In this document: positions 1-64,000 of the stretch, in pieces
Layout of the letters: every line of letters starts with the position of its first letter
Position numbering within the stretch: the first letter of the stretch is position 1
The notes under the pieces: model-generated
Seen by the model: only the letters and a program-made list of their open reading frames with translations
Told to the model about the DNA's origin: nothing
Database searches by the model: none
From: Bdellovibrionota bacterium
GTDB lineage: Bacteria > Bdellovibrionota_C > UBA2361 > CALJRW01
Assembly (NCBI GenBank): GCA_041740355.1
Contig: JBGSMD010000006.1
Location: forward strand, 85,663 to 149,662
Length of the DNA stretch: 64,000 bases
Direction: 5' to 3'
Program-made: the position numbers and the translations under genes

Positions 1-435
1 TTGTTAGTATCTTCCGTAATGAGCCTTCCGCTCAGTTTTTATTTAGCTGGTTCATATCTAGATAATTATTTAGCGGATAAATTTTCTTTCCAGTTACCTT
101 TCGCGCTGGTGTTTCTTTTGTCTGGTAGTTATCTTTTATTAGAGCAAGGACTTTTAATAGATCAACTTGACCATACATTAAATTTAATTAATGCCGCAGC
201 TGATAATTCCTTCTTAATGATTCTGTTCGAAATAATTAGTAAGATAATTATGACAACCACAGGCCTAATGCTAATTGTTTTATTAATCGCGCTAATTTTT
301 ATTGTGCCACTTGCTTGGCTGATGAAAAATTCTCAATTGAATTTTAGTTGGAGTATCCCCAGTCTTAATTTCATATTGATATTATTTTTTTTAGCATCCG
401 GCTACCAGTTAATTTTATCTAAATTATTATCCTAA
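1..435 (+). CDS. Type III export apparatus membrane protein, SctT/FliR-like (5'-partial, divergent)
   Basis: Very hydrophobic multi-TM ORF running off the window edge, immediately upstream of an SctU/FlhB-like gene (canonical T-U order). The family call rests mainly on context. Confidence 0.5.
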   Translation: MLVSSVMSLPLSFYLAGSYLDNYLADKFSFQLPFALVFLLSGSYLLLEQGLLIDQLDHTLNLINAAADNSFLMILFEIISKIIMTTTGLMLIVLLIALIFIVPLAWLMKNSQLNFSWSIPSLNFILILFFLASGYQLILSKLLS

Positions 436-1110
436 ATGGCTTTTAGCTTTCTAAATAACAGGCAGCTGCAAGACCTTCGTCGGCAAGGAATTTTCCAATA
501 TTCTTCTTGGACTAGTCGGCTTATTGTCTTAGTCAGTCTCTCTGGTTATTTTTATTTTTCTGGGGATAAGTTAATTCCTATGCTATTAAGTTTTTATCAA
601 AATCTTTTCTCAATTCATGATTTAAACTTAATGGTAGTGGGGCAATTTTGGAGTAAGCTGTTATTTGATTTTATATTCATCCCAACATTACTTTTAATAC
701 TGTCAATTTTAATTGGGGGGTTATTACAGACTAAGTTTTATTTAAGATTTAATAGTCTGGCATTTGACTTGGGGCAACTTGGATTAAAGGCACAGTTGCA
801 AAAAATTAAGCCAATTAAACGAATTTTATTTGGGCTAGCATTTCCGATACTATTTTTTATTCTATTAATGTTAACAATAAGTTGGGTAAAAAATCTACTT
901 ATTGCTTTTTCCTGGGCGCAGGAGGAATCTCTCGTTCAGTACTTATCTCTCTTCAAATCAATTGCTAGTCAAATTGCCATCGTTGCTGTATTATTAATAT
1001 TCTTAGCAACGATCCTCAACTGGTTCTATTTCCGGCTTGAACATCGAAATATTGATCATGATTTGGCAGAAGATTCTGCCAATCAGAGTGCTATTGATAG
1101 TATTAGATAA
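436..1110 (+). CDS. SctU/FlhB-like export-gate protein, membrane domain only
   Basis: N-terminus RQLQDLRRQGIFQYSSWTS resembles FlhB/SctU KKLxDARxKGQVxxSxE. Four TM segments with a GGLLQTKF..F loop. Ends just after TM4 with no NPTH domain. Confidence 0.65.
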   Translation: MAFSFLNNRQLQDLRRQGIFQYSSWTSRLIVLVSLSGYFYFSGDKLIPMLLSFYQNLFSIHDLNLMVVGQFWSKLLFDFIFIPTLLLILSILIGGLLQTKFYLRFNSLAFDLGQLGLKAQLQKIKPIKRILFGLAFPILFFILLMLTISWVKNLLIAFSWAQEESLVQYLSLFKSIASQIAIVAVLLIFLATILNWFYFRLEHRNIDHDLAEDSANQSAIDSIR

Positions 1111-1352
1111 TGCCATACCCAAAAAAAGACTTAATATCGCATGCTCCTTTATTCTTGTTATTACCAGAACGTCGCTCTTTGGATGGCTTTGAGAAGTATC
1201 TGTCTGCTTTTTATTTAAGGCTGGAAAAACTTAAACAGTTAGAGCAAGAAGGGGATCAGTTATCAAGCGAAGATTTATCTGAACTAACAATGCTACGGCA
1301 AGTCGTCGATTGGCTTACACTCCATTCAGAAATTGAAAGTAATAGGAATTAA
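1110..1352 (+). CDS. Hypothetical protein in T3SS-like operon
   Basis: TAATG stop/start coupling to the upstream gene; 80-aa helical ORF. Confidence 0.6.
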   Translation: MPYPKKDLISHAPLFLLLPERRSLDGFEKYLSAFYLRLEKLKQLEQEGDQLSSEDLSELTMLRQVVDWLTLHSEIESNRN

Positions 1353-1357
1353 TAAAA

Positions 1358-1777
1358 ATGAGTTTATTAGATGCTAAGTCCAGTAGTTATTCCGAGGAAG
1401 AGTTGGACTTGCTTTACTCTTTGGGTCTTTTTTATTTAGAAGCGGGACATTATCGTTCGGCAGAAATGATCTTTCAGGGCTTAACCGCAGTAGCCCCCAG
1501 TTTTGCTGATAGTTGGTTAGCAGCTTCAGCTACATTCTTTATGTTAGGTAATTTTGATCAAGCTAAACGCCATGCGCATCAAGCAATGCGTCTAAATCCC
1601 CATGATATTCAAGTACAATTACTTTATGTGACAATCTTATTGTCTCAAGGTGAATTATCTGAGGCAGGAACTTTACTTGGTGAAATTAAAGAGCAGATTG
1701 ATACTCGGGTGATTCAGAATCCCGATCAGATACGTTATTTTAAAGCACAGTTAGCAAGATTCGAATTTGGTCAGTAA
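1358..1777 (+). CDS. TPR protein, SycD/LcrH-like class II T3SS chaperone
   Basis: LYSLGLFYLEAGHYRSAEMIFQGL..AP....WLA TPR pattern, 139 aa, next to export genes. Confidence 0.7.
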   Translation: MSLLDAKSSSYSEEELDLLYSLGLFYLEAGHYRSAEMIFQGLTAVAPSFADSWLAASATFFMLGNFDQAKRHAHQAMRLNPHDIQVQLLYVTILLSQGELSEAGTLLGEIKEQIDTRVIQNPDQIRYFKAQLARFEFGQ

Positions 1778-1837
1778 GCATTTAGACTTTGGCAGATCTC
1801 AAAAGAAAAAACTATAAATATTTACGTAGGTCAGTAG

Positions 1838-2188
1838 TTACAACTTTTCTTTGTCATCATCTTCATCATTGTCACCCGAGTCAACTAATGCTGCATCGAT
1901 AGTTTGCTTTACAGCTAATTCAATTGCCTCGCGTTGAGCTTGAGGTATTTTTGAGTTAGAAAAAAGCTTTTCAGCTTCTTGCTCTACCATTTGTAATAAT
2001 TCGCTACGTTCTTGGAAAGACATTTCCCTCGTAGGCATTCGACTAGTGCTAGAGACGCCAGTAATTGCTCCAACTTTAGAAGTTTTATTAACCTGAGAAA
2101 TTGCTTCGGATTTACGTACCGAATTTAAGGCATCAGTTTTATTAATACCCTTAATTTTTTTATCATTTGAATCAACACCATCAACCAT
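1838..2188 (-). CDS. Hypothetical protein downstream of sigma factor (candidate anti-sigma or secreted substrate)
   Basis: GGAG RBS; Ser/Thr/Asn/Lys-rich N-terminus, helical C-terminus, acidic tail. Confidence 0.7.
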   Translation of the reverse strand: MVDGVDSNDKKIKGINKTDALNSVRKSEAISQVNKTSKVGAITGVSSTSRMPTREMSFQERSELLQMVEQEAEKLFSNSKIPQAQREAIELAVKQTIDAALVDSGDNDEDDDKEKL

Positions 2189-2216
2189 TTTATTCTCCGT
2201 TCATTTAGAAATCTAT

Positions 2217-3002
2217 TTAGTACTGTCCTGAAAATTCTGAAACTTTTTTTGTAAATATTCCAAAATCTTCTTGATTTGCTAAGACCATATTGGCATCTTT
2301 TAGTCCTGGCCTAATACGCGGGCAATCTAATTCTTTACCTGTAGAAACACTTTTTTGTAGATACTCCATGATGACTTTGTGTTCTCGAATTACATTTAAC
2401 TCATCGGTATTCCATTCCGTTGCAACACCACGAAGCGATAGTCCTTCCCAGTAGACCTTCCAGACTAGTAATTGATGCAGAGGTTGTAGATCGGAGAGAT
2501 TGATGATCAATTGTTTAAACTCAGTTGCTTCTTCCGGATTGGAATCTTGAATTCCATGTTTAGTAGATATTAAACAGGCACTAATTAACAACTGTTGAAT
2601 TCCAACGCGGACACCTTGTTCCGAATCATCATCACTCGGCAAAACACCTGATCTAATTTGAGGATATAATTCAAATAACTCAGCAGAAATTGCGCGGGCT
2701 AATCTTTCTGTGCGTTTAGAATTGCGACTATCTTTTTCCCAAGATTTACTATTACGGGCAGCTTCAGTAGATGCTTCATGAATTCTGCGGCGGGCATAAC
2801 TCTTAAATGGCACACCTAAATTAGGATCAAATCTGCGAGCACAAAAAATTAATGCTTCAAAAGCAGCTCCATCTAGTCCATCATCTTGCCAATGTAAACT
2901 CCATCCCCGAGCAACCGATTTGGCAATTTTCTCTGCCCAAATTTGGTGTTCAAGTACTAACTCATTGGCTTCATCCATGCTTAAAATCGTTGTTTCGGTC
3001 AT
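2217..3002 (-). CDS. Sigma-70 family factor, FliA/WhiG-like (divergent)
   Basis: Region 2 motif ARRFDPNLGVPFKSYARRRI; region 4-like LQPLHQLLVWKVYWEGLSLRGVA. Confidence 0.8.
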   Translation of the reverse strand: MTETTILSMDEANELVLEHQIWAEKIAKSVARGWSLHWQDDGLDGAAFEALIFCARRFDPNLGVPFKSYARRRIHEASTEAARNSKSWEKDSRNSKRTERLARAISAELFELYPQIRSGVLPSDDDSEQGVRVGIQQLLISACLISTKHGIQDSNPEEATEFKQLIINLSDLQPLHQLLVWKVYWEGLSLRGVATEWNTDELNVIREHKVIMEYLQKSVSTGKELDCPRIRPGLKDANMVLANQEDFGIFTKKVSEFSGQY

Positions 3003-3161
3003 CTTAAGTATTTTACATTAAAAATTTAGAATTCGCCATAAGTTTATAGAAGCAGTTCCCTAAGAATCCACGACAATTACTTATGTGCAATGCACTAATC
3101 GCAGACTGGCTATTCAAATCTTGGCTAAATCCCAAGTTTGAGTTCCTAAAAACAATAAGCT

Positions 3162-3221
3162 TAGTAAACCCAAGGGAAATTCCTGAAATGTTCTTCAGAA
3201 ATTATTTTTGAATTTACTATA
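3162..3221 (-). repeat. Degenerate copy of module A of the TATAGT-ended dispersed element
   Basis: Minus strand TATAGTAAATTCAAAAATAATTTC...GGAATTTCCCTTGGGTTTACTA aligns with module A and still folds. Confidence 0.6.
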
Positions 3222-3324
3222 AATTTTAAGCTGTTCAAATTTAATCGAAGTGATTTTTGAACCAGCCGTGGATTCCAAAAGTTAATGTTGCTATACATTT
3301 CCTTTTGGAGTCCACTCATAAGGG

Positions 3325-4110
3325 ATGTTTGTTATGAGTAATAGTCGTTCAGAAGAAGCTAAAACTAAAGCTAAAATATATGATTTCGCAAAAATAGTTG
3401 AGCGTAAGGAATCAATTGCGACCCACCTAAGTATCCATGAAAAGAATGGTTTAATCATGAAAAACAGAATTCAGGGCCGTAAATTAGCCTGTAGCATGCT
3501 AAGAAAATGGAACTGTCGACTAGATTTAGAAGAAGTTGATAGTATCGTAGACTTATCTCTCTGCGAAGCAGTAAAGTATTTTGACCCGGCCAAAGGAGTG
3601 AATTTTCTAACTTTCCTTTTCTATCATTTACGTGGAAATTTAATTCGTACAATTAAAATCCAAGCGAATCAAACTGCTATTCCTTTAGAGTTTACCGATG
3701 AGAATATGGAAAGTGGCTATATCGGTCATGAAAGAATTAATACTGCTGATGCTTTTGAAACTTTTGGAACTGTCCAGAAGTCTCCCGACCAGCAATTACA
3801 AGAAGGCCAATTTTTCGAATTAACAAAACTTGCTTGTGAAAAATTAACGGATCTGGAGCGAGAAATTATCAAAAATGTTTTTATTCATGAGGAGCAGGTA
3901 ACCCAACTTGCACAAGATTTAAATTATAGTCGCTGTCATATTTCCAGATTAAAAACAGCTACGATTAATAAATTAAGATCAGAGATCGAAAAAATTACAG
4001 GCGAGAAAATTTCTGTATCGGAAGGAGTAGATAGTCCTCGTCGAGCACTAGATGTTAGACATCGAGTTCGTGTGCACAAGGTTAGGAAGGTAAAAAAGAT
4101 AGCTGCTTAA
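3325..4110 (+). CDS. Sigma-70 family factor, FliA/SigB-like
   Basis: Region 2 EAVKYFDPAKGVNFLTFLFYHLRGNL; region 4 LTDLEREII...LAQDLNYSRCHISRL. Confidence 0.85.
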   Translation: MFVMSNSRSEEAKTKAKIYDFAKIVERKESIATHLSIHEKNGLIMKNRIQGRKLACSMLRKWNCRLDLEEVDSIVDLSLCEAVKYFDPAKGVNFLTFLFYHLRGNLIRTIKIQANQTAIPLEFTDENMESGYIGHERINTADAFETFGTVQKSPDQQLQEGQFFELTKLACEKLTDLEREIIKNVFIHEEQVTQLAQDLNYSRCHISRLKTATINKLRSEIEKITGEKISVSEGVDSPRRALDVRHRVRVHKVRKVKKIAA

Positions 4111-4120
4111 TCTTAAATTA

Positions 4121-4148
4121 AAGGCATCACTGTATTAGGTGTTGCCTT
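4121..4148 (+). terminator. Probable terminator hairpin after sigma gene
   Basis: AAGGCATCAC...GTGTTGCCTT stem 10 nt after the stop codon. Confidence 0.45.
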
Positions 4149-4382
4149 CGATTTAAATATTCACAAGTTATAGTAAGCACGAAGTTCTGGAAGTGACCCA
4201 CCCCCAAGGAACGCCTTATCCAAGGTTGGAGGAAATTCTTAATGGATTTGCTATAATTGTTGTTTTTAGGAATTCAAAGTAAATATCCTCCTTCGCTTAA
4301 GCTCTGGCATGAGAGGAGTTCAAGATTTGAAAAGCCGATAAATATTGATTTTTACAAATTTAATATTATAAGCGAGGCTCCC

Positions 4383-4433
4383 GAGTCCTAAAAATAATTT
4401 CCTTCAAGGAAATCGTGTTTAGGACGCTCTATA
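4383..4433. repeat. Divergent module-A-like hairpin of dispersed element
   Basis: GAGTCCTAAAAATAATTTCC-TTCAA-GGAAATCGTGTTTAGGACGCTCTATA; ends in CTATA. Confidence 0.5.
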
Positions 4434-4606
4434 TTACTTTAGTAATATAGAAAGAAGCTAACGTTCCATTCTTTTAAATGATTTAAATCCTATCACAATT
4501 GAGTCGTCTCAGACTTGAATTTTATCTTGCAACTAACTAAGATTGCCCAGCTGTTAAGTCATTTCAGTCAGAAATTACTAGCACTATTTTATTAATCACC
4601 AATTTA

Positions 4607-5485
4607 ATGTTTTTGGCATTTATTAAATTACTGTTACTGATTCTCGGGGCTTCGGCCATAATTACACCGATTAGCTATTATCTGTTACCTAAGATTTTTG
4701 TGATGGAATCAATGTGGCCGTATTCGCGAGTATATGATCGGGTAGCTTTAGTTGTCTTGATCGTGGGGCTTTATTATTATCGCAAAGAATTTAAGCTTAG
4801 TGAGCTAAAGGCTGATTTTGCTCTTTGGAAAGAAAATTTAAAATGGCGTAAGTTTTTCCTAGGATTTTTCATCGCTTTAATTCCAGTCCTTTTAGTTTTG
4901 CCTCTGAAAGTCCAGCTAGGGGATTTGAGTTGGAGAGTTGAAGACTTTTCTTATTACTTATTTCGAACAGCAAAACTAATACCAACTATTTTTGTTGTTT
5001 CTTTTCTAGAAGAACTAGTATTTCGGATTTTTATTTTCTGGACGCTTTATAAATCATTTGGACTCTTAAAAGGTGTAGTTTTAAGTAGTGTTTTTTATTC
5101 TTTTGTTCATTTCATTGCTCCTGTGAAAACCTTTAAGGTTGAGGGATATGATTTTTGGGCAGGATTTGAATATTACTTAATTGTAACCGAAAGAATTTTA
5201 TCGTTCGAGATGATTTCTGCCCTAATTGTTTTAATCACCATTGGTGGTTTTCTTGCCCTGTTACTTAAGCAAACTCGCTCCTTGTTTTTATGCGCAGGAT
5301 TTCATGGAGGATGGATTGCTGCAATAAAAATTGCTAAATTTTATACAATTTTTAAGGAAACAGGCGTTAGTAAACTTCAAGAACAGTATTTTTTATTAAC
5401 CTTTCCGGCCACTTGGTTGGCATTAGCAACCACACTATTTTTTGCCTACTTAATTTTCTTTAGAAAAAAACTATGGAATTATTAA
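4607..5485 (+). CDS. CPBP/Abi (CAAX) family intramembrane metalloprotease
   Basis: EELVFR, FVH and HGGW motifs; multi-TM. Confidence 0.9.
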   Translation: MFLAFIKLLLLILGASAIITPISYYLLPKIFVMESMWPYSRVYDRVALVVLIVGLYYYRKEFKLSELKADFALWKENLKWRKFFLGFFIALIPVLLVLPLKVQLGDLSWRVEDFSYYLFRTAKLIPTIFVVSFLEELVFRIFIFWTLYKSFGLLKGVVLSSVFYSFVHFIAPVKTFKVEGYDFWAGFEYYLIVTERILSFEMISALIVLITIGGFLALLLKQTRSLFLCAGFHGGWIAAIKIAKFYTIFKETGVSKLQEQYFLLTFPATWLALATTLFFAYLIFFRKKLWNY

Positions 5486-6090
5486 TTGCTAGTAATAATG
5501 CGGGAAAGGTTCAGGAAATTAAGTCGTATTTATTACATCCTAACCTCAAAATATACAGTTTGCAGGATTGGCAGACGGCTAAAAAACTTAAGGGTTCTGT
5601 GCCAGATCCAGAGGAAACAGGGCAAACTTACCAAGAGAATTCCTTAATTAAAGCTAAGGCAGCTTACCAGTGGGCAAGAATACCTTGTTTAGCGGATGAT
5701 ACAGGTTTAGAGGTTGAAGCCTTGGATAATGGACCAGGATTATACACTGCTCGCTATGCAGGAGTAAACGCTAGCTATGCTGATAACATTGCCAAAATGA
5801 AAAATGATTTAAGTGGAGTTGTAAATCGCCGTGCAAAATTCAAAGCATGTTTAGTATATTTTGATGGGGATCAGCAAGTAGTATTTAATGGAGAAATCTC
5901 TGGGGAGATTTTAACAGTAGAGCAAGGGGCTGGTGGTTTTGGTTACGATCCGATTTTTAAGCCTGATGGGAGAGACGTGACTTTTGCTGATTTAAAAATT
6001 TCTGAGCCGCAATATCCAACCCATCGAATTCAAGCACTAATTAAATTTAGAGAATTTTTACTTGCTTCAAAGCTTCATACAGCACAATAG
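5473..6090 (+). CDS. rdgB: Non-canonical purine NTP pyrophosphatase (HAM1 family)
   Basis: ASNNAGK, ADDTGLEVEAL, PGLYTARYAG, GFGYDPIF, THR motifs. Confidence 0.95.
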   Translation: MELLIASNNAGKVQEIKSYLLHPNLKIYSLQDWQTAKKLKGSVPDPEETGQTYQENSLIKAKAAYQWARIPCLADDTGLEVEALDNGPGLYTARYAGVNASYADNIAKMKNDLSGVVNRRAKFKACLVYFDGDQQVVFNGEISGEILTVEQGAGGFGYDPIFKPDGRDVTFADLKISEPQYPTHRIQALIKFREFLLASKLHTAQ

Positions 6091-6502
6091 AAACAGCGTT
6101 ACTTAAATTTAAACTTCGTACACCAGTTTCTAACATTGGAATTTGTAGTAATTGTTCGTTAGGAAACTTATTCATGAACTCTGATCCAAGTCCTTTAGTC
6201 TCACTTCCAAAGACCAAACAATCTTCTTTTCCAAAATCAGCTTGATAATATGCCTTGCTCGCAAATTTGCTTAGGAGCCAAATTTTCCTAGGGGCATGTT
6301 TTTCTTGATAATCTTCCCATTCTAAATATTGTTCTAAATGGACATAAGGCCAGTAATCAAGTCCGGCACGTTTAACAGTCCGATCTGATATTTCAAAAGC
6401 GGGCTGTCCTATAATCATTAGTGGTGTTTTAGTGGCAGCGCAAGTTCGGGCGATAGAGCCAGTATTTTGGGGAATTTGGGGGTTAACTAGGGCTACGTGC
6501 AT
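6047..6502 (-). CDS. trmL: tRNA (cytidine/uridine-2'-O)-methyltransferase, SpoU family
   Basis: PQIPQNTG, RAGLDYW, VFGSETKGL, RSLNLSNAV; ATG at 6502 preferred over 6520. Confidence 0.95.
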   Translation of the reverse strand: MHVALVNPQIPQNTGSIARTCAATKTPLMIIGQPAFEISDRTVKRAGLDYWPYVHLEQYLEWEDYQEKHAPRKIWLLSKFASKAYYQADFGKEDCLVFGSETKGLGSEFMNKFPNEQLLQIPMLETGVRSLNLSNAVSIVLYEALKQVKIL

Positions 6503-6582
6503 GACTAGGACTATACCCAAATACTTTAATTATTTCAATTTTGTGCTATCTATTACGGGGCAAAATTATTAATTTATAAAAG

Positions 6583-7356
6583 ATGTTAAACGCAACCTTA
6601 GTTAAAAAAATAGAAATTACAGAGCATTTATTAATTTACCGAGTTAAGCCTGATGAGGAGATCCCAGACTTCACCGCAGGGCAGTATGTAGCCTTGGGTC
6701 TCATGCCTGAAAATCTTCGTCCAAGTCATTTTCCTGTCGAATTACACCCTCAAAAACCAGAAAAATTGATTAAACGAACCTATTCAATTGCTTCCTCGCC
6801 GGTAGAAAAAAATTATTTTGAATTCTATTTAGCGATAGTTCCTGATGGAACACTCAGTTCTAGACTTTGTTACTTACAAGAAGGCGAACGCTTATATTGT
6901 GCACCAAAAGTAACCGGAAAATTTACACTTGATGTTGTGCCTCCAGAAGCCAACGTTGTGATGGTTGCCACAGGGACTGGTTTAGCTCCGTTTTTATCTA
7001 TGCTTCGAACCCCAAGTACCTGGGAGCAACCTGGAAAGATTACATTAGTTTATGGTGTAAGATATCAAACAGATGTTGCTTATTTGCAGGAATTACAAGA
7101 TTTAACTAAAGAACATGAAAACTTTACCTTTGCAGTGACAGTTAGTCGACCTAGTGAGGATTGGCCTGGGCATAAAGGCTATGTGCAAACATTGTTTGAG
7201 TCAAATCAAGTTATGCTGGATTCATTAACAGATCATTTGATGTTGTGTGGTAACCCCGCTATGATTGATGATATGCAAAAGTATTTAGAGTCAAAAGGCT
7301 TTATTGAAAATACGCGTAAATTACCGGGGAATATTCATTTAGAAAAGTATTGGTAA
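6583..7356 (+). CDS. fpr: Ferredoxin/flavodoxin-NADP+ reductase
   Basis: RTYSIAS, ATGTGLAPFLSM, LCGNPAMI, C-terminal EKYW. Confidence 0.93.
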   Translation: MLNATLVKKIEITEHLLIYRVKPDEEIPDFTAGQYVALGLMPENLRPSHFPVELHPQKPEKLIKRTYSIASSPVEKNYFEFYLAIVPDGTLSSRLCYLQEGERLYCAPKVTGKFTLDVVPPEANVVMVATGTGLAPFLSMLRTPSTWEQPGKITLVYGVRYQTDVAYLQELQDLTKEHENFTFAVTVSRPSEDWPGHKGYVQTLFESNQVMLDSLTDHLMLCGNPAMIDDMQKYLESKGFIENTRKLPGNIHLEKYW

Positions 7357-7688
7357 ATAAAATGGAAGAAAATCAAAGTAAGCAAAACGTAGGAAATCCA
7401 TGGTCAAAGTTAGTAGCTTGGATTAATAGCACTAGCTTATTTAAGTTCATCAAGTTGAAAACCAGAAATGAATGGTCTAATGCCTTCAAAACCCAGATAA
7501 GTGCGACTTACCAAACATTAACAAATTCATCTGAGAAATCACTACTAATCGGATTTCTTGCTGGTGTGTTAGTTGTTATTTTTCCAATGCTAATTTTTAA
7601 ATTACTTCTACTTCTTCTGTTAATAGCATTGTTGATCTGGTTTATTGCTGATGAGTCTAGAGAGGAAGCCGAAGATCATATAGAGTGA
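7350..7688 (+). CDS. Small membrane protein, hypothetical
   Basis: C-terminal double hydrophobic segment; start may be ATG 7362. Confidence 0.65.
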   Translation: MVNKMEENQSKQNVGNPWSKLVAWINSTSLFKFIKLKTRNEWSNAFKTQISATYQTLTNSSEKSLLIGFLAGVLVVIFPMLIFKLLLLLLLIALLIWFIADESREEAEDHIE

Positions 7689-7721
7689 TACACCATTAAT
7701 ATTCATGTATCTGTAAAACAG

Positions 7722-7923
7722 CTAATAATTGCATTTTTTAGCTATAGAGCTTGGATTTTCTACCGTCCAAGCTTTCATAGCAGACTGAAGTAAACTAAGT
7801 GCGATTGTATCATAGGCTTTTGCTCGATATTCTTTATATAAAGCAGCAGAAATAGAAGCTAAAATTCCGACAATAGTAACGGTTACTAATAATTCAACCA
7901 GAGTGAATCCCGTTTTTTTTCAT
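7722..7923 (-). pseudogene. Frameshifted type IV prepilin-like gene (absent from the ORF track)
   Basis: ATG-A8-CG-GGA TTC ACT CTG GTT GAA. Removing one A gives MKKTGFTLVELLVTVTIVGILASISAALYKEYRAKAYD... (about 66 aa). Confidence 0.75.
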
Positions 7924-8049
7924 TTGCAATACTTCTCGGCATTATATTAAAAAAATTAAAATCCCCCCACAATTTCAAGTTAATAAAACATTGGCAATAC
8001 ATTTTTAGGTAAAATACTACTGAAAGATCTGTCATAAACCTAATAAAGC

Positions 8050-8135
8050 TAACTATATGATTTGATTATCCCTACGGGGGATATTAAGCCCCAAAAAGTA
8101 ATTCCCAATGGAAATTACTTTTTGGACTCACTATA
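8050..8135 (-). mobile_element. Dispersed TATAGT-ended element, copy 1 (modules A+B, start of C)
   Basis: Reverse complement nearly identical to 28703-28788. Confidence 0.85.
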
Positions 8136-8273
8136 TACAAGTGATAATTTGGAATACTTATTCTAATCTTTGATCCAAATTAATCTTTTTTAATCAAAAT
8201 ATTTAATGACTTACAAGTATAGATACGATTCCTTATCTTGTTAGTTAGTTTATTTTGGTTAAAGCTGAAGGTT

Positions 8274-8660
8274 ATGAACAAAGAAGAAGACTTTACTCAG
8301 ATATCGTTTGAATTAGAAGAAGCAGGACTTATTTGGCAACCTTCCTTTGGTGACGAAATCGTGGTTAGGAAAGAGCCCGTGCGAGTCTCGATCTTAGTGG
8401 ATTCAGCCGGACTTACGCCCGATGAGTTAAGAGATGTTTATATTTGGCGTCCATCAGTCGAACAGATGGTTCTTCAGGTTGAGGTAAGGCAAGCAATTTT
8501 AAAGCATAGTGGTCTTGAACTAAGCGAGAAGATGATTCAGTATTTAACTATTTTGGATACTCATTATGGGAAGATAGAAGCTCGAGCTCAAAGCTTAAGA
8601 GATTCAATTGGCTTAGGCTTAAAAGATTTACTTTTAATCAGTTCAAGTCCGATTCACTAG
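8274..8660 (+). CDS. Hypothetical protein
   Basis: ORF with GAAGG RBS before ATG 8274 (track start 8238 is TTG). Confidence 0.7.
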   Translation: MNKEEDFTQISFELEEAGLIWQPSFGDEIVVRKEPVRVSILVDSAGLTPDELRDVYIWRPSVEQMVLQVEVRQAILKHSGLELSEKMIQYLTILDTHYGKIEARAQSLRDSIGLGLKDLLLISSSPIH

Positions 8661-9264
8661 TATTTACTAACACCTTTTGATTTTTTCTGTGACGATAGTA
8701 CCAGTAAAGTCCACCGAGTACTAAAGCGATCGCTAAAATAATTTCAGTCTTTTGGATATAACCTCTAATTGATTCATAATTCTCAGAAGCGTAATACCCA
8801 ATGGTAATCATGATTGTCGAGCTAATTAAAGCAGCCATCATATCCGCCAGTAAGTAACGTAAAAACTTCATTTTCACAGCGCCACAACAAATGAAAGTAA
8901 TTGTCCGTAAATAGAATAGATGTCTTCCTAAGAAAATTGCAGCAATAAAATTTTTGTCTAGTCTGGCCCGAACAGCTTTAATCTTTGCTGGTGGAATTCT
9001 GTTTCTAAACCAGCGCTTACTGAATAGGTTAATTCCAAAGCGCCGACCAATTCCGTAAAGAATCATATCTCCCACGATGATCGAACTGTAAGCTAAAGGA
9101 AAAGCCCATTCTAGTTCGACAAGTTTTCTTTGAACTAATATACCAATAATAATCAGGATTAAATCTTCGGGAAAAGGTAAGAAGAATGCTCCCCCGATGA
9201 GGGTTAAACAAATCATTAAATATAAAAACTGACCCTCTTGGGCAAGAAACCAATCTGTGAACAT
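8638..9264 (-). CDS. DedA family membrane protein
   Basis: PFPEDLILI, GDMILYGIGRRFG, IFLGR..R..CGA.KM...YL motifs. Confidence 0.93.
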   Translation of the reverse strand: MFTDWFLAQEGQFLYLMICLTLIGGAFFLPFPEDLILIIIGILVQRKLVELEWAFPLAYSSIIVGDMILYGIGRRFGINLFSKRWFRNRIPPAKIKAVRARLDKNFIAAIFLGRHLFYLRTITFICCGAVKMKFLRYLLADMMAALISSTIMITIGYYASENYESIRGYIQKTEIILAIALVLGGLYWYYRHRKNQKVLVNTSESDLN

Positions 9265-9536
9265 AAGGTGGAGTAGTCTAGTACTTTTTCGTAATGAAGG
9301 AAAGTAAGTAAGACCTGCAAGAAATTAATTAATGTCTTTATTCTATGATCGATCATGGGCCTGAAGCAGTAATCGTAGTTCGATAATTAATCTAAAATGA
9401 ACAGATTTGACATTCTAGGAATGAGTGTATTTGCTTAAAAATCCGATTTGATTAGACTCCAGTCAGAGGATTGGGTAATCAAAAGCCATTTACAGTTTAA
9501 ACTATAATCTCTTATTAGCAGTACAGCAGTTTCAGT

Positions 9537-11498
9537 ATGAATGAGTTACTCACTAAAATTCAAAAAGGGGATCTTGGTTATTTAGAATCTTCGCAGCTTT
9601 TCATTCAGACTCACTTTCAAGATCTAACATATTATGAGAAAGTATTTTTAGTAGCCGCCTGCATGACCTTAGCGTTTCCTGAACGGAATGGAGAAGTGCC
9701 TGGGCAACCTGAGCTATATTTGGATTTTGCGACTGCTCGAATCTCGCAGTTAATTTTAGAAGTGCAAGCAGATAAACTTCCTGTTATTCCTCGTAAGGCG
9801 CTTGATATCTATGCCGTTAATTTCCAGGAAATTTTTGATGCCCGAGGTAGGTTTATTGATCCAGCCGAGATTCTTAAGGAACTGACTGATGTTGGTTTGT
9901 TAATAGAAAAAGAAGGAAAACATTACATTCTAGGTAAGTTTGATGTTGGAATTATTCATTATGGAGACTGTGATTTTTTATTAGATGATGGGGTGTTACT
10001 TCTCGAAATTAATGGAATCCGCTATTCTCGAATTTTAAGTTCTCAGTCGGACCTGGAAGTAAAGAGGTTGATAGTCGAATTTCCACATGGTACTTATCCA
10101 GTTATTAATCAACAAATTATCAGCCAGATTGGCGATGTTTTTCCAGATCAGTTTGTGGATGTTAGTTTCAATTTTCAAAATGAATTAATTGGGGTGTATC
10201 AAGACGGTGAGAAATATCATTTGTTTCATGGAAAAGATACGCTATTTACGTTTGAATCCCAACCCAAGACATGCTTTTTTTCTGATGCCTTTGCAATTCC
10301 TAGTGGGTATGTCATTACTGCAGATGAGATTTATTACTTTATTCAAGGAGAATTAAAATTTCAAAATAAATTAGATAATTACAGTGTTTGTGAGATTAAC
10401 TTCTCATATTTTCAAGATTCAGAGCAGGTATTTAATGCTTTTTTTTGGGGAACGATCCAAAAAAACTCGGCACAGGTTCCTTTTATGCTAGAACCTATTG
10501 AGACTTTGCCGACTTATGGAGATATTAAAGCGACACATCAATTCCTGCATTACTGTGGCGAACCTTATGGAAAGTATGAGACTGACGTGGGGATCGTTTA
10601 CGCCTTTGGTGCTAAACTTTTCCAGTCCCTGCGAGGTAAAAAAATAACAGAATTTATACCTGATCCTAATTTTGAACAAAGTGGTCTGGGGATAATAAAG
10701 ACTACTGATGCGAGTTTTCCAATAGTTAATGGGCAAATCTTAGCCCAGCTATTAGGCGAACGAATTGAACATTTTATCCCAATTGAAACCGCGCGCTCTT
10801 ATGACAAGCTGACTGGGTGGGTTGTGACTAATTTAAGTACACATTTAGTAATCAATGGCACAACGATGCTGCTAAATAGTGATCACGACTTTCATTATGA
10901 TTTCCAGAATCCACCGCAAACTTTCATTGATCATTATGATAAAATATATTTTGTTGGGTCGGCAATTGATCAGCAGCAACAAGTTCTACCTTTAGTTTTA
11001 TTAGCTAGTAAGGAAGTATCGAGGCCAGAGATTTTAGGTTATCGTGATTTGTATGTAAGTGCTAAAGGTGATTTTAAGTGCATTGTTAAGTCGCCCGAAC
11101 ACGAACGATTAATCATTGGGATTCGACGTGAGGATGAGCAGTATCAGCTTGGTATCGGAGATTATGATGCTAGCAACTTAAGTCTGGTAGGATTTGGCTT
11201 ATTTGGTGAGTTCATTCATGATGGAAAATTACATCCATATTTGGGTCAAGAAATGCTAGGTCGAATGGCTGGAATGGAAATAGATCAAAAAGTAATAATT
11301 AATGAAAATACTTATTTAGCCACATTTCATACTAAGCGGCAGAGCGGTTTATATCTTGGCAACCAGGCTTTATATGAGGGGCCGCAATATCAAGATTTTG
11401 ACCTAAACAGTCATGATAATGGTTCAGAGTTAAAAGTGGGTTTCTCCTTTACTAGGGATAAAATCAGACATAAATATGGATTTAGTTTGAAATATTAA
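9537..11498 (+). CDS. Hypothetical 653-aa protein with beta-rich degenerate repeats
   Basis: Long ORF with recurring aromatic-x-hydrophobic-hydrophobic-NG/G motifs; no family recognised. Confidence 0.75.
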   Translation: MNELLTKIQKGDLGYLESSQLFIQTHFQDLTYYEKVFLVAACMTLAFPERNGEVPGQPELYLDFATARISQLILEVQADKLPVIPRKALDIYAVNFQEIFDARGRFIDPAEILKELTDVGLLIEKEGKHYILGKFDVGIIHYGDCDFLLDDGVLLLEINGIRYSRILSSQSDLEVKRLIVEFPHGTYPVINQQIISQIGDVFPDQFVDVSFNFQNELIGVYQDGEKYHLFHGKDTLFTFESQPKTCFFSDAFAIPSGYVITADEIYYFIQGELKFQNKLDNYSVCEINFSYFQDSEQVFNAFFWGTIQKNSAQVPFMLEPIETLPTYGDIKATHQFLHYCGEPYGKYETDVGIVYAFGAKLFQSLRGKKITEFIPDPNFEQSGLGIIKTTDASFPIVNGQILAQLLGERIEHFIPIETARSYDKLTGWVVTNLSTHLVINGTTMLLNSDHDFHYDFQNPPQTFIDHYDKIYFVGSAIDQQQQVLPLVLLASKEVSRPEILGYRDLYVSAKGDFKCIVKSPEHERLIIGIRREDEQYQLGIGDYDASNLSLVGFGLFGEFIHDGKLHPYLGQEMLGRMAGMEIDQKVIINENTYLATFHTKRQSGLYLGNQALYEGPQYQDFDLNSHDNGSELKVGFSFTRDKIRHKYGFSLKY

Positions 11499-11507
11499 AA
11501 TATAATT

Positions 11508-12551
11508 TCAATATGCCAAGTCTGGGCTTTTGTTAATCTGTCCAGCTCCATCGCAAGTATAAATTAACCTTTGCTTTACTCTCCAAAGATATGTTGGAAC
11601 CTCAATCATTGCGGAATCAAATTTTCTCTTCTTACATTGTTTTGTTAAGTAATTCTCAAAACTAAAAATGCTGGAATGCGGAAGCGTTTTGACTTGATCG
11701 TAATAATCCTGAGAGTACGATTTCTGATCAATCGTGAAATTAATCTCACTACCTGTATACATTCGGTAGCTCAATGGTTTAGTGAAGGTTGTCAGAGTAT
11801 GAGTTAGGGGCATGATTGTTAGGATAATTAAAATGATTATCTGGGAATAATTTATCCCTGCCCATTTAGGAATTTCCCATAAATAAAAGACTCCAATTAA
11901 AATAAGAATTAATAAATTCCATGACCAAACAACTTCAGCATAGCCAAGAAAGAAGCAAAGTAAGCCAATAGCTGAACCATGAATTAAAAAAGTTAGGACT
12001 GTTGTGATTTTCCATCGAAAGATAATTCCCAGCCCAATTAATATTTCCAGAAGCGGTGCTATGATTGCTCCTGCCATGACAATCGTTTGAACTGTAGGAT
12101 AATTTGTAAATGGAGAGCCGAATAAGACTACTATTTTTGCATAACCAAGATTTAATTTATTTAATCCGGCCCAGATCTCCTGAATTGCAATTAACCAAAG
12201 TGAAAGTCGGAGAGTTCGATCGACTCCTGAAAAAATTAATAATAGAAAATAGTTGTAAGTATATTCTGTAAGAGAATTAATATCTAGCAACACAGAACAA
12301 GAGATCAGTAATGTTAGAATTGGCCAAAGTTTTGGTAGGAAGATTACTAATCCAGCAAAAGTTCCATGCAGGATCATAAATGCCAAATAAAAACTTTGTG
12401 GCAAGCTGAAAAAAGAAACCATCAAATCGGGGTGAAACCATTGTCGCCAAGTGCAGATATGACTCCAGAGTAGAGCAATAGCAGTTAATCTAATTATGAA
12501 ATCAGCTCGATTCGAAAAAATTATTTTTAATTTATTTTTATTTTCAAACAT
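11508..12551 (-). CDS. Polytopic membrane protein (DoxX/MauE/HTTM-like)
   Basis: IWAGLNKLN, APLLEILIGLG, VWSWN, SYRMYTG; about 9 TM segments. Confidence 0.6.
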   Translation of the reverse strand: MFENKNKLKIIFSNRADFIIRLTAIALLWSHICTWRQWFHPDLMVSFFSLPQSFYLAFMILHGTFAGLVIFLPKLWPILTLLISCSVLLDINSLTEYTYNYFLLLIFSGVDRTLRLSLWLIAIQEIWAGLNKLNLGYAKIVVLFGSPFTNYPTVQTIVMAGAIIAPLLEILIGLGIIFRWKITTVLTFLIHGSAIGLLCFFLGYAEVVWSWNLLILILIGVFYLWEIPKWAGINYSQIIILIILTIMPLTHTLTTFTKPLSYRMYTGSEINFTIDQKSYSQDYYDQVKTLPHSSIFSFENYLTKQCKKRKFDSAMIEVPTYLWRVKQRLIYTCDGAGQINKSPDLAY

Positions 12552-12630
12552 TTAGTGGTTTGAAGGTGAAGTGTAATAAACATTAATTTATTTGACTTTA
12601 CGACTCATCAGACGGCCCTTCAAGATAGCT

Positions 12631-14202
12631 TTAATCAGGTGAGAATCCCCGACGCATAGTATTTTCTGTAATAACCTTGGGTACTACAAATTGTTTAAGA
12701 TAATCAGGTCCTCCTGCTTTGGAGCCAATGCCAGAAAGTTTAAAACCTCCGAAAGGTTGTCGGCCAACAATCGCTCCCGTGCAAGCGCGGTTGATGTAAA
12801 AATTACCAACACGAATATCTGCACTAACTTTAGCAATATTACTTGGACTGCGAGAATATAAACCAGCGGTTAAACCAAATTTAGTACCATTTGCTAAGCT
12901 TATAGCTTCAGCTAGACTTTTGGCTTGCTTGATCGCTAGTACTGGACCGAAGATTTCTTGTTGCCAAAGATCGGAGTTAGTATCCTGACATTCGAAAATT
13001 GTTACGGGCACAAAAGTACCTTCACTAGGTACATTGCTTTTATATTTCAGGGAATGCAACTTGGTATTAGCTTCAATCAGTTTAAGAAGGCGCGTTTGGG
13101 CTTCGTGATCAATAACGGGACCAACAAATGATTTTGATTGAAAGCTTAAACCAATTAATAGATCTTTAGCCGCTGGAATTAGTCGATCCATTAATGCTTG
13201 ATGGGCGGAGCCAATTGTAATAACACGCGAGCAGGCCGAGCATTTTTGACCGGAGTAAGCAAACGCTGAATAGAGAATTCCTTTAATTGCTTCATCTAGA
13301 TCAGCATCCTCATCAACAATAATGGCATTTTTCCCACCAAGTTCTAGAATGCATCTCTTGATAAAAGTTTGTTCAGGGTTAATCTTTGAACAAGCGCTCA
13401 AGATTTTTTGTCCAACAGCAAGAGAGCCAGTAAAGCAGATTAAGTTTACATCGGAAGATTCCAATAAAAGAGGACCAATTTCTTCACCATCCCCGGGCAA
13501 AAAAGCCAAGGCTTCAGTTGGTAGTCCTGCTTGAAAAAGAATCTCGACTAATTTTTGAGCAATTAATGATGATTGTTCCGCCGGTTTTAAGATTGCGACA
13601 TTTCCAGCGACTAATGCTGCTACTAACATCCCGCAAGGTATAGCTAGTGGAAAATTCCAAGGGCTAATCACAACTGCGAGGCCGACAGGTTCATAGAAAT
13701 AAGTATTATTTTCTCCAGGTAAAACTTGAGTAATAAAGGGAGCTAAAGATTCCAATGCTAGCTCGGCATAATAATTGCAAAAGTCGATTGCTTCCACCAC
13801 ATCGCGATCCGCCTCATACCAATTTTTACCAGTTTCGCGAACGATTAAAGCCGATAGTTCCATTTGATTTTCTTGCATTAACTTTGCTGTGCGACGTAAG
13901 ATGTTAGCTCGCTCGCTTAAGCTGGTTTTTTGCCAGGTTGGTAAAAACTCCTTAAGTTTTTTAATTGCGGTAGTTGTTAATTCCTTATTAGCAAAATGCA
14001 CTTGAGCAATAACTTGTTTGCCATTGTTGCAATCAAGACGCGAATACACATTGGACGAAATATGTTTTTCCCCTTGAACGATTGGCTTGACGCTTATCTC
14101 GGAGTCAATTAATTGGTTAACTGCTGTTAAGACATTGGCAAAATTTGTTAAATTTTCTGGAATTGTAAAATCAATTGGGGAAGAGTTTTTAAAGTTAATC
14201 AT
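12631..14202 (-). CDS. pruA: L-glutamate gamma-semialdehyde (P5C) dehydrogenase, PutA C-terminal half
   Basis: ISPWNFPLAI, FTGS, ELGGKN, SGQKCSACSR, EIFGP, KAGGPDYL, and the PutA-type tail ENTMRRGF. Confidence 0.93.
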   Translation of the reverse strand: MINFKNSSPIDFTIPENLTNFANVLTAVNQLIDSEISVKPIVQGEKHISSNVYSRLDCNNGKQVIAQVHFANKELTTTAIKKLKEFLPTWQKTSLSERANILRRTAKLMQENQMELSALIVRETGKNWYEADRDVVEAIDFCNYYAELALESLAPFITQVLPGENNTYFYEPVGLAVVISPWNFPLAIPCGMLVAALVAGNVAILKPAEQSSLIAQKLVEILFQAGLPTEALAFLPGDGEEIGPLLLESSDVNLICFTGSLAVGQKILSACSKINPEQTFIKRCILELGGKNAIIVDEDADLDEAIKGILYSAFAYSGQKCSACSRVITIGSAHQALMDRLIPAAKDLLIGLSFQSKSFVGPVIDHEAQTRLLKLIEANTKLHSLKYKSNVPSEGTFVPVTIFECQDTNSDLWQQEIFGPVLAIKQAKSLAEAISLANGTKFGLTAGLYSRSPSNIAKVSADIRVGNFYINRACTGAIVGRQPFGGFKLSGIGSKAGGPDYLKQFVVPKVITENTMRRGFSPD

Positions 14203-14228
14203 GATTATATAATTATTAAAACTATTGC

Positions 14229-15623
14229 TTAAAGTCTTACTTGATTAAGTTTGTTTAATGTTATTGCCGGATCTTCTAATAGGTGATCAACATTTTTTTG
14301 ATCATAAAAAGTATGTCGTAAAAATGAATCATTGGAAGTGTTCTCCAGGAGCCGACGAACTAAATAGCCCATGCCCGGAAGAATTTCTCCTAAGGGTACA
14401 TAGAGCCGAACTAAATAACCTTTAGAGGCAAATGCTAGGGCAATTGGTTGAGCCATGCCATATAGCATTTGTAATTCAAAAAGATTTTTGCTAATTCCTT
14501 TTTCTTCAGCGTAACAACAAATTTGTGATAATGAGCGGACATTATGCGAACCAAAAGCAGGATAGCAATGTTCGATATTATCTATTAATAAACAACTAAG
14601 TCTTTCATAATTCAGATCGCTTTCTGCTTTGATTTGGAATAGTGGACTTTTCCAATAGTTTTGAGCAGCGCCGGCATTCTCTTGATCCCAATAAGCACCT
14701 TTCACTAAACGAATCGCGATTGGTCGCTTATTATCTTTAGCCCAGTCCAAGAGATCTACTAATAACTCTTCCGAATGTTTAGCATAGGCTTGAAGTACTA
14801 CCCCGGGAAACTTTAGTTCGGCGAGTTCGGGATCACTAAAAACCTTTTTAAAAGTAGCATATATAATCGGGTTATGTGCCGTATCCTCAGCATCAACGTA
14901 AATTCCGGAACCAAGTCGAAGAGCTTCTAGGGCAATTTCTTTTAATCGAGCAGAAAGAATTTCAACAGATTGATCAAGGTTTAAAATACTAGTTTGTGAA
15001 TAGAGCGCAGTTAACTTCACACTAATATTACAATTTTGTACTAGACCCAAATGGTTGGGATCAGTTTTAAAGTTTTTCTTCCAACCAGGAGCTTCTTGGG
15101 CGATTACAGTAAGCGCTTCTTGGTAGCGACTTAGGTAGGCAAGGCTTTCTTGATCGCTAACAGAGTACTCGCCGAGTAGATCGACTGTGTAAGTCAAACC
15201 TTGGGAATAAAGCTTTTTTAAAGCTGGCAGGGCAGCTTGCGGATTTTCACCAGCAATAAAAACTTTGGACATTTGTTTAATGGATGTCCTAACAGCAATT
15301 TTGCTAATTATTGCAGGAATAAAGTTGTAACTGGGTAATTTGAAGAAATATTTTAGTAGGGGATTAATCTTGCCCGCAGATTCACTAAGATATTCACTAA
15401 TATGTTTACCAACAGAGTCTGCTGTTTTTAGTGTGGGCAAAACATCCACTAGTCGAAAAAGACTATTCTTAAAGTCAGGTTCGTTAAGTGTCCAAGCAAG
15501 TAACTTAGAGTTGATAAAGTTCTTTTGAAAGGCGGAAGGCTGAGAACTACCGATTAATGTAAAAATTTCGCGTCCAAAATCTCTAATTTTATTATTGGAA
15601 TTAATCGTGCTTTCTTGTGTCAT
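14229..15623 (-). CDS. putA: Proline dehydrogenase, PutA N-terminal half
   Basis: FRLVDVLP, VDLLGE, ISVKLTAL, IRLVKGAYWD, SHNVRS, QMLYGM, YLVRRLLENTSN. Confidence 0.93.
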   Translation of the reverse strand: MTQESTINSNNKIRDFGREIFTLIGSSQPSAFQKNFINSKLLAWTLNEPDFKNSLFRLVDVLPTLKTADSVGKHISEYLSESAGKINPLLKYFFKLPSYNFIPAIISKIAVRTSIKQMSKVFIAGENPQAALPALKKLYSQGLTYTVDLLGEYSVSDQESLAYLSRYQEALTVIAQEAPGWKKNFKTDPNHLGLVQNCNISVKLTALYSQTSILNLDQSVEILSARLKEIALEALRLGSGIYVDAEDTAHNPIIYATFKKVFSDPELAELKFPGVVLQAYAKHSEELLVDLLDWAKDNKRPIAIRLVKGAYWDQENAGAAQNYWKSPLFQIKAESDLNYERLSCLLIDNIEHCYPAFGSHNVRSLSQICCYAEEKGISKNLFELQMLYGMAQPIALAFASKGYLVRLYVPLGEILPGMGYLVRRLLENTSNDSFLRHTFYDQKNVDHLLEDPAITLNKLNQVRL

Positions 15624-15967
15624 AGAGTTAAATTAAGGGAAATAAGTATGCTGTGTAGTTAGACTTTAAATCATGATCAATGTTTTCAAAATACGTTCCT
15701 TTTTCGGCAGTATTTTTTGGCGACAGTGGCATTCTTGCCAAGCCGGAACCTTTCTTTAAAAAGTTGCATCTTTTCTTTATAAATTGGCATCTTACCTAGA
15801 GTATTTGGTTTTTAAACCCTCCGCCGATCGTTTTAGTAATAAGAAATATAATCAAGGCGGTTTTGGTGTTTTTTCTACGGCAAAAAATGGCTTAACCATT
15901 ATTTTGCTCGCCCACCACCATTGTTTTTGTAAAAACTAAATGATGGTGGATTTATTTAAGGACAATC

Positions 15968-16420
15968 ATGGCCAGTAACTCAGCAGAGTTTTATCAAAGT
16001 TGGTATAGTCAATTTTATATAGCAGAAAATGAATTTGCTGAGAATCGAGACGTGTCATTACAACAAGGATTCTCAGTTTTTAAATTTGCCAATCTTTTGC
16101 ACTTAAAATTTGAAGTTTTTGCTAAAGATGCTGATAATGTTTTATCAAGTGAGGAAGTTGCCGAAGCTCGAATCAAAGCTCAAACTACTAGATTTTTAAA
16201 TTTTCTCAATACATCCTCAATTGTATTACAAAAATTAGTTGCAAAGATTAAATCAGAAGACACCTTAATTTTTAATCGCATTCATAAATTAGTAAGCTTT
16301 TTATTTGAACAGATAGACCGCTTGCGAGTTCGTTGCTTAAGACTGCTTAAAAGTAAACTAGGGATTAAATTTCAATTTCTTGGAATAATTAAGCAAGTCA
16401 CTAAATGTGTTTGTTTATAG
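15968..16420 (+). CDS. Hypothetical protein
   Basis: AAGGA RBS, 150-aa ORF; 3' end overlaps the convergent PPTase gene. Confidence 0.55.
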   Translation: MASNSAEFYQSWYSQFYIAENEFAENRDVSLQQGFSVFKFANLLHLKFEVFAKDADNVLSSEEVAEARIKAQTTRFLNFLNTSSIVLQKLVAKIKSEDTLIFNRIHKLVSFLFEQIDRLRVRCLRLLKSKLGIKFQFLGIIKQVTKCVCL

Positions 16421-17001
16421 AAACCGTATTCTAAAGTAAGCAGGGGTAGGGCTTCTTTTTGATTAATAACAATTGCTTTTAGTTTCCCTTTTTCTTCCCA
16501 AATTTCAATATTCTGATACGAAAACCGATCAATTTTAGTACTACAAGCCTTATAAACCGCCTCTTTAGCAGAAAAAATGATAGTTGCTACGAGCAATCGT
16601 TCAGCAGGGTACTTATTGATCAGTTCTCGTTCTAGTGGAGTTGTAATACGAGTAATAAATTTTTCAGTTAAGGGGCGTGCCTGAAGTTCCAAGTCAATTC
16701 CCATACTAAGATATTTTTCTTTTGGACCAACAATTGCTGCAGCAACATGTTTGGAATGGGAAAGCGAATGGATTAATTCCTCTGGTAAAACTACCTTTTT
16801 ATTAATACCACTAGGATCATATGCAAACGTTAAGTCTAGGCTTTTACAACAGGCAGCTAAGCAGGCTCTGGAAAGCAGATACTCATTTTGACGTTTTTCA
16901 GCTCCATTAAACTTGGACCTTTGATCGCCGCTATCTTGGATGATTAAGCGACAGTCCGAGGGGATCTGTGTTACTTCAAATTTTTTTGCGAAATCCAACA
17001 T
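16372..17001 (-). CDS. 4'-phosphopantetheinyl transferase (EntD/Sfp type)
   Basis: KRQNEYLLSR, SLSHS, GIDLE, FSAKEAVYKA. Confidence 0.9.
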   Translation of the reverse strand: MLDFAKKFEVTQIPSDCRLIIQDSGDQRSKFNGAEKRQNEYLLSRACLAACCKSLDLTFAYDPSGINKKVVLPEELIHSLSHSKHVAAAIVGPKEKYLSMGIDLELQARPLTEKFITRITTPLERELINKYPAERLLVATIIFSAKEAVYKACSTKIDRFSYQNIEIWEEKGKLKAIVINQKEALPLLTLEYGFYKQTHLVTCLIIPRN

Positions 17002-17034
17002 GACAACTCATCATATTTGTATTACAACAATTAT

Positions 17035-17805
17035 ATGTCAAGGATTATCATTAAATCGCCAGCAGAGATTGAGTTATTAAAAACTGCCTGTCAGGTTACG
17101 AAGGACATTTTAGATCAAATGAATGACTTTGTGCGTCCTGGTATTTCTACTGAAGATATTAATATTTTTGTGCATGAATTAACAATTAAGGCTGGTGCTA
17201 GACCCGCACCATTAAATTATCGGGGGTACCCCAAATCCGTCTGTACTTCAGTTAATGAAGTAGTTTGTCATGGTATTCCTAATCCTAATATAATTCTGCA
17301 AGCAGGTGATATCATCAATATTGATGTAACTTCTATAAAAAATGGATTTTATGGCGATTCTAGTCGGATGTATTTTGTAGGTGGACGGGAGGCCTGTAGT
17401 GCCGAGGCTGTTCGCTTGGTAGATATAACCAAAGAAGCGCTGATGGTGGGTATTAATGCCGTTGAAGTTGGCAAACAAGTAGGTGATATCGGCTATGAGA
17501 TTAAAAAATTTATTCATCATTTACCTCAGCAATATGGAATTGTGCGGGATTATACAGGACATGGAATTGGGCGTAATTTTCATGAAGATCCGCAAATTAT
17601 TCATTCAGCCAAGCAATCTACTGGTGCAAAGTTCAAAGTAGGGATGACCTTCACTGTTGAGCCCATGATTAATTTAGGTACTGCTGATACAGTTCTTTCC
17701 AGTCAAGATGGTTGGACAGTTAGGACAGCTGATAATAAATTATCAGCACAATGGGAACATACAGTAGCAATTACTGAGAATGGCATTGAGATTTTAACAG
17801 CATAG
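17035..17805 (+). CDS. map: Methionine aminopeptidase type I
   Basis: CTSVNEVVCHGIP, DVT..GFYGDSSR, GHGIG..FHEDP, EPMIN, SAQWEHT. Confidence 0.97.
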   Translation: MSRIIIKSPAEIELLKTACQVTKDILDQMNDFVRPGISTEDINIFVHELTIKAGARPAPLNYRGYPKSVCTSVNEVVCHGIPNPNIILQAGDIINIDVTSIKNGFYGDSSRMYFVGGREACSAEAVRLVDITKEALMVGINAVEVGKQVGDIGYEIKKFIHHLPQQYGIVRDYTGHGIGRNFHEDPQIIHSAKQSTGAKFKVGMTFTVEPMINLGTADTVLSSQDGWTVRTADNKLSAQWEHTVAITENGIEILTA

Positions 17806-17993
17806 TACTTGATTTTAGGTGTAATGGTTTTTGAATTACTCCCAACCTAGCAGAATTTTTTACTGTATAAAATTATCCCAATTAAGTGGTACAGTTTTTT
17901 CTAGATTGTATTGAAAGGCATTGCTTACATAGCAACTATATAACTTATTTGAAAGTGTTTTAAGGGCCATAATCTGTATGTCAACTAAAGTGA

Positions 17994-20417
17994 TTAGTTA
18001 AATAGTAAATCTAAAAGCCCATTTCGTCGCTTATTATTAGACACCGGCAAGCTTGTAGCTCCTTCTGGCACATTTTCATGATAATTGGAGCAATTTCCAG
18101 GAGGTTCTGTTCCTGTCACGAAAATTTCTTTGATTGGCTCACCAGCACAACTTTCGTCATAAAGGCGACCTGTTGCCGAATCGATATCTAAATATTCTAC
18201 ACCACTGGGCTTAATGAAGCCTTCGTCAGGCAAGACAGCCTGAGCACAAGTCATGTATCGGGCCCAAATAGGAGCAGCTACTTGTCCTCCCCCAACACCA
18301 ATCGGATCATTATTATCTAGACCTAACCAAACTCCAGTCGTAAGACGAGGTGTATAACCAACAAACCAGGCATCTCGCGCATCATTTGTGGTGCCAGTTT
18401 TGCCAGCTGCCGGTAGCGTAAAACCAAGTTTGCGAATACTATTACCAGTTCCTCTTTCAATCACTCCCTGCAAGATGTTGCTTAGCACGTGAGTGGCTTG
18501 TTCGGTGGCAAGATAATGTTCTTCTGCTTGGTTAGTAGCAACTAATTCTCCATCTTCAGTAATCAGACTAGTATACAAACGAGGTGCAATTAATAGACCA
18601 CCATTTGCTAGAGCGGAATAGGCGGTAGTTAATTTGAGCAGGTTAGTCTCTAAAGCTCCCAGTGCTAAGGAAGGAATGGCCGGAGCTTTTTCTACTAAGC
18701 CAAAATCTTCAATAGTTTTAGCAACGTTGTTTAAACCAACTTTTTGACTAACATAGACAGCTGGAATATTTAGCGATTTTTCCAAGGCGTAGCGTAATGT
18801 TACCGCTCCGCGAAAGTTACCATCGTAATTTTTGGGAGTCCAAGGATCTTTACGATTTGATTGTTTAATTGCTAGTGGTTCATCACTCAAAATAGTAATT
18901 GGAGTCGCCACGCGATAATCATTAAGTCCTTGATCTAAAGCTGTAAGATAAACAAATGGCTTGATCGTAGAGCCCACCTGTCGATTAGCCTGACTGACAT
19001 GATCAAATTGGTTTTTGCTGTAGTCACGACCGCCGATCCAAGCTTTAATTTTACCGCTAAAGGTTTCCATCGAAACCAAGCCAACTTCGAGTTTACGTTT
19101 ATTAAGTGCGGGGTAGGTTTTGGCAATCTCTGTAAAGCTTTGATTAATTGCCTGTTCCGCACAATCTTGAAGATACTTACTAAGGCCTGTTTGAATTCGG
19201 AGTGAAGTGTTCTCCAGAGATTTTAGACTATGGGTCGAATCTATATTCTTAGCTAGCGCTTGCATAAAAAATGGAGCTTTCGTTTTATATAATTTAGAAT
19301 CAGAAATTTTGGGAGAATAAGCTTTGGCATTAAGATATTCAGAATTCGTAATAATTTCATTATCTAATAATTTGCTTAGCACTAAATCTCTTCTTTCTAT
19401 TGCTCGCTCAGGATGTCTACTTGGATTATAGTAAGATGGTGCTTTAATTAAACCAGCCAGCAGTGCTGCCTCAGAAAGATTCATTTGGGCTAAGGGTTTA
19501 TTAAAGAAAAATTGACTTGCTGCTGGAAAACCATGAATCCCAATTGCTCCAGATTGTCCTAAGTAAACTTCGTTCAAATATAGTTCCAAGATTTGATCTT
19601 TGGTCAGATTTTTTTCTAGACTAAGTGCCGCAAACGCTTCTAAGAATTTTCTTTTAAAAGTTTTTTCTGCCGAGAAAAACAGGTTTTTTGCTAATTGCTG
19701 ATTGAGTGTACTGCCACCTTGTGCCAAGCGACCTTGGAGGATGTTAGTTGTTGTTGCTCGCAGGATTCCAATTGGATCTACTCCAAAATGCTTAAAGAAT
19801 CTTTCGTCTTCGGTATTAACAACTGTTTGAATTATAAACTTTGGAAATTTTTCTAAGCTTATAAATTTTTTTGATTTTCCATTTGCTTGATTAAGTGGCG
19901 CAATCGGTCGAGGTTCAATCAGGATGTTACGACCACTAATAATTTTATTATCCTGATTTATTTCGTAACTTTCGGTCTTTGGGGAAATTAGCCGGGCACT
20001 TGGGCTAATAAATTCCCGTGTTCGAATCACAAGTTGATTTTTTGAGAGATGGAATTCCCCTGAGGCAAGGTCATTAGTTTTTGCTTCGTGATAATCATAG
20101 GAAGTCAGGATTTTTTTTGCAGAAATACTTGATAAGTTTTTCTTAGGGGGAAAAATTTCGGAATCACTATATACCATTAGGACTTTAGTGGCATTTCCAC
20201 GCTTGAGGAACGTTTTAACTTTTTTATTGATGTGAGAAAAAGTTACGGCACTGCCAATACTTCCAATTATTGTGAGGATTATAAATATTTTTAATAACAA
20301 CTTAATTCCCGGATGAAGTGATCGCTGCTTGCGGGCGCGTGCTTTCTTAGTTGGACTTTTAGCTTGTCTTTTTTTGGGGCGCTTAATTGTAGGGGTGGAT
20401 GCTTTGCTTTTGGGCAT
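17994..20417 (-). CDS. mrcB: Bifunctional class A penicillin-binding protein (PBP1B-like)
   Basis: EDERFFKHFGVD, QGGSTLNQQLAKN, STIK, SLN and KTGT motifs; N-terminal TM and UB2H-like region. Confidence 0.9.
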   Translation of the reverse strand: MPKSKASTPTIKRPKKRQAKSPTKKARARKQRSLHPGIKLLLKIFIILTIIGSIGSAVTFSHINKKVKTFLKRGNATKVLMVYSDSEIFPPKKNLSSISAKKILTSYDYHEAKTNDLASGEFHLSKNQLVIRTREFISPSARLISPKTESYEINQDNKIISGRNILIEPRPIAPLNQANGKSKKFISLEKFPKFIIQTVVNTEDERFFKHFGVDPIGILRATTTNILQGRLAQGGSTLNQQLAKNLFFSAEKTFKRKFLEAFAALSLEKNLTKDQILELYLNEVYLGQSGAIGIHGFPAASQFFFNKPLAQMNLSEAALLAGLIKAPSYYNPSRHPERAIERRDLVLSKLLDNEIITNSEYLNAKAYSPKISDSKLYKTKAPFFMQALAKNIDSTHSLKSLENTSLRIQTGLSKYLQDCAEQAINQSFTEIAKTYPALNKRKLEVGLVSMETFSGKIKAWIGGRDYSKNQFDHVSQANRQVGSTIKPFVYLTALDQGLNDYRVATPITILSDEPLAIKQSNRKDPWTPKNYDGNFRGAVTLRYALEKSLNIPAVYVSQKVGLNNVAKTIEDFGLVEKAPAIPSLALGALETNLLKLTTAYSALANGGLLIAPRLYTSLITEDGELVATNQAEEHYLATEQATHVLSNILQGVIERGTGNSIRKLGFTLPAAGKTGTTNDARDAWFVGYTPRLTTGVWLGLDNNDPIGVGGGQVAAPIWARYMTCAQAVLPDEGFIKPSGVEYLDIDSATGRLYDESCAGEPIKEIFVTGTEPPGNCSNYHENVPEGATSLPVSNNKRRNGLLDLLFN

Positions 20418-20431
20418 GTTTATATACTATA

Positions 20432-20575
20432 TATAGTTATGACAAAAACTGATTTCCGTATATTTAAAATTAGTTTAGTAATTTTTGTCATAACTATAAG
20501 ATTTTATTGTCCCTTTGGGGAATAGTAAGCCCCAACAAATAATACAATACGAATTTAATTTTTATACTTACTATA
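20432..20575 (-). mobile_element. Dispersed TATAGT-ended element, copy 2 (full length, 144 bp)
   Basis: Perfect 17-bp IR 20432-20448/20482-20498 around 33 nt, plus module B and a diverged module A to 20575. Confidence 0.85.
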
Positions 20576-20611
20576 ATATCATCAATCTAAAATTTATTGT
20601 TTATAAACACA

Positions 20612-21331
20612 ATGGCAGGGCATTCTAAATGGGCGAAAATCAAGCGCCAAAAAGCAGTTACCGATGGTCGTCGCAGTCAGACCTTTACTAGGTATCTTAG
20701 AGAGATTCAAGTTGCAGCCAAAATGGGTGGAGGGGAGTTCGTGGGTAATTCCAGGCTGAAACGTACAGTTGATGCTGCCAAGTCGATTGGAGTTCCTAAT
20801 GATAATATTGATAAAGCAATAAAACGTGGCACTGGAGATTTAGAAGGTGTAGAATACGAAGAAGTTACTTATGAAGCCTATGGGCCTGCCGGCATTGGTT
20901 TAATTATAAAAACACTAACTGATAATAAGAACAGAACCGTTGGTGAGGTACGGAATGTGCTTAGTCGTAAAGGTGGCACCTTAGCTGCTAATAATTCTGT
21001 TTCCTACCAATTCTCAGAACAGGCTGTCTGTACCTTGCCAAAAGCTATTGGTACAGAGGAGGATCTTTTAGGGATTGTTTTAGATGCTGGCGCTAATGAT
21101 TTACAGGACGCGGAGGATTCATGGGAGATATATGCGGATATGGCAGCATTTGATACCATGATGCAAGCACTCTCTAAGTTTGGGGATCAGCTTAGTGGAG
21201 AAATCCGAATGGTTCCAAAAAACTCCCTGATGGTTTTGGGGGATGATGTTGAAAAAGTAATGAGCTTACTCGATGCCTTGGATGGACTAGATGATGTTCA
21301 AAACGTCTTTACAAATTTTGATACAGAATAA
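20612..21331 (+). CDS. yebC: YebC/PmpR family protein
   Basis: MAGHSKWAKIKRQK, YEAYGPAG, TDNKNRT, DDVQNVFTN. Confidence 0.96.
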   Translation: MAGHSKWAKIKRQKAVTDGRRSQTFTRYLREIQVAAKMGGGEFVGNSRLKRTVDAAKSIGVPNDNIDKAIKRGTGDLEGVEYEEVTYEAYGPAGIGLIIKTLTDNKNRTVGEVRNVLSRKGGTLAANNSVSYQFSEQAVCTLPKAIGTEEDLLGIVLDAGANDLQDAEDSWEIYADMAAFDTMMQALSKFGDQLSGEIRMVPKNSLMVLGDDVEKVMSLLDALDGLDDVQNVFTNFDTE

Positions 21332-21333
21332 CA

Positions 21334-21921
21334 ATGATTGCTGGACTTACTGGAATAATTCAAAATATTAGTGGACAAGAAGTCGAGGTAAACGTTCATG
21401 ATGTGACTTACCTTGTGCATTGCACAACGGAATGTATTTCTAATTTTACATTAGGGAAATCAGCCACCCTTACAATACATACTGATGTACAAGAGACCAG
21501 CATTCGATTATTTGGATTCGGCGATCGCTTAGAGTCACAAGTATTTAAACTATTAATTGGTGTTAATGGAATTGGAGCAAAGTCGGGAGTTGAGATTTTA
21601 TCCCGTGTACCAAAGTTAGAATTATTAAAGTTACTAAGTTCAGGTGATGCTAACGGACTAAAAGCAATTAAGGGTGTTGGGGCCAAAACTGCGGATCGCT
21701 TAATCTTAGAATTAAAAGATAAGGTTTCCCAATTTATTGATGCTAGTCGTTTGCAAATTAAATCTGGAGTTAAAAATGTGCAAATGGAAGAAGCGACTCT
21801 TGCCTTACAAGCTTTGGGGTTTAGTTTAAAGATTGCCACTGATGCTTTAAATAGGATCTCTACGGAAAAGTTACCGAAGGACAGTGGAGAAATTGTTCGT
21901 TTGGCCTTAGCTCGAATTTAG
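21334..21921 (+). CDS. ruvA: Holliday junction branch migration protein RuvA
   Basis: MIAGLTG, LFGF, LIGVNGIGAK, IKGVGAKTADRLILELKDK, ALQALGF. Confidence 0.95.
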   Translation: MIAGLTGIIQNISGQEVEVNVHDVTYLVHCTTECISNFTLGKSATLTIHTDVQETSIRLFGFGDRLESQVFKLLIGVNGIGAKSGVEILSRVPKLELLKLLSSGDANGLKAIKGVGAKTADRLILELKDKVSQFIDASRLQIKSGVKNVQMEEATLALQALGFSLKIATDALNRISTEKLPKDSGEIVRLALARI

Positions 21922-22196
21922 CTTTTACCAACAATCTTTTTATAAACATTAAATTTATGTTTACAAGAAATGCATTGTTGTTTTTCTTCGGAATTAAAAA
22001 GAGAGGGAAATGCGATTAGTAGGGTTATCGGTAAAATTGCTATAAAATTAAATCCTAAAAAAGAAGCATAATAATTTAGTAAGACCCAAATAACTGTAAA
22101 ATTAAGACTTGTTTTAAAAGTGCAACGCAAAACAAGTAGCCGATCTGACTCGGAATAAGACTTACAACAGGGACAAGGCTGGGCTTCTTGTTTCAT
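21918..22196 (-). CDS. Small membrane protein with two CxxC pairs (zinc-ribbon/LITAF-like)
   Basis: CPCC and CISC..F motifs flank a hydrophobic hairpin. Confidence 0.5.
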   Translation of the reverse strand: MKQEAQPCPCCKSYSESDRLLVLRCTFKTSLNFTVIWVLLNYYASFLGFNFIAILPITLLIAFPSLFNSEEKQQCISCKHKFNVYKKIVGKS

Positions 22197-22435
22197 ATTG
22201 TATGATCCAACTAATAAATACTTTTGCTTCCGAATATTTTCAGATATATTAGAGTCATTAGGTAGTTATTTAGAATTTGGCTGATCTTGCATCTAAATAT
22301 TGGTAAACTAATTGCTCTTTGGTGCAGCATATCTCCGTTTTGCCAGTATTTTTATTGCGACCTCTACTCAAACTCTATAATGTTACATAAATAAAGCTTT
22401 TCAATCGTAGGGTTGATTTGCTAAAATTGTCACCA

Positions 22436-22495
22436 ATAGTTAACCCATAAAAATCCTTGATAGTTTTAGGGGAAATGTTTACTGGGTTTACTATC
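22436..22495 (+). repeat. Divergent module-A-like hairpin upstream of lipoprotein gene
   Basis: ATAGTTAACCCATAAA...TTTACTGGGTTTACTATC; same ATAGT/TTACTATC ends as module A. Confidence 0.45.
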
Positions 22496-22506
22496 TTTGT
22501 TCCTAA

Positions 22507-22926
22507 ATGGAGTATAAAATGTATAAATTTCTTAAAGTTAGTTTTCTTTGTTGTTCTTTATCAATGATTGTTGCTTGTTCTGGTAACTCATTATCCGGAC
22601 GTGATAAAGGTGTATTAGGTGGAGCTGCAATTGGCTCGGGGTTAGGTGCAATTATTGGTCACAAGACTGGCTCTACTGGAGCTGGGATTGCAATTGGTGG
22701 CGCTGCAGGAGCAATCTCCGGTGGTTTAATAGGTAATGCGCAATATGGTGCTACGAATCGTGCCAATGAACAAGATGAGCGTTTGAGAAGACAAGAGTTG
22801 GAGATGGAAAGACAAAAAAGAGAGTTAGAAGAACTACGTCGACAAGGATCCGGAGACACTTATCGCAGTGATACCTACCGTGAAGATACTTCCCCACGTG
22901 ATGACAGTTATTACGATCGTTATTAA
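22507..22926 (+). CDS. Glycine-zipper lipoprotein
   Basis: Lipobox IVAC, GAAIGSGLGAIIG..GAGIAIGGAAGAISGGLIG, coiled coil; start may be 22519. Confidence 0.88.
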   Translation: MEYKMYKFLKVSFLCCSLSMIVACSGNSLSGRDKGVLGGAAIGSGLGAIIGHKTGSTGAGIAIGGAAGAISGGLIGNAQYGATNRANEQDERLRRQELEMERQKRELEELRRQGSGDTYRSDTYREDTSPRDDSYYDRY

Positions 22927-22940
22927 TCAAATCAAATCCT

Positions 22941-22965
22941 GTTCTCTGGCTTGAGTCCAGAGAAC
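22941..22965 (+). terminator. Hairpin after lipoprotein gene
   Basis: GTTCTCTGG-N7-CCAGAGAAC. Confidence 0.5.
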
Positions 22966-23212
22966 TTCCAAATTTATTAGTGTTCCTATTCTAATGTAGA
23001 AAATCCAAGCTGTAATTTCCCAAACTCAGGTCAAAATTTTTTCTAAAATTACTTGCTGAGAATACTACATTTTACCATGCCAGTCTGATCATACACCATA
23101 AACATGGAAAATTGGAAATTGGATAAAACAGTCATTTCACTAGACTGTTAATTCTTTGTGCATCTGTTACTGTCTACTCCGAAAACGAATCATTTATTTT
23201 TTTTAAATTTAT

Positions 23213-25054
23213 ATGACAAATACAAAACCAACTTCATTTGAAGCATTAAATAACTGGGTTAATCAAATCACTACTCTTTGCGAACCAAAGAATGTTCACT
23301 GGTGTACTGGCTCCGAATCCGAATGGCATAATTTATCAGATTTATTAGTTAAAAATGGCACCTTTATTAAATTAAGCCCAACTAAGAGACCTAATAGTTT
23401 TTTAGCGCGCTCCGCGACTTCTGATGTGGCACGAGTTGAAGATCGCACCTACATTTGCTCACGTCGGAAATCTGATGCCGGCCCAACTAATAATTGGCAC
23501 GAGCCAGTCAGCATGAAAAAGAAAATGCTGGAAGTATTTCAAGGTTCAATGAAAGGACGCACGATGTATGTGATTCCATTTTGTATGGGACCACTAGATT
23601 CACCACTTGCTCAAATTGGAGTTGAGATTTCAGACAGTCCATATGTTGTGCTGAATATGAAAATCATGTGCCACATGGGGGAGAAAGTTTTGAATCGTTT
23701 ACAGGACGAGGCTGCCGGGACTATTGATAAAAAAAGATTTTCACATGGAACTTTTATTCCCTGTGTTCACTCAGTTGGTATGCCATTAGCAGATGGAGAT
23801 GTAGATGTAGCCTGGCCTTGTAACGAAGAAAAATACATTGTTCATTTTCCAGAAGATCGTGAGATCTGGTCTTATGGTTCTGGCTATGGAGGAAATGCAC
23901 TTCTTGGGAAAAAATGTTTAGCACTGCGTATTGCATCTAATATTGCCCGTGAGAATGGTTGGCTTGCTGAACACATGCTGATCGTTGGGGTTCATTCTCC
24001 AAAAGGAAAAACTAATTACTTAGCAGCAGCTTTTCCTTCGGCTTGCGGCAAAACTAATTTAGCAATGTTAATTCCTCCTAAAAAGTTTTTGGATGAGGGT
24101 TGGAAAACAACAATTGTTGGGGATGATATCGCCTGGCTTTGGCCTCATGAGGATGGCAAGTTACATGCCATCAATCCTGAAACAGGCTTTTTTGGAGTAG
24201 CTCCAGGAACATCTTACGATACTAATCCGATTGCCATGGATTCTATGAAAGAGAATACTATTTTTACAAACGTGGCTTTAACGGACGATGGAGATATTTG
24301 GTGGGAAGGAATGACGAAAGAGCCACCTGCTCATTTAATTGATTGGACGGGACTGGATTGGACTCCTGATTGTGGTCGCTTATCATCACATGCAAATTCT
24401 AGGTTTACAGCTCCGGCCATGCAGTGCCCAACGATTGATGCCAATTGGCAAAATCCTGATGGAGTCCCGATTGATGGGATCATGTATGGTGGAAGACGGG
24501 CAACAACAATGCCTTTAGTTTTCCAAGCTTACAATTGGAGTCATGGAATTTATTTGGGAGCCACTATGGGGTCTGAGATGACCGCTGCAGCAGCTGGGCA
24601 AATTGGTAAGGTCCGTCGTGATCCGATGGCGATGTTGCCATTTTGTGGTTACAACATGGGTGATTACTTTGGTCACTGGTTAGATATCCGAAAACAATTG
24701 AAACATTTGCCTCGTTTCTTTCATGTCAATTGGTTCCGTAAGGATCAAAATGGAAAGTTCCTCTGGCCTGGATTTGGGGACAATATGAGAGTCATTAAAT
24801 GGGTAGTTTCTCGTTGTAATGGTGAAGCTGTTGGTTATGAAACTCAGATTGGTTGGATGCCTAAATTTGAAGACTTTGACATTGAAGGTCTGAATAATTT
24901 TGATGAAAATAAATTCAATCAATGTATGGAATTTAAGCGTGATGAGTGGAAAGCGGAGCTTGCTAGTCAGACTGAATTCTTCATTGATCTCTACGATCAT
25001 TTGCCAAAAGAAATAGTCTTTCAAAAAGAATTATTAATAGCAAGATTAACGTAG
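23213..25054 (+). CDS. pckG: Phosphoenolpyruvate carboxykinase (GTP)
   Basis: [51 protein letters not shown]. Confidence 0.98.
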
Positions 25055-25062
25055 ATGTTTAT

Positions 25063-25207
25063 TTTAGTAAGTCTAAAAAGTAGTTCCCCTAAGGAATTAC
25101 TTTTTGGGGCTTACTATCCCCCCAGAAGGATAAAATATAGGAACGCAAGAAAATTCCATAGAGTTATATTAGCTATTATCTTGCCAGTTCTGGTAAAGTC
25201 TTACTAG
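25063..25207 (+). mobile_element. Dispersed element, copy 3 (A+B clear to 25140, C degenerate)
   Basis: TAGTAAGTCTAAAAAGTAGTTCC...GGAATTACTTTTTGGGGCTTACTATCCCC matches the other copies; lies between convergent genes. Confidence 0.8.
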
Positions 25208-25212
25208 TCAGA

Positions 25213-26514
25213 TTAGCTATCGCTTAGTGCGAGCTCAGCCTCAACTTCGGATCTTCTACTGAGCGCTGCAGAGAAAGCCTTGGCATGATCTACTGCTGGT
25301 TTGCGTGTTTCCTTTGTTGTATTTGGAATTGCATTTTCTAAATCTACTTCTACTGGTTTAGTTAAATTGATTTGTGGCTCTTCTTTAAGTGCCGTAATTG
25401 TATTTAGCGTTTCTGTTAACTTAGTAGATTCTAGACTAGAATGGGGGACATCGGTAGCTACCCTACTAGAAGTATTGGCAATCGGGTTAGCTATTTCTTG
25501 TTCTTGCTGATAGCTACTCTCTAAGGGAGTTGCTACTTTTAATTCATTAACAGTATTTAATGTTTCGGATAATCTAGATGCTTGCTGAGCAGATATCGAC
25601 AAGTCGGAATCCAATTTAACACTTGTCGTGTTAAGTATAGGATTTGCAAGACTTTGTTCTTGTTCAAGAGTTGTTGCAGTTCTTAAACCCGTAACTAACT
25701 CAACGCTCTCTGCTAATTTTGTAGCTTCTTGATTTGCAACAGAAATACCAGTATCTAATTTCACAGCGGAGGAATGAGCAATTGGATTAGCTTGCTCTAG
25801 TCCTTGTGCTTCAGCATTTGTCCCTTGAATTCCATTAATTGTTCCAATACTTTCGGCAAGTTTAGTAGCCTCCTTAGTTGATAAGCCATTTGCTTCTTTC
25901 CAAGGCATACCAAGACCTAATTCATTGGCAGCAGCAAGTTTTAAATCATCTTTAATTACAATTGTGCTCTCTAGAAAAGCTTTATTTGGATCAATTAATA
26001 CCCCAAGCTTTTCTAGCTCAATATTAATATTACCCATTAATTTTTTATGGGCCTCAGGATCCAAGACTGGAACTTCAGGATTAGGTGCAGATCTGACAGA
26101 TTCTTTTTCAACTTTGGAATTTAGTTGCATTGCAGGATCTAGTTCTTCTAATTGTCTAATTACCTGGCTGGCAACATAATGAGCATCTCGCTCTTGCTGA
26201 TCTCTCCAAGTCATTTGCTTTTCAAAAATCTCTGATTGGGTGGCAGGCTGTGCTAACATTGATTCCACATTAGCTCCAACCTGACTGCTATTAGTCGTAA
26301 TAGTTTGACTGCCACTAATATCACTTCGTTGTAGATTTTGTGCAGAAACTGTTAGCCCTTGCAGACTATTCTGTGTTGCCTGCATGTCATAGGGATTAGA
26401 TCTAATTTGGGCGATCGTATTTTGAATAGCTGTAGATAATTCTGGGTCAAACTGCCGGCTAGTTGTTTCGGAAACTGATTTTTCAACAGGTTTATCAGGT
26501 GCAAATAGTGTCAT
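25213..26514 (-). CDS. Hypothetical protein with four ~48-52 aa internal repeats
   Basis: Repeated EATKLAES...ANPI....VKLD units; Ser/Thr/Gln/Glu-rich; no signal peptide. Confidence 0.8.
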   Translation of the reverse strand: MTLFAPDKPVEKSVSETTSRQFDPELSTAIQNTIAQIRSNPYDMQATQNSLQGLTVSAQNLQRSDISGSQTITTNSSQVGANVESMLAQPATQSEIFEKQMTWRDQQERDAHYVASQVIRQLEELDPAMQLNSKVEKESVRSAPNPEVPVLDPEAHKKLMGNINIELEKLGVLIDPNKAFLESTIVIKDDLKLAAANELGLGMPWKEANGLSTKEATKLAESIGTINGIQGTNAEAQGLEQANPIAHSSAVKLDTGISVANQEATKLAESVELVTGLRTATTLEQEQSLANPILNTTSVKLDSDLSISAQQASRLSETLNTVNELKVATPLESSYQQEQEIANPIANTSSRVATDVPHSSLESTKLTETLNTITALKEEPQINLTKPVEVDLENAIPNTTKETRKPAVDHAKAFSAALSRRSEVEAELALSDS

Positions 26515-26615
26515 CGGAATCTTAACTAAAGAAATAACTATTCTACCTATCGATCAAACCCTAAAGTTTGCTTCTATTTTTTTTGAAATATTTTAATAGG
26601 GACAACTGATTGAAA

Positions 26616-28586
26616 TTATTCAAAAAATTCTAGTTCAGCAATCGACCAATCAAAAAATGGGTCATTTCCTCCTTGTTCCAAGCGTATTTGCTTTACTTTG
26701 ATTGGGTTAAAATAAAAGGAATAACGACTCTCACTTCCTAGGAGATAACGAATAAAGTAGTAATCGCTCCCTGAGATTAGTGGCCTCCTATTGTCCTTCT
26801 CATCAATAATCCAGATTTGTAATTCCCGAGGATAGTCCGTAACCCAATCTGCTAGGTGGTAGGTGAAGGCGCGTAAACTTTGTGGCTCTGGAAAATTAAT
26901 TTCCATAAACATTGTTTGGTTCTGAGGACTAGCCGATCCCCAGCGAGTTTTAAGATCTTGATCCAGTACTTGCTTAGCAACAGCCTGGTTATAGTTTGTC
27001 TTAAGCACTACATTTTCAAAATTAGTTAATTTAAGTAGGTCGGTTTGTTTAGGTTTGATTTCATAAAAAACAAAATATTCGGAAAGTATTTTTTCTTGAT
27101 ATGTATACCCTTGGATCTCCAAAGATTTTCGCAACATTCCAGCCTGAGATTTTACCAAGACATAGGGAGCTTGACTCCGATGCGGTTCTCCTTCCTTCTC
27201 ATACTCCGGCATACGACTTCGAAAAGGTTCATCAAAAACTAGAAAACGAATCTTTTCTTTGGTTTCAAATGCTAAACGATAGCCAATCCAATAATTAGTT
27301 TTAACCCACTGGAAGTTATTCTGATCTAACCAATCAATTAACTCTTGGTGATTGGCACTGGCACGATCAAGTGCTTTGATTAGCGGTTCTTTGGCATTGT
27401 TTCTTTCGGGATAATAGGTTGAAACTAAATTAATGCTTATCAGCAAGGTTAGGAGAAGGTAAGCAGGTACTTTTAAATTTTGTGACAATTTGGCAAGGAT
27501 ACAGCCTGTTAAAACAATTAGTGGGAAGTAAATTGGTAAGAGGTAACGAGGAGCTTCTGCTAAGTGTCCATAACTACTAAAGGCTACAATTATAGCCATT
27601 AGAACGATCATTAAGAAAAGAATCTCCTGTGGTTTTTGCCAGTCAAATTTTAATATTGTAAGTTTGAGAAGATCTAAATAACGATATCCAATATAAAGTA
27701 GCGTTAAAAGAAAATAAATTAAGATCACGAAAGTGGTTGATCCAAGATAGGAGTCCTGAAAAGAGGCAAAGTTTCTAGCCCCAAGTAAAATTGGCAGAGA
27801 AATGTCAAAAAATTTCACCAAATATTCCCAGCTTTTTCCACCTTCGGCGGAGGAGAAAATTTCCTTACTAGCAAAATTGTTTTGGAGATTATAAATCCAA
27901 AAAGGTAAGGAGCCCAATAAAAAACAAAGAACTGACCAGAAAAATAGTTGGATTGTTTGTAAAAATCTCAGACGGTGGATGGCATAACCCAGAACACTGA
28001 GAAATACAGGAACCATAAAGTAGATGACTTGGTTATTTACCCACCAACCAAGTCCGAGAAGTACTGCAATTAGACCAAGATTTTTAGCATTTACTTGATC
28101 ATATTTAAAAGATCGAATTAGCAATAAAATTGCTAAACTTCCAATCACAATAACTTCAATAAAACCACCACGAGCTTTTGTGCTCCAAAGTACTAGTGTT
28201 AGTGGGGGAATGGCAGCAAGTAATCCAGCAAAACGAGCAGCAAGTTTATTACTAACTTCAAATGCAGTTAGGTAAGTTATTAAAACTAAGGCTAAACTAA
28301 AAGCGAGTGGAACATATTTTAAGGTGTAATTTTCCAAGCCTATAAAAAGACCAAGGAAGCTAATAAGAATTGCTTCTAAACTTCCCATGTAATGTTGGCC
28401 ATAATAGAAGATTGGCCAGGGTTTCCCTTCGCTAATGTGCTTGGCCATCAGGCCAACGATTGCTTCATCTGATTCGATGGCAAAATGACTGGCAATGACC
28501 AAATCCATTCGTAAAATAACTGCGTAGATTAGAATCAGAGTAATAAATAGCCAGTCTTGTTTGATGATTGTTTTAAGTGGCAGCAT
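26616..28586 (-). CDS. GT-C fold glycosyltransferase (ArnT/PMT-like) with C-terminal discoidin-like domain
   Basis: ESDEAIVGLMA..YYGQHYMGSLE after TM1; multi-TM; C-terminal DQDLKTRW..WSIAELEF. Confidence 0.82.
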   Translation of the reverse strand: MLPLKTIIKQDWLFITLILIYAVILRMDLVIASHFAIESDEAIVGLMAKHISEGKPWPIFYYGQHYMGSLEAILISFLGLFIGLENYTLKYVPLAFSLALVLITYLTAFEVSNKLAARFAGLLAAIPPLTLVLWSTKARGGFIEVIVIGSLAILLLIRSFKYDQVNAKNLGLIAVLLGLGWWVNNQVIYFMVPVFLSVLGYAIHRLRFLQTIQLFFWSVLCFLLGSLPFWIYNLQNNFASKEIFSSAEGGKSWEYLVKFFDISLPILLGARNFASFQDSYLGSTTFVILIYFLLTLLYIGYRYLDLLKLTILKFDWQKPQEILFLMIVLMAIIVAFSSYGHLAEAPRYLLPIYFPLIVLTGCILAKLSQNLKVPAYLLLTLLISINLVSTYYPERNNAKEPLIKALDRASANHQELIDWLDQNNFQWVKTNYWIGYRLAFETKEKIRFLVFDEPFRSRMPEYEKEGEPHRSQAPYVLVKSQAGMLRKSLEIQGYTYQEKILSEYFVFYEIKPKQTDLLKLTNFENVVLKTNYNQAVAKQVLDQDLKTRWGSASPQNQTMFMEINFPEPQSLRAFTYHLADWVTDYPRELQIWIIDEKDNRRPLISGSDYYFIRYLLGSESRYSFYFNPIKVKQIRLEQGGNDPFFDWSIAELEFFE

Positions 28587-28702
28587 TATTTATAGTGTGT
28601 TGCAAAGTCTTTGCCGTAACCTAGCCATAGCAAGTCTATCCATTATGGTTTTTATGGTGAAAAATTGAAGTTTTTTCAGCAAGAATTTTTTGAAATTTAA
28701 TA

Positions 28703-28847
28703 TATAGTGAGTCCAAAAGGTAATTTCCATTGGGAATTACTTTTTGGGGCTTACTATCCCCCGGAGGGATAATAAAATCATATAGTTATGACAAAAAATA
28801 CAAAACTTACTGTTAAACATTCGAAAATACTTTTTGTCATAACTATA
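28703..28847 (+). mobile_element. Dispersed TATAGT-ended element, copy 4 (reference, 145 bp)
   Basis: Module A hairpin 28703-28757, module B TATCCC-CCGGA-GGGATA, module C 17-bp IR 28781-28797/28831-28847 around 33 nt. Confidence 0.9.
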
Positions 28848-28861
28848 TATATTAAATAATA

Positions 28862-29833
28862 ATGTCCTCTATATTAGTCTCAATTATAATTCCTGTCTAT
28901 CATTCGGAGTTAACGCTTCCCGGCTGTTTGGAGTCGATTAATAATCAGGATCATAATAATTTTGAGGTCATTATCATTGACTCGGAGAGCTCACTAGATA
29001 CTCAGGCAATTTCCAGAATTCAAAAGGCTAGTTACTACAATATCGAGTTTAACAATATCGCGGCCAAGCGTAATTTTGGAGCGTCAAAAGCTGAAGGTAA
29101 GATTCTATTGTTTTTAGACTCAGATTGTCTTTTACCAGAAGGTTTTTTTGATAGCATTCAAAGTATCTTTCAAGATCAAGAGATTGTCGCAGCTGGCTCT
29201 CATGATTTTGATTTACCAGCAGATAGTCACTGGATTAATTATGCTTGGCAAGTTCATTTTCAAGTCTGGTCCAAGCAGAATACTTCTTGGATCCCAACTC
29301 GTTGCTTAGCTGTCCGGCGCAGTTCCTTTGAGCAAGTAAAAGGATTTAATGAACAGTTGATTACCTGTGAAGATGTTGATTTAGGATATCGTTTGAATAA
29401 TTATGGTCGTATCCTTAATTCAGATCGTTTGAAAATTACCCATGTTTTAAATCCCAAAAATCTTGGTCAGTTTTTTATGAAAGAACTTTGGCATGGACTT
29501 AATAGCTTATCAATTAGTATTAAAAATCGATCCAATTATAAAGAAATTATTTACTTAATAATTCCAGTTTATTTTGTAGGAATGTTTTTACTTTTATTGC
29601 TTACAGTTTATCAGTTTGTATTTTTGTTCAGTTATAGTGCTTTAGTATTATTGGTAATTGGTATGCTGCCGGCAGTTATAATGTCACTTTATACCGTAGC
29701 AAAGCGAAAACAATTTCAGTATTTTCCAGGTCTTTCAATTGCTTATTTATTATACTTAATGGCTAGGGGAGCGGCTGCTTGCAAGTTATACTCACCGCTT
29801 TTCATTTTTGAGAAAAAAAGAAAAGAAAGGTAA
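28862..29833 (+). CDS. Glycosyltransferase family 2
   Basis: VSIIIPVY, EVIIID, RNFGA, LFLDSD, GFNE...EDVDLGYRL; C-terminal TMs. Confidence 0.93.
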   Translation: MSSILVSIIIPVYHSELTLPGCLESINNQDHNNFEVIIIDSESSLDTQAISRIQKASYYNIEFNNIAAKRNFGASKAEGKILLFLDSDCLLPEGFFDSIQSIFQDQEIVAAGSHDFDLPADSHWINYAWQVHFQVWSKQNTSWIPTRCLAVRRSSFEQVKGFNEQLITCEDVDLGYRLNNYGRILNSDRLKITHVLNPKNLGQFFMKELWHGLNSLSISIKNRSNYKEIIYLIIPVYFVGMFLLLLLTVYQFVFLFSYSALVLLVIGMLPAVIMSLYTVAKRKQFQYFPGLSIAYLLYLMARGAAACKLYSPLFIFEKKRKER

Positions 29834-30049
29834 CCCGAAGGGGGAGCGAGGATAACGAGTCCCGGCGAGCAAAATCCTGGCGCCTTGTCCGCCGTAGCTT
29901 TAGCGAAGGTGGAAGACAGGTTTTGCCGTAGAAAATGACACCTAAACCCTACGCAGTTAAGTGGTGAGTATTGGTTTTGTCTTTTACGGCGTAACTTGGC
30001 TATCGCCAAGATTACGCTCGCCCTTGGCAAATTTCATTTGCGAAGGGTT
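29832..30049. repeat. GC-rich multi-hairpin element containing a TCCGCCGTAGCTTTAGCGAAGGTGGA palindrome
   Basis: At least four internal inverted repeats closed by AACCC/GGGTT; GC far above background; lies between convergent genes. Confidence 0.7.
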
Positions 30050-30074
30050 TAATTTTCTTTGGAAAAACTAAGCC

Positions 30075-31124
30075 TTACAGAGCGGCTAAATTAATGGCAC
30101 GGCCTTTTTTGATGGTGATCATATCTTCAATCCTTATTTTGAAACCATCAACAGTTATTTGAGGTTCTAGGCAGAACACATTAGTTTCTTCAAATTTCTG
30201 ATTATTACTTTCAAATGTAATAAAAAACGGAGGTTCATGTAGCTTGAGGCCAATAAAATGTCCTAAGTCAACAATGTTTAGCGTTTCTGCAGGGAGTTTT
30301 TGGCGGGTCAGCTCTCGTTTATAGTGCGTTTCGAGATCAGCACAAAGCATTCCTGCTTTAATCGAAGATATTACGTTTTGATGGGCAAGTTGAAAGCGGA
30401 GCAGTACTTCGGAAGTTTCTCCGCCGACTTGAAACATTCTTGTACAATCAGTAAATAAACCATCTTTAACTATGCCAGCATCAATACAAACATACTCTCC
30501 AAGTTTTAATTCACGATGGCTGGCAGATAAAAAAGTTGATTCTATTAATCTGTCGCCAGAACAGACAATCGGATCGAATGCTAATGAGTCGGCATTTTCT
30601 AAGAGTCGTAGTTTTAAAGTTTTTTCAAGCTCAAGTTCGGTCATGCCTGGTTGGATCCAGCCGACAGTTGTTTCTAACATTGACTTGAGGCTTTTATAGA
30701 TTTCGGAGAGTTGTTTAATTTCCTGAGGATTCTTTTTCCTTAACATTGGCCAGACAGTTTCGGTTAGGTCTAAAATTTCTGCCGGAAGCCCAAGAAAATG
30801 GGAGAAAGGAGCTGAGCCTAATACTCCAATCTTTTTCCAATTATTACCAATTTCATTTAGAAAATTTCCATAGACGTTTTCATCAGAGACAGCGATCACT
30901 TTCATTTTGGATCGTTCCTTAAGGTCGGCAACCTTATATTCTACTTCAAAAAAACCGTGATCATCTAATGTGCAGAAAAAATAATGACCAGCGGAACGAC
31001 AAGTGGTGCCAGTAAACGCTTTGGACATTGATGTTTCAAAACGAGTTGAATAAGCCAGGATAATATCTAATTTATGAGTAACGAGGATTGCTTTTAGAAC
31101 TTGAATTCTTTCTGGGTAATTCAT
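30075..31124 (-). CDS. M24 family peptidase (Xaa-Pro peptidase-like)
   Basis: IDAG...FTDCTR, GHFIGLKLHEPP, EP, RIEDMI. Confidence 0.88.
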   Translation of the reverse strand: MNYPERIQVLKAILVTHKLDIILAYSTRFETSMSKAFTGTTCRSAGHYFFCTLDDHGFFEVEYKVADLKERSKMKVIAVSDENVYGNFLNEIGNNWKKIGVLGSAPFSHFLGLPAEILDLTETVWPMLRKKNPQEIKQLSEIYKSLKSMLETTVGWIQPGMTELELEKTLKLRLLENADSLAFDPIVCSGDRLIESTFLSASHRELKLGEYVCIDAGIVKDGLFTDCTRMFQVGGETSEVLLRFQLAHQNVISSIKAGMLCADLETHYKRELTRQKLPAETLNIVDLGHFIGLKLHEPPFFITFESNNQKFEETNVFCLEPQITVDGFKIRIEDMITIKKGRAINLAAL

Positions 31125-31295
31125 GTTGAGAACTTCAATCTTGGATATGTTAGATAGATCTTAAAAAATAATTTGACTAAAGAAAATTATATTATCCACA
31201 TATTGCTTTGTTAAGTACATACTGACAATAGTAATTACAGGTTTTAGTAAAAGAGTTAGATCTTGAGCCAAATGCGAGCAATGCGAAATGCATTT

Positions 31296-31985
31296 TTACA
31301 TAATTATAGATAAAGGGTCGGGATGAATTATTTGCAGATTTTCTAATAAATCCAAAGAACAATATCCATCAAGATCTACGAGTAAACGTTCCTCTTGAAT
31401 TAGTTTGTTTAGGTAAATTAGTTGAACTGCCTGAATATGAAGATGTGGCCACCAATTGCCATTCCACGGAGCGGCGCCAATTTCTCCAATAATTTGTCCT
31501 TCTCTAATATTTTCACAAAGACCTACTGAAATATTTTGCAGGTGTGAGAAGATCATGGCGAATTCATTGTTTTTCTCAGGTTGAATGATTAGCCTTGGTC
31601 CCCAACCTCCGTTATAATCTTTTTCATCATCAATCAGTAATGCTTTTCCATTAAATGGGCTGAACACCTTAACTCCCACGGGCAGGTTAATATCAATACC
31701 CAAGTGTATAAAAGAAGATGTTTCCTTTTGATATCCACCAGCAAGTAAGATTGATCTGTCTTCGAGGTATCCACCAAAAGACCATTCGGCATCCATTGAT
31801 TTATGAGCTTCTTTGATCATTTCCCAGCTAATCAAGGGATTTAATAATTCAGCTTGGGCTAATTTAGGGTTTTGTTGTGTTAGCCATCTTCTAGCAAAGG
31901 TATCCAAGTTTATTTCACAAATCTGTTTTTGAGCAAAATCAGGAAATATCTTGAATAGCTTCTTTTGGTTAGGGTTCTTCGCCAT
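31296..31985 (-). CDS. M23 family (LytM) peptidase-like protein, no signal peptide
   Basis: HLGID (HxxxD), FSHL, NGNWWPHLHIQ (HxH). Confidence 0.82.
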   Translation of the reverse strand: MAKNPNQKKLFKIFPDFAQKQICEINLDTFARRWLTQQNPKLAQAELLNPLISWEMIKEAHKSMDAEWSFGGYLEDRSILLAGGYQKETSSFIHLGIDINLPVGVKVFSPFNGKALLIDDEKDYNGGWGPRLIIQPEKNNEFAMIFSHLQNISVGLCENIREGQIIGEIGAAPWNGNWWPHLHIQAVQLIYLNKLIQEERLLVDLDGYCSLDLLENLQIIHPDPLSIIM

Positions 31986-33113
31986 TTAATATTCGTAAAT
32001 ATTACTGCTAAAATGTAATAGTCCTAATTCGCAAGCAATGTTCTTTGAAAGATGATAGTTGCGTCGGCAGAGTTGATCTTCGCTATCATCGGGGAAAACA
32101 GGTGTGCAGGCAACTTCACATAAAATTGGGCCACTATCGATTCCTCGATCAGAGAAATGAAATGTGGCTCCGGTGTATAGTTTTGGTGACTTACTCAGAT
32201 TAAAGCTTGCGGAGGATGTTTCGTTATCTAAACCTTGAACTAATTTTATAATATCATTATAGGGGTCTTTCCCTCTACAGGCAAAAGCATAATCTTCTCG
32301 GATTATTCCTGGATGAGTATTCATAACAATCGTAGACAAAGGAGATTTCGGATCGACTAAGTAATCCAATTTTGCCATATAATGATCAGTAACTAAGACG
32401 TCAGCATTTAGTTCTAACAAAAGATTTGCTACGCGTGTTTCAAAATCTAATTTTCTTTCTTGGCGTGCTAGCGAATCTTGCATGGGCAATTTCCGAAAGT
32501 CAGAAGGTAAATTATAGCAAAGATCTCGCGCATTCTGGTGTTCGCTGGCGCGTAGGTTCTTGGGAAAGATCCATTGCCCAGCACTGGGCAATTCGCCAAA
32601 AGGAGATTGTTGAAGATCAATCGGCAGATCGTCGCTTATTATTCCTACCACTTCACAGAATCCATTTAATCTGCCAGAAGTTGTGGAGCGGAGGATATGC
32701 TCAATTGTTCCTTTTAGATAACGAGCATATTTGATTTCTCCATTTCGGAGCCCAACTTTTTCATCGGCCCCGACATCTCGAATTGAAGTTAAAAAGGCAA
32801 TCCTTAAAGGGCGAGATGGAACTTTAAATGTTGGTGTAGACTCGGAATAAAATAGTGTAATTCCAGTACTGATTGTAGCAAAGGATTTAGGCGCTGAGAG
32901 AAGTAATCTAGAGGATTCTGAGTGTATTTGACGGAAGCTTGCCCCATTTAAGGGATGTTCCAAGAATGAAGGATCTGGTTCTGTTGGTGTTTCTGCAGCG
33001 AGATGAAGTTCATGACTGACCTTTGACAATCGTCCTAAATCTGGATGGTTTAGGCAACAATAATCTGGGGAAGAGATGATTCCAGATTCAAAATCTTGAG
33101 CAGTGTTGTGCAA
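31986..33113 (-). CDS. Formyltransferase-domain protein (PurN-like, extended)
   Basis: NTHPG, TGATFHF.DRGIDSGPIL; TTG start with AAGGA RBS. Confidence 0.78.
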   Translation of the reverse strand: MHNTAQDFESGIISSPDYCCLNHPDLGRLSKVSHELHLAAETPTEPDPSFLEHPLNGASFRQIHSESSRLLLSAPKSFATISTGITLFYSESTPTFKVPSRPLRIAFLTSIRDVGADEKVGLRNGEIKYARYLKGTIEHILRSTTSGRLNGFCEVVGIISDDLPIDLQQSPFGELPSAGQWIFPKNLRASEHQNARDLCYNLPSDFRKLPMQDSLARQERKLDFETRVANLLLELNADVLVTDHYMAKLDYLVDPKSPLSTIVMNTHPGIIREDYAFACRGKDPYNDIIKLVQGLDNETSSASFNLSKSPKLYTGATFHFSDRGIDSGPILCEVACTPVFPDDSEDQLCRRNYHLSKNIACELGLLHFSSNIYEY

Positions 33114-33203
33114 TTCCTTTAGTTTTCCTCAAAAGTGTAAAAATCAAAAAATCCTTATACCAAAAATCTCAGAGTATGCAAGGGGTTAGGGGTTTTTAAT
33201 TTA

Positions 33204-35423
33204 CTATATCCCATAGCGTTTACCACCACTAATCTTTTCTTCAACCGGCAGTTCAATTACAAAGCGGGTTCCATGTGGTTGATTTTCAAAAACCTTAATT
33301 TTACCCTGATGATCAGCCACAATCGTCGCCACGATGGCTAGGCCTAAACCACTGCCATCAGCTTTGGTTGTAAAGTAGGGGTCAAAGATCCGTGTGCGAT
33401 CTTCGGGAGTAATGCCTGTCCCATTGTCTGAAATTTCTAAGACAGCAAGGCGTGCAGTGGATTGTTTGGTAGTAATTTTTACTAAACCATTTTGTGGTTT
33501 CTTTAATTGTACTGCGGAGATGGCATTATCAATTAGGTTAGTCAGGCAACGACGAAACTGTGCCGTGTCTAAAGCGACTGGCTTAAGTCGGGGGTCGGTG
33601 TCTAAGGCTATTTTGAAATTAATTTGCTTATTTTCATAAGACTGGAGAACTTCGACGATTAGTTCGTTAAGATCGGAACTTGTTAGTTCTGCTAATGGTA
33701 AACGAGCAAACTTGGAGAACTCATCAATTAGAACTCTGATCACCTCAGTGTTTTGCAGAATTGTTTCGGCTGCTTTTTCCCTTTGTTCTAAATTAAGCTT
33801 GTCACCTTGTTGGATAATTCTCTGTGCTGAAAGTTTAATGGGAGTTAAGGGGTTTTTGATTTCATGAGCCAAGCGTCTCGCTGCTTCACGCCAAGTAGCA
33901 ATTTTCTGAGCATGAATCAAATCGCTGATATCGTCAAATAAAATTACTGTGCCTAATTCTTGTTCATTTTGATTAATAACCTTACCAATCGTTACAATGA
34001 TTTCTTTAGGCTGATTATTGATCTGACAAGTAATTTTTTTCTGAACAATATCAGAAGTAAGATCTTGATAGCGTTGCTTTAACAAAAAAGGGACAATAAA
34101 ATCATGAATTTTTTGAAAATTAGCAGCACTAAGTAATTGCTGCATGTTTAGATTCTCGGACTGTTCCAAATGATAATCCGGGAAAAGTCTTCGAGCGGCT
34201 TGGTTAGCAGCAATCAGTAAATTATTTTGATCGAGTCCAATAACAGCAACAGATAAGTTATCTAAAATAGTTTCCGTGTAAATTCGGCGGAGATTTAACT
34301 CTTCTTCGCTCGTTCTTAAATCTTGGACCATCTCATTAAATGATTCTGTGAGTTCACTAAGTTCATCATCCCCTTGAGTTGTAATTTGAATTTGATAATT
34401 GCCAGTTGCAACCTCTTTTGTCCCGGCAGAGAGTTGTCTTAGTGGCTCGGAGATTTCTCTTGCTAAATAAAATCCAATCCAAATGGCTGAGAATAAAATA
34501 ATTCCAGTAATAATTGCTAATGTCAGCAGGTAGCTAGCTTTAAGCGGTGTTTTGAAAGTTTGAAGCTGGCCGTATTCTTTAAAGCCGCTTTGAATTGCCT
34601 CTAAGCTGCTAGTGATTTCCGGATCGATCCTCCTTGTTAAAACGACGACAATCTCTTGACTATTATGAGTGACTTGTTGATAGAGGCGAATAAATTGGTT
34701 GCTACCACTATTCTCAATTAAGATTCGTTGAATATTCTTGGTATCGGGAAAATTATTTTGATTTATTTTGGGCTCAGCTAGATCTGGAATCTCATTGACG
34801 ATACTTCGATCGCTTGTAAGCTCTAAACCTTCCAGCGTATAAATTCCAAAGGAGAATAATTGTTGTTTATTCCGTAATTCGGCTAATAGTTCTTTAGTCG
34901 ACTCTTCGTTATCAAGTAGGTTGAAACTATTCTTGACGATCGAAATAATTTGTTGCGAATCCTCGAGCAAGCTTTGTTCTTCTTGTTTAATATATGTTTG
35001 TGAAATAAATAAAGCATTGGTAACGACGGAAGAAACTTGAGCATTAAACCAACCGGAAGTTGCCCTAGAGATTAGGCCTGTTGCCAAGAAAAACATAATT
35101 AATGTTGGGATGAAGGTTAGCAATAAAAAAGCACTAACAAGTTTTTGTCGCAGTTTTGATCCAAGGATTTTATTGCGGCGATCTAAGAAAAGTTTAATTA
35201 AATTTCTTCCAACAACAAAACCTAAGGCAATTAGCAGTAATAAGTTGAAGTTAAATAGACCAACAATAAATATGCTTTTGGATGATGTGCCAGTTAAACT
35301 TTCTGGTTGGAGGAAAAGAATTGAGAGCGCGACTACTAATGTTAGTAAAATAAAAATTGACCAGCGCTTAGTCAGGCTCATACGGAGCCAACGCAGAAAA
35401 GTTTGCAGTGCGTTTTTAATCAT
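33204..35423 (-). CDS. ntrY: NtrY-like sensor histidine kinase (HAMP-PAS-HisKA-HATPase)
   Basis: GSKLRQKLV..F, WREAARRLAHEIKNPLTPIKLSAQR, DNGTG, PYFTTK, GSGLGL. Confidence 0.88.
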   Translation of the reverse strand: MIKNALQTFLRWLRMSLTKRWSIFILLTLVVALSILFLQPESLTGTSSKSIFIVGLFNFNLLLLIALGFVVGRNLIKLFLDRRNKILGSKLRQKLVSAFLLLTFIPTLIMFFLATGLISRATSGWFNAQVSSVVTNALFISQTYIKQEEQSLLEDSQQIISIVKNSFNLLDNEESTKELLAELRNKQQLFSFGIYTLEGLELTSDRSIVNEIPDLAEPKINQNNFPDTKNIQRILIENSGSNQFIRLYQQVTHNSQEIVVVLTRRIDPEITSSLEAIQSGFKEYGQLQTFKTPLKASYLLTLAIITGIILFSAIWIGFYLAREISEPLRQLSAGTKEVATGNYQIQITTQGDDELSELTESFNEMVQDLRTSEEELNLRRIYTETILDNLSVAVIGLDQNNLLIAANQAARRLFPDYHLEQSENLNMQQLLSAANFQKIHDFIVPFLLKQRYQDLTSDIVQKKITCQINNQPKEIIVTIGKVINQNEQELGTVILFDDISDLIHAQKIATWREAARRLAHEIKNPLTPIKLSAQRIIQQGDKLNLEQREKAAETILQNTEVIRVLIDEFSKFARLPLAELTSSDLNELIVEVLQSYENKQINFKIALDTDPRLKPVALDTAQFRRCLTNLIDNAISAVQLKKPQNGLVKITTKQSTARLAVLEISDNGTGITPEDRTRIFDPYFTTKADGSGLGLAIVATIVADHQGKIKVFENQPHGTRFVIELPVEEKISGGKRYGI

Positions 35424-35970
35424 TTAGATTTAGGTGAAATTTTTTCCAACCAGTACTAAAACCACTCAGTCGTAATAAGCCAAAGCTTAGGTAATAAGAC
35501 AGTTCCTCTAGTGTTTTACTATATTCACCTCGACATTCAGAAAATGCTCTTGTCTCCAAATAAGAATTAGACGTTAGTTTTATTTTAGGAAATTGTTCTA
35601 AATTTAAATTTTTGATTGCTCTTAGCGCAGTTAAGGCATCTTCTCGCTGGTCATAAGTTTGTCCTTCGGGTAGTCTTTGATCGCGATGCAAATCAGTGAT
35701 CATCTGATAAGAGTTACTAATTGGATTCCAAGATAAAAAATGAGTTTCAACAATTTCCTCGGAGCAGTCATTCCAAAATGAATCTGAGTCGCAAATTTTT
35801 AATTCAAATCGATAACGAATTTCTTGTCCATTATTAAGGCAATCATTTACAATCTCATCCTTGCCACTGACTTCTAATGAGAATACTTTTGGATTTTGAT
35901 TAGAATGTTGGACTGTTAGTTCAGGGCTAGCAAATAAAACAATTAGTGGGAAAACGAGGTAGGCTAGCAT
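35416..35970 (-). CDS. Exported protein, DUF4390-like
   Basis: Signal/TM N-terminus, NGQEIRYRFELK, LSWNPISNSY, C-terminal TGW; conserved position upstream of ntrY. Confidence 0.6.
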   Translation of the reverse strand: MLAYLVFPLIVLFASPELTVQHSNQNPKVFSLEVSGKDEIVNDCLNNGQEIRYRFELKICDSDSFWNDCSEEIVETHFLSWNPISNSYQMITDLHRDQRLPEGQTYDQREDALTALRAIKNLNLEQFPKIKLTSNSYLETRAFSECRGEYSKTLEELSYYLSFGLLRLSGFSTGWKKFHLNLND

Positions 35971-35979
35971 TAATATAAT

Positions 35980-37038
35980 TTAAAAATTTTCATTAAATGA
36001 GTTTTTAGGAAGAACTAAGCCCAAGTGGGTATATGCTTCTTCGGTCACGACTCGTCCACGAGGCGTTCGTGCTAGTAATCCAGCTTGAATCAAGAAAGGT
36101 TCGTAGACATCTTCGATTGTTTCTCGCTCCTCGGAGAGTCCAACTGCTAGGGTTTCAAGTCCAACCGGACCACCTTTAAAGTTTTCTATAATAATTTTTA
36201 ATAGTGCCCGATCCATTTGAGTCAGACCCAGCTGGTCAATCTCTAATAAGGACATTGCGCCTTGTACCGCACTGCTATTAATTTCTCCAGTTCCTTTTTC
36301 TTGTGCAAAGTCACGGACACGTTTTAAAATCTTATTGGCAATTCTTGGGGTTCCTCTTGAACGTTCACCAATTTCCAAGGCGGCATGTTCTTCAATACTA
36401 ATTGCTAGTAACTTAGCAGATCGTAGCACAATCTGTTGCAGTTCTGTAGGAGAGTAGAATTCCAGCCGTGCAGTAATACCAAAGCGATCGCGCAGCGGGG
36501 AAGTCAGCATGCCAGATCGTGTTGTCGCGCCAATTAAGGTAAATGGTTTAAGGGGAATCTTAACTGACTTTGCCGCTGGACCTTGGCCAATTAAAATATC
36601 TATTTCAAAGTCTTCCATTGCCGGATAAAGCACTTCTTCCACAATTCGAGGTAAACGATGAATTTCATCAATAAATAAAACTGAATTAGCTTCCAGGGAA
36701 GTTAGCATTGCAGCTAGGTCTCCTGGTCGCTCAATCACTGGACCTGATGTGCTTTTAAAATTTGTACCTAATTGGTTGGACACTATCCGGGCAAGAGAAG
36801 TTTTTCCAAGGCCGGGTGGTCCATAAAGTAAGACGTGGTCTAGTGGTTCAGAACGATTTTTTGCAGCTTGGCAGGCGATTTGGAGATTTTCTTTGGTTTT
36901 ATCTTGACCAATGTAATTATCAAATGCTGTTGGGCGAAGTTTAATAAAGGTAGCTTCTTCAGAATTAAGAGGAAGATCGTCGACAAGGTCAGTGCTTAGC
37001 CAAGTGTTGATCTCTTCTGAATTATTATTAGTACTCAT
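35980..37038 (-). CDS. ruvB: Holliday junction helicase RuvB
   Basis: [42 protein letters not shown]; ATG 37038 preferred. Confidence 0.98.
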
Positions 37039-37089
37039 TTGCAGAGTATACACTGAAAAGTAGAAGCTTTTCCAGCTACCAAAGAATCC

Positions 37090-37132
37090 AGCCCGCATAA
37101 ATCATCCTTATCACTGATGAATTATGCGGGCT
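37090..37132. promoter_or_regulatory. Inverted repeat between ruvB and divergent ORF
   Basis: AGCCCGCATAAATCATC...GATGAATTATGCGGGCT. Confidence 0.4.
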
Positions 37133-37180
37133 AGGCAAAGTTCAAATTGACTTAGGGTTAAATCTCAGTATTCTGATCTA

Positions 37181-37417
37181 ATGATCTACCATACCCCAGG
37201 TACTGAATATTGCCCAAGTGACTACAAGCAGTTGCTGGCCTTGTTTGATAATAAAATGAGTATTGATCTTTACTTGTTTAAAGGACCAGAAAGTGTTGTT
37301 TTGCTAAAAAAAGCACTCGATGAGGGCCATTTACAGGAAGCTTCAACCAGTGGAGGAGCCAGAAAATTACTTTATATGACTAAAATGGGCCGTGAATATT
37401 GGCAGTCGACAAAATAG
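37181..37417 (+). CDS. Small hypothetical protein (winged-helix-like end)
   Basis: 78 aa; RKLLYMTKMGRE resembles the wHTH wing motif LTxxG. Confidence 0.45.
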   Translation: MIYHTPGTEYCPSDYKQLLALFDNKMSIDLYLFKGPESVVLLKKALDEGHLQEASTSGGARKLLYMTKMGREYWQSTK

Positions 37418-37551
37418 CCCAAGGTATAGCATTATATGGTAACCTCCACAGTGTAAGAAATAATTTCTCTTACTTGGGAAAGTGCCCTCGGTTAGTTTCT
37501 CCTGATTTTGGTTTAATATGCCCCTGTTGTTGTTATCAATTTATTAAAGAC

Positions 37552-38175
37552 ATGAAGCGAGTTAGTTTTTTTATTATTACAATTCTAATTTCAGCTAATG
37601 CCTGGGCTGCGCCAATTTATGTCTATCGTGAGGCAGACGGAACAAAGCGTTTTACAACACAGAAACCACCTAGCAGTTTTAATGCTGAAGTCTATAGTGC
37701 TAGTGGTAAGTTCTCTAGGTATAAAGGGAATGGAGTTCGTTACTCATACTCTCCAGCATCTGCCTATAACTATTCCAAAGTTCGAGCAGTAAATAATAAA
37801 AAATTTGATCAGATTATAGCTGATGCTTCAGAAAAACATGGATTATCAACTAATTTAATAAAAGCAGTAATTCATGCTGAATCTGGCTTTAATCCTCATG
37901 CCGTTTCTCCTAAAGGAGCATTAGGTTTGATGCAACTAATGCCATTTAACCTTAGGACTTACGGGGTCAAGGATCCATATTCTCCCGAACAAAATATCAA
38001 CGGAGGAACAAAAATGCTTTCTAAGCTTCTAAATCGATATTCAGGCAATCTGAGTTTGGCACTTGCTGCTTATAATGCGGGAGAAGGCGCCGTGCAAAAG
38101 TATCGAGGTGTTCCACCATATGCGGAGACGGTAAACTACGTGAAGAAAGTGATGCGGCTAAAAGCAATGTATTAG
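37552..38175 (+). CDS. Soluble lytic transglycosylase (SLT) with DUF4124-like N-terminus
   Basis: Signal peptide from ATG 37552; IYVYR..DG..RFT; AVIHAESGFNPHAVSPKGALGLMQLMP; AYNAGEGAV. Confidence 0.92.
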   Translation: MKRVSFFIITILISANAWAAPIYVYREADGTKRFTTQKPPSSFNAEVYSASGKFSRYKGNGVRYSYSPASAYNYSKVRAVNNKKFDQIIADASEKHGLSTNLIKAVIHAESGFNPHAVSPKGALGLMQLMPFNLRTYGVKDPYSPEQNINGGTKMLSKLLNRYSGNLSLALAAYNAGEGAVQKYRGVPPYAETVNYVKKVMRLKAMY

Positions 38176-38274
38176 GTAGCTAAAAGATTAATCATCTATT
38201 ATAAACTTATTAGTAGTAAATTCTGAAACTGACCACTAACTGACAATCTAATAATTGGCTAAAATAATTTCTTC

Positions 38275-38874
38275 ATGATTCGTTATAAATCAAATTTGCC
38301 AAATAATCTTACACTCCTAAGACTTATTCTGATCCCTGTGTTTGTAGTCTTAATTGAATTTGATCAGTATGTATGGGGAGCTGCATTATTTGGTATCGCT
38401 GCTTTTACTGATTATTTGGATGGTTATTTGGCTCGTAAACTAAAGTTAGTCAGTGATTTTGGTAAATTAATGGATCCCTTAGCAGATAAACTTTTAGTAA
38501 TGTCTGCTTTAATTATGCTAGTTGGCCAACGAGATATTTTTAATGCCAATCCTTATGTTCCTGCTTGGATTGTCGTATTGATTCTAGCAAGAGAAACCTG
38601 GGTTACCGGATTAAGAGGACTAGCTGCAAATTCTGGCAAAATCGTAGCAGCAAGCAGCGCTGGTAAAATTAAAAGCTTCTTACAAATGGTCGCAATTGTC
38701 CTCTTGCTGCTACATCGTCATCCGCTTTTTGAAATAGCATCTTACGAGATTAATGCTAGTTTTATTGGAATGCGCTTATTAATTGTTTCTTTAGTTTTTT
38801 CCTATTGGGGGGCTTTGGAATACACCTTTTTAATTCTTGGCAATCAAGAGAAAGATCAAGATTCCGCGCAATAA
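38275..38874 (+). CDS. pgsA: CDP-diacylglycerol--glycerol-3-phosphate 3-phosphatidyltransferase
   Basis: NLPNNLTLLR, TDYLDGYLAR..FGKLMDPLADK, GKIKSFLQ. Confidence 0.95.
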   Translation: MIRYKSNLPNNLTLLRLILIPVFVVLIEFDQYVWGAALFGIAAFTDYLDGYLARKLKLVSDFGKLMDPLADKLLVMSALIMLVGQRDIFNANPYVPAWIVVLILARETWVTGLRGLAANSGKIVAASSAGKIKSFLQMVAIVLLLLHRHPLFEIASYEINASFIGMRLLIVSLVFSYWGALEYTFLILGNQEKDQDSAQ

Positions 38875-39084
38875 CTAAGTATTTCAGCTAATTATCCGTC
38901 ATTAGATTCACGCCCTCACAGTTTAGCTTAAGGTGAATATCAAAAGAAAAAAACTTGTAAAATACTGGCAAAATCACTAATTCCAGGACGTTTGAATGCC
39001 AACTTCACAAAAATTATAAACTTTATGTGGTAATGAAAACATTTCAAGTTAGGGCTGAACGCTCACGAATTGCAATAATACAAT

Positions 39085-39231
39085 TATAGGAAGTCCAAAA
39101 AGTAATTTACGTAAGGAAACTACTTTTTGGGGCTTTCTATCCCCCGGTGGGATAGTAAAATCATATAGTTATTACAAGAAGCAAGTTGTTCTATTATATT
39201 TAAATGTAATTTATTTTTTGTAATAACTATA
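39085..39231 (+). mobile_element. Dispersed element, copy 5 (full length, 147 bp)
   Basis: All three modules present; compensatory GAC/GTC to TAC/GTA change in module C arms. Confidence 0.88.
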
Positions 39232-39398
39232 ATTATTGGTAATTTTTATTGTTAGGATACTTTAAAATACTTGAAGTAAAGAAACATTCTCGCTATAACA
39301 TTTTATTAATAAATTTTGTAAATCCAAGCATTCTTTTCAAAAAAGTTTTGAAAACCTGAGTTTGGGCTTGTTATCTGTTTTGTAATTAAGATTATCTA

Positions 39399-42300
39399 AT
39401 GCAAGTAAGTCGTATCGAAATATTTGGGTTTAAGTCCTTTATGGACCGGTTGGTTTTGTCGCTTGATTCTGGTGTTACTGGAATTGTCGGACCAAATGGT
39501 TGTGGTAAATCGAATATCGTAGATGCGGTGCGTTGGGTATTAGGTGAAACCAGAGCAAAAAATCTTCGTGGTGGTGTACTTGAAGACGTTATCTTTAATG
39601 GTACGGAAAAACTCCGACCGCTGGGTTTAGCTGAGGTTTCCTTAACTCTTAAGGCAGAATCGGATAATTTCTTACAGGATTTAATGTCGCCTGACTTAGA
39701 AGCGCAGATGATTGCGGAAATGGCTAATCAGGAAATGGTTGTGGATGCGGAAGAAGATTTTGATTTACCAGAGACAGAGGTTAATGAATTAGGTCTGGAG
39801 TTAACAGCTGGTGGATTTAAAGAAGATCTTTCAGAAGAAGAAGCCACGATGGATTTACGTTCTAAGATGGAAGTTTCTCGAGCTAATATTACTAGCCTTA
39901 GCATTGGAAGCTTGCTTGAAAAGTTTTCTTGGTTAAAAAGTGCTACTGAAGTTCAAGTTACAAGACGCTTATATCGTAGTGGCGAATCAGAGTTTTTTCT
40001 TAATCGTGTTCCTTGCCGATTAAAAGATTTGAAAGATTTTTTTAGAGCCGTTGGTTTAAGTGCTAAGGGTTTTACAATTGTGGCGCAAGGTGAGATTTCC
40101 AATATTATTACTTCAAAACCAGAGCAACGACGTAAGTTATTAGAAGAAGCTGCCGGAGTTCAAGGTTTTCGTGATCGAATTAACTCCACACAGTCAAGAT
40201 TAAATGAGACTACTGTTAATATTGAAAGATTAGATGACATTATTAAAGAAGTTAGTCGACAAGTCACGTCACTAAGAAAGCAAGCGATTCGTGCTGAGAA
40301 TCGGGAAGAATTAAAAGCCGAAATTTTAGATTTAGACTGGCAGATTTATAAGCATCAATTAGTCACTTTACAGCAAAGGGGACAACAGATTCAGGCTAAG
40401 CTAGCGGAAGCTTTGGCTGCGGAAGAATTGGCCGATAAAAATTTCCAAGAGTCTCGTGGAAATGATCAATCATTAAGAGATGAATTAGTTGAGCTAGATA
40501 ATCAAAGTGATTTATTCCGGGCGCAACTTGATCAATTTCGCAATCAATTAACTTCCATTGTTAATGAGCGCGCCAAGCGCGCCAATCGTTTAAGCCAACT
40601 TAAGAGTAATTTAAATTCTGCTGAAAATGAAAAAGGTTCTTTTGCTGAAAGAGTTCAACTTTTAACCGAGCGGGAAGAGCAAGCCCGTGCCGGGCAAGAA
40701 GAAATTAAAAAGCAGCGCGCTGAATTACAGCATGAAATCGATCAGGTGGATCAAAAATCTAATCAGGCTGCCGAAAATTCCTATCAGAATCTTAAAACAA
40801 TCAGGGAAAAACTGCAGGAGAAAGAAAAAGAGTATCGCCGTCTCCGGGAGTCTTCAGTTTCCTATAATACTGAATTTAACACGCTTTCTAAACAAATTGA
40901 GTCCAACCTAAAACCCCATGAGCTAAAAAACTTAGCTCGCGAGCTTGGCCTAGGACAGGATATTAAAGTATTACTTGATGGTATTAAAGTTGAGAAGCAG
41001 TATGCAGAAGCATTAGAAGCCGTGCTAAGTGACCGTGCATCATTTATTATAAATGATAATCCTGAAGCTTTAGCAAAAAGTTTTGCTAGTAAAAATCTTA
41101 AATCTAAAATTTCTTTAGGAATTATTAAGTCCGAAGTGATTACGGCTATTAATCCAACTGTAACGCCTTTCCCCGCATTATTTTCGTTAATTTCTTGTGA
41201 GCCGGAGTTTGCCAGTGCCGTCTGGAGTGTTGTTAAAGATTATTACTTAGTTCCTAGCCTAGAAGAAGCTTGGGCTTATTTTCAAAACAATCAAGACTCT
41301 CAAATTTGCTTAGTAACTCCAGAAGGTGTTCTGGTTCAACCTAATTTAGTTTACTTTGCTTCTAAAAGCAGTGGACTTCTAAAAATCAAAGCTCGAATTG
41401 AAGAACTTAGTGAATTTATCGGCAAAAGTAATTCTGAACTTGAGATTACTAAGTCGGCCCAAGAGCAGCTAGCGCTTGATCTGAAAAATGCTCAGAAAGT
41501 TTATGATGCTGAGCAAGCTGAAATCCGTGCTAACCAAGCTAAGACTAGAGAATTAGTTAATCGCTTGGGTGCGCTAAATGGACGCTTACAAGCTGAGTCG
41601 CGGGTAATTGATCAAATCACTTTTGACTTATCGAAAGTCAGATCAAGTATTGAGGCTAATAAACAGAGAATTGCACAATTTACAGGGGAGTTAAATGATT
41701 TTGAAACTCAACCCGGAGTTGATTCTGAACAAGAAGTAAAGTTACAAGCCGAGTTAGAAAAAGTTACTGCGCAATATCAGGAGCACGAGCAAAAACATAA
41801 GGCTAAAAGGCAAGAATATCAGGCTGTAAATAATCAAATTAATGGACTTCGCGATCGTTTAGATGTTGCTAGGAGAAATACCTCTGAAGTTCGCTTGATG
41901 GAACAAAAACGCGATCTAGAACAATTATCTACAGTGGAAAGAATTATTGCGGATTACGGGGTTGACTATGCCGAAACATATCAAGTTAGCGAATTAAGTG
42001 AAGGGTCGCTACTGGAGTTAAATACATTTAATGCCGCTCGTGAAAAACTAAATCAACTAAAATCTAAGCTTCTTCGTGAGGGTGAAATTGATCCAGAATC
42101 AATTCTTAGATATCAAGAAGAGAGTCAGCGATTAGAAGATTTAGAGTTGCAACGTAAAGATTTATCCGATGCCCTTCGTACGATAAAACAATCATTAGAG
42201 CAGCTAACAATTACTTCAGTTAAACGATTTCAAGAAACATTTGCTAAGGTTTCTGATAACTTCTCTCGTTTAATTCCAAAATTATTCGGTGGTGGAATGG

Positions 42301-42692
42301 GTAGTTTAGAATTAACAGATCCAAATAATCCTTTAGATTCTGGTTTGGATATTGTTGCTAAGCCTCCAGGAAAGAAATTAAAAAGTATTGATTTAATGTC
42401 TGGCGGTGAAAAAGCAATGTGTGCCACAGCATTAATTGTGAGCATGTTTTTAGTCCGCCCTAGTCCGTTATGCATACTCGACGAGGTAGATGCTCCACTG
42501 GATGAAGCTAATCTTGCTCGTTTTTTAGCGGTGATTAAAGAGATGAGTTCTGAAACACAATTCTTACTTGTAACTCATAACAAGCAGTCGATGTCGATGG
42601 CTGATAAGTTAGTAGGCGTTACTATGGAACAGCCGGGATCGACTAAGGTTCTGCAGGTTAGCCTACAAGATGCATACGCCCACGTAGCATAG
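39399..42692 (+). CDS. smc: Chromosome segregation ATPase SMC
   Basis: GFKSF, GPNGCGKSN, coiled coils, LMSGGEK, LDEVDAPLD; upstream of ftsY. Confidence 0.96.
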   Translation: MQVSRIEIFGFKSFMDRLVLSLDSGVTGIVGPNGCGKSNIVDAVRWVLGETRAKNLRGGVLEDVIFNGTEKLRPLGLAEVSLTLKAESDNFLQDLMSPDLEAQMIAEMANQEMVVDAEEDFDLPETEVNELGLELTAGGFKEDLSEEEATMDLRSKMEVSRANITSLSIGSLLEKFSWLKSATEVQVTRRLYRSGESEFFLNRVPCRLKDLKDFFRAVGLSAKGFTIVAQGEISNIITSKPEQRRKLLEEAAGVQGFRDRINSTQSRLNETTVNIERLDDIIKEVSRQVTSLRKQAIRAENREELKAEILDLDWQIYKHQLVTLQQRGQQIQAKLAEALAAEELADKNFQESRGNDQSLRDELVELDNQSDLFRAQLDQFRNQLTSIVNERAKRANRLSQLKSNLNSAENEKGSFAERVQLLTEREEQARAGQEEIKKQRAELQHEIDQVDQKSNQAAENSYQNLKTIREKLQEKEKEYRRLRESSVSYNTEFNTLSKQIESNLKPHELKNLARELGLGQDIKVLLDGIKVEKQYAEALEAVLSDRASFIINDNPEALAKSFASKNLKSKISLGIIKSEVITAINPTVTPFPALFSLISCEPEFASAVWSVVKDYYLVPSLEEAWAYFQNNQDSQICLVTPEGVLVQPNLVYFASKSSGLLKIKARIEELSEFIGKSNSELEITKSAQEQLALDLKNAQKVYDAEQAEIRANQAKTRELVNRLGALNGRLQAESRVIDQITFDLSKVRSSIEANKQRIAQFTGELNDFETQPGVDSEQEVKLQAELEKVTAQYQEHEQKHKAKRQEYQAVNNQINGLRDRLDVARRNTSEVRLMEQKRDLEQLSTVERIIADYGVDYAETYQVSELSEGSLLELNTFNAAREKLNQLKSKLLREGEIDPESILRYQEESQRLEDLELQRKDLSDALRTIKQSLEQLTITSVKRFQETFAKVSDNFSRLIPKLFGGGMGSLELTDPNNPLDSGLDIVAKPPGKKLKSIDLMSGGEKAMCATALIVSMFLVRPSPLCILDEVDAPLDEANLARFLAVIKEMSSETQFLLVTHNKQSMSMADKLVGVTMEQPGSTKVLQVSLQDAYAHVA

Positions 42693-42697
42693 CGTGT

Positions 42698-42767
42698 TCT
42701 CCCCTTTTGAGACGCCCAGCATTATTGCAGTTAATAGTCTGGATCTTTTGCGTCCCAAAAGGGGAGA
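42698..42767. repeat. 18-bp inverted repeat (one mismatch) directly after smc
   Basis: TCTCCCCTTTTGAGACGC-N34-GCGTCCCAAAAGGGGAGA. Confidence 0.65.
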
Positions 42768-43079
42768 GTGACCTCCACTCAAATTCTAAAAGCCTAGATT
42801 TCACCAGGAATATGCCTAAGCAGTACTAGCAAGATAGTCGAAGTTAAGTACGATTGAACAAAATCTGATATTTCATGGTTAGTTTTCTGGTTTTAGGTAA
42901 ATTTTTTAATTCGACTTCCCCTCAAAATCTGAACAACTTCGATAGCATAGCGGTTTATCCAATTATGCTATTAAACACAGATCCAACTTGTTTTTACTCT
43001 ACTTATAAAGCTGTTGTCTACGGTTGGTTTTTGCTTTAAGTTTAGTGTCAGACCCATCTTTTATAACTTAGTAAGTCAT

Positions 43080-44510
43080 ATGGAATTTATCTTTGCTTTC
43101 TTCACTCCTTTCTTCGACAAAATTGAATCCTACTTTGGTTTCGATACTTTCTTAAAATATGGTGGCCCAACGGCGGCATTGGAGCTGACTATGTTAATGT
43201 TGTGTATCGCCTTAACAATCGGATTTTTGGCAGTATTCTTGATGATGGGGAAGTCGTTCCGTGCCATCTCTAAACTTCAAAATAATTCCCAAGAGTTAAC
43301 CTCTGGAATTCGAGGTAAGTTAGAAAGATTAGAACAAGAATTTAATCAACTTAAAAGCAGTCAAATTCGTAGCCAGGAAATTCATTCCGATAAGCTAGCT
43401 AAAATTGCTGAGGTTCTTGAACAAATAAAAAAAAAACGACTTAGCCTAGCTGACTCCGAAAATCCTGAAGCTACAGATGTTTCCGATGAATCTGTACACC
43501 TTAACCTCGATCAGCTTGTTGCTAGTGCTAGCGATCTTAACAAAACAGAAACTGTAATTTTTGAAACTCCTGCAGAATCCTTACCAGAGGAGATTCTTGC
43601 CCCATTGGAAGAAAAATTATCCAAGACTAGAACCGGCTTATTTGGTAAAATTAAAAGTTTATTTTCAGGTAATCCCACAATTGATTTAGCTGATTTAGAT
43701 CAGATTGAAGAGCTTTTAGTTTCAGCGGACTTAGGAGTTAAGACTTCTCTCAGTTTAATTGAAGAAACCCGTAAATCAGTTAATGGCGAAAAAGATTTAA
43801 GCCTTGAACGCTTACTAAATCATACCAAACAACAAGTTAAACAGATCTTAATCCATAACGAACAAGAAGAATTTCCAATAACTCCACAGGATCAAAAAGA
43901 GCTTTTTGTGGTTCTAGTTATTGGTGTTAATGGAGTTGGAAAGACTACCACCGTGGCAAAACTAGCGAGCAAATGGGCGGCGTCAGGAAAGAAAGTGACT
44001 ATGGCTGCTGCCGATACTTTCCGTGCTGCTGCTGTTGATCAGTTATTGGAGTGGGGAAGACGTTTAGATGTTCCGGTTGTTCAGGGAGAAGAAAATGCTA
44101 AACCAGCAACTGTAGTTTTTGAAGCAATCGATCAAGCTTTAAAAAATGAATCAGACATTTTGATTATTGATACTGCGGGACGTTTACATAATAAAGCCAA
44201 TTTGATGCAAGAGTTGGAAGGAATAGGAAATGTTATTCAGAAAAAGTTAAATCGTTCTGCTAATGAAACAATCTTAGTCGTTGATGGAGCAACAGGGCAA
44301 AACGCTCTGCAACAGGCTAAAGAATTTAATCAGATTACTCCATTAACGGGAATAATAGTTACCAAGCTAGATGGAACACCAAAGGGCGGAATTGTGGTCG
44401 CCATTAAGTCAGAACTAAATATTCCAATTCGTTATATTGGTGTTGGAGAATCAGCAAATGATCTGCGAGTTTTTAATGCTGGTGAGTTTACAGAAGCAAT
44501 ATTCTCATAA
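43080..44510 (+). CDS. ftsY: SRP receptor FtsY with N-terminal TM and coiled coil
   Basis: GVNGVGKTTTVAKLA, DTFRAAA, DTAGR, TKLDGTPKGG; ATG 43080 preferred. Confidence 0.96.
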   Translation: MEFIFAFFTPFFDKIESYFGFDTFLKYGGPTAALELTMLMLCIALTIGFLAVFLMMGKSFRAISKLQNNSQELTSGIRGKLERLEQEFNQLKSSQIRSQEIHSDKLAKIAEVLEQIKKKRLSLADSENPEATDVSDESVHLNLDQLVASASDLNKTETVIFETPAESLPEEILAPLEEKLSKTRTGLFGKIKSLFSGNPTIDLADLDQIEELLVSADLGVKTSLSLIEETRKSVNGEKDLSLERLLNHTKQQVKQILIHNEQEEFPITPQDQKELFVVLVIGVNGVGKTTTVAKLASKWAASGKKVTMAAADTFRAAAVDQLLEWGRRLDVPVVQGEENAKPATVVFEAIDQALKNESDILIIDTAGRLHNKANLMQELEGIGNVIQKKLNRSANETILVVDGATGQNALQQAKEFNQITPLTGIIVTKLDGTPKGGIVVAIKSELNIPIRYIGVGESANDLRVFNAGEFTEAIFS

Positions 44511-44518
44511 ATTTAAGC

Positions 44519-45175
44519 ATGACTATTCTCAGAAGAATTATTTTTGTTGTTATTCTTTTAATACCAACGCAGCTATTTGCGGCACGACCTGCTGATATTA
44601 TTGAAAAGACTTTTGTTTTATACGGGAAAGATGCTGACGAAGCGGCCAAACTTTTGGGAATGAATTCCGAACGGACGACGCTCAAACTTTCTTGGGATTC
44701 CAAAGCAAGCAAACGAGGTTGTTCTTGGGGTGATGTTGGAAGTGGAAACGTCCCAAGGTGTGAGGATTTGCCAACTTTAGTAAATACAATCTATTACTCA
44801 CCAGGTAAAAAATCAGAGCTAAAATTATCTGGTCATTGGTTAGATAATTTAACTGCTAGTGGGGCACATTTTAAAACTTTTTCCTTTTGGTCGCAGGGAT
44901 ATAACACTACCCAAGAAGTAGACTCCGATTGGAGATACGTAGCTCAGGGAGAAATCTCAGAAATTCCATTGAAATTAGAAAATAGTTTTAAGCAGTCAAA
45001 AATTGTTATTGGAGGTAAGCCTCCTTTTTTTCAAGTAAATAAAGTTGAAAATTATGCCGGTAAGATTATGCTTGGTATCACAATGGATTTTGATAGCGCC
45101 GAGGAGCATGTTCAGAAAGTCATAGAAAACAAACGACAAATTAAGAAATATGGTCATTTAGATGGAGGCTGGTAA
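44519..45175 (+). CDS. Exported hypothetical protein
   Basis: Sec signal peptide ending LFA; two Cys. Confidence 0.75.
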   Translation: MTILRRIIFVVILLIPTQLFAARPADIIEKTFVLYGKDADEAAKLLGMNSERTTLKLSWDSKASKRGCSWGDVGSGNVPRCEDLPTLVNTIYYSPGKKSELKLSGHWLDNLTASGAHFKTFSFWSQGYNTTQEVDSDWRYVAQGEISEIPLKLENSFKQSKIVIGGKPPFFQVNKVENYAGKIMLGITMDFDSAEEHVQKVIENKRQIKKYGHLDGGW

Positions 45176-45176
45176 G

Positions 45177-45944
45177 CTACTTTTTTTCAGAGCTAGTAGT
45201 TACCTTAATAGCTTCCATAATCTGGTTTCTTAAGTTTAATCTTTGCTCTACAAAACTAGGAACTTTAGGAGTAAGGCCTAGAATATCATAAGTTACATAA
45301 ACCTGTGAGTCGCAGTGTTCTCCTGATCCAATCCCAATTGTTGGAATGCTTAATTTTCTAGTAATAGTTTTTGCTAACTCTTCGGGAATACATTCTAAGA
45401 CGATACTAAAAGCACCAGCTTCTTCAACAGCAAGAGCATCTTCAATAATTTTATTTTCACTAAATACAGAATTCTTACCACCCTGTTTTTTATGACCACC
45501 AAGCGCATGATAGGATTGTGGTGTAAGTCCTACATGGCCCATAACTGGGATATCGTATCTGGTAAGAAATTCGATTTGAGATTTAATATTAATACCACCT
45601 TCAACTTTTACTGCCTCTGCCAATCCTTCTTGAATCATTCTTCCGGCACTCCGCAGGGCCAATTCATTCGATTCTTGGTAAGTTAGGAAAGGCAAATCAC
45701 TTACTAGCAGACTGCGACTGCAGGCTCGCGAGACGCATTTGGAGTGGTAGATCATTTGTTCTAGGGTAACAGGAATAGTATTTTTTTCCCCTTGAATAAT
45801 ATTTCCCAGTGAATCACCAACTAAAATAACTTCTACTTCAGCTTCATTGAGAATTTGGGCTAAAGTGAAATCATAGGCGGTATAGACGCTAAATTTTGTT
45901 TGGCCTTTGGAGTTTCTAATTGTCGGGACAGTAATCTTGGTCAT
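45177..45944 (-). CDS. panB: 3-methyl-2-oxobutanoate hydroxymethyltransferase
   Basis: TAYD, ILVGDSLG, DLPF, VKVEGG, MGHVGLTPQ, PTIGIGSG. Confidence 0.97.
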   Translation of the reverse strand: MTKITVPTIRNSKGQTKFSVYTAYDFTLAQILNEAEVEVILVGDSLGNIIQGEKNTIPVTLEQMIYHSKCVSRACSRSLLVSDLPFLTYQESNELALRSAGRMIQEGLAEAVKVEGGINIKSQIEFLTRYDIPVMGHVGLTPQSYHALGGHKKQGGKNSVFSENKIIEDALAVEEAGAFSIVLECIPEELAKTITRKLSIPTIGIGSGEHCDSQVYVTYDILGLTPKVPSFVEQRLNLRNQIMEAIKVTTSSEKK

Positions 45945-46184
45945 GATTGAAATTGTTTCAAAAAACAGAATTTAAAGCAAATAGGACATACGTAAACCCA
46001 AATCATAAAAAAGTCTTACTATTTTGCAAATATAGACTTTAGTTATTCTCTTTGGTCGTCATTTCAAAATTTCTAGACTCAAAAAGATTCGGCTTAAAGT
46101 AGGCCTCCAATTCGGAAAATTCTAATAAAATTTTATAAAAATGTTTTATACGAAACAAATGCCTTGATTATCTAATGATTTACC

Positions 46185-47687
46185 TTATTTAATTGGTTGG
46201 AAAAGGTTTGCTTCCTGATGATCCGCAGTTCTAAAATATGTTTTCTTCCAATTTGGACAATCAAAGGTTTTAGTGTGATCCAAAATAATCAAGGCGAATT
46301 TTCTAGGCAATTTTTCACACTGGCTAAGCTCTCCATAATTAGAGTCATAGGTAATTTGTCCACTAACTTTTCTTAAATAATATGGAAACGGCCAAGAATT
46401 TTCTAATCCCATTAGAATTCGAGATTGTGGATTGTTTTTTGTAGAAATATGAATTGCCTTAGTTAATTCTAAGATTTCAGGATTAGTATGGACGTAAGAT
46501 AAGGGATTCTGATTTTGAGAGGGAAACTTCCAGTTGTAGTACCATGTGCTATATAGGTTCAATCCTAGAGAGGCGCAAATTAAACAAAGGATTAAGATTT
46601 TCTGAAATAAATATTTAGATCGATGGAGCAGGTAAGCGAACTGCCCAGCAAGTAATAAGTAAGCGGGATAGGTTAGGTTAATAATTAGCCAGGGTGTTTT
46701 GTACCTAACGGGAATGGAATAAATAAACACAACTATTATTGTCCAGATTAAGCAAAAACTGATAAAATCTGTTTTTTTCGGATCTTTAAGGACTGCGGGA
46801 ATTAATATGGGCGTAAATATTAAAGTTAGTAGTGTTGGTAGTTCTAGTGGCAATTTAACCTTTTCCCAGTAAGGGATTGAAAATAAATCTAAGAGATTGC
46901 TGCCCCAGAAAATTGATAGATAATATCCAAATGCTTTAAAGTGACCTGTGTCAGAATCATTACGAGTCATCCATTGAGGAACAGAGAGGGCTAATTCCGA
47001 CAAGCCCTTACTCCATTGCAAAAAGCCGGTGTAAAAAACAATTATTACTAACAAACTAATTGCTAAGGATCTAAAAATTTGGGATAAGTTTGGAAATTTA
47101 CGATTTATCAAATAAACATAAATTCCTGCTATTAAAAGAGCTAAGCCACTAATAATATATGTTTCTTTAATACTGATCAGAGCACCAAGTCCAATGCCAC
47201 ACCAAATTAAATCAATTTTCTGTTCAAGCTTTAAATAGCGATAAAAGGAAAAAGCAAGAACTAGCGTAAAGAATAAAAAGCTACTTTCATGAATGGCATA
47301 GCGATTGTAATAAATAATCGTCGATGAGGTTGCGATAAACAGCTGTGCTAAGTAGGTCCATTTCCATCCAAGAATTTTTTGTAACATTAGCGGAAGTAAT
47401 ACCGCACCAGTTCCAATTATTACATTACTAAGTCTTAGGTATGCTTCAGAATCACCTAAATAATGAAAGAAAATCCAAGTAAGATAAAAGTAGAGGGGTC
47501 CATGATAATTTTGATGGGAGTATGGATAGTAACCTAATTCTGAAGTTTTTTTCAGAAAATAGTGATTTACCGTTTCGTCGTGATGCATTGTCCGCAGATC
47601 TAAATCATAGATTCTAAGTAGAAATGCAACGAGTGTGATCAGTAGGCTGATTAGAAAATATTTATTATTAACAAAGAAACGTTTCAT
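46185..47687 (-). CDS. GT-C/PMT family membrane glycosyltransferase (TIGR03663-like)
   Basis: LRIYDLDLRTMHHDE, HGPLYFY, YYNRY, KE, YKTPWL, WPFPYYLR. Confidence 0.82.
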   Translation of the reverse strand: MKRFFVNNKYFLISLLITLVAFLLRIYDLDLRTMHHDETVNHYFLKKTSELGYYPYSHQNYHGPLYFYLTWIFFHYLGDSEAYLRLSNVIIGTGAVLLPLMLQKILGWKWTYLAQLFIATSSTIIYYNRYAIHESSFLFFTLVLAFSFYRYLKLEQKIDLIWCGIGLGALISIKETYIISGLALLIAGIYVYLINRKFPNLSQIFRSLAISLLVIIVFYTGFLQWSKGLSELALSVPQWMTRNDSDTGHFKAFGYYLSIFWGSNLLDLFSIPYWEKVKLPLELPTLLTLIFTPILIPAVLKDPKKTDFISFCLIWTIIVVFIYSIPVRYKTPWLIINLTYPAYLLLAGQFAYLLHRSKYLFQKILILCLICASLGLNLYSTWYYNWKFPSQNQNPLSYVHTNPEILELTKAIHISTKNNPQSRILMGLENSWPFPYYLRKVSGQITYDSNYGELSQCEKLPRKFALIILDHTKTFDCPNWKKTYFRTADHQEANLFQPIK

Positions 47688-47698
47688 GTTTCGCTAAT

Positions 47699-48883
47699 TT
47701 AATTTATTTTAAAGGAATCGAGAAGACCAAAACCTAATTGGTGAAGGCGAGCATCTGTCGATTCTAAAACTAAAAGGTCATGATTTAGAATAAACTGGGG
47801 ACGATGAAGTTTCTTGCTGAAAGCAGATTTTCCTTTCTGTACATTGGGGGTATATTTTTTGCGTGAATAATAGTGAGTTTTATTGTAAAAAAGGAAATCT
47901 ACCGCTCGAAAAGCTTCTACTTGATCGAATAAACTAAGCATACCAAAGCAATAACTTGTGCCGGCAAACAGCGCTTTAAGCCGCTCCTTCGGGGTATTTT
48001 TAACTATTAGTTTAAAATCAGGAACTGGCTCTAAGCTTGGGGTATAATCCCAAATATTTAAGAGATTAGCTAAGTCCAAATCTTCATCTTGAGGAGAAAC
48101 TAAACGATTATTAAGCTCACATTCGAATTGTGGTAAGTCAGCATTAGGGATTAAAGTTCTCAGGCGGTCGTTAACTAGTTTTGCGGAAAAACATTTGCCA
48201 TAATTATTAAGGTGGGCGCCAGATTTTACAAAGTATTGTATCTTGGGATTGAAGAAATCACTTACTACTAAATAATTAATCTTTTCCCGATCAAGATAAG
48301 GACGAAGTCTTGCAAGGTATCCAGGGCTAGGTTCGCCAACTTTCTGCGATTCTTTAACCCAGTTTGGATTTAGGCGAGCTTTATTAGGATGAATAACTAG
48401 TAAAAATGCTTTATCTTGTTGATTCATTCCTTCTTGAACATTTTTTATTAATTTGGCGTGTGCTTCAGGATCGGGAACCTTCGTAAGATACTTACCGTTA
48501 AAGTCATTCAAATAAATCTTATCAAATAAAGCTTTCTGCGCGCCAACAATTGTCCGAGAGCTGTAACGACTGCTCCCAATATCAAATAATTGATAATTAA
48601 TACTGTTACCTGTTTTAATCATCCAACCAAACAAACCATTGTTATGCATTAACCACTTTTCAAATTTTTGTTGAAATTCTGTGGTTAGTAATGACTGGAT
48701 TGATAGCACCGGGAACTTCTTTTGCATTGGTGTATCAACTAGGGAAATCTTAGGTAATACTTGGAGTGAATATTGAATTGCAGGAAAGACTAATAAGCCA
48801 AAGAAACAACAGCTTAATACTAATTGTTTGCTAGAATAATCTGCTGTCACTAACTCAAGTATTTTTTCTATTATTTTCTTCAT
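47699..48883 (-). CDS. AlgJ/AlgX-like SGNH O-acetyltransferase
   Basis: N-terminal TM, FQQKFEKWL, LVIHPNK, HLNNYG, GTSY; follows MBOAT gene; ATG 48883 preferred. Confidence 0.7.
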   Translation of the reverse strand: MKKIIEKILELVTADYSSKQLVLSCCFFGLLVFPAIQYSLQVLPKISLVDTPMQKKFPVLSIQSLLTTEFQQKFEKWLMHNNGLFGWMIKTGNSINYQLFDIGSSRYSSRTIVGAQKALFDKIYLNDFNGKYLTKVPDPEAHAKLIKNVQEGMNQQDKAFLLVIHPNKARLNPNWVKESQKVGEPSPGYLARLRPYLDREKINYLVVSDFFNPKIQYFVKSGAHLNNYGKCFSAKLVNDRLRTLIPNADLPQFECELNNRLVSPQDEDLDLANLLNIWDYTPSLEPVPDFKLIVKNTPKERLKALFAGTSYCFGMLSLFDQVEAFRAVDFLFYNKTHYYSRKKYTPNVQKGKSAFSKKLHRPQFILNHDLLVLESTDARLHQLGFGLLDSFKIN

Positions 48884-48887
48884 TAGC

Positions 48888-50309
48888 TTAGAATTGATAA
48901 TATAAAAATGGACTGTATCCAGACTCCACCAAGGAGAGCGTTGCAAGAATAAGAAGGGTTAATGACGCTATTCCCACCATTAGATTTTTCATTGGGAAAA
49001 TTGACCAGAATTTTTTAGCAAAGTTTAAAAAACCGTTAGCTGCCGGTAAGAAAGAGAAACATAAGCCAATTGCTAAGGCCCAGATTCCGCGGCTGTGGAT
49101 AATTTCAGAATTAGACTTGTTTGCCAGATAGAAATTTAATTCACTAAAATCAAATAAGTTTTGATAGTATGCACCAGCCATGGTAAAGTTTTCAGATCGA
49201 AATAATACCCAAGTCATTAGGACAATAATATAAGTGAGTGAGACATTAAAAATTTTTGGTAATTTGGCAGATATCTTTAACCAAGCAAGTCGATCAATAA
49301 TTAGGAAAATACCGTGAAGCAGTCCCCAACAAAGGAAAGTCCAACTAGCGCCATGCCATAAACCTGAAGCACAAAATACAATTACTAGATTAAGATAGAG
49401 CCTACTGGAATTTACTCGGTTGCCACCAAGTGGAATGTAAAGATACTCTCGCATCCAGTTGGTTAAGGAGATGTGCCAACGCTTCCAGAAGTCAGTCATT
49501 GACTGAGCACTGTAGGGAGAATTAAAGTTTTCGATAAACTTAAATCCAAACATTCTGGCCATGCCAATCGCCATGTCGGAGTATCCCGCAAAGTCAAAGT
49601 ATATTTGAATGGAATAGGCAATTATTCCTAGCCAGGCAAATGGGGTTGTTAGTTCACTAGAACTAATAGCAAAAATATTATCGGCAATCTTGCCAACTTC
49701 ATCGGCGATTAGAACCTTCTTAGCTAGTCCTAAGCAGAATCTTGTCCAACCCGCAAAGAAATCTCCGGATTTTTGAATTCGTGATTCAATCTGTTCGGCT
49801 AAATCATGATACTTTAGAATTGGTCCAGCAATTAAGTGTGGGAAGAGGGAAGTAAATAACAGGTAATTAGGAAAAGATTTAGCAACCCTAGCTGTCTTAC
49901 GATAAACATCAATTAAATAACTAATTTTCTCAAAAGTGAAAAAAGAAATACCAGCAGGAAGTGCGATATGTAGCCAGCCAATCGGACTAACTCCCACAGA
50001 TTCTAGTGAGAAATTAATTTGATCAACAAAAAAATTGGCGTATTTAAAATAGCAAAGGAGCAGTACATTAAATACAACACCAAAGGTGATAAATGCTTTG
50101 CGACCAGTTTGTTCGAAGCGACCAGAAAGCCAATAGTCTAGAAAAGATGAAGCTATTAGTATGAAGACAACTTCCGGAGATGCCCAGAAATAAAATAATA
50201 AGCTGAAAGCTAGTAATACTAGGTTGCGTTTGGCTTTAGGAAATATCCAATAACACAGGAGGCATAGTGGTAGAAATAGATAAATAAATGTGAAGGAACT
50301 AAAGACCAT
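48888..50309 (-). CDS. MBOAT O-acyltransferase (AlgI/DltB/PatA type)
   Basis: MVFSS..F..FLP, PAGISFFTF, QIYFDFAGYSDMAIG, ENFNSPY, FWKRWHISL, GLWHGA. Confidence 0.95.
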   Translation of the reverse strand: MVFSSFTFIYLFLPLCLLCYWIFPKAKRNLVLLAFSLLFYFWASPEVVFILIASSFLDYWLSGRFEQTGRKAFITFGVVFNVLLLCYFKYANFFVDQINFSLESVGVSPIGWLHIALPAGISFFTFEKISYLIDVYRKTARVAKSFPNYLLFTSLFPHLIAGPILKYHDLAEQIESRIQKSGDFFAGWTRFCLGLAKKVLIADEVGKIADNIFAISSSELTTPFAWLGIIAYSIQIYFDFAGYSDMAIGMARMFGFKFIENFNSPYSAQSMTDFWKRWHISLTNWMREYLYIPLGGNRVNSSRLYLNLVIVFCASGLWHGASWTFLCWGLLHGIFLIIDRLAWLKISAKLPKIFNVSLTYIIVLMTWVLFRSENFTMAGAYYQNLFDFSELNFYLANKSNSEIIHSRGIWALAIGLCFSFLPAANGFLNFAKKFWSIFPMKNLMVGIASLTLLILATLSLVESGYSPFLYYQF

Positions 50310-50629
50310 GGTAGTTTAATATAGGCTAACTTTTAGAGTCATTGCAAATTAACTTAATGCATAGGTCGTTTCTTTGATGTAGCTTTGGAGGTAGATTTTT
50401 ATGACTTCCCAACTTATATATACTAAAACCAATTATAAATTGAACTGACTGCTTGGAAAAATGCAAAATGGATTTTCATTTGTTAAGGTTTTAGTTTGTT
50501 TGTCATCCCCAGTATTTTCCTTATAATAAAAGAGAAATACCTAAGTGACCTCGATTGGGTCATTTAAGTACTACCTGCTTGATATAAGGCAAGATAACTT
50601 TAAATTTCATCTAGTATATAAATAGTAAC

Positions 50630-52120
50630 ATGTCGTTCAGAAAGTCTCCATTAAATTTATTCTTAATTACGTGTGGATGGATCATGTTTATGGGGATCTT
50701 TTTTAAAAATGCTTGGGTGACCGAGGATGCCTACATTAATTTTAGATCTATTGAACAACTTTATGCCGGAAATGGACCAAATTGGAATCCCGGCGAAAGG
50801 GTGCAGGTATTTACTAGTCCGTTGTGGTTCGGACTTTTAGCATTTGGTCGGCTTTTTAGTAGGGATCTTTTTTTAGTTTCGATCTTCACGAGCTTTCTCT
50901 GTTGTTTTACTTTATTATTATTAGTCCAGCGCTCTTTTTCTCCTCTAAAGTTTTTTATTTTTGTCCTGTTAATTACTTTATCCCAAGCAATCTCAGATTT
51001 CATGACAGGAGGACTTGAAAACTCACTATGTTATTTATTGATTACGATTTTTGGATTAGCGATAATTGGAAAGTTGCCTACTAACTATCTATTTCTATCA
51101 TTTAGTCTCGCGCTGATTACCAGACATGATTTGGCAATAATTTTGATTTTGCCACTAATTTATTATCTTTATTCTAGAAAAGTTATTTGGCGACTAAAAC
51201 TATTGAGTAGTCTAGTTCCTGTTTTTTTATGGTCATTTTTTTCATTATTTTATTATGGCAGCCTTTTCCCAAATAGTTATTACGCTAAACTTCCGGAGTC
51301 AATTAGTAGCTTAGGGAAAATAACTAATGCCGGACAATACTTTCATGCCAGCTTAGTTTTTGACACAATATCCATAGTATTAATATTCTTAGCTCCAATT
51401 CTATGTTTTCGCTTTAAAAACAAGAATTCTTTTCCACTATTACTTGGAGTCTTTGCCAATTTGATTTATTTATTTTCTATTGGTGGAGATTATATGTTGG
51501 GGAGATTTATCGCCAATTTAACTTTACTAGCAATAATAATTATTATTACCTGTGATTATTCTAAGCTTAGGATTTCAACATTTTATTTCTCCTTAACTAC
51601 TATCTTTATTATAGTATTCTCTTTTACGGACAATCCTTACAAGACAAGCCTGCAATATTCTAGCTATCGAGTGATGTATAATAAAATATCTGACGAACGG
51701 GGGATTTACTTCCCTCACTTATCTTTATCTAGCTATTTTACGACTATTCCTTTTCCCAACCATCCTTGGGCGATAGCTGGGCGAGAATTTGCGGCTAGTA
51801 GTGATCTGATAAAAGTAAGCAATGTTGTTGGAATGTTAGGATACTTTGCTAGACTTGATCAAGTGATCATCGACCCCTTAGCAATTACTAGTCCCTTTCT
51901 TGCCCGCTTACCTAGTAGTGGATCAAACTTTACTCCGGGACATTATCCTAGAAATCTTCCTGACGGTTACATTGAGTCCTTTCAACTTGACTTACCTAGA
52001 ATGAAAGATTCCCAATTAAATGAACTATATCAAAAAGTTTCCTTGATAACTAGAAAGCCTTTACTTGAAAAAGATCGAATCAAGACGATCATTAAAGTAA
52101 ATTTGTTTGGCTATAATTAA
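50630..52120 (+). CDS. GT-C glycosyltransferase, AftB-like N-terminus
   Basis: WVTEDAYINFRS...GNGPNWNPGERVQVFTSPLW; GLE; RHD; YYG.LFPNSYYAK; GGDYM.GRF; PGHYPR. Confidence 0.78.
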   Translation: MSFRKSPLNLFLITCGWIMFMGIFFKNAWVTEDAYINFRSIEQLYAGNGPNWNPGERVQVFTSPLWFGLLAFGRLFSRDLFLVSIFTSFLCCFTLLLLVQRSFSPLKFFIFVLLITLSQAISDFMTGGLENSLCYLLITIFGLAIIGKLPTNYLFLSFSLALITRHDLAIILILPLIYYLYSRKVIWRLKLLSSLVPVFLWSFFSLFYYGSLFPNSYYAKLPESISSLGKITNAGQYFHASLVFDTISIVLIFLAPILCFRFKNKNSFPLLLGVFANLIYLFSIGGDYMLGRFIANLTLLAIIIIITCDYSKLRISTFYFSLTTIFIIVFSFTDNPYKTSLQYSSYRVMYNKISDERGIYFPHLSLSSYFTTIPFPNHPWAIAGREFAASSDLIKVSNVVGMLGYFARLDQVIIDPLAITSPFLARLPSSGSNFTPGHYPRNLPDGYIESFQLDLPRMKDSQLNELYQKVSLITRKPLLEKDRIKTIIKVNLFGYN

Positions 52121-52138
52121 AACTTCAAAGCAATGTAA

Positions 52139-53560
52139 TTAGAAATTACTCTTAATCTTAAATTCACCTTCATCGACGGAAAGTAGTTTTAACTCATCGT
52201 TTATAGAAGTCTCTAGTACTACCTCACGTCCCCAAAGATTAGCAACACTGCGAAGAGATTTTTCCGCATCAGCTAGCTTTAAGTCGCGACCATCATGGTA
52301 ATGCTTGAGATAAAGAGTTTTTTTACGACCAAAATCAGCATCCATAATCTTAATTACTGGCAGGGAATTAGTACCAGTGTGATGAATTAAGGTTTGTTTA
52401 ACATCATGCCAGTGTTGTTGATCAGAGACCTTAGTAATTACTCGCTCATCGCCTTTTTGTTCATGCTGGAAAATATCCATCGAACGCATAATATCTTCGG
52501 TTAAGAATCTTCGTAGGAAGGAGATGTCACGGTCAGTTTCTCTAACCTCAAAAATCTTTTTACGACCCGGAGTTTGGTTTTGTTCAGCAATCGACATCCG
52601 GGCAACTTCCTCCATACTTAAGTTTGCTTCTTGCAGATTCCAACGAGCTTCCAAATCATTCCAAATCACAAAGCCTAAGTGATAAGGATTTAGGTTACCT
52701 TCATGAGGGCGAATCACCTGACTATGATTAACTAGAAATTCTAAATGTAAACTTTGATTTAATTGTAGTGAGTTCATTAGAGTATAGTGCCAGTAGCTAG
52801 CCCAGCCTTCATTCATAATTTTAGTTTCAATTTGGGGAATGAAATATTTGCTCTCGGCATCAACAATCATCAACAAATCTCTCTGCCATTCATCTAGGTA
52901 AGTTCCATGTTCAGCTATGAATAATAAAATATCCTCATCTTCTAAAAGGGAAGGACTTACTGTTTGTGAGGCTGATTGATTTTTAAGATCAAAGTATTCT
53001 GAATTTGGGTTTGGCTGATTAGTTGGTAAGGGACCTTTTTGAATGATAAAATTTTTTGACCTTTGAAGTGAAAGGGCATGAGCATTGTCCAAAATAGCTT
53101 CTACTTGATCTACGCCAATGGAAGGATCTTGCAGATAGGTATCTACGCGTCGGGCATGGCTCTTAAACATTTCCAGTGTGTACTTGGCATCGAGCGATGT
53201 TCTAAAGTAAAAGTTATTGGCAAAAAAATCATTGTGTCCGTAAACGTGGGCAATTGTTAGAATCTGAAGACAGAGGCTGTTATCACGCATTAGATAGGCC
53301 AAGCAGGGGTTGGAATTAATTACCATTTCATATGGCAATCCACTGACTCCCAAGTCATAAAGAGTCTTTTGTTTCTCAAAAGATTTACCGTAAGACCAGT
53401 GGGAATAGTGCGAAGGCATCCCAGAGTATGCCATATAAGATAACATTTCTTCGTGATCGCAAATTTCAAATTCTTGAGGGTAACAAGTCAGGCCGTACTG
53501 ATCGACAAGTTTTTTTATCTTTTCATCCCAGTCCTCTAGTAGGTTTAAGTTAATCGGCAT
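52139..53560 (-). CDS. spoVR: SpoVR/YcgB family protein
   Basis: GMPSHYSHWSYGK, YEMVINSNPC, HVYGHNDFF, PQIETKIMNEGWASYWH. Confidence 0.95.
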   Translation of the reverse strand: MPINLNLLEDWDEKIKKLVDQYGLTCYPQEFEICDHEEMLSYMAYSGMPSHYSHWSYGKSFEKQKTLYDLGVSGLPYEMVINSNPCLAYLMRDNSLCLQILTIAHVYGHNDFFANNFYFRTSLDAKYTLEMFKSHARRVDTYLQDPSIGVDQVEAILDNAHALSLQRSKNFIIQKGPLPTNQPNPNSEYFDLKNQSASQTVSPSLLEDEDILLFIAEHGTYLDEWQRDLLMIVDAESKYFIPQIETKIMNEGWASYWHYTLMNSLQLNQSLHLEFLVNHSQVIRPHEGNLNPYHLGFVIWNDLEARWNLQEANLSMEEVARMSIAEQNQTPGRKKIFEVRETDRDISFLRRFLTEDIMRSMDIFQHEQKGDERVITKVSDQQHWHDVKQTLIHHTGTNSLPVIKIMDADFGRKKTLYLKHYHDGRDLKLADAEKSLRSVANLWGREVVLETSINDELKLLSVDEGEFKIKSNF

Positions 53561-54728
53561 CGTCCTTATCCTTACTTAAAAAATCTCGAAATGCCTCCCA
53601 GAGGGTTTCCTTGCTTGTAATGTTTACGCGTTGAAAGTTTTTAGCAGTTACTTTTTTAAAGACATCCATCATTGTCCCGCTATAGTACGTTCCTCCATCT
53701 GGTTTGATTTCACCGTATCCAAAAAGATTACAGATATCACATAATTCTTCTGCTGCTTGAAGGGCTTGATCATTATCAGAATAAAAATTATCGCCATCAG
53801 AGCAGTGAAAAGCGTAAATGTTCCAATGTTCAGGGTGGTAACGATTTTTTATTATCTCTAGGGTCTTAATGTAACCAGAGGAAATGTATGTTCCTCCTGA
53901 TTCAACTTTATGAAAAAAATCTTCTTCGGAGACCTCCTTCGCTTCGGTATGGTGGGCAACAAAAACTAGTTCTACATTTTGATATTTTTGCCTGACAAAG
54001 TGATAAAGTAGAAAATAAAAACTTCGTGCTAAGTATTTTTTAACCGTACCCATGGAGCCCGATGTATCCATAATACAAAAAATTACAGCATTAGAAGATT
54101 CTTTTTCGGTAGGTGAAATATAGAAATAACGCAGATCGTCTTGATGGAAAGGGAAGGACTCTTCTTTCTCTTCGGGAGTTTGATTAGTAAAAGATAGCTT
54201 GCGACGAATTCTATTTTTGGCCGACTCTAGTTTATTAAGACGGGGACGAATTCCTTTTTTGCGCATCCCTTTTCGTTTGCGACCATCTTGGGTTAGGACT
54301 GATTTGTAAGCTTTGCGAGCTAAATCCGGTAGTTCCAAGTCTTCAAACATGATTTCAATTAATTCTTCTATGGTAACCTCCGTTTCAATAGCGTCCACGC
54401 CTGCTTGATTTCCGCCTTGTCCCTCGCCAGAGCCAGGCTGCTTGTTTTTTCCAAGACTATCACCTTCTTTGGCATCTCCATTGCCTTGTCCTGCGCCCGG
54501 AGTATTATCTCCAAAGATAAAGCGATGTTCTTTAATGGAACGTATAGGAACTTTAATCACCTTATTGCCGTTTGTGCCAATAATTGATTCTTCGGCTACT
54601 AGATCGGCAATGTTTTTTCGAATGGAATCCTTTACTTTATGCTTATGTCTAGAACGATCACGCGCCGATCTGTCTGAACGTTGACTGGGATTGGTGTAAG
54701 GTCGAAATAGGGCCATAAGTAAATTCAA
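53550..54728 (-). CDS. yeaH: YeaH/YhbH (DUF444, vWA-like) protein
   Basis: DLELPDL, AVIFCIMDTSGSM, ESGGT, SDGDN; start may be 54716. Confidence 0.93.
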   Translation of the reverse strand: MNLLMALFRPYTNPSQRSDRSARDRSRHKHKVKDSIRKNIADLVAEESIIGTNGNKVIKVPIRSIKEHRFIFGDNTPGAGQGNGDAKEGDSLGKNKQPGSGEGQGGNQAGVDAIETEVTIEELIEIMFEDLELPDLARKAYKSVLTQDGRKRKGMRKKGIRPRLNKLESAKNRIRRKLSFTNQTPEEKEESFPFHQDDLRYFYISPTEKESSNAVIFCIMDTSGSMGTVKKYLARSFYFLLYHFVRQKYQNVELVFVAHHTEAKEVSEEDFFHKVESGGTYISSGYIKTLEIIKNRYHPEHWNIYAFHCSDGDNFYSDNDQALQAAEELCDICNLFGYGEIKPDGGTYYSGTMMDVFKKVTAKNFQRVNITSKETLWEAFRDFLSKDKDDAD

Positions 54729-54815
54729 AAATCCTTACTGCAATAACAACTTAGTTTGTCTTTTAACTGACCATTTATATCGATGAAGACTTTAAAAAAA
54801 CATTAATTTAACTTA

Positions 54816-56741
54816 CTAGTCTTTCCATAAATTATTGGCAGCATACTTCAAGATGGTATCAATACAATTCTCTGGGTAGCCAATTCTCATAAGCTCCTCG
54901 ACCATACGTCCATACTTTTCTTGCTGATCATCATCGCGAGTCCTAGACTTCGTGATAATTCTGGAAACATCTCGTACACTACTCATTAATTTTTTCTCAA
55001 TCGCTTCTTTTAAGGGTTCGTAGCTTTGGTAAGAAACTTTTTCACCTTTACGACCCACTGACCAAAGGTAGGCAATCACTTCTTGTCTAAATCCATCACT
55101 GGCTGTGCCCACAATGGCAATTTGTTCCTCAATGGATTTTAGGAAAGCATCGTCCGGAGCTAGCTCTTCTCCGGTATTTTTATCTTTTAATTTCTTCTTG
55201 TTCACATAAGCTTCGGCATGATCCAAATAGTTCTGGAAGAGTCCCTCGGCTTGTTCTTGATAAGAATAAACAAATGCTTTGGTAATTTCTTTTTCTAAAA
55301 TCTGCAGGTACTCTTTGTGTAGGGTGTCCTGTAAGAATTCTAAATATTTTTTTCGAATCTCATCGGACATGTCTGTTTCTTTAAGCATTTGAATTAATGC
55401 TTCCCGCACGCTTAGTGGGTGAATACAGTTGTCTTTAATATTATCAGAAAGTGCGTTATCTAAAGCTTTCATAATAAATCGAGTGGAGATTCCATCCATC
55501 CCTTCATCGCGGGCCTCTTCTTTTAATTCTTGAACATTAATCTTTTTTGTTCGACCTTTCTCTACAACCTCTTCACCATTGTAAAGTTTCAACTTAGTTA
55601 ATAAGTCGCACTTATTGGTTGGTTCTAGGCGAGTAAGAATTGCAAACATCGAAGCAATTTCAATCGTATGCGGGGCAACTTGAGTTTTAAAGTTCGATTT
55701 ACTAATGATTTTATTATAAATCTTTACTTCCTCAGATAATCTTAGGTTGTAAGGAACTTTGACTGTGACAATTCGATCTAAGATCGCTTCATTAGTGTGA
55801 TCGCTCTTAAATTTCTTCCACTCAGCTTCGTTAGAATGTGCCACAATACAAGTATCAACATATATCATCCCATGACGCCCAGGTGCCGGAATGTGTTTTT
55901 CTTGCGTGGCTGTGATCATCGCATGCAAGTACTCAGTCTCATTTTTAAAGACCTCAATAAACTCAACCATCCCACGGTTACCAACGTTCAGTGCTCCTGA
56001 TAAATCTAAGACTCGTGGATCTCCCTCGGAATATTTATCCAGTTTAGAAATATCTTCACCACCAATTAGCACGCTGGTATCTTGGTTATTTGGATCTACA
56101 GGTGGCACTACTCCGATCCCACGCTTGCTTCTAATGCTGTAAGAGAAAGTTTTAACAGGAACATCTTCCCATTTATCATCGTACTCAGTTCTTAGGTGGT
56201 AACGACAAACTGGACAAAGGTCACCTTCGATGTTGACACCCAACATTTTGCTAAATTCTTTACGCAGGTGACGAGGAATTAAATGTAGGGGCTCTTCAAA
56301 CATTGGGCAATTTGCAATGGCGTAGAAAGGTGGAAGTTGTTCCAGACTTTGCTTTAAGCGTTCAACTAGCGAGCTTTTGCCAGATCCTACAGGACCTACT
56401 AGGTAAAGTACTTGGCGACTTTCTTCACCGCGGAGCGCAGCGGAGTGGAAGTAGCGCACAATCTGATTTAGGGTTTTGTCCATTCCATAGAATTCATCAA
56501 AGAATTCAAAAGTTTTAAGTGTATTACCTTTGAATAGTCGACGAAGGCGGGGGTGGTCATCAAGTAAAATTTCATCAACTCCATTACTAATTATGGATTG
56601 ATACATACGTTCGTGGGCTAATTTATAGATACTAGGATCTTTTTTGATCAGTTCCAGATATTCAAGGCAAGTACCGGACCAGGAGTATTTTTCATGGGTT
56701 TCACGGTCTTTAGCAATCAGTTTCTTGAATTCTTCCACCAT
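54816..56741 (-). CDS. prkA: PrkA/YeaG serine protein kinase (AAA+)
   Basis: GPVGSGKSS, GNRGMVEFIE, AHSNEAE, GMDGISTRF. Confidence 0.95.
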   Translation of the reverse strand: MVEEFKKLIAKDRETHEKYSWSGTCLEYLELIKKDPSIYKLAHERMYQSIISNGVDEILLDDHPRLRRLFKGNTLKTFEFFDEFYGMDKTLNQIVRYFHSAALRGEESRQVLYLVGPVGSGKSSLVERLKQSLEQLPPFYAIANCPMFEEPLHLIPRHLRKEFSKMLGVNIEGDLCPVCRYHLRTEYDDKWEDVPVKTFSYSIRSKRGIGVVPPVDPNNQDTSVLIGGEDISKLDKYSEGDPRVLDLSGALNVGNRGMVEFIEVFKNETEYLHAMITATQEKHIPAPGRHGMIYVDTCIVAHSNEAEWKKFKSDHTNEAILDRIVTVKVPYNLRLSEEVKIYNKIISKSNFKTQVAPHTIEIASMFAILTRLEPTNKCDLLTKLKLYNGEEVVEKGRTKKINVQELKEEARDEGMDGISTRFIMKALDNALSDNIKDNCIHPLSVREALIQMLKETDMSDEIRKKYLEFLQDTLHKEYLQILEKEITKAFVYSYQEQAEGLFQNYLDHAEAYVNKKKLKDKNTGEELAPDDAFLKSIEEQIAIVGTASDGFRQEVIAYLWSVGRKGEKVSYQSYEPLKEAIEKKLMSSVRDVSRIITKSRTRDDDQQEKYGRMVEELMRIGYPENCIDTILKYAANNLWKD

Positions 56742-57152
56742 AAAGTCTCCTTAATGTCTGAGTAGTCGTCTGATACTGCTAAATACTTAATAGTCGGTGC
56801 TATTATGTAATTATATCAATTGTAACTGTTTGGATATCGTGGCGCAATGATATGATTCAGCCTGTTCTGTAAAAAGTAACAATATTTTGCTGTATCCGTT
56901 CACAGGGAAGAGGTAGGTGTTGTGCAAGTTCTGCAAAATAGCAAAGATCTAAGTATTTTATAGGTCAAAATCTGAACGATTTTGTCCAGTGGTGTGAACG
57001 GCTGGTTTTGCCACCCCCAATTTACTTCGTAAATTGACCCCTTAAATGGGATTTGATCCATTATGATTTTTGCAAGCCCTTGCGTAGGGTCACTTTTGCT
57101 GAATTAATGAAAATTTACTATAATTAATCTAACCCAAATTTGAGAAAACGGA

Positions 57153-58523
57153 ATGTTTGATAAGTTTAAAGAAGAATGTGGACTAATGGCGCTTTGGAAT
57201 ATACCTGAGGCTGCAAACCTAGCATATCTTGGACTTTATGCTCAGCAACATCGGGGGCAAGAAGGGGCAGGAGTTGTTTCTTTAGACCCTGAAACTGCTA
57301 AGTTTTGCTTACACCGTGGACTTGGATTAGTAAATGAAGTCTTTGCTAATTATGACTTCTCTCAATTAGTTGGTAATGCCGCTATTGGGCATGTTCGTTA
57401 CACTACCGCCGGTGGAAATCAATTAACAAATGTTCAACCGTTTTTCTCCGAAGTCTCCACGGGGAACGTTGCTATTGCTCACAATGGAAACCTAGTTAAT
57501 GCCGAAGCACTTAAGAAGAATTTGATTGCGGAAGGTTCAATTTTTCATACAACATCTGATACAGAAGTAATCCTGCACTTAATTGCCCAAGGCAAAAATA
57601 AAACTGCCCGTAGGGAATTAATCTTTAATGCCATTAAAGAAATTAAAGGTGCTTATTCTCTTGTTATTCTTTTTGATGACTCTTTGTTTCTAATCCGCGA
57701 TCCCAACGGATTCCGCCCACTGTCGATTGCTAAGTTAGGTGATGGCTACGTAGCAGCTTCCGAAACTTGTGCCTTTGATTTAATTGGGGCTGAGTTTTTA
57801 AGAGATGTAGAAGTTGGGGAAGTTGTTGAGATTAATCGACATGGTGTGATGACTTCCCATTTTCCTTTTGGAAAAACCAAGCAGTCACCATGTATTTTTG
57901 AATATGTTTACTTTGCTAGACCAGATTCTCAAGTCTATGGAAAAAATGTTTATGGACGTCGAAAAGCAATGGGGCGCAAGCTGGCACAAGAGCATCCGGT
58001 TGAAGCTGATGTAGTAATCGCAGTTCCCGATTCAGGAGTGCCTGCCGCTATGGGTTATGCCGAAGAATCAAAAATTCCATTTGAATTAGGCTTGATTCGT
58101 AATCATTACATCGGACGAACCTTTATTGAACCACAACAAGCTATTCGCGATTTTGGTGTTAAGATTAAATTAAACTCCAATCGCGATTGTTTAGAGGGTA
58201 AAAGAGTAATCGTTGTTGATGACTCGATTGTTCGTGGAACAACAAGTCGTAAGCTAGTTAAGATGCTACGGGATGCTGGTGCTAAAGAAGTTCATTTGCG
58301 TATCTCTGCACCACCAACAACAGATCCTTGTTACTACGGAATTGATACGCCAGAAAAATCTCAGTTAATTGCTTCTCATAATAACATTGAACAAATCCGT
58401 CAGTACTTAGATGTTGATAGTTTGGGATACCTTAGCCAATCAGGATTATATGCTTCAGTAGAAGCGGAAGAGGGGACTTTTTGTGATGCTTGTTTCTCGG
58501 GAAATTATCCGATTAAGCCGTAG
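57153..58523 (+). CDS. purF: Amidophosphoribosyltransferase
   Basis: Propeptide then EECG, QHRGQE, GHVRY, HNGN, VVDDSIVRGTT, CYYGID, CDACF. Confidence 0.97.
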   Translation: MFDKFKEECGLMALWNIPEAANLAYLGLYAQQHRGQEGAGVVSLDPETAKFCLHRGLGLVNEVFANYDFSQLVGNAAIGHVRYTTAGGNQLTNVQPFFSEVSTGNVAIAHNGNLVNAEALKKNLIAEGSIFHTTSDTEVILHLIAQGKNKTARRELIFNAIKEIKGAYSLVILFDDSLFLIRDPNGFRPLSIAKLGDGYVAASETCAFDLIGAEFLRDVEVGEVVEINRHGVMTSHFPFGKTKQSPCIFEYVYFARPDSQVYGKNVYGRRKAMGRKLAQEHPVEADVVIAVPDSGVPAAMGYAEESKIPFELGLIRNHYIGRTFIEPQQAIRDFGVKIKLNSNRDCLEGKRVIVVDDSIVRGTTSRKLVKMLRDAGAKEVHLRISAPPTTDPCYYGIDTPEKSQLIASHNNIEQIRQYLDVDSLGYLSQSGLYASVEAEEGTFCDACFSGNYPIKP

Positions 58524-58554
58524 TTTGTTCAAAGATTGCTTCAAAATTGAATGT

Positions 58555-59082
58555 TTAAGGGCAAAAACCCTTAAATCCGGTAAACTTAACTGGTGTTAGT
58601 TTCCCCGCACCACCCAAACCCAAGCTTGAACTACTTAGCACTTAACTTTCGTCAGTTGATGCTGTGCAATGCAGAACAACTACGTAATACTGAAGAGGCG
58701 TTAGACTAGTTTTCCCCATAAAAGCGAATGTAAATAAATCCTTGTCACTTATTATACCTGGAATTAGACTGTTGAGTAAATTATTAGGCATTGAATTGCC
58801 AATGCCTATGCTTACATATCCATTGGATGATGCCCACAATCCTCCAATATACATGGTTACAGAGGAATTAATAGGAGCAGTAATCCCCACCTTAAATTCA
58901 TCACTAATAGTTTCAAGCGCCGTAAAGATGTCTTTTGTATATAATCGTGCTTTGGCTAATTTTGCATAATTACGATATTCATTAAATGAAGCTACGCTAG
59001 TGGCCACAAGTATTCCTACAATAGCAGTGGTAACCAAAAGCTCTACTAAAGTAAAACCCTTATATGGATTCAATAGGGTCAT
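58555..59082 (-). pseudogene. Type IV pilin-like gene with internal TAA (ORF 58642-59082 plus 28 in-frame codons)
   Basis: KGFTLVELLVTTAIVGIL prepilin motif. After TAA at 58642-58644 the frame reads VLSSSSLGLGGAGKLTPVKFTGFKGFCP*, supplying a second Cys. Confidence 0.65.
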
Positions 59083-59380
59083 TATGATTTATATTATTGT
59101 AAATTGAATTGCTTACGAAATGGATTAGCATAGATCTTTCTTAAGTGAGTAATATATAAATTATACTAGATAAGGTCTATCAATTGCAATGTTAAATTTT
59201 TTTGTTGATGAGTAAATGAAGAATTGGATAACCTATTTCAACAACAAGTGTAAACTTTGCTGATGAATTCCTTTCAATTTATTACAACTCATCAGAAGAA
59301 TGCATGCTATTCTTCATTGTATCGCTTGAATTCTATTACTTTCATCATTATCAAGTAAAGCAGCTTAATTTCAAATTAAT

Positions 59381-59995
59381 ATGAATAATATATTACACTC
59401 TCATTACCTAGGCCGTGAAACCTTCGGCGATCCAAAAAACATCGGCAAATTACTAACCAACGCAGAAGCACTGGAAATTTTAAATAGTTGGGTGCCAAAT
59501 GATCGTTTAAAGCTGCATATGAAGCAGGTCGCTGCTGTTATGTTTGCTTGGGCCAAGGAGATTGAAGGGCTTGATGACCTCACTGCCCGTAAGTGGGAAT
59601 TAGCTGGTTTATTACATGATGCTGATTGGGAAAAAGATCCTGCAGGACATTGTCGGGTTATTATTGAAGAGCTAGAACGAAGAGCGATCGATCCAGAAGT
59701 GATACGTTGTATCGCTTGTCATAGCCCCAGGTATTTTGGCGTTGAGCCAGAAACTAAAATGGAAAAAATGATTTATGTTTTTGATGAGCTCTCGGGGCTG
59801 ATTCATGCTGCCGCGCTAATTCGCCCCACAAAATATGACGGGATGGATGTTAAAAGTGTGATGAAGAAAATAAAAAACTTATCGTTTGCTGCCCAAGTGA
59901 ATCGGGATGATATTACTGATGCCATTAGTCGAATTGATAATTCATTGCAGGAGATTGTTCAGTTTATTATCGATCATCAAAGCAATATTGAATAA
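59381..59995 (+). CDS. HD-domain hydrolase
   Basis: H...V...M, AGLLHDAD, DELSGLI.AAALIRP, FAAQVNRDDI. Confidence 0.88.
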   Translation: MNNILHSHYLGRETFGDPKNIGKLLTNAEALEILNSWVPNDRLKLHMKQVAAVMFAWAKEIEGLDDLTARKWELAGLLHDADWEKDPAGHCRVIIEELERRAIDPEVIRCIACHSPRYFGVEPETKMEKMIYVFDELSGLIHAAALIRPTKYDGMDVKSVMKKIKNLSFAAQVNRDDITDAISRIDNSLQEIVQFIIDHQSNIE

Positions 59996-60032
59996 GCAAG
60001 AATCCTATTGGGTGAGATTCGTGACTAATTTG

Positions 60033-60048
60033 TATGACCTAGATCATA
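60033..60048. promoter_or_regulatory. Palindromic TATGA-N6-TCATA box (CRP/FNR-like)
   Basis: TATGACCTAGATCATA upstream of 60106; near-identical box at 60754-60769. Confidence 0.5.
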
Positions 60049-60105
60049 GAAGTTAACTAGTGCAAGGGATAGGCTAACTCTAAATATTTTTTATAGGAGT
60101 ACCTA

Positions 60106-60468
60106 ATGTCTAGATCAATTTTTAAAACTGCCACAGTATTAGTTTTATTTTTGTCATTATCTGCTTGTCAGAGTAAGGCATATAAAGTTGCTGAAACGCA
60201 AAATGAAGCTAATTATAAAATCCATGAAGCAAACCAGAAAGCTTTGGAAGAAACAACCGAAGCACAAGTCAAGCATGGAGAAGTTGTGCGAGAGGCTGTT
60301 GTGCCACTTGATAAAGCTAAGCTTGAGTATAATGAAGAACAACGCATCGCAAGTGAAAAAGTTTATAATGCGAATCAAACATTAATCAACAAACAAAATG
60401 TGGCAATTGCCGATGCTAAAAAAGTAGAGGCAGAAGCGACACAAGAAGTTATTGATGCTGCTGACTAA
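60106..60468 (+). CDS. Lipoprotein, helical
   Basis: AGGAG RBS, lipobox LSAC. Confidence 0.85.
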   Translation: MSRSIFKTATVLVLFLSLSACQSKAYKVAETQNEANYKIHEANQKALEETTEAQVKHGEVVREAVVPLDKAKLEYNEEQRIASEKVYNANQTLINKQNVAIADAKKVEAEATQEVIDAAD

Positions 60469-60490
60469 TTTTTTGGTTTTTTACAAGTTT

Positions 60491-60522
60491 AAAGCTGTTA
60501 TCTATGGTAACAGCTTTTTTTT
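60491..60522 (+). terminator. Rho-independent terminator
   Basis: AAAGCTGTTA-N7-TAACAGCTTT followed by T-run. Confidence 0.8.
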
Positions 60523-60753
60523 ATATTTTTTCTGAGACTATTTCCATTCTAATTCGAGGGATAAATTTTGTTGGATTTTAACATGTTTATAGAACTATTA
60601 GTAATAATGATTACTTTCTCTTAATTTAATTACAATTTAAATTTTATTATTAAGATTTTTCATATCACAATTGCTTCTTAACTATTTATATTCTGACAAC
60701 TCAAATCTGACGAACTTCCATCTTAACTAACTAATTTAACAGAATTTTATAGT

Positions 60754-60769
60754 CATGACCGAGATCATA
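60754..60769. promoter_or_regulatory. CATGA-N6-TCATA box (CRP/FNR-like)
   Basis: CATGACCGAGATCATA, 14/16 identical to 60033-60048. Confidence 0.45.
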
Positions 60770-60859
60770 CCGAGATTGATTTTATTTTGTGAAGATACTT
60801 GACGAATTCAAGATGAATTGAATTTGTAATTATATTTAAAATTTTTAAAGGGAATTAAA

Positions 60860-61441
60860 ATGAAAAATGTTTCAGTTTATGGAATTTATCCTTCAGAACA
60901 ACAAACACAAAATGGTGTGAATGCGTTAACTGCTGCTGGGTTTCGACATGAAGATATTTCTGTTTTATTTGCAGATCGAAAATCAACAAAAGAGTTTGCT
61001 CATGAAAATAGTACCAAAGCTCCAGAAGGTGCAACTACGGGTGCATTAACAGGTGGTAGTATTGGTGGATTAATTGGTTGGTTTGCTGGTATCGGTTCTT
61101 TGGCAATCCCTGGTGTTGGTCCACTAATTGCAGCTGGTCCAATCTTAGGAATGTTAGCTGGCGCAGGTGCGGGTGGTGCACTAGGTGGTTTAGCAGGGGC
61201 TCTAATTGGTTATGGAATTCCTGAGTACGAAGCTAAAAGATATGAAGGTCATATTAATGAAGGGGGAGTATTGCTATCTGTTCATGCCGATAACTCAGAT
61301 TGGGCTGATAAAGCTGAGGAAATCTTAGAAGACACAGGTGCTACTGATATTGGTCAAAAAGCTGAAGCTAGCTCAGAAAAAAGTAATACTTCAGATCAAA
61401 ATTCAAGATCGATGAATAACTCTAATCCAACAAGACTTTAA
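60860..61441 (+). CDS. General stress membrane protein (YflT/17M-like, glycine-rich)
   Basis: AGFRHEDISVL, LAIPGVGPLIAAGPI, GIPEYEAKRYE..GGVLLSVH. Confidence 0.85.
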   Translation: MKNVSVYGIYPSEQQTQNGVNALTAAGFRHEDISVLFADRKSTKEFAHENSTKAPEGATTGALTGGSIGGLIGWFAGIGSLAIPGVGPLIAAGPILGMLAGAGAGGALGGLAGALIGYGIPEYEAKRYEGHINEGGVLLSVHADNSDWADKAEEILEDTGATDIGQKAEASSEKSNTSDQNSRSMNNSNPTRL

Positions 61442-61459
61442 TTTTAAAAGAAAATAACG

Positions 61460-62674
61460 ATGAGTAAAATTAAAACATTAAATGATGTATTTATTACCGA
61501 GTTAAAAGATCTTTACAGTGCTGAAAAGCAACTCTTAAAGGCCTTACCAAAAATGCAAAAGAAAGCTAGTAGTTCAAAATTAAAGGAAACTTTAGCGGCG
61601 CATTTAGAGGAAACTAAAATCCATGAAGAGCGTCTGCTAGAAATAGAAAGCATGATGGAAGTAAAGCTATCAGGGAAAACTTGTAAAGCGATGAAAGGCT
61701 TAATTGAAGAAGGAAAAGAAGTGCTAGAAGAAGATTCTGAAAATGAAGCTTTAATTGATGCGCTTTTAATTGGTGCAGCAAGACGTGTGGAGCATTATGA
61801 GCAGGCAGCTTATTGCACTGCACGCGCAATGGCAAAAGCTTTAGGTGAAACTAAAGCTTATGAATTGCTAGCTATGACATTTGACGAGGAAGTTCTTGCC
61901 GATAAGAAACTTTCTGACTTGTTAAATAAAGAAGTGCTATCTTCCTGCCTTGAAGATGAGAGCAGCGAAAATAAAGCACCAAAAAGAAAATCTTCAACTC
62001 TTGAAAAAATAAAAAGTCTGACAGCAGTATATTTGTTGGTTGGTGGACTTAGTTTAATGCTTGGAATGCCTAGTAGCAGTAATGCTCAAAACACCAACGG
62101 AACAGGCACTGCTCCGCAATTTGGTACAAGTACTACCACTACAAATACGGATAAGGGGAATGTCGCTGTTGGTACTACCAATACAATTAATGGAAATAAA
62201 GACTTAAGTCCGAATAATAAAGATATGAGTCCTAAAAATCCTCAAGTTGATCAGCAAGTTCATGGTAGCGGTATCCTAGGCAAGACAGAAAAAGATAACC
62301 TTCGTGTTCCTACTAAACTTGGAAATGATGAAGTATCCCAAATAAAAGGCAAACTTAGTGACGATCGCAATTCCAGACTTGATGTTGATAATTCTGGAAT
62401 CAATCAAAGAGATCGTAGTCCTAATCAGCCGACGGCTGATCGCCAAGCATTAATGGATGATCCAGAAAGCTTAGCGGTTGTTAGAAGAGAACTCGTCGCC
62501 AATTCGGAACTTTCACTTAACGGTCAAAATGTGAAAATTATGACCAGCAATGGTGTAATTACACTTAGAGGTCCTGTGGAAACTGATGCTGAAAAAGATT
62601 GGATTGAAGCAACGGTTATTAAGGTTTTACCAAGTTATAAAGTTGATAATAGAATTGAAGTGCTTGCCAACTAA
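61460..62674 (+). CDS. YciF/DUF892 ferritin-like domain fused via TM to BON domain
   Basis: ELKDLYSAEKQL..ALPKM, CKAMKGLIEEG, VEHYE..Y; internal hydrophobic segment; C-terminal NVKIMTSNGVITLRGPV..VDNRIEV. Confidence 0.85.
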   Translation: MSKIKTLNDVFITELKDLYSAEKQLLKALPKMQKKASSSKLKETLAAHLEETKIHEERLLEIESMMEVKLSGKTCKAMKGLIEEGKEVLEEDSENEALIDALLIGAARRVEHYEQAAYCTARAMAKALGETKAYELLAMTFDEEVLADKKLSDLLNKEVLSSCLEDESSENKAPKRKSSTLEKIKSLTAVYLLVGGLSLMLGMPSSSNAQNTNGTGTAPQFGTSTTTTNTDKGNVAVGTTNTINGNKDLSPNNKDMSPKNPQVDQQVHGSGILGKTEKDNLRVPTKLGNDEVSQIKGKLSDDRNSRLDVDNSGINQRDRSPNQPTADRQALMDDPESLAVVRRELVANSELSLNGQNVKIMTSNGVITLRGPVETDAEKDWIEATVIKVLPSYKVDNRIEVLAN

Positions 62675-62697
62675 TTAGAGGCTTTAACAAGGTTGTA

Positions 62698-62728
62698 ATG
62701 GAGCTTGGTACAAAGTGCCAAGCTCCAT
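62698..62728 (+). terminator. Hairpin after BON fusion gene
   Basis: ATGGAGCTTGGTAC-AAA-GTGCCAAGCTCCAT. Confidence 0.55.
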
Positions 62729-62763
62729 AAGTAAAATTTAAATTAATTATATTAGGAGTTAAA

Positions 62764-63111
62764 ATGAAATATTTTTATAAAATAACATTATTATTATTGC
62801 TAACTTTAGTAGTTGCGATGACCGCTTGTAAAAACAAAACAGAACGAGTCGCAGATGCAGTTAGAGAAGGGAATCAGGAATTAAGAGAAGTAGCAAAAGA
62901 AGGCAACGCCGAAGTTGCCGACGTTGTCAGAGACGAAACAGCTAATTTAAAAGATCTAAATGCTGACGAAGATACAACTCCTGGAGAGAAATTAGATGCT
63001 GAGTTAGATGCTCGAGAAAACATTCAAGATGAGAAGGTCGAGGCGACGAATGAGTATTTGGACGCACGTAAAGATGTAGAAGAAGATATTAAAGATGAGA
63101 TTAACGAGTAG
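62764..63111 (+). CDS. Acidic lipoprotein
   Basis: AGGAG RBS, lipobox MTAC, Glu/Asp-rich helix. Confidence 0.85.
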   Translation: MKYFYKITLLLLLTLVVAMTACKNKTERVADAVREGNQELREVAKEGNAEVADVVRDETANLKDLNADEDTTPGEKLDAELDARENIQDEKVEATNEYLDARKDVEEDIKDEINE

Positions 63112-63133
63112 TAAATTTTATCAATAATACAAA

Positions 63134-63165
63134 GTAAATGGGGAAGTTCAACTTTCCCCATTTAC
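63134..63165. terminator. Hairpin between convergent genes (bidirectional terminator candidate)
   Basis: GTAAATGGGGAAGTT-C-AACTTTCCCCATTTAC. Confidence 0.65.
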
Positions 63166-63287
63166 AATAGGGGATATTCAAAATCACCGTTTCATTCTAT
63201 TCGTCTAATACTGGAAATGTACTAGGAACGAAGCTTGGATGTCGCTATTGTAGCCAATTGGTAATTCTTAATGGTTTATATCTGAAG

Positions 63288-63839
63288 TTAGATGATCTCT
63301 TTCTTAAAAATTGGCTTACCAACTGAGTTTTGATCGCGATACTTACCATCAATATCATAATCAATATCTGTCGGAGTTTTTAGTTCAAAAATAGCCACTC
63401 GAGCAATCTTCATTTTTGGATAAAGTAAGATCGGGTTAGGACCATGATTAGCTAGTTCCAATGTTACGGCACGATTGCGGTGTCCTGGGTAAACAAGCAT
63501 GGCAGTTTGAACGATTGTTAAGCCAATGCGCGCTAGGGTACTTCGTCCTTCGATAAAAAATCCTAAATTACTGCCAACCGTCACTTGTTCGTAAGTGTGC
63601 GCCAATAAAAATTCTTGGGGATTAATAACGTAGGGTTGGTCATCTGTGATAATAAACTCATCGTATTCTGGAAGAATCTTATTTTTAACATCGATAATAG
63701 TTCCCGGTCTTGGTTTAAGTAATGTAGCACCAAGCCTTAAGCTTAATCCCCCAGATTTTACCTGTTCCAGTTCCATGGGTTCAATAACTAAGTTGCCCGA
63801 TTTTAAAGCTTCGGAAATGTCGATATTAGAGTACATCAT
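63288..63839 (-). CDS. dcd: dCTP deaminase
   Basis: LRLG, LAHTYE, EGRSTLARIGL, TLELAN, GKYRDQ. Confidence 0.92.
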   Translation of the reverse strand: MMYSNIDISEALKSGNLVIEPMELEQVKSGGLSLRLGATLLKPRPGTIIDVKNKILPEYDEFIITDDQPYVINPQEFLLAHTYEQVTVGSNLGFFIEGRSTLARIGLTIVQTAMLVYPGHRNRAVTLELANHGPNPILLYPKMKIARVAIFELKTPTDIDYDIDGKYRDQNSVGKPIFKKEII

Positions 63840-63863
63840 AATTTTAGATCTCTTGAAGAAGTA

Positions 63864-63915
63864 TATAGTAATGACAAAAAATAATTTACGTTAGTAAATT
63901 GAATAGAGTCATTAC
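63864..63915. repeat. Partial module C of dispersed element
   Basis: TATAGTAATGACAAAAA ... GTCATTAC (compensatory T-A to A-T change). Confidence 0.5.
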
Positions 63916-64000
63916 GGCTAATGCAAATCTTGGTTTTATCCAAGTTTGCATAGCTAAAAACAACATTAATAGTGAGTTCAAGCAAAATCGTTAATCATTT

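Follow-up and report, generated by a model that had tools for sequence, protein, structure and literature searches.

A four-arm MITE family in a Bdellovibrionota genome and its probable IS630-family partner

The 145-bp repeat at positions 28703-28847 of the window, by which we mean the whole 64,000-nucleotide stretch of DNA that was analysed (G000:C6:85663-149662, G000 being the genome to which it belongs), is most likely a non-autonomous DNA transposon, or MITE, moved in trans by a resident transposase of the IS630 family (Tc1/mariner superfamily). We put the probability of this reading at about 0.88. The initial annotation of the window had already proposed a MITE moved by an IS630/Tc1-type transposase, and the proposal draws support from a genome-wide census of the repeat, from the matching ends of an insertion sequence (IS) in the same genome and from empty sites that are compatible with insertion at TA. 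In the mechanism that we favour the transposase would bind the inverted repeats, excise the element and paste it at a TA, which would be duplicated, as is established for the IS630 family through ISY100, nearly all of whose insertions are at TA, with duplication of the dinucleotide (PMC2170065, sections consulted); the targets here would be TAs in A/T-rich intergenic DNA. Each of the four arms of the element would resemble a transposase site and any inward-facing pair of arms could serve as ends, which would explain why free A units, free C units, 55-bp minis and the full 146-bp form all occur. We infer that the transposase binds and moves the MITE, and movement may still be going on.

Anatomy and copies of the element

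The copy at 28703-28847 begins TATAGTGAGTCC, finishes GTCATAACTATA and carries its arms in alternating orientation, in the order aL>, <aR, cL>, <cR (Table 1). Hairpin A (28703-28757) contains one G-T pair and, on the + strand, one bulged G, and the small hairpin of module B is the best-conserved part of the element in its diverged relatives. In module C the arms cL and cR are spaced by a loop of 33-34 nt, and the inner ~15 nt of cR are both a direct repeat of inner aR and the inverted counterpart of inner aL. The four related 17-bp arms of the initial annotation are confirmed, as is the agreement of the A and C left arms at 13 of 17 positions; the outer inverted repeat is longer than had been described, extending over ~27 nt, with 23 of 27 positions of the left end matching the reverse complement of the right end in the family consensus. 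The outermost TA of TATAG...CTATA is read here as duplicated target, which would make TAG...CTA the mobile core.

Table 1. Copies of the element in the window and modules of the copy at 28703-28847
Feature	Position	Strand	Evidence	Neighbouring genes
Complete 145-bp MITE copy	28703-28847	+	nhmmer E ~1e-41, model 1-146	655-aa ORF with no Pfam family, 26616-28586 (-); family-2 glycosyltransferase gene, 28862-29833 (+)
Left terminal arm aL, 26 nt, TATAGTGAGTCC...TTTCC, left terminal inverted repeat (TIR)	28703-28728	+	matches IS630-family IS ends	
aR, inverted copy of aL; with aL forms foldback hairpin A	28732-28757	+	fold, pair counts	
Module B, small G+C-rich hairpin TATCCC-N5-GGGATA	28755-28771	+	sequence, fold	
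cL, 17-nt inverted copy of the outer right end	28781-28797	+	exact match, fold	
Right TIR (cR), 27 nt; outer 17 nt pair with cL as hairpin C	28821-28847	+	sequence, consensus	
Complete copy	20432-20575	-	nhmmer 20432-20574, E 3e-29, model 2-146	PBP1 gene, 17994-20417 (-); YebC-family gene, 20597-21331 (+)
Complete copy, subfamily with inner arm ...TTTACGTAA	39085-39231	+	nhmmer E 2.5e-33, model 1-146	lies upstream of smc, 39399-42692 (+)
Truncated copy, modules A+B and first 8 nt of cL	8050-8135	-	model 1-86	
Truncated copy, modules A+B only	25065-25134	+	model 3-74	begins ~10 nt past the PEPCK stop codon
Marginal relic of hairpin A	4383-4432	+	nhmmer E 0.016	
Marginal relic of terminal arm	63864-63891	-	nhmmer E 0.071; 17-mer with 1 mismatch	

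All five clear copies that had been claimed for the window are real by alignment and by nhmmer, and the TATAG...CTATA ends of the three complete ones are borne out by the alignment and the sequence. One span was too long: of 25063-25207 only ~70 nt (modules A+B) match the element and the remainder is unrelated. The 17-nt C arm occurs seven times in the window with up to two mismatches, as against 0.07 expected occurrences from 100 shuffles. The previous estimate of roughly one copy per 7 kb was too high, since five clear and two marginal copies in the window amount to about one per 9 kb and the genome as a whole, with 185 loci in 3.27 Mb, to one per 17.7 kb. The ORFs of the window are housekeeping genes (e.g. 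ruvA, ruvB, PBP1, GTP-PEPCK, smc, ftsY), and none of the 54 that reach 100 aa matches a transposase Pfam family, in agreement with the earlier statement that the window holds no transposase. To the left of the copy at 28703-28847 lies a 105-nt segment that also starts TATAG; it was considered as a second family and rejected, being single-copy by nhmmer on the window.

The genome-wide search with the consensus, which had been recommended as a check, was carried out on the G000 draft (3,272,965 bp in 74 contigs, 97% complete) with an HMM of 146 positions built from 66 full-length genomic copies, and gave 319 nhmmer matches at E <= 0.01. Hairpin A is matched on both strands, being similar to its own complement. 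Merging of the matches gives 185 loci, covering 22,625 bp or 0.69% of the genome and falling into two main subfamilies. Both ends of the model are reached at 122 of the loci; 21 of these lie at contig edges and may represent one graph node counted repeatedly, which leaves 101. Complete copies are 144-148 bp long, and at least 17 contig ends of the draft fall inside copies. The 95 distinct complete copies have a mean pairwise identity of 76% and include two main clusters, one with 36 copies and the other with 29; for 23 of the 95 the nearest neighbour is at least 97% identical, and the family thus looks recently active and may have spread in recent bursts. No ORF of relevant size was found in the copies. 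Among 105 copies, 70 start with TATAG and 78 end with CTATA. The Correia elements of Neisseria also start with TATAG.

Shorter forms with TATAG...CTATA-like ends of their own are found at separate sites in G000. They comprise about eight 55-bp "mini" elements, in which the left and right inverted repeats stand back to back (e.g. C12:11795, C48:69284), A-only units (e.g. C46:72188, C51:141063), A+B forms (e.g. C64:25637) and C-only units (e.g. C65:1897, C6:14083). That A-only and C-only units stand alone with such ends supports the previous description of the element as two small TIR units joined by a hairpin. The derivatives fit a design of four alternating arms in which any inward-facing pair acts as ends, and loss of the DNA between the direct repeats of aR and cR fits them too.

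Insertion sites and the resident insertion sequence

Insertion sites are species-specific between G000 and G001, a sister species of the same genus. Positions 19500-39499 of the window are syntenic with G001:C8:23986-42931 at ~75% identity, and the G001 stretch was compared complete save for 186 nt. The element is absent from it at all four covered window sites: the copies at 20432-20575, 25065-25134 and 39085-39231 are each missing from the syntenic site or region, and since the compared stretch contains no element at all, the same holds for the copy at 28703-28847. In the reverse comparison 17 G001 copies were taken, nine of which have both flanks collinear on one G000 contig, and none of these nine testable sites is filled in G000; of the other eight, L068 has its flanks in inverted order, and the rest have flanks that map on one side only or to separate contigs.

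Sites left empty, with one TA, had been named as a further check. Three comparisons fit them, and no site is common to the two species. At the site of the window copy G001 reads CATTATT-TA-TATTAGAT and the window CATTATT-TA-[TAG...CTA]-TA-TATTAAAT, the insert of ~250 nt consisting of the unique 105-nt TATAG-starting segment and the element. In the opposite direction, contig C2 of G000 reads CATAT-TA-TAGGAG where the G001 copy L071 reads GATAT-TA-[TAA...CTA]-TA-TAGGAG, and a paralogous filled/empty pair within G000 (C13 versus C64:80439) also fits duplication of TA. Duplication of the 2-bp TA is the simplest reading and is compatible with all three comparisons, which lie in TA-rich DNA at 70-87% identity and would accommodate alternatives. 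In the three positions that flank 105 copies on either side, A/T makes up 86-91%, as against 64% genome-wide, with no further fixed base. Neighbouring elements often abut with TATA in common, as is to be expected if the TA inside the CTATA end is itself a target. Of sequencing runs there were three of DNA, from one study, and none of RNA; over 24500-29700 their contigs break inside the element, none joins as an empty site, and one contig from a second sample spans the left junction, all of which is uninformative on polymorphism and expression.

The search for an IS630-family transposase bracketed by the same arms, likewise proposed at the outset, led outside the window to a 1,209-bp IS. A family search of the 97%-complete genome finds a single DDE_3 locus, G000:C8:19378-19791, inside an open frame of 322 codons that continues up to the end of the contig. 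The C-terminal DDE_3 match is strong (E 2e-32, 112.5 bits against a cut-off of 28.6), and N-terminal matches to HTH_32/28/23 (E 4e-5 to 8e-5) lie below the Pfam cut-offs; by these DDE_3 and HTH matches the IS is placed, as a predicted member, in the IS630 family. Past the transposase stop codon C8 carries the IS end TATAGGGAGTCCAAAAAATAAATTACGT, while the end of C10 carries the opposite IS end TATAGTAAGTCCAATAAATAAATTACGT together with the start of the gene; the two contigs overlap by 141 identical bases and so give the full IS, with the ATG at IS position 142. The two ends of the IS start TATAGTAAGTCC... and TATAGGGAGTCC..., and its terminal inverted repeats, each 28 bp long, agree at 24 of 28 positions. 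The left 141 nt of the IS recur at the ends of contigs C12, C38 and C48 and the right ~140 nt at those of C9, C11 and C18. Counting C10 and C8, four distinct left and four distinct right junctions imply at least four IS copies; the copies are collapsed by the assembler, and all eight junctions start with TATAG after unrelated flanks.

The ends of the IS and of the MITE match at 24-27 of 28 positions. The closest is a MITE variant found at several contig ends, whose left end differs from the right end of the IS at a single position of 28, and the main subfamilies differ from the IS ends at four. In the 36-copy subfamily there are four differences on each end, and the inner 16 nt of the right end are identical to the IS; the outer 12 nt of the MITE right end (TATAGTTATGAC) differ from both IS ends (…AGTCC) at four of seven variable positions. 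The similarity stops after ~31 nt, and the MITE is therefore not a simple internal deletion of this IS. Moreover, folding of the IS ends reveals no foldback; since both ends of the MITE have one, something beyond a plain inverted repeat is kept in the MITE.

Across the order the element was detected in five of 91 genomes, namely in all three of the family to which the window belongs and in two of the four genomes from one genus of a different family. A DDE_3 gene or fragment is present in four of these five, intact in G000 and G002 and broken in G003 and G045, and this co-occurrence counts for the IS630 reading; the fifth, G001 (94% complete), has at least 30 matches to the element and no DDE_3 match, which counts against it. 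The transposase homologue of G002 is 70% identical, and its IS has perfect 27-bp ends, TATAGTAAAGAC...AATTTCCG, starting TATAGT. Copies in G002 and G003 are three-hairpin composites of ~155-200 bp with hairpin A and a CCCCCGGAGGG core, whose C arms have a different yet self-complementary sequence (...TTATCCCAA / TTGGGATAA...); G002 also has a 56-bp two-end mini. The family had been called lineage-specific, which has to be widened, since diverged three-hairpin relatives exist in another genus of this bacterial family as well as in one genus that belongs to a different family. An exact scan for the 21-nt A/B junction over 185,579 species' genomes (one each, G000 excluded) found four places, all in one MAG, and shows an apparently restricted MITE family. 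A distant-mode search of plasmids gave no match. In viral contigs, 60 loci from two 17-mer scans were dismissed as chance, none of them having more than the seed under the family HMM.

Folding, genomic placement and alternative readings

Could the element instead be kept mainly as a structured nucleic acid that the host uses, a three-hairpin RNA or DNA signal such as an RNase III or processing site, a transcript stabiliser or a protein-binding cruciform, with mobility that is old or incidental? We regard this as improbable, even though the structure itself is conspicuous. Both strands of 28703-28847 fold better than shuffles (z -8.1 and -7.0), and the A-B-C layout persists in the diverged relatives with their altered, self-complementary C arms and recurs in a second MITE family of G000 that has an unrelated interior and the same double-foldback design. 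RNA.alifold returned no consensus structure for the 95 copies, and the pairs used are those in the majority sequence as folded: 90% of cells in these 43 consensus pairs are canonical, and double-sided changes that keep pairing occur at 14 of them, for example A-T to G-C at pair 14-43 in seven copies and G-C to T-A at pair 89-138 in 23. However, slid-partner controls show 16-22 such pairs, and the double-sided changes trace to few subfamily founders. Mismatches common to whole subfamilies are tolerated, 24 copies having T-C at pair 86-141 and 20 having A-G at pair 90-137, and a variant B core (GCAAGCG) in 23 of the 95 copies is predicted to be unfolded. Since the changes mostly mark subfamilies, the controls show as many and mismatches are tolerated, we read the pairing as largely inherited, the evidence of selection for structure being at most weak. 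The placement of the copies fits selfish behaviour. With 2,594 ORFs of at least 100 aa (84% of G000) as gene proxy, the copies avoid genes, the midpoint falling in an ORF for only four of the 185 loci. Full copies number 34, 30, 21 and 16 where the flanking genes are oriented --, -+, ++ and +-, respectively, classes that make up 29%, 30%, 27% and 14% of intergenic length; their distribution thus roughly follows the intergenic length of divergent, tandem and convergent gaps. Neither convergent nor downstream gaps are favoured, and in tandem gaps the orientation bias is weak (35 versus 20). Terminator-like sites were looked for and none was found, and promoter-like sites (4 versus 2.9 +/- 1.8 in shuffles) are not in excess. 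The sites are not conserved between species either, nor does a structured-RNA family account for the repeat: the whole window has no Rfam match at the gathering threshold, so that a match to an Rfam family, which the initial annotation had named as evidence against its proposal, did not turn up, and an E-value search of 28650-28900 returned sub-threshold hairpins only (best mir-548, 21.7 bits against a threshold of 90).

Two further readings keep the mobility and change the enzyme. Hairpins in alternating orientation recall BIMEs and REPINs, and G000 has six Y1_Tnp loci, five of them over the Pfam cut-off, with ORFs of 324-341 aa; it is nonetheless extremely improbable that the repeat is a hairpin element like REPs and REPINs or of the IS200/IS605 type, with a Y1 transposase moving it in single-stranded form. 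Its arms are A/T-rich 26-27-mers rather than G+C-rich palindromes of 20-40 bp, they lack the GTAG or CGTC tag that defines most REPs (PMC3733652, in the text consulted), and the nearest copy is 9.6 kb from a Y1 locus, the other loci being at least 37 kb away, so that the REP/RAYT model fails both on the tag and on a Y1 gene within 9 kb. An IS of the IS630 family, on the other hand, does have these ends. The MITE may also have been moved by some other transposase, unassembled or lost, for example an IS630 relative with ...ATGAC-type ends like those of G002, in which case its likeness to the resident IS would reflect shared ancestry. The outer right end is indeed closer to the G002 IS end (TATAGTAAAGAC...) than to the resident IS, one subfamily of G000 has an inner arm (...AATTTCCG) that resembles the G002 IS ends and not the resident type (...AAATTACGT), and G001 has copies in a genome where no transposase matched. 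Against this, the one DDE_3 locus is the only one in a 97%-complete genome, and the largest subfamily, with 36 copies, has the inner arm of the resident IS on both ends. We consider this explanation very unlikely and prefer a MITE that is moved by the resident IS630-family transposase.

Relation to known elements and significance

The repeat is shorter than 200 bp, as bacterial MITEs generally are (PMC3184786, PMC2229807), contains no transposase gene, and has TIRs, dispersed intergenic copies and filled and empty sites compatible with TA. These features match the definition of bacterial MITEs given in the same two sources, as far as consulted. As in IS630-dependent, RUP-like elements, they are accompanied by an IS with matching ends, by a DDE_3 domain with sub-threshold HTH matches and by TA next to the ends. 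RUP of S. pneumoniae is a 107-bp intergenic MITE of ~100 copies that inserts at TA and whose inverted repeats resemble those of IS630-Spn1 in the same genome (PMC2229807), and our assignment of a partner follows from matching ends and a TA target as it does for RUP. Sequence and host are unrelated, however, the contiguous TIR pairing of RUP extends over 9 bp as against ~27 nt here, and neither four arms nor free-standing sub-units are described for it in the consulted portion of PMC2229807. With the Correia (NEMIS/CREE) elements of Neisseria, which measure ~104-157 bp in shorter and longer forms and have 24-bp TIRs, a terminal TA and a target duplication (PMC2229807, PMC3184786), the present family shares size classes, long TIRs and the terminal TA, a likeness that is by description only. 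For the Correia elements, comparison of filled with empty sites and differences between strains led to the inference of mobility (PMC2229807, PMC3184786), and an IHF site and functional promoters have been reported for them; here a candidate cognate IS630-type IS is present in the genome.

The partner IS resembles ISY100 of Synechocystis in its build of ~1.2 kb, with one transposase of HTH and DDE domains and with TIRs. The MITE differs from IS630-type ISs in lacking a transposase gene, and its likeness to its partner is confined to the terminal ~31 nt. REPs, BIMEs and REPINs are likewise dispersed intergenic hairpins that alternate and form larger structures (PMC3733652), but the MITE arms start TATAGT[AG]AGTCC or TATAGTTATGAC, are A/T-rich, carry no GTAG/CGTC tag and lie at TA-type sites. 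The Coxiella QMITE1 and QMITE2 families, of ~50 copies and largely in intergenic or 3' regions, have variable direct repeats of 2-3 or 7-11 nt, and QMITE2 carries a GTAG REP (PMC5896051, as excerpted), whereas the present MITE would target TA and has ends that match an IS630-type IS. In the literature searched, 12-mers of the arms matched unrelated papers only, and no account of this MITE family was found.

This is a real, abundant and well-preserved MITE family with an identifiable IS630-type partner, and it leaves the understanding of MITEs unchanged. Its interest is that of a clean bacterial case, a high-copy MITE together with a likely cognate IS630-type transposase in one genome, for which a 2007 review, in the part consulted, offers only RUP among the classic bacterial repeats. 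As such it is a test system for how an IS630/Tc1-type transposase handles ends with extra, inverted candidate binding sites, for how sub-units of composite MITEs become independent elements and for how far such repeats break assemblies of uncultured bacteria.

Further work may be worthwhile on one feature, the conserved design of double foldbacks and four arms. The arrangement in which each end is directly followed by an inverted copy of itself is preserved in two MITE families of G000 with unrelated interiors and in the diverged relatives from another bacterial family, and it is conceivable, if rather doubtful, that these MITEs require it. In that case four-site, cruciform-prone ends may give the MITEs an advantage over the IS, perhaps by attracting more transposase or through cleavage as extruded hairpins. 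The element would then be a kit of mobile sub-units that splits itself and re-joins, for which the literature examined holds no description among IS630-type elements.

Surroundings of the window copy and two copies in the sister species

The 105-nt segment that adjoins the window copy of the main MITE, the ~146-bp four-arm repeat, is single-copy in the source genome (G000), and the syntenic empty site in the sister species (G001) lacks both this segment and the element. For hairpin A, which is formed by the left terminal arm of the element and its internal inverted copy, the top sub-threshold Rfam match was the mir-548 precursor model (window 28705-28756; 21.7 bits versus a threshold of 90, E 0.06); we interpret this hit as coincidental, the hairpin being A/T-rich. 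Among the G001 copies, L068 has flanks that map to G000 in opposite orientations with ~3 kb between them, which places it at the breakpoint of an inversion that distinguishes the two species. In L077, a nested insertion of ~210 nt with inverted ends of its own splits hairpin A.

Features of the window and of the two genomes
Feature	Location	Remark
105-nt segment	window 28598-28702	TATAG start; directly left of main-MITE copy 28703-28847
Dispersed repeat, ~270 bp	window 29783-30052	
L068, main-MITE copy	G001:C60:106975-107117	compared with G000:C5:15805-21046
L077, interrupted main-MITE copy	G001:C54:208740-209094	
Six paralogous Y1_Tnp ORFs	G000:C16:249549, C51:22273, C51:14303, C26:27811, C63:206275, C13:65399	
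Second MITE family, exemplar	G000:C16:47627-47791	

Repeats in the draft assembly

Contigs of G000 overlap at repeats by exactly 141 bases, as at C10/C8 and where C2, C5, C6 and C7 begin, and the interior of the IS630-family insertion sequence proposed to move the main MITE was assembled in one version that serves at least four junction pairs; the copy numbers that the draft gives for repeats and for the IS are therefore lower bounds or partly duplicated.

Other dispersed families

The ~270-bp repeat, with 109 BLAST pieces across G000 and matches on C24, C27 and C54 of G001, contains a G+C-rich palindrome (CCGCCGTAGCTTTAGCGAAGGTGG-like) and may represent a REP-like family linked to Y1 transposase genes. 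Six paralogous G000 ORFs of 324-341 aa match Y1_Tnp in part (IS200-like or RAYT-like), over the Pfam cut-off in five cases; no main-MITE copy was found near any of these six loci.

A second MITE family, ~165-230 bp long, occupies ~35 further places in G000 besides the exemplar (C26:61983, C69:6019 and C54:27161 among them). Some of its copies harbour nested G+C-rich hairpin inserts, and palindromes resembling that of the ~270-bp repeat are nested within copies of this family. Its interior is unrelated to the main MITE; its layout is the same, with foldbacks at the left (...GAGTCC) and at the right (GTAATGAC...GTCATTACTATA) enclosing hairpins in the middle, and its end is the 28-nt end of the IS with two to three mismatches.
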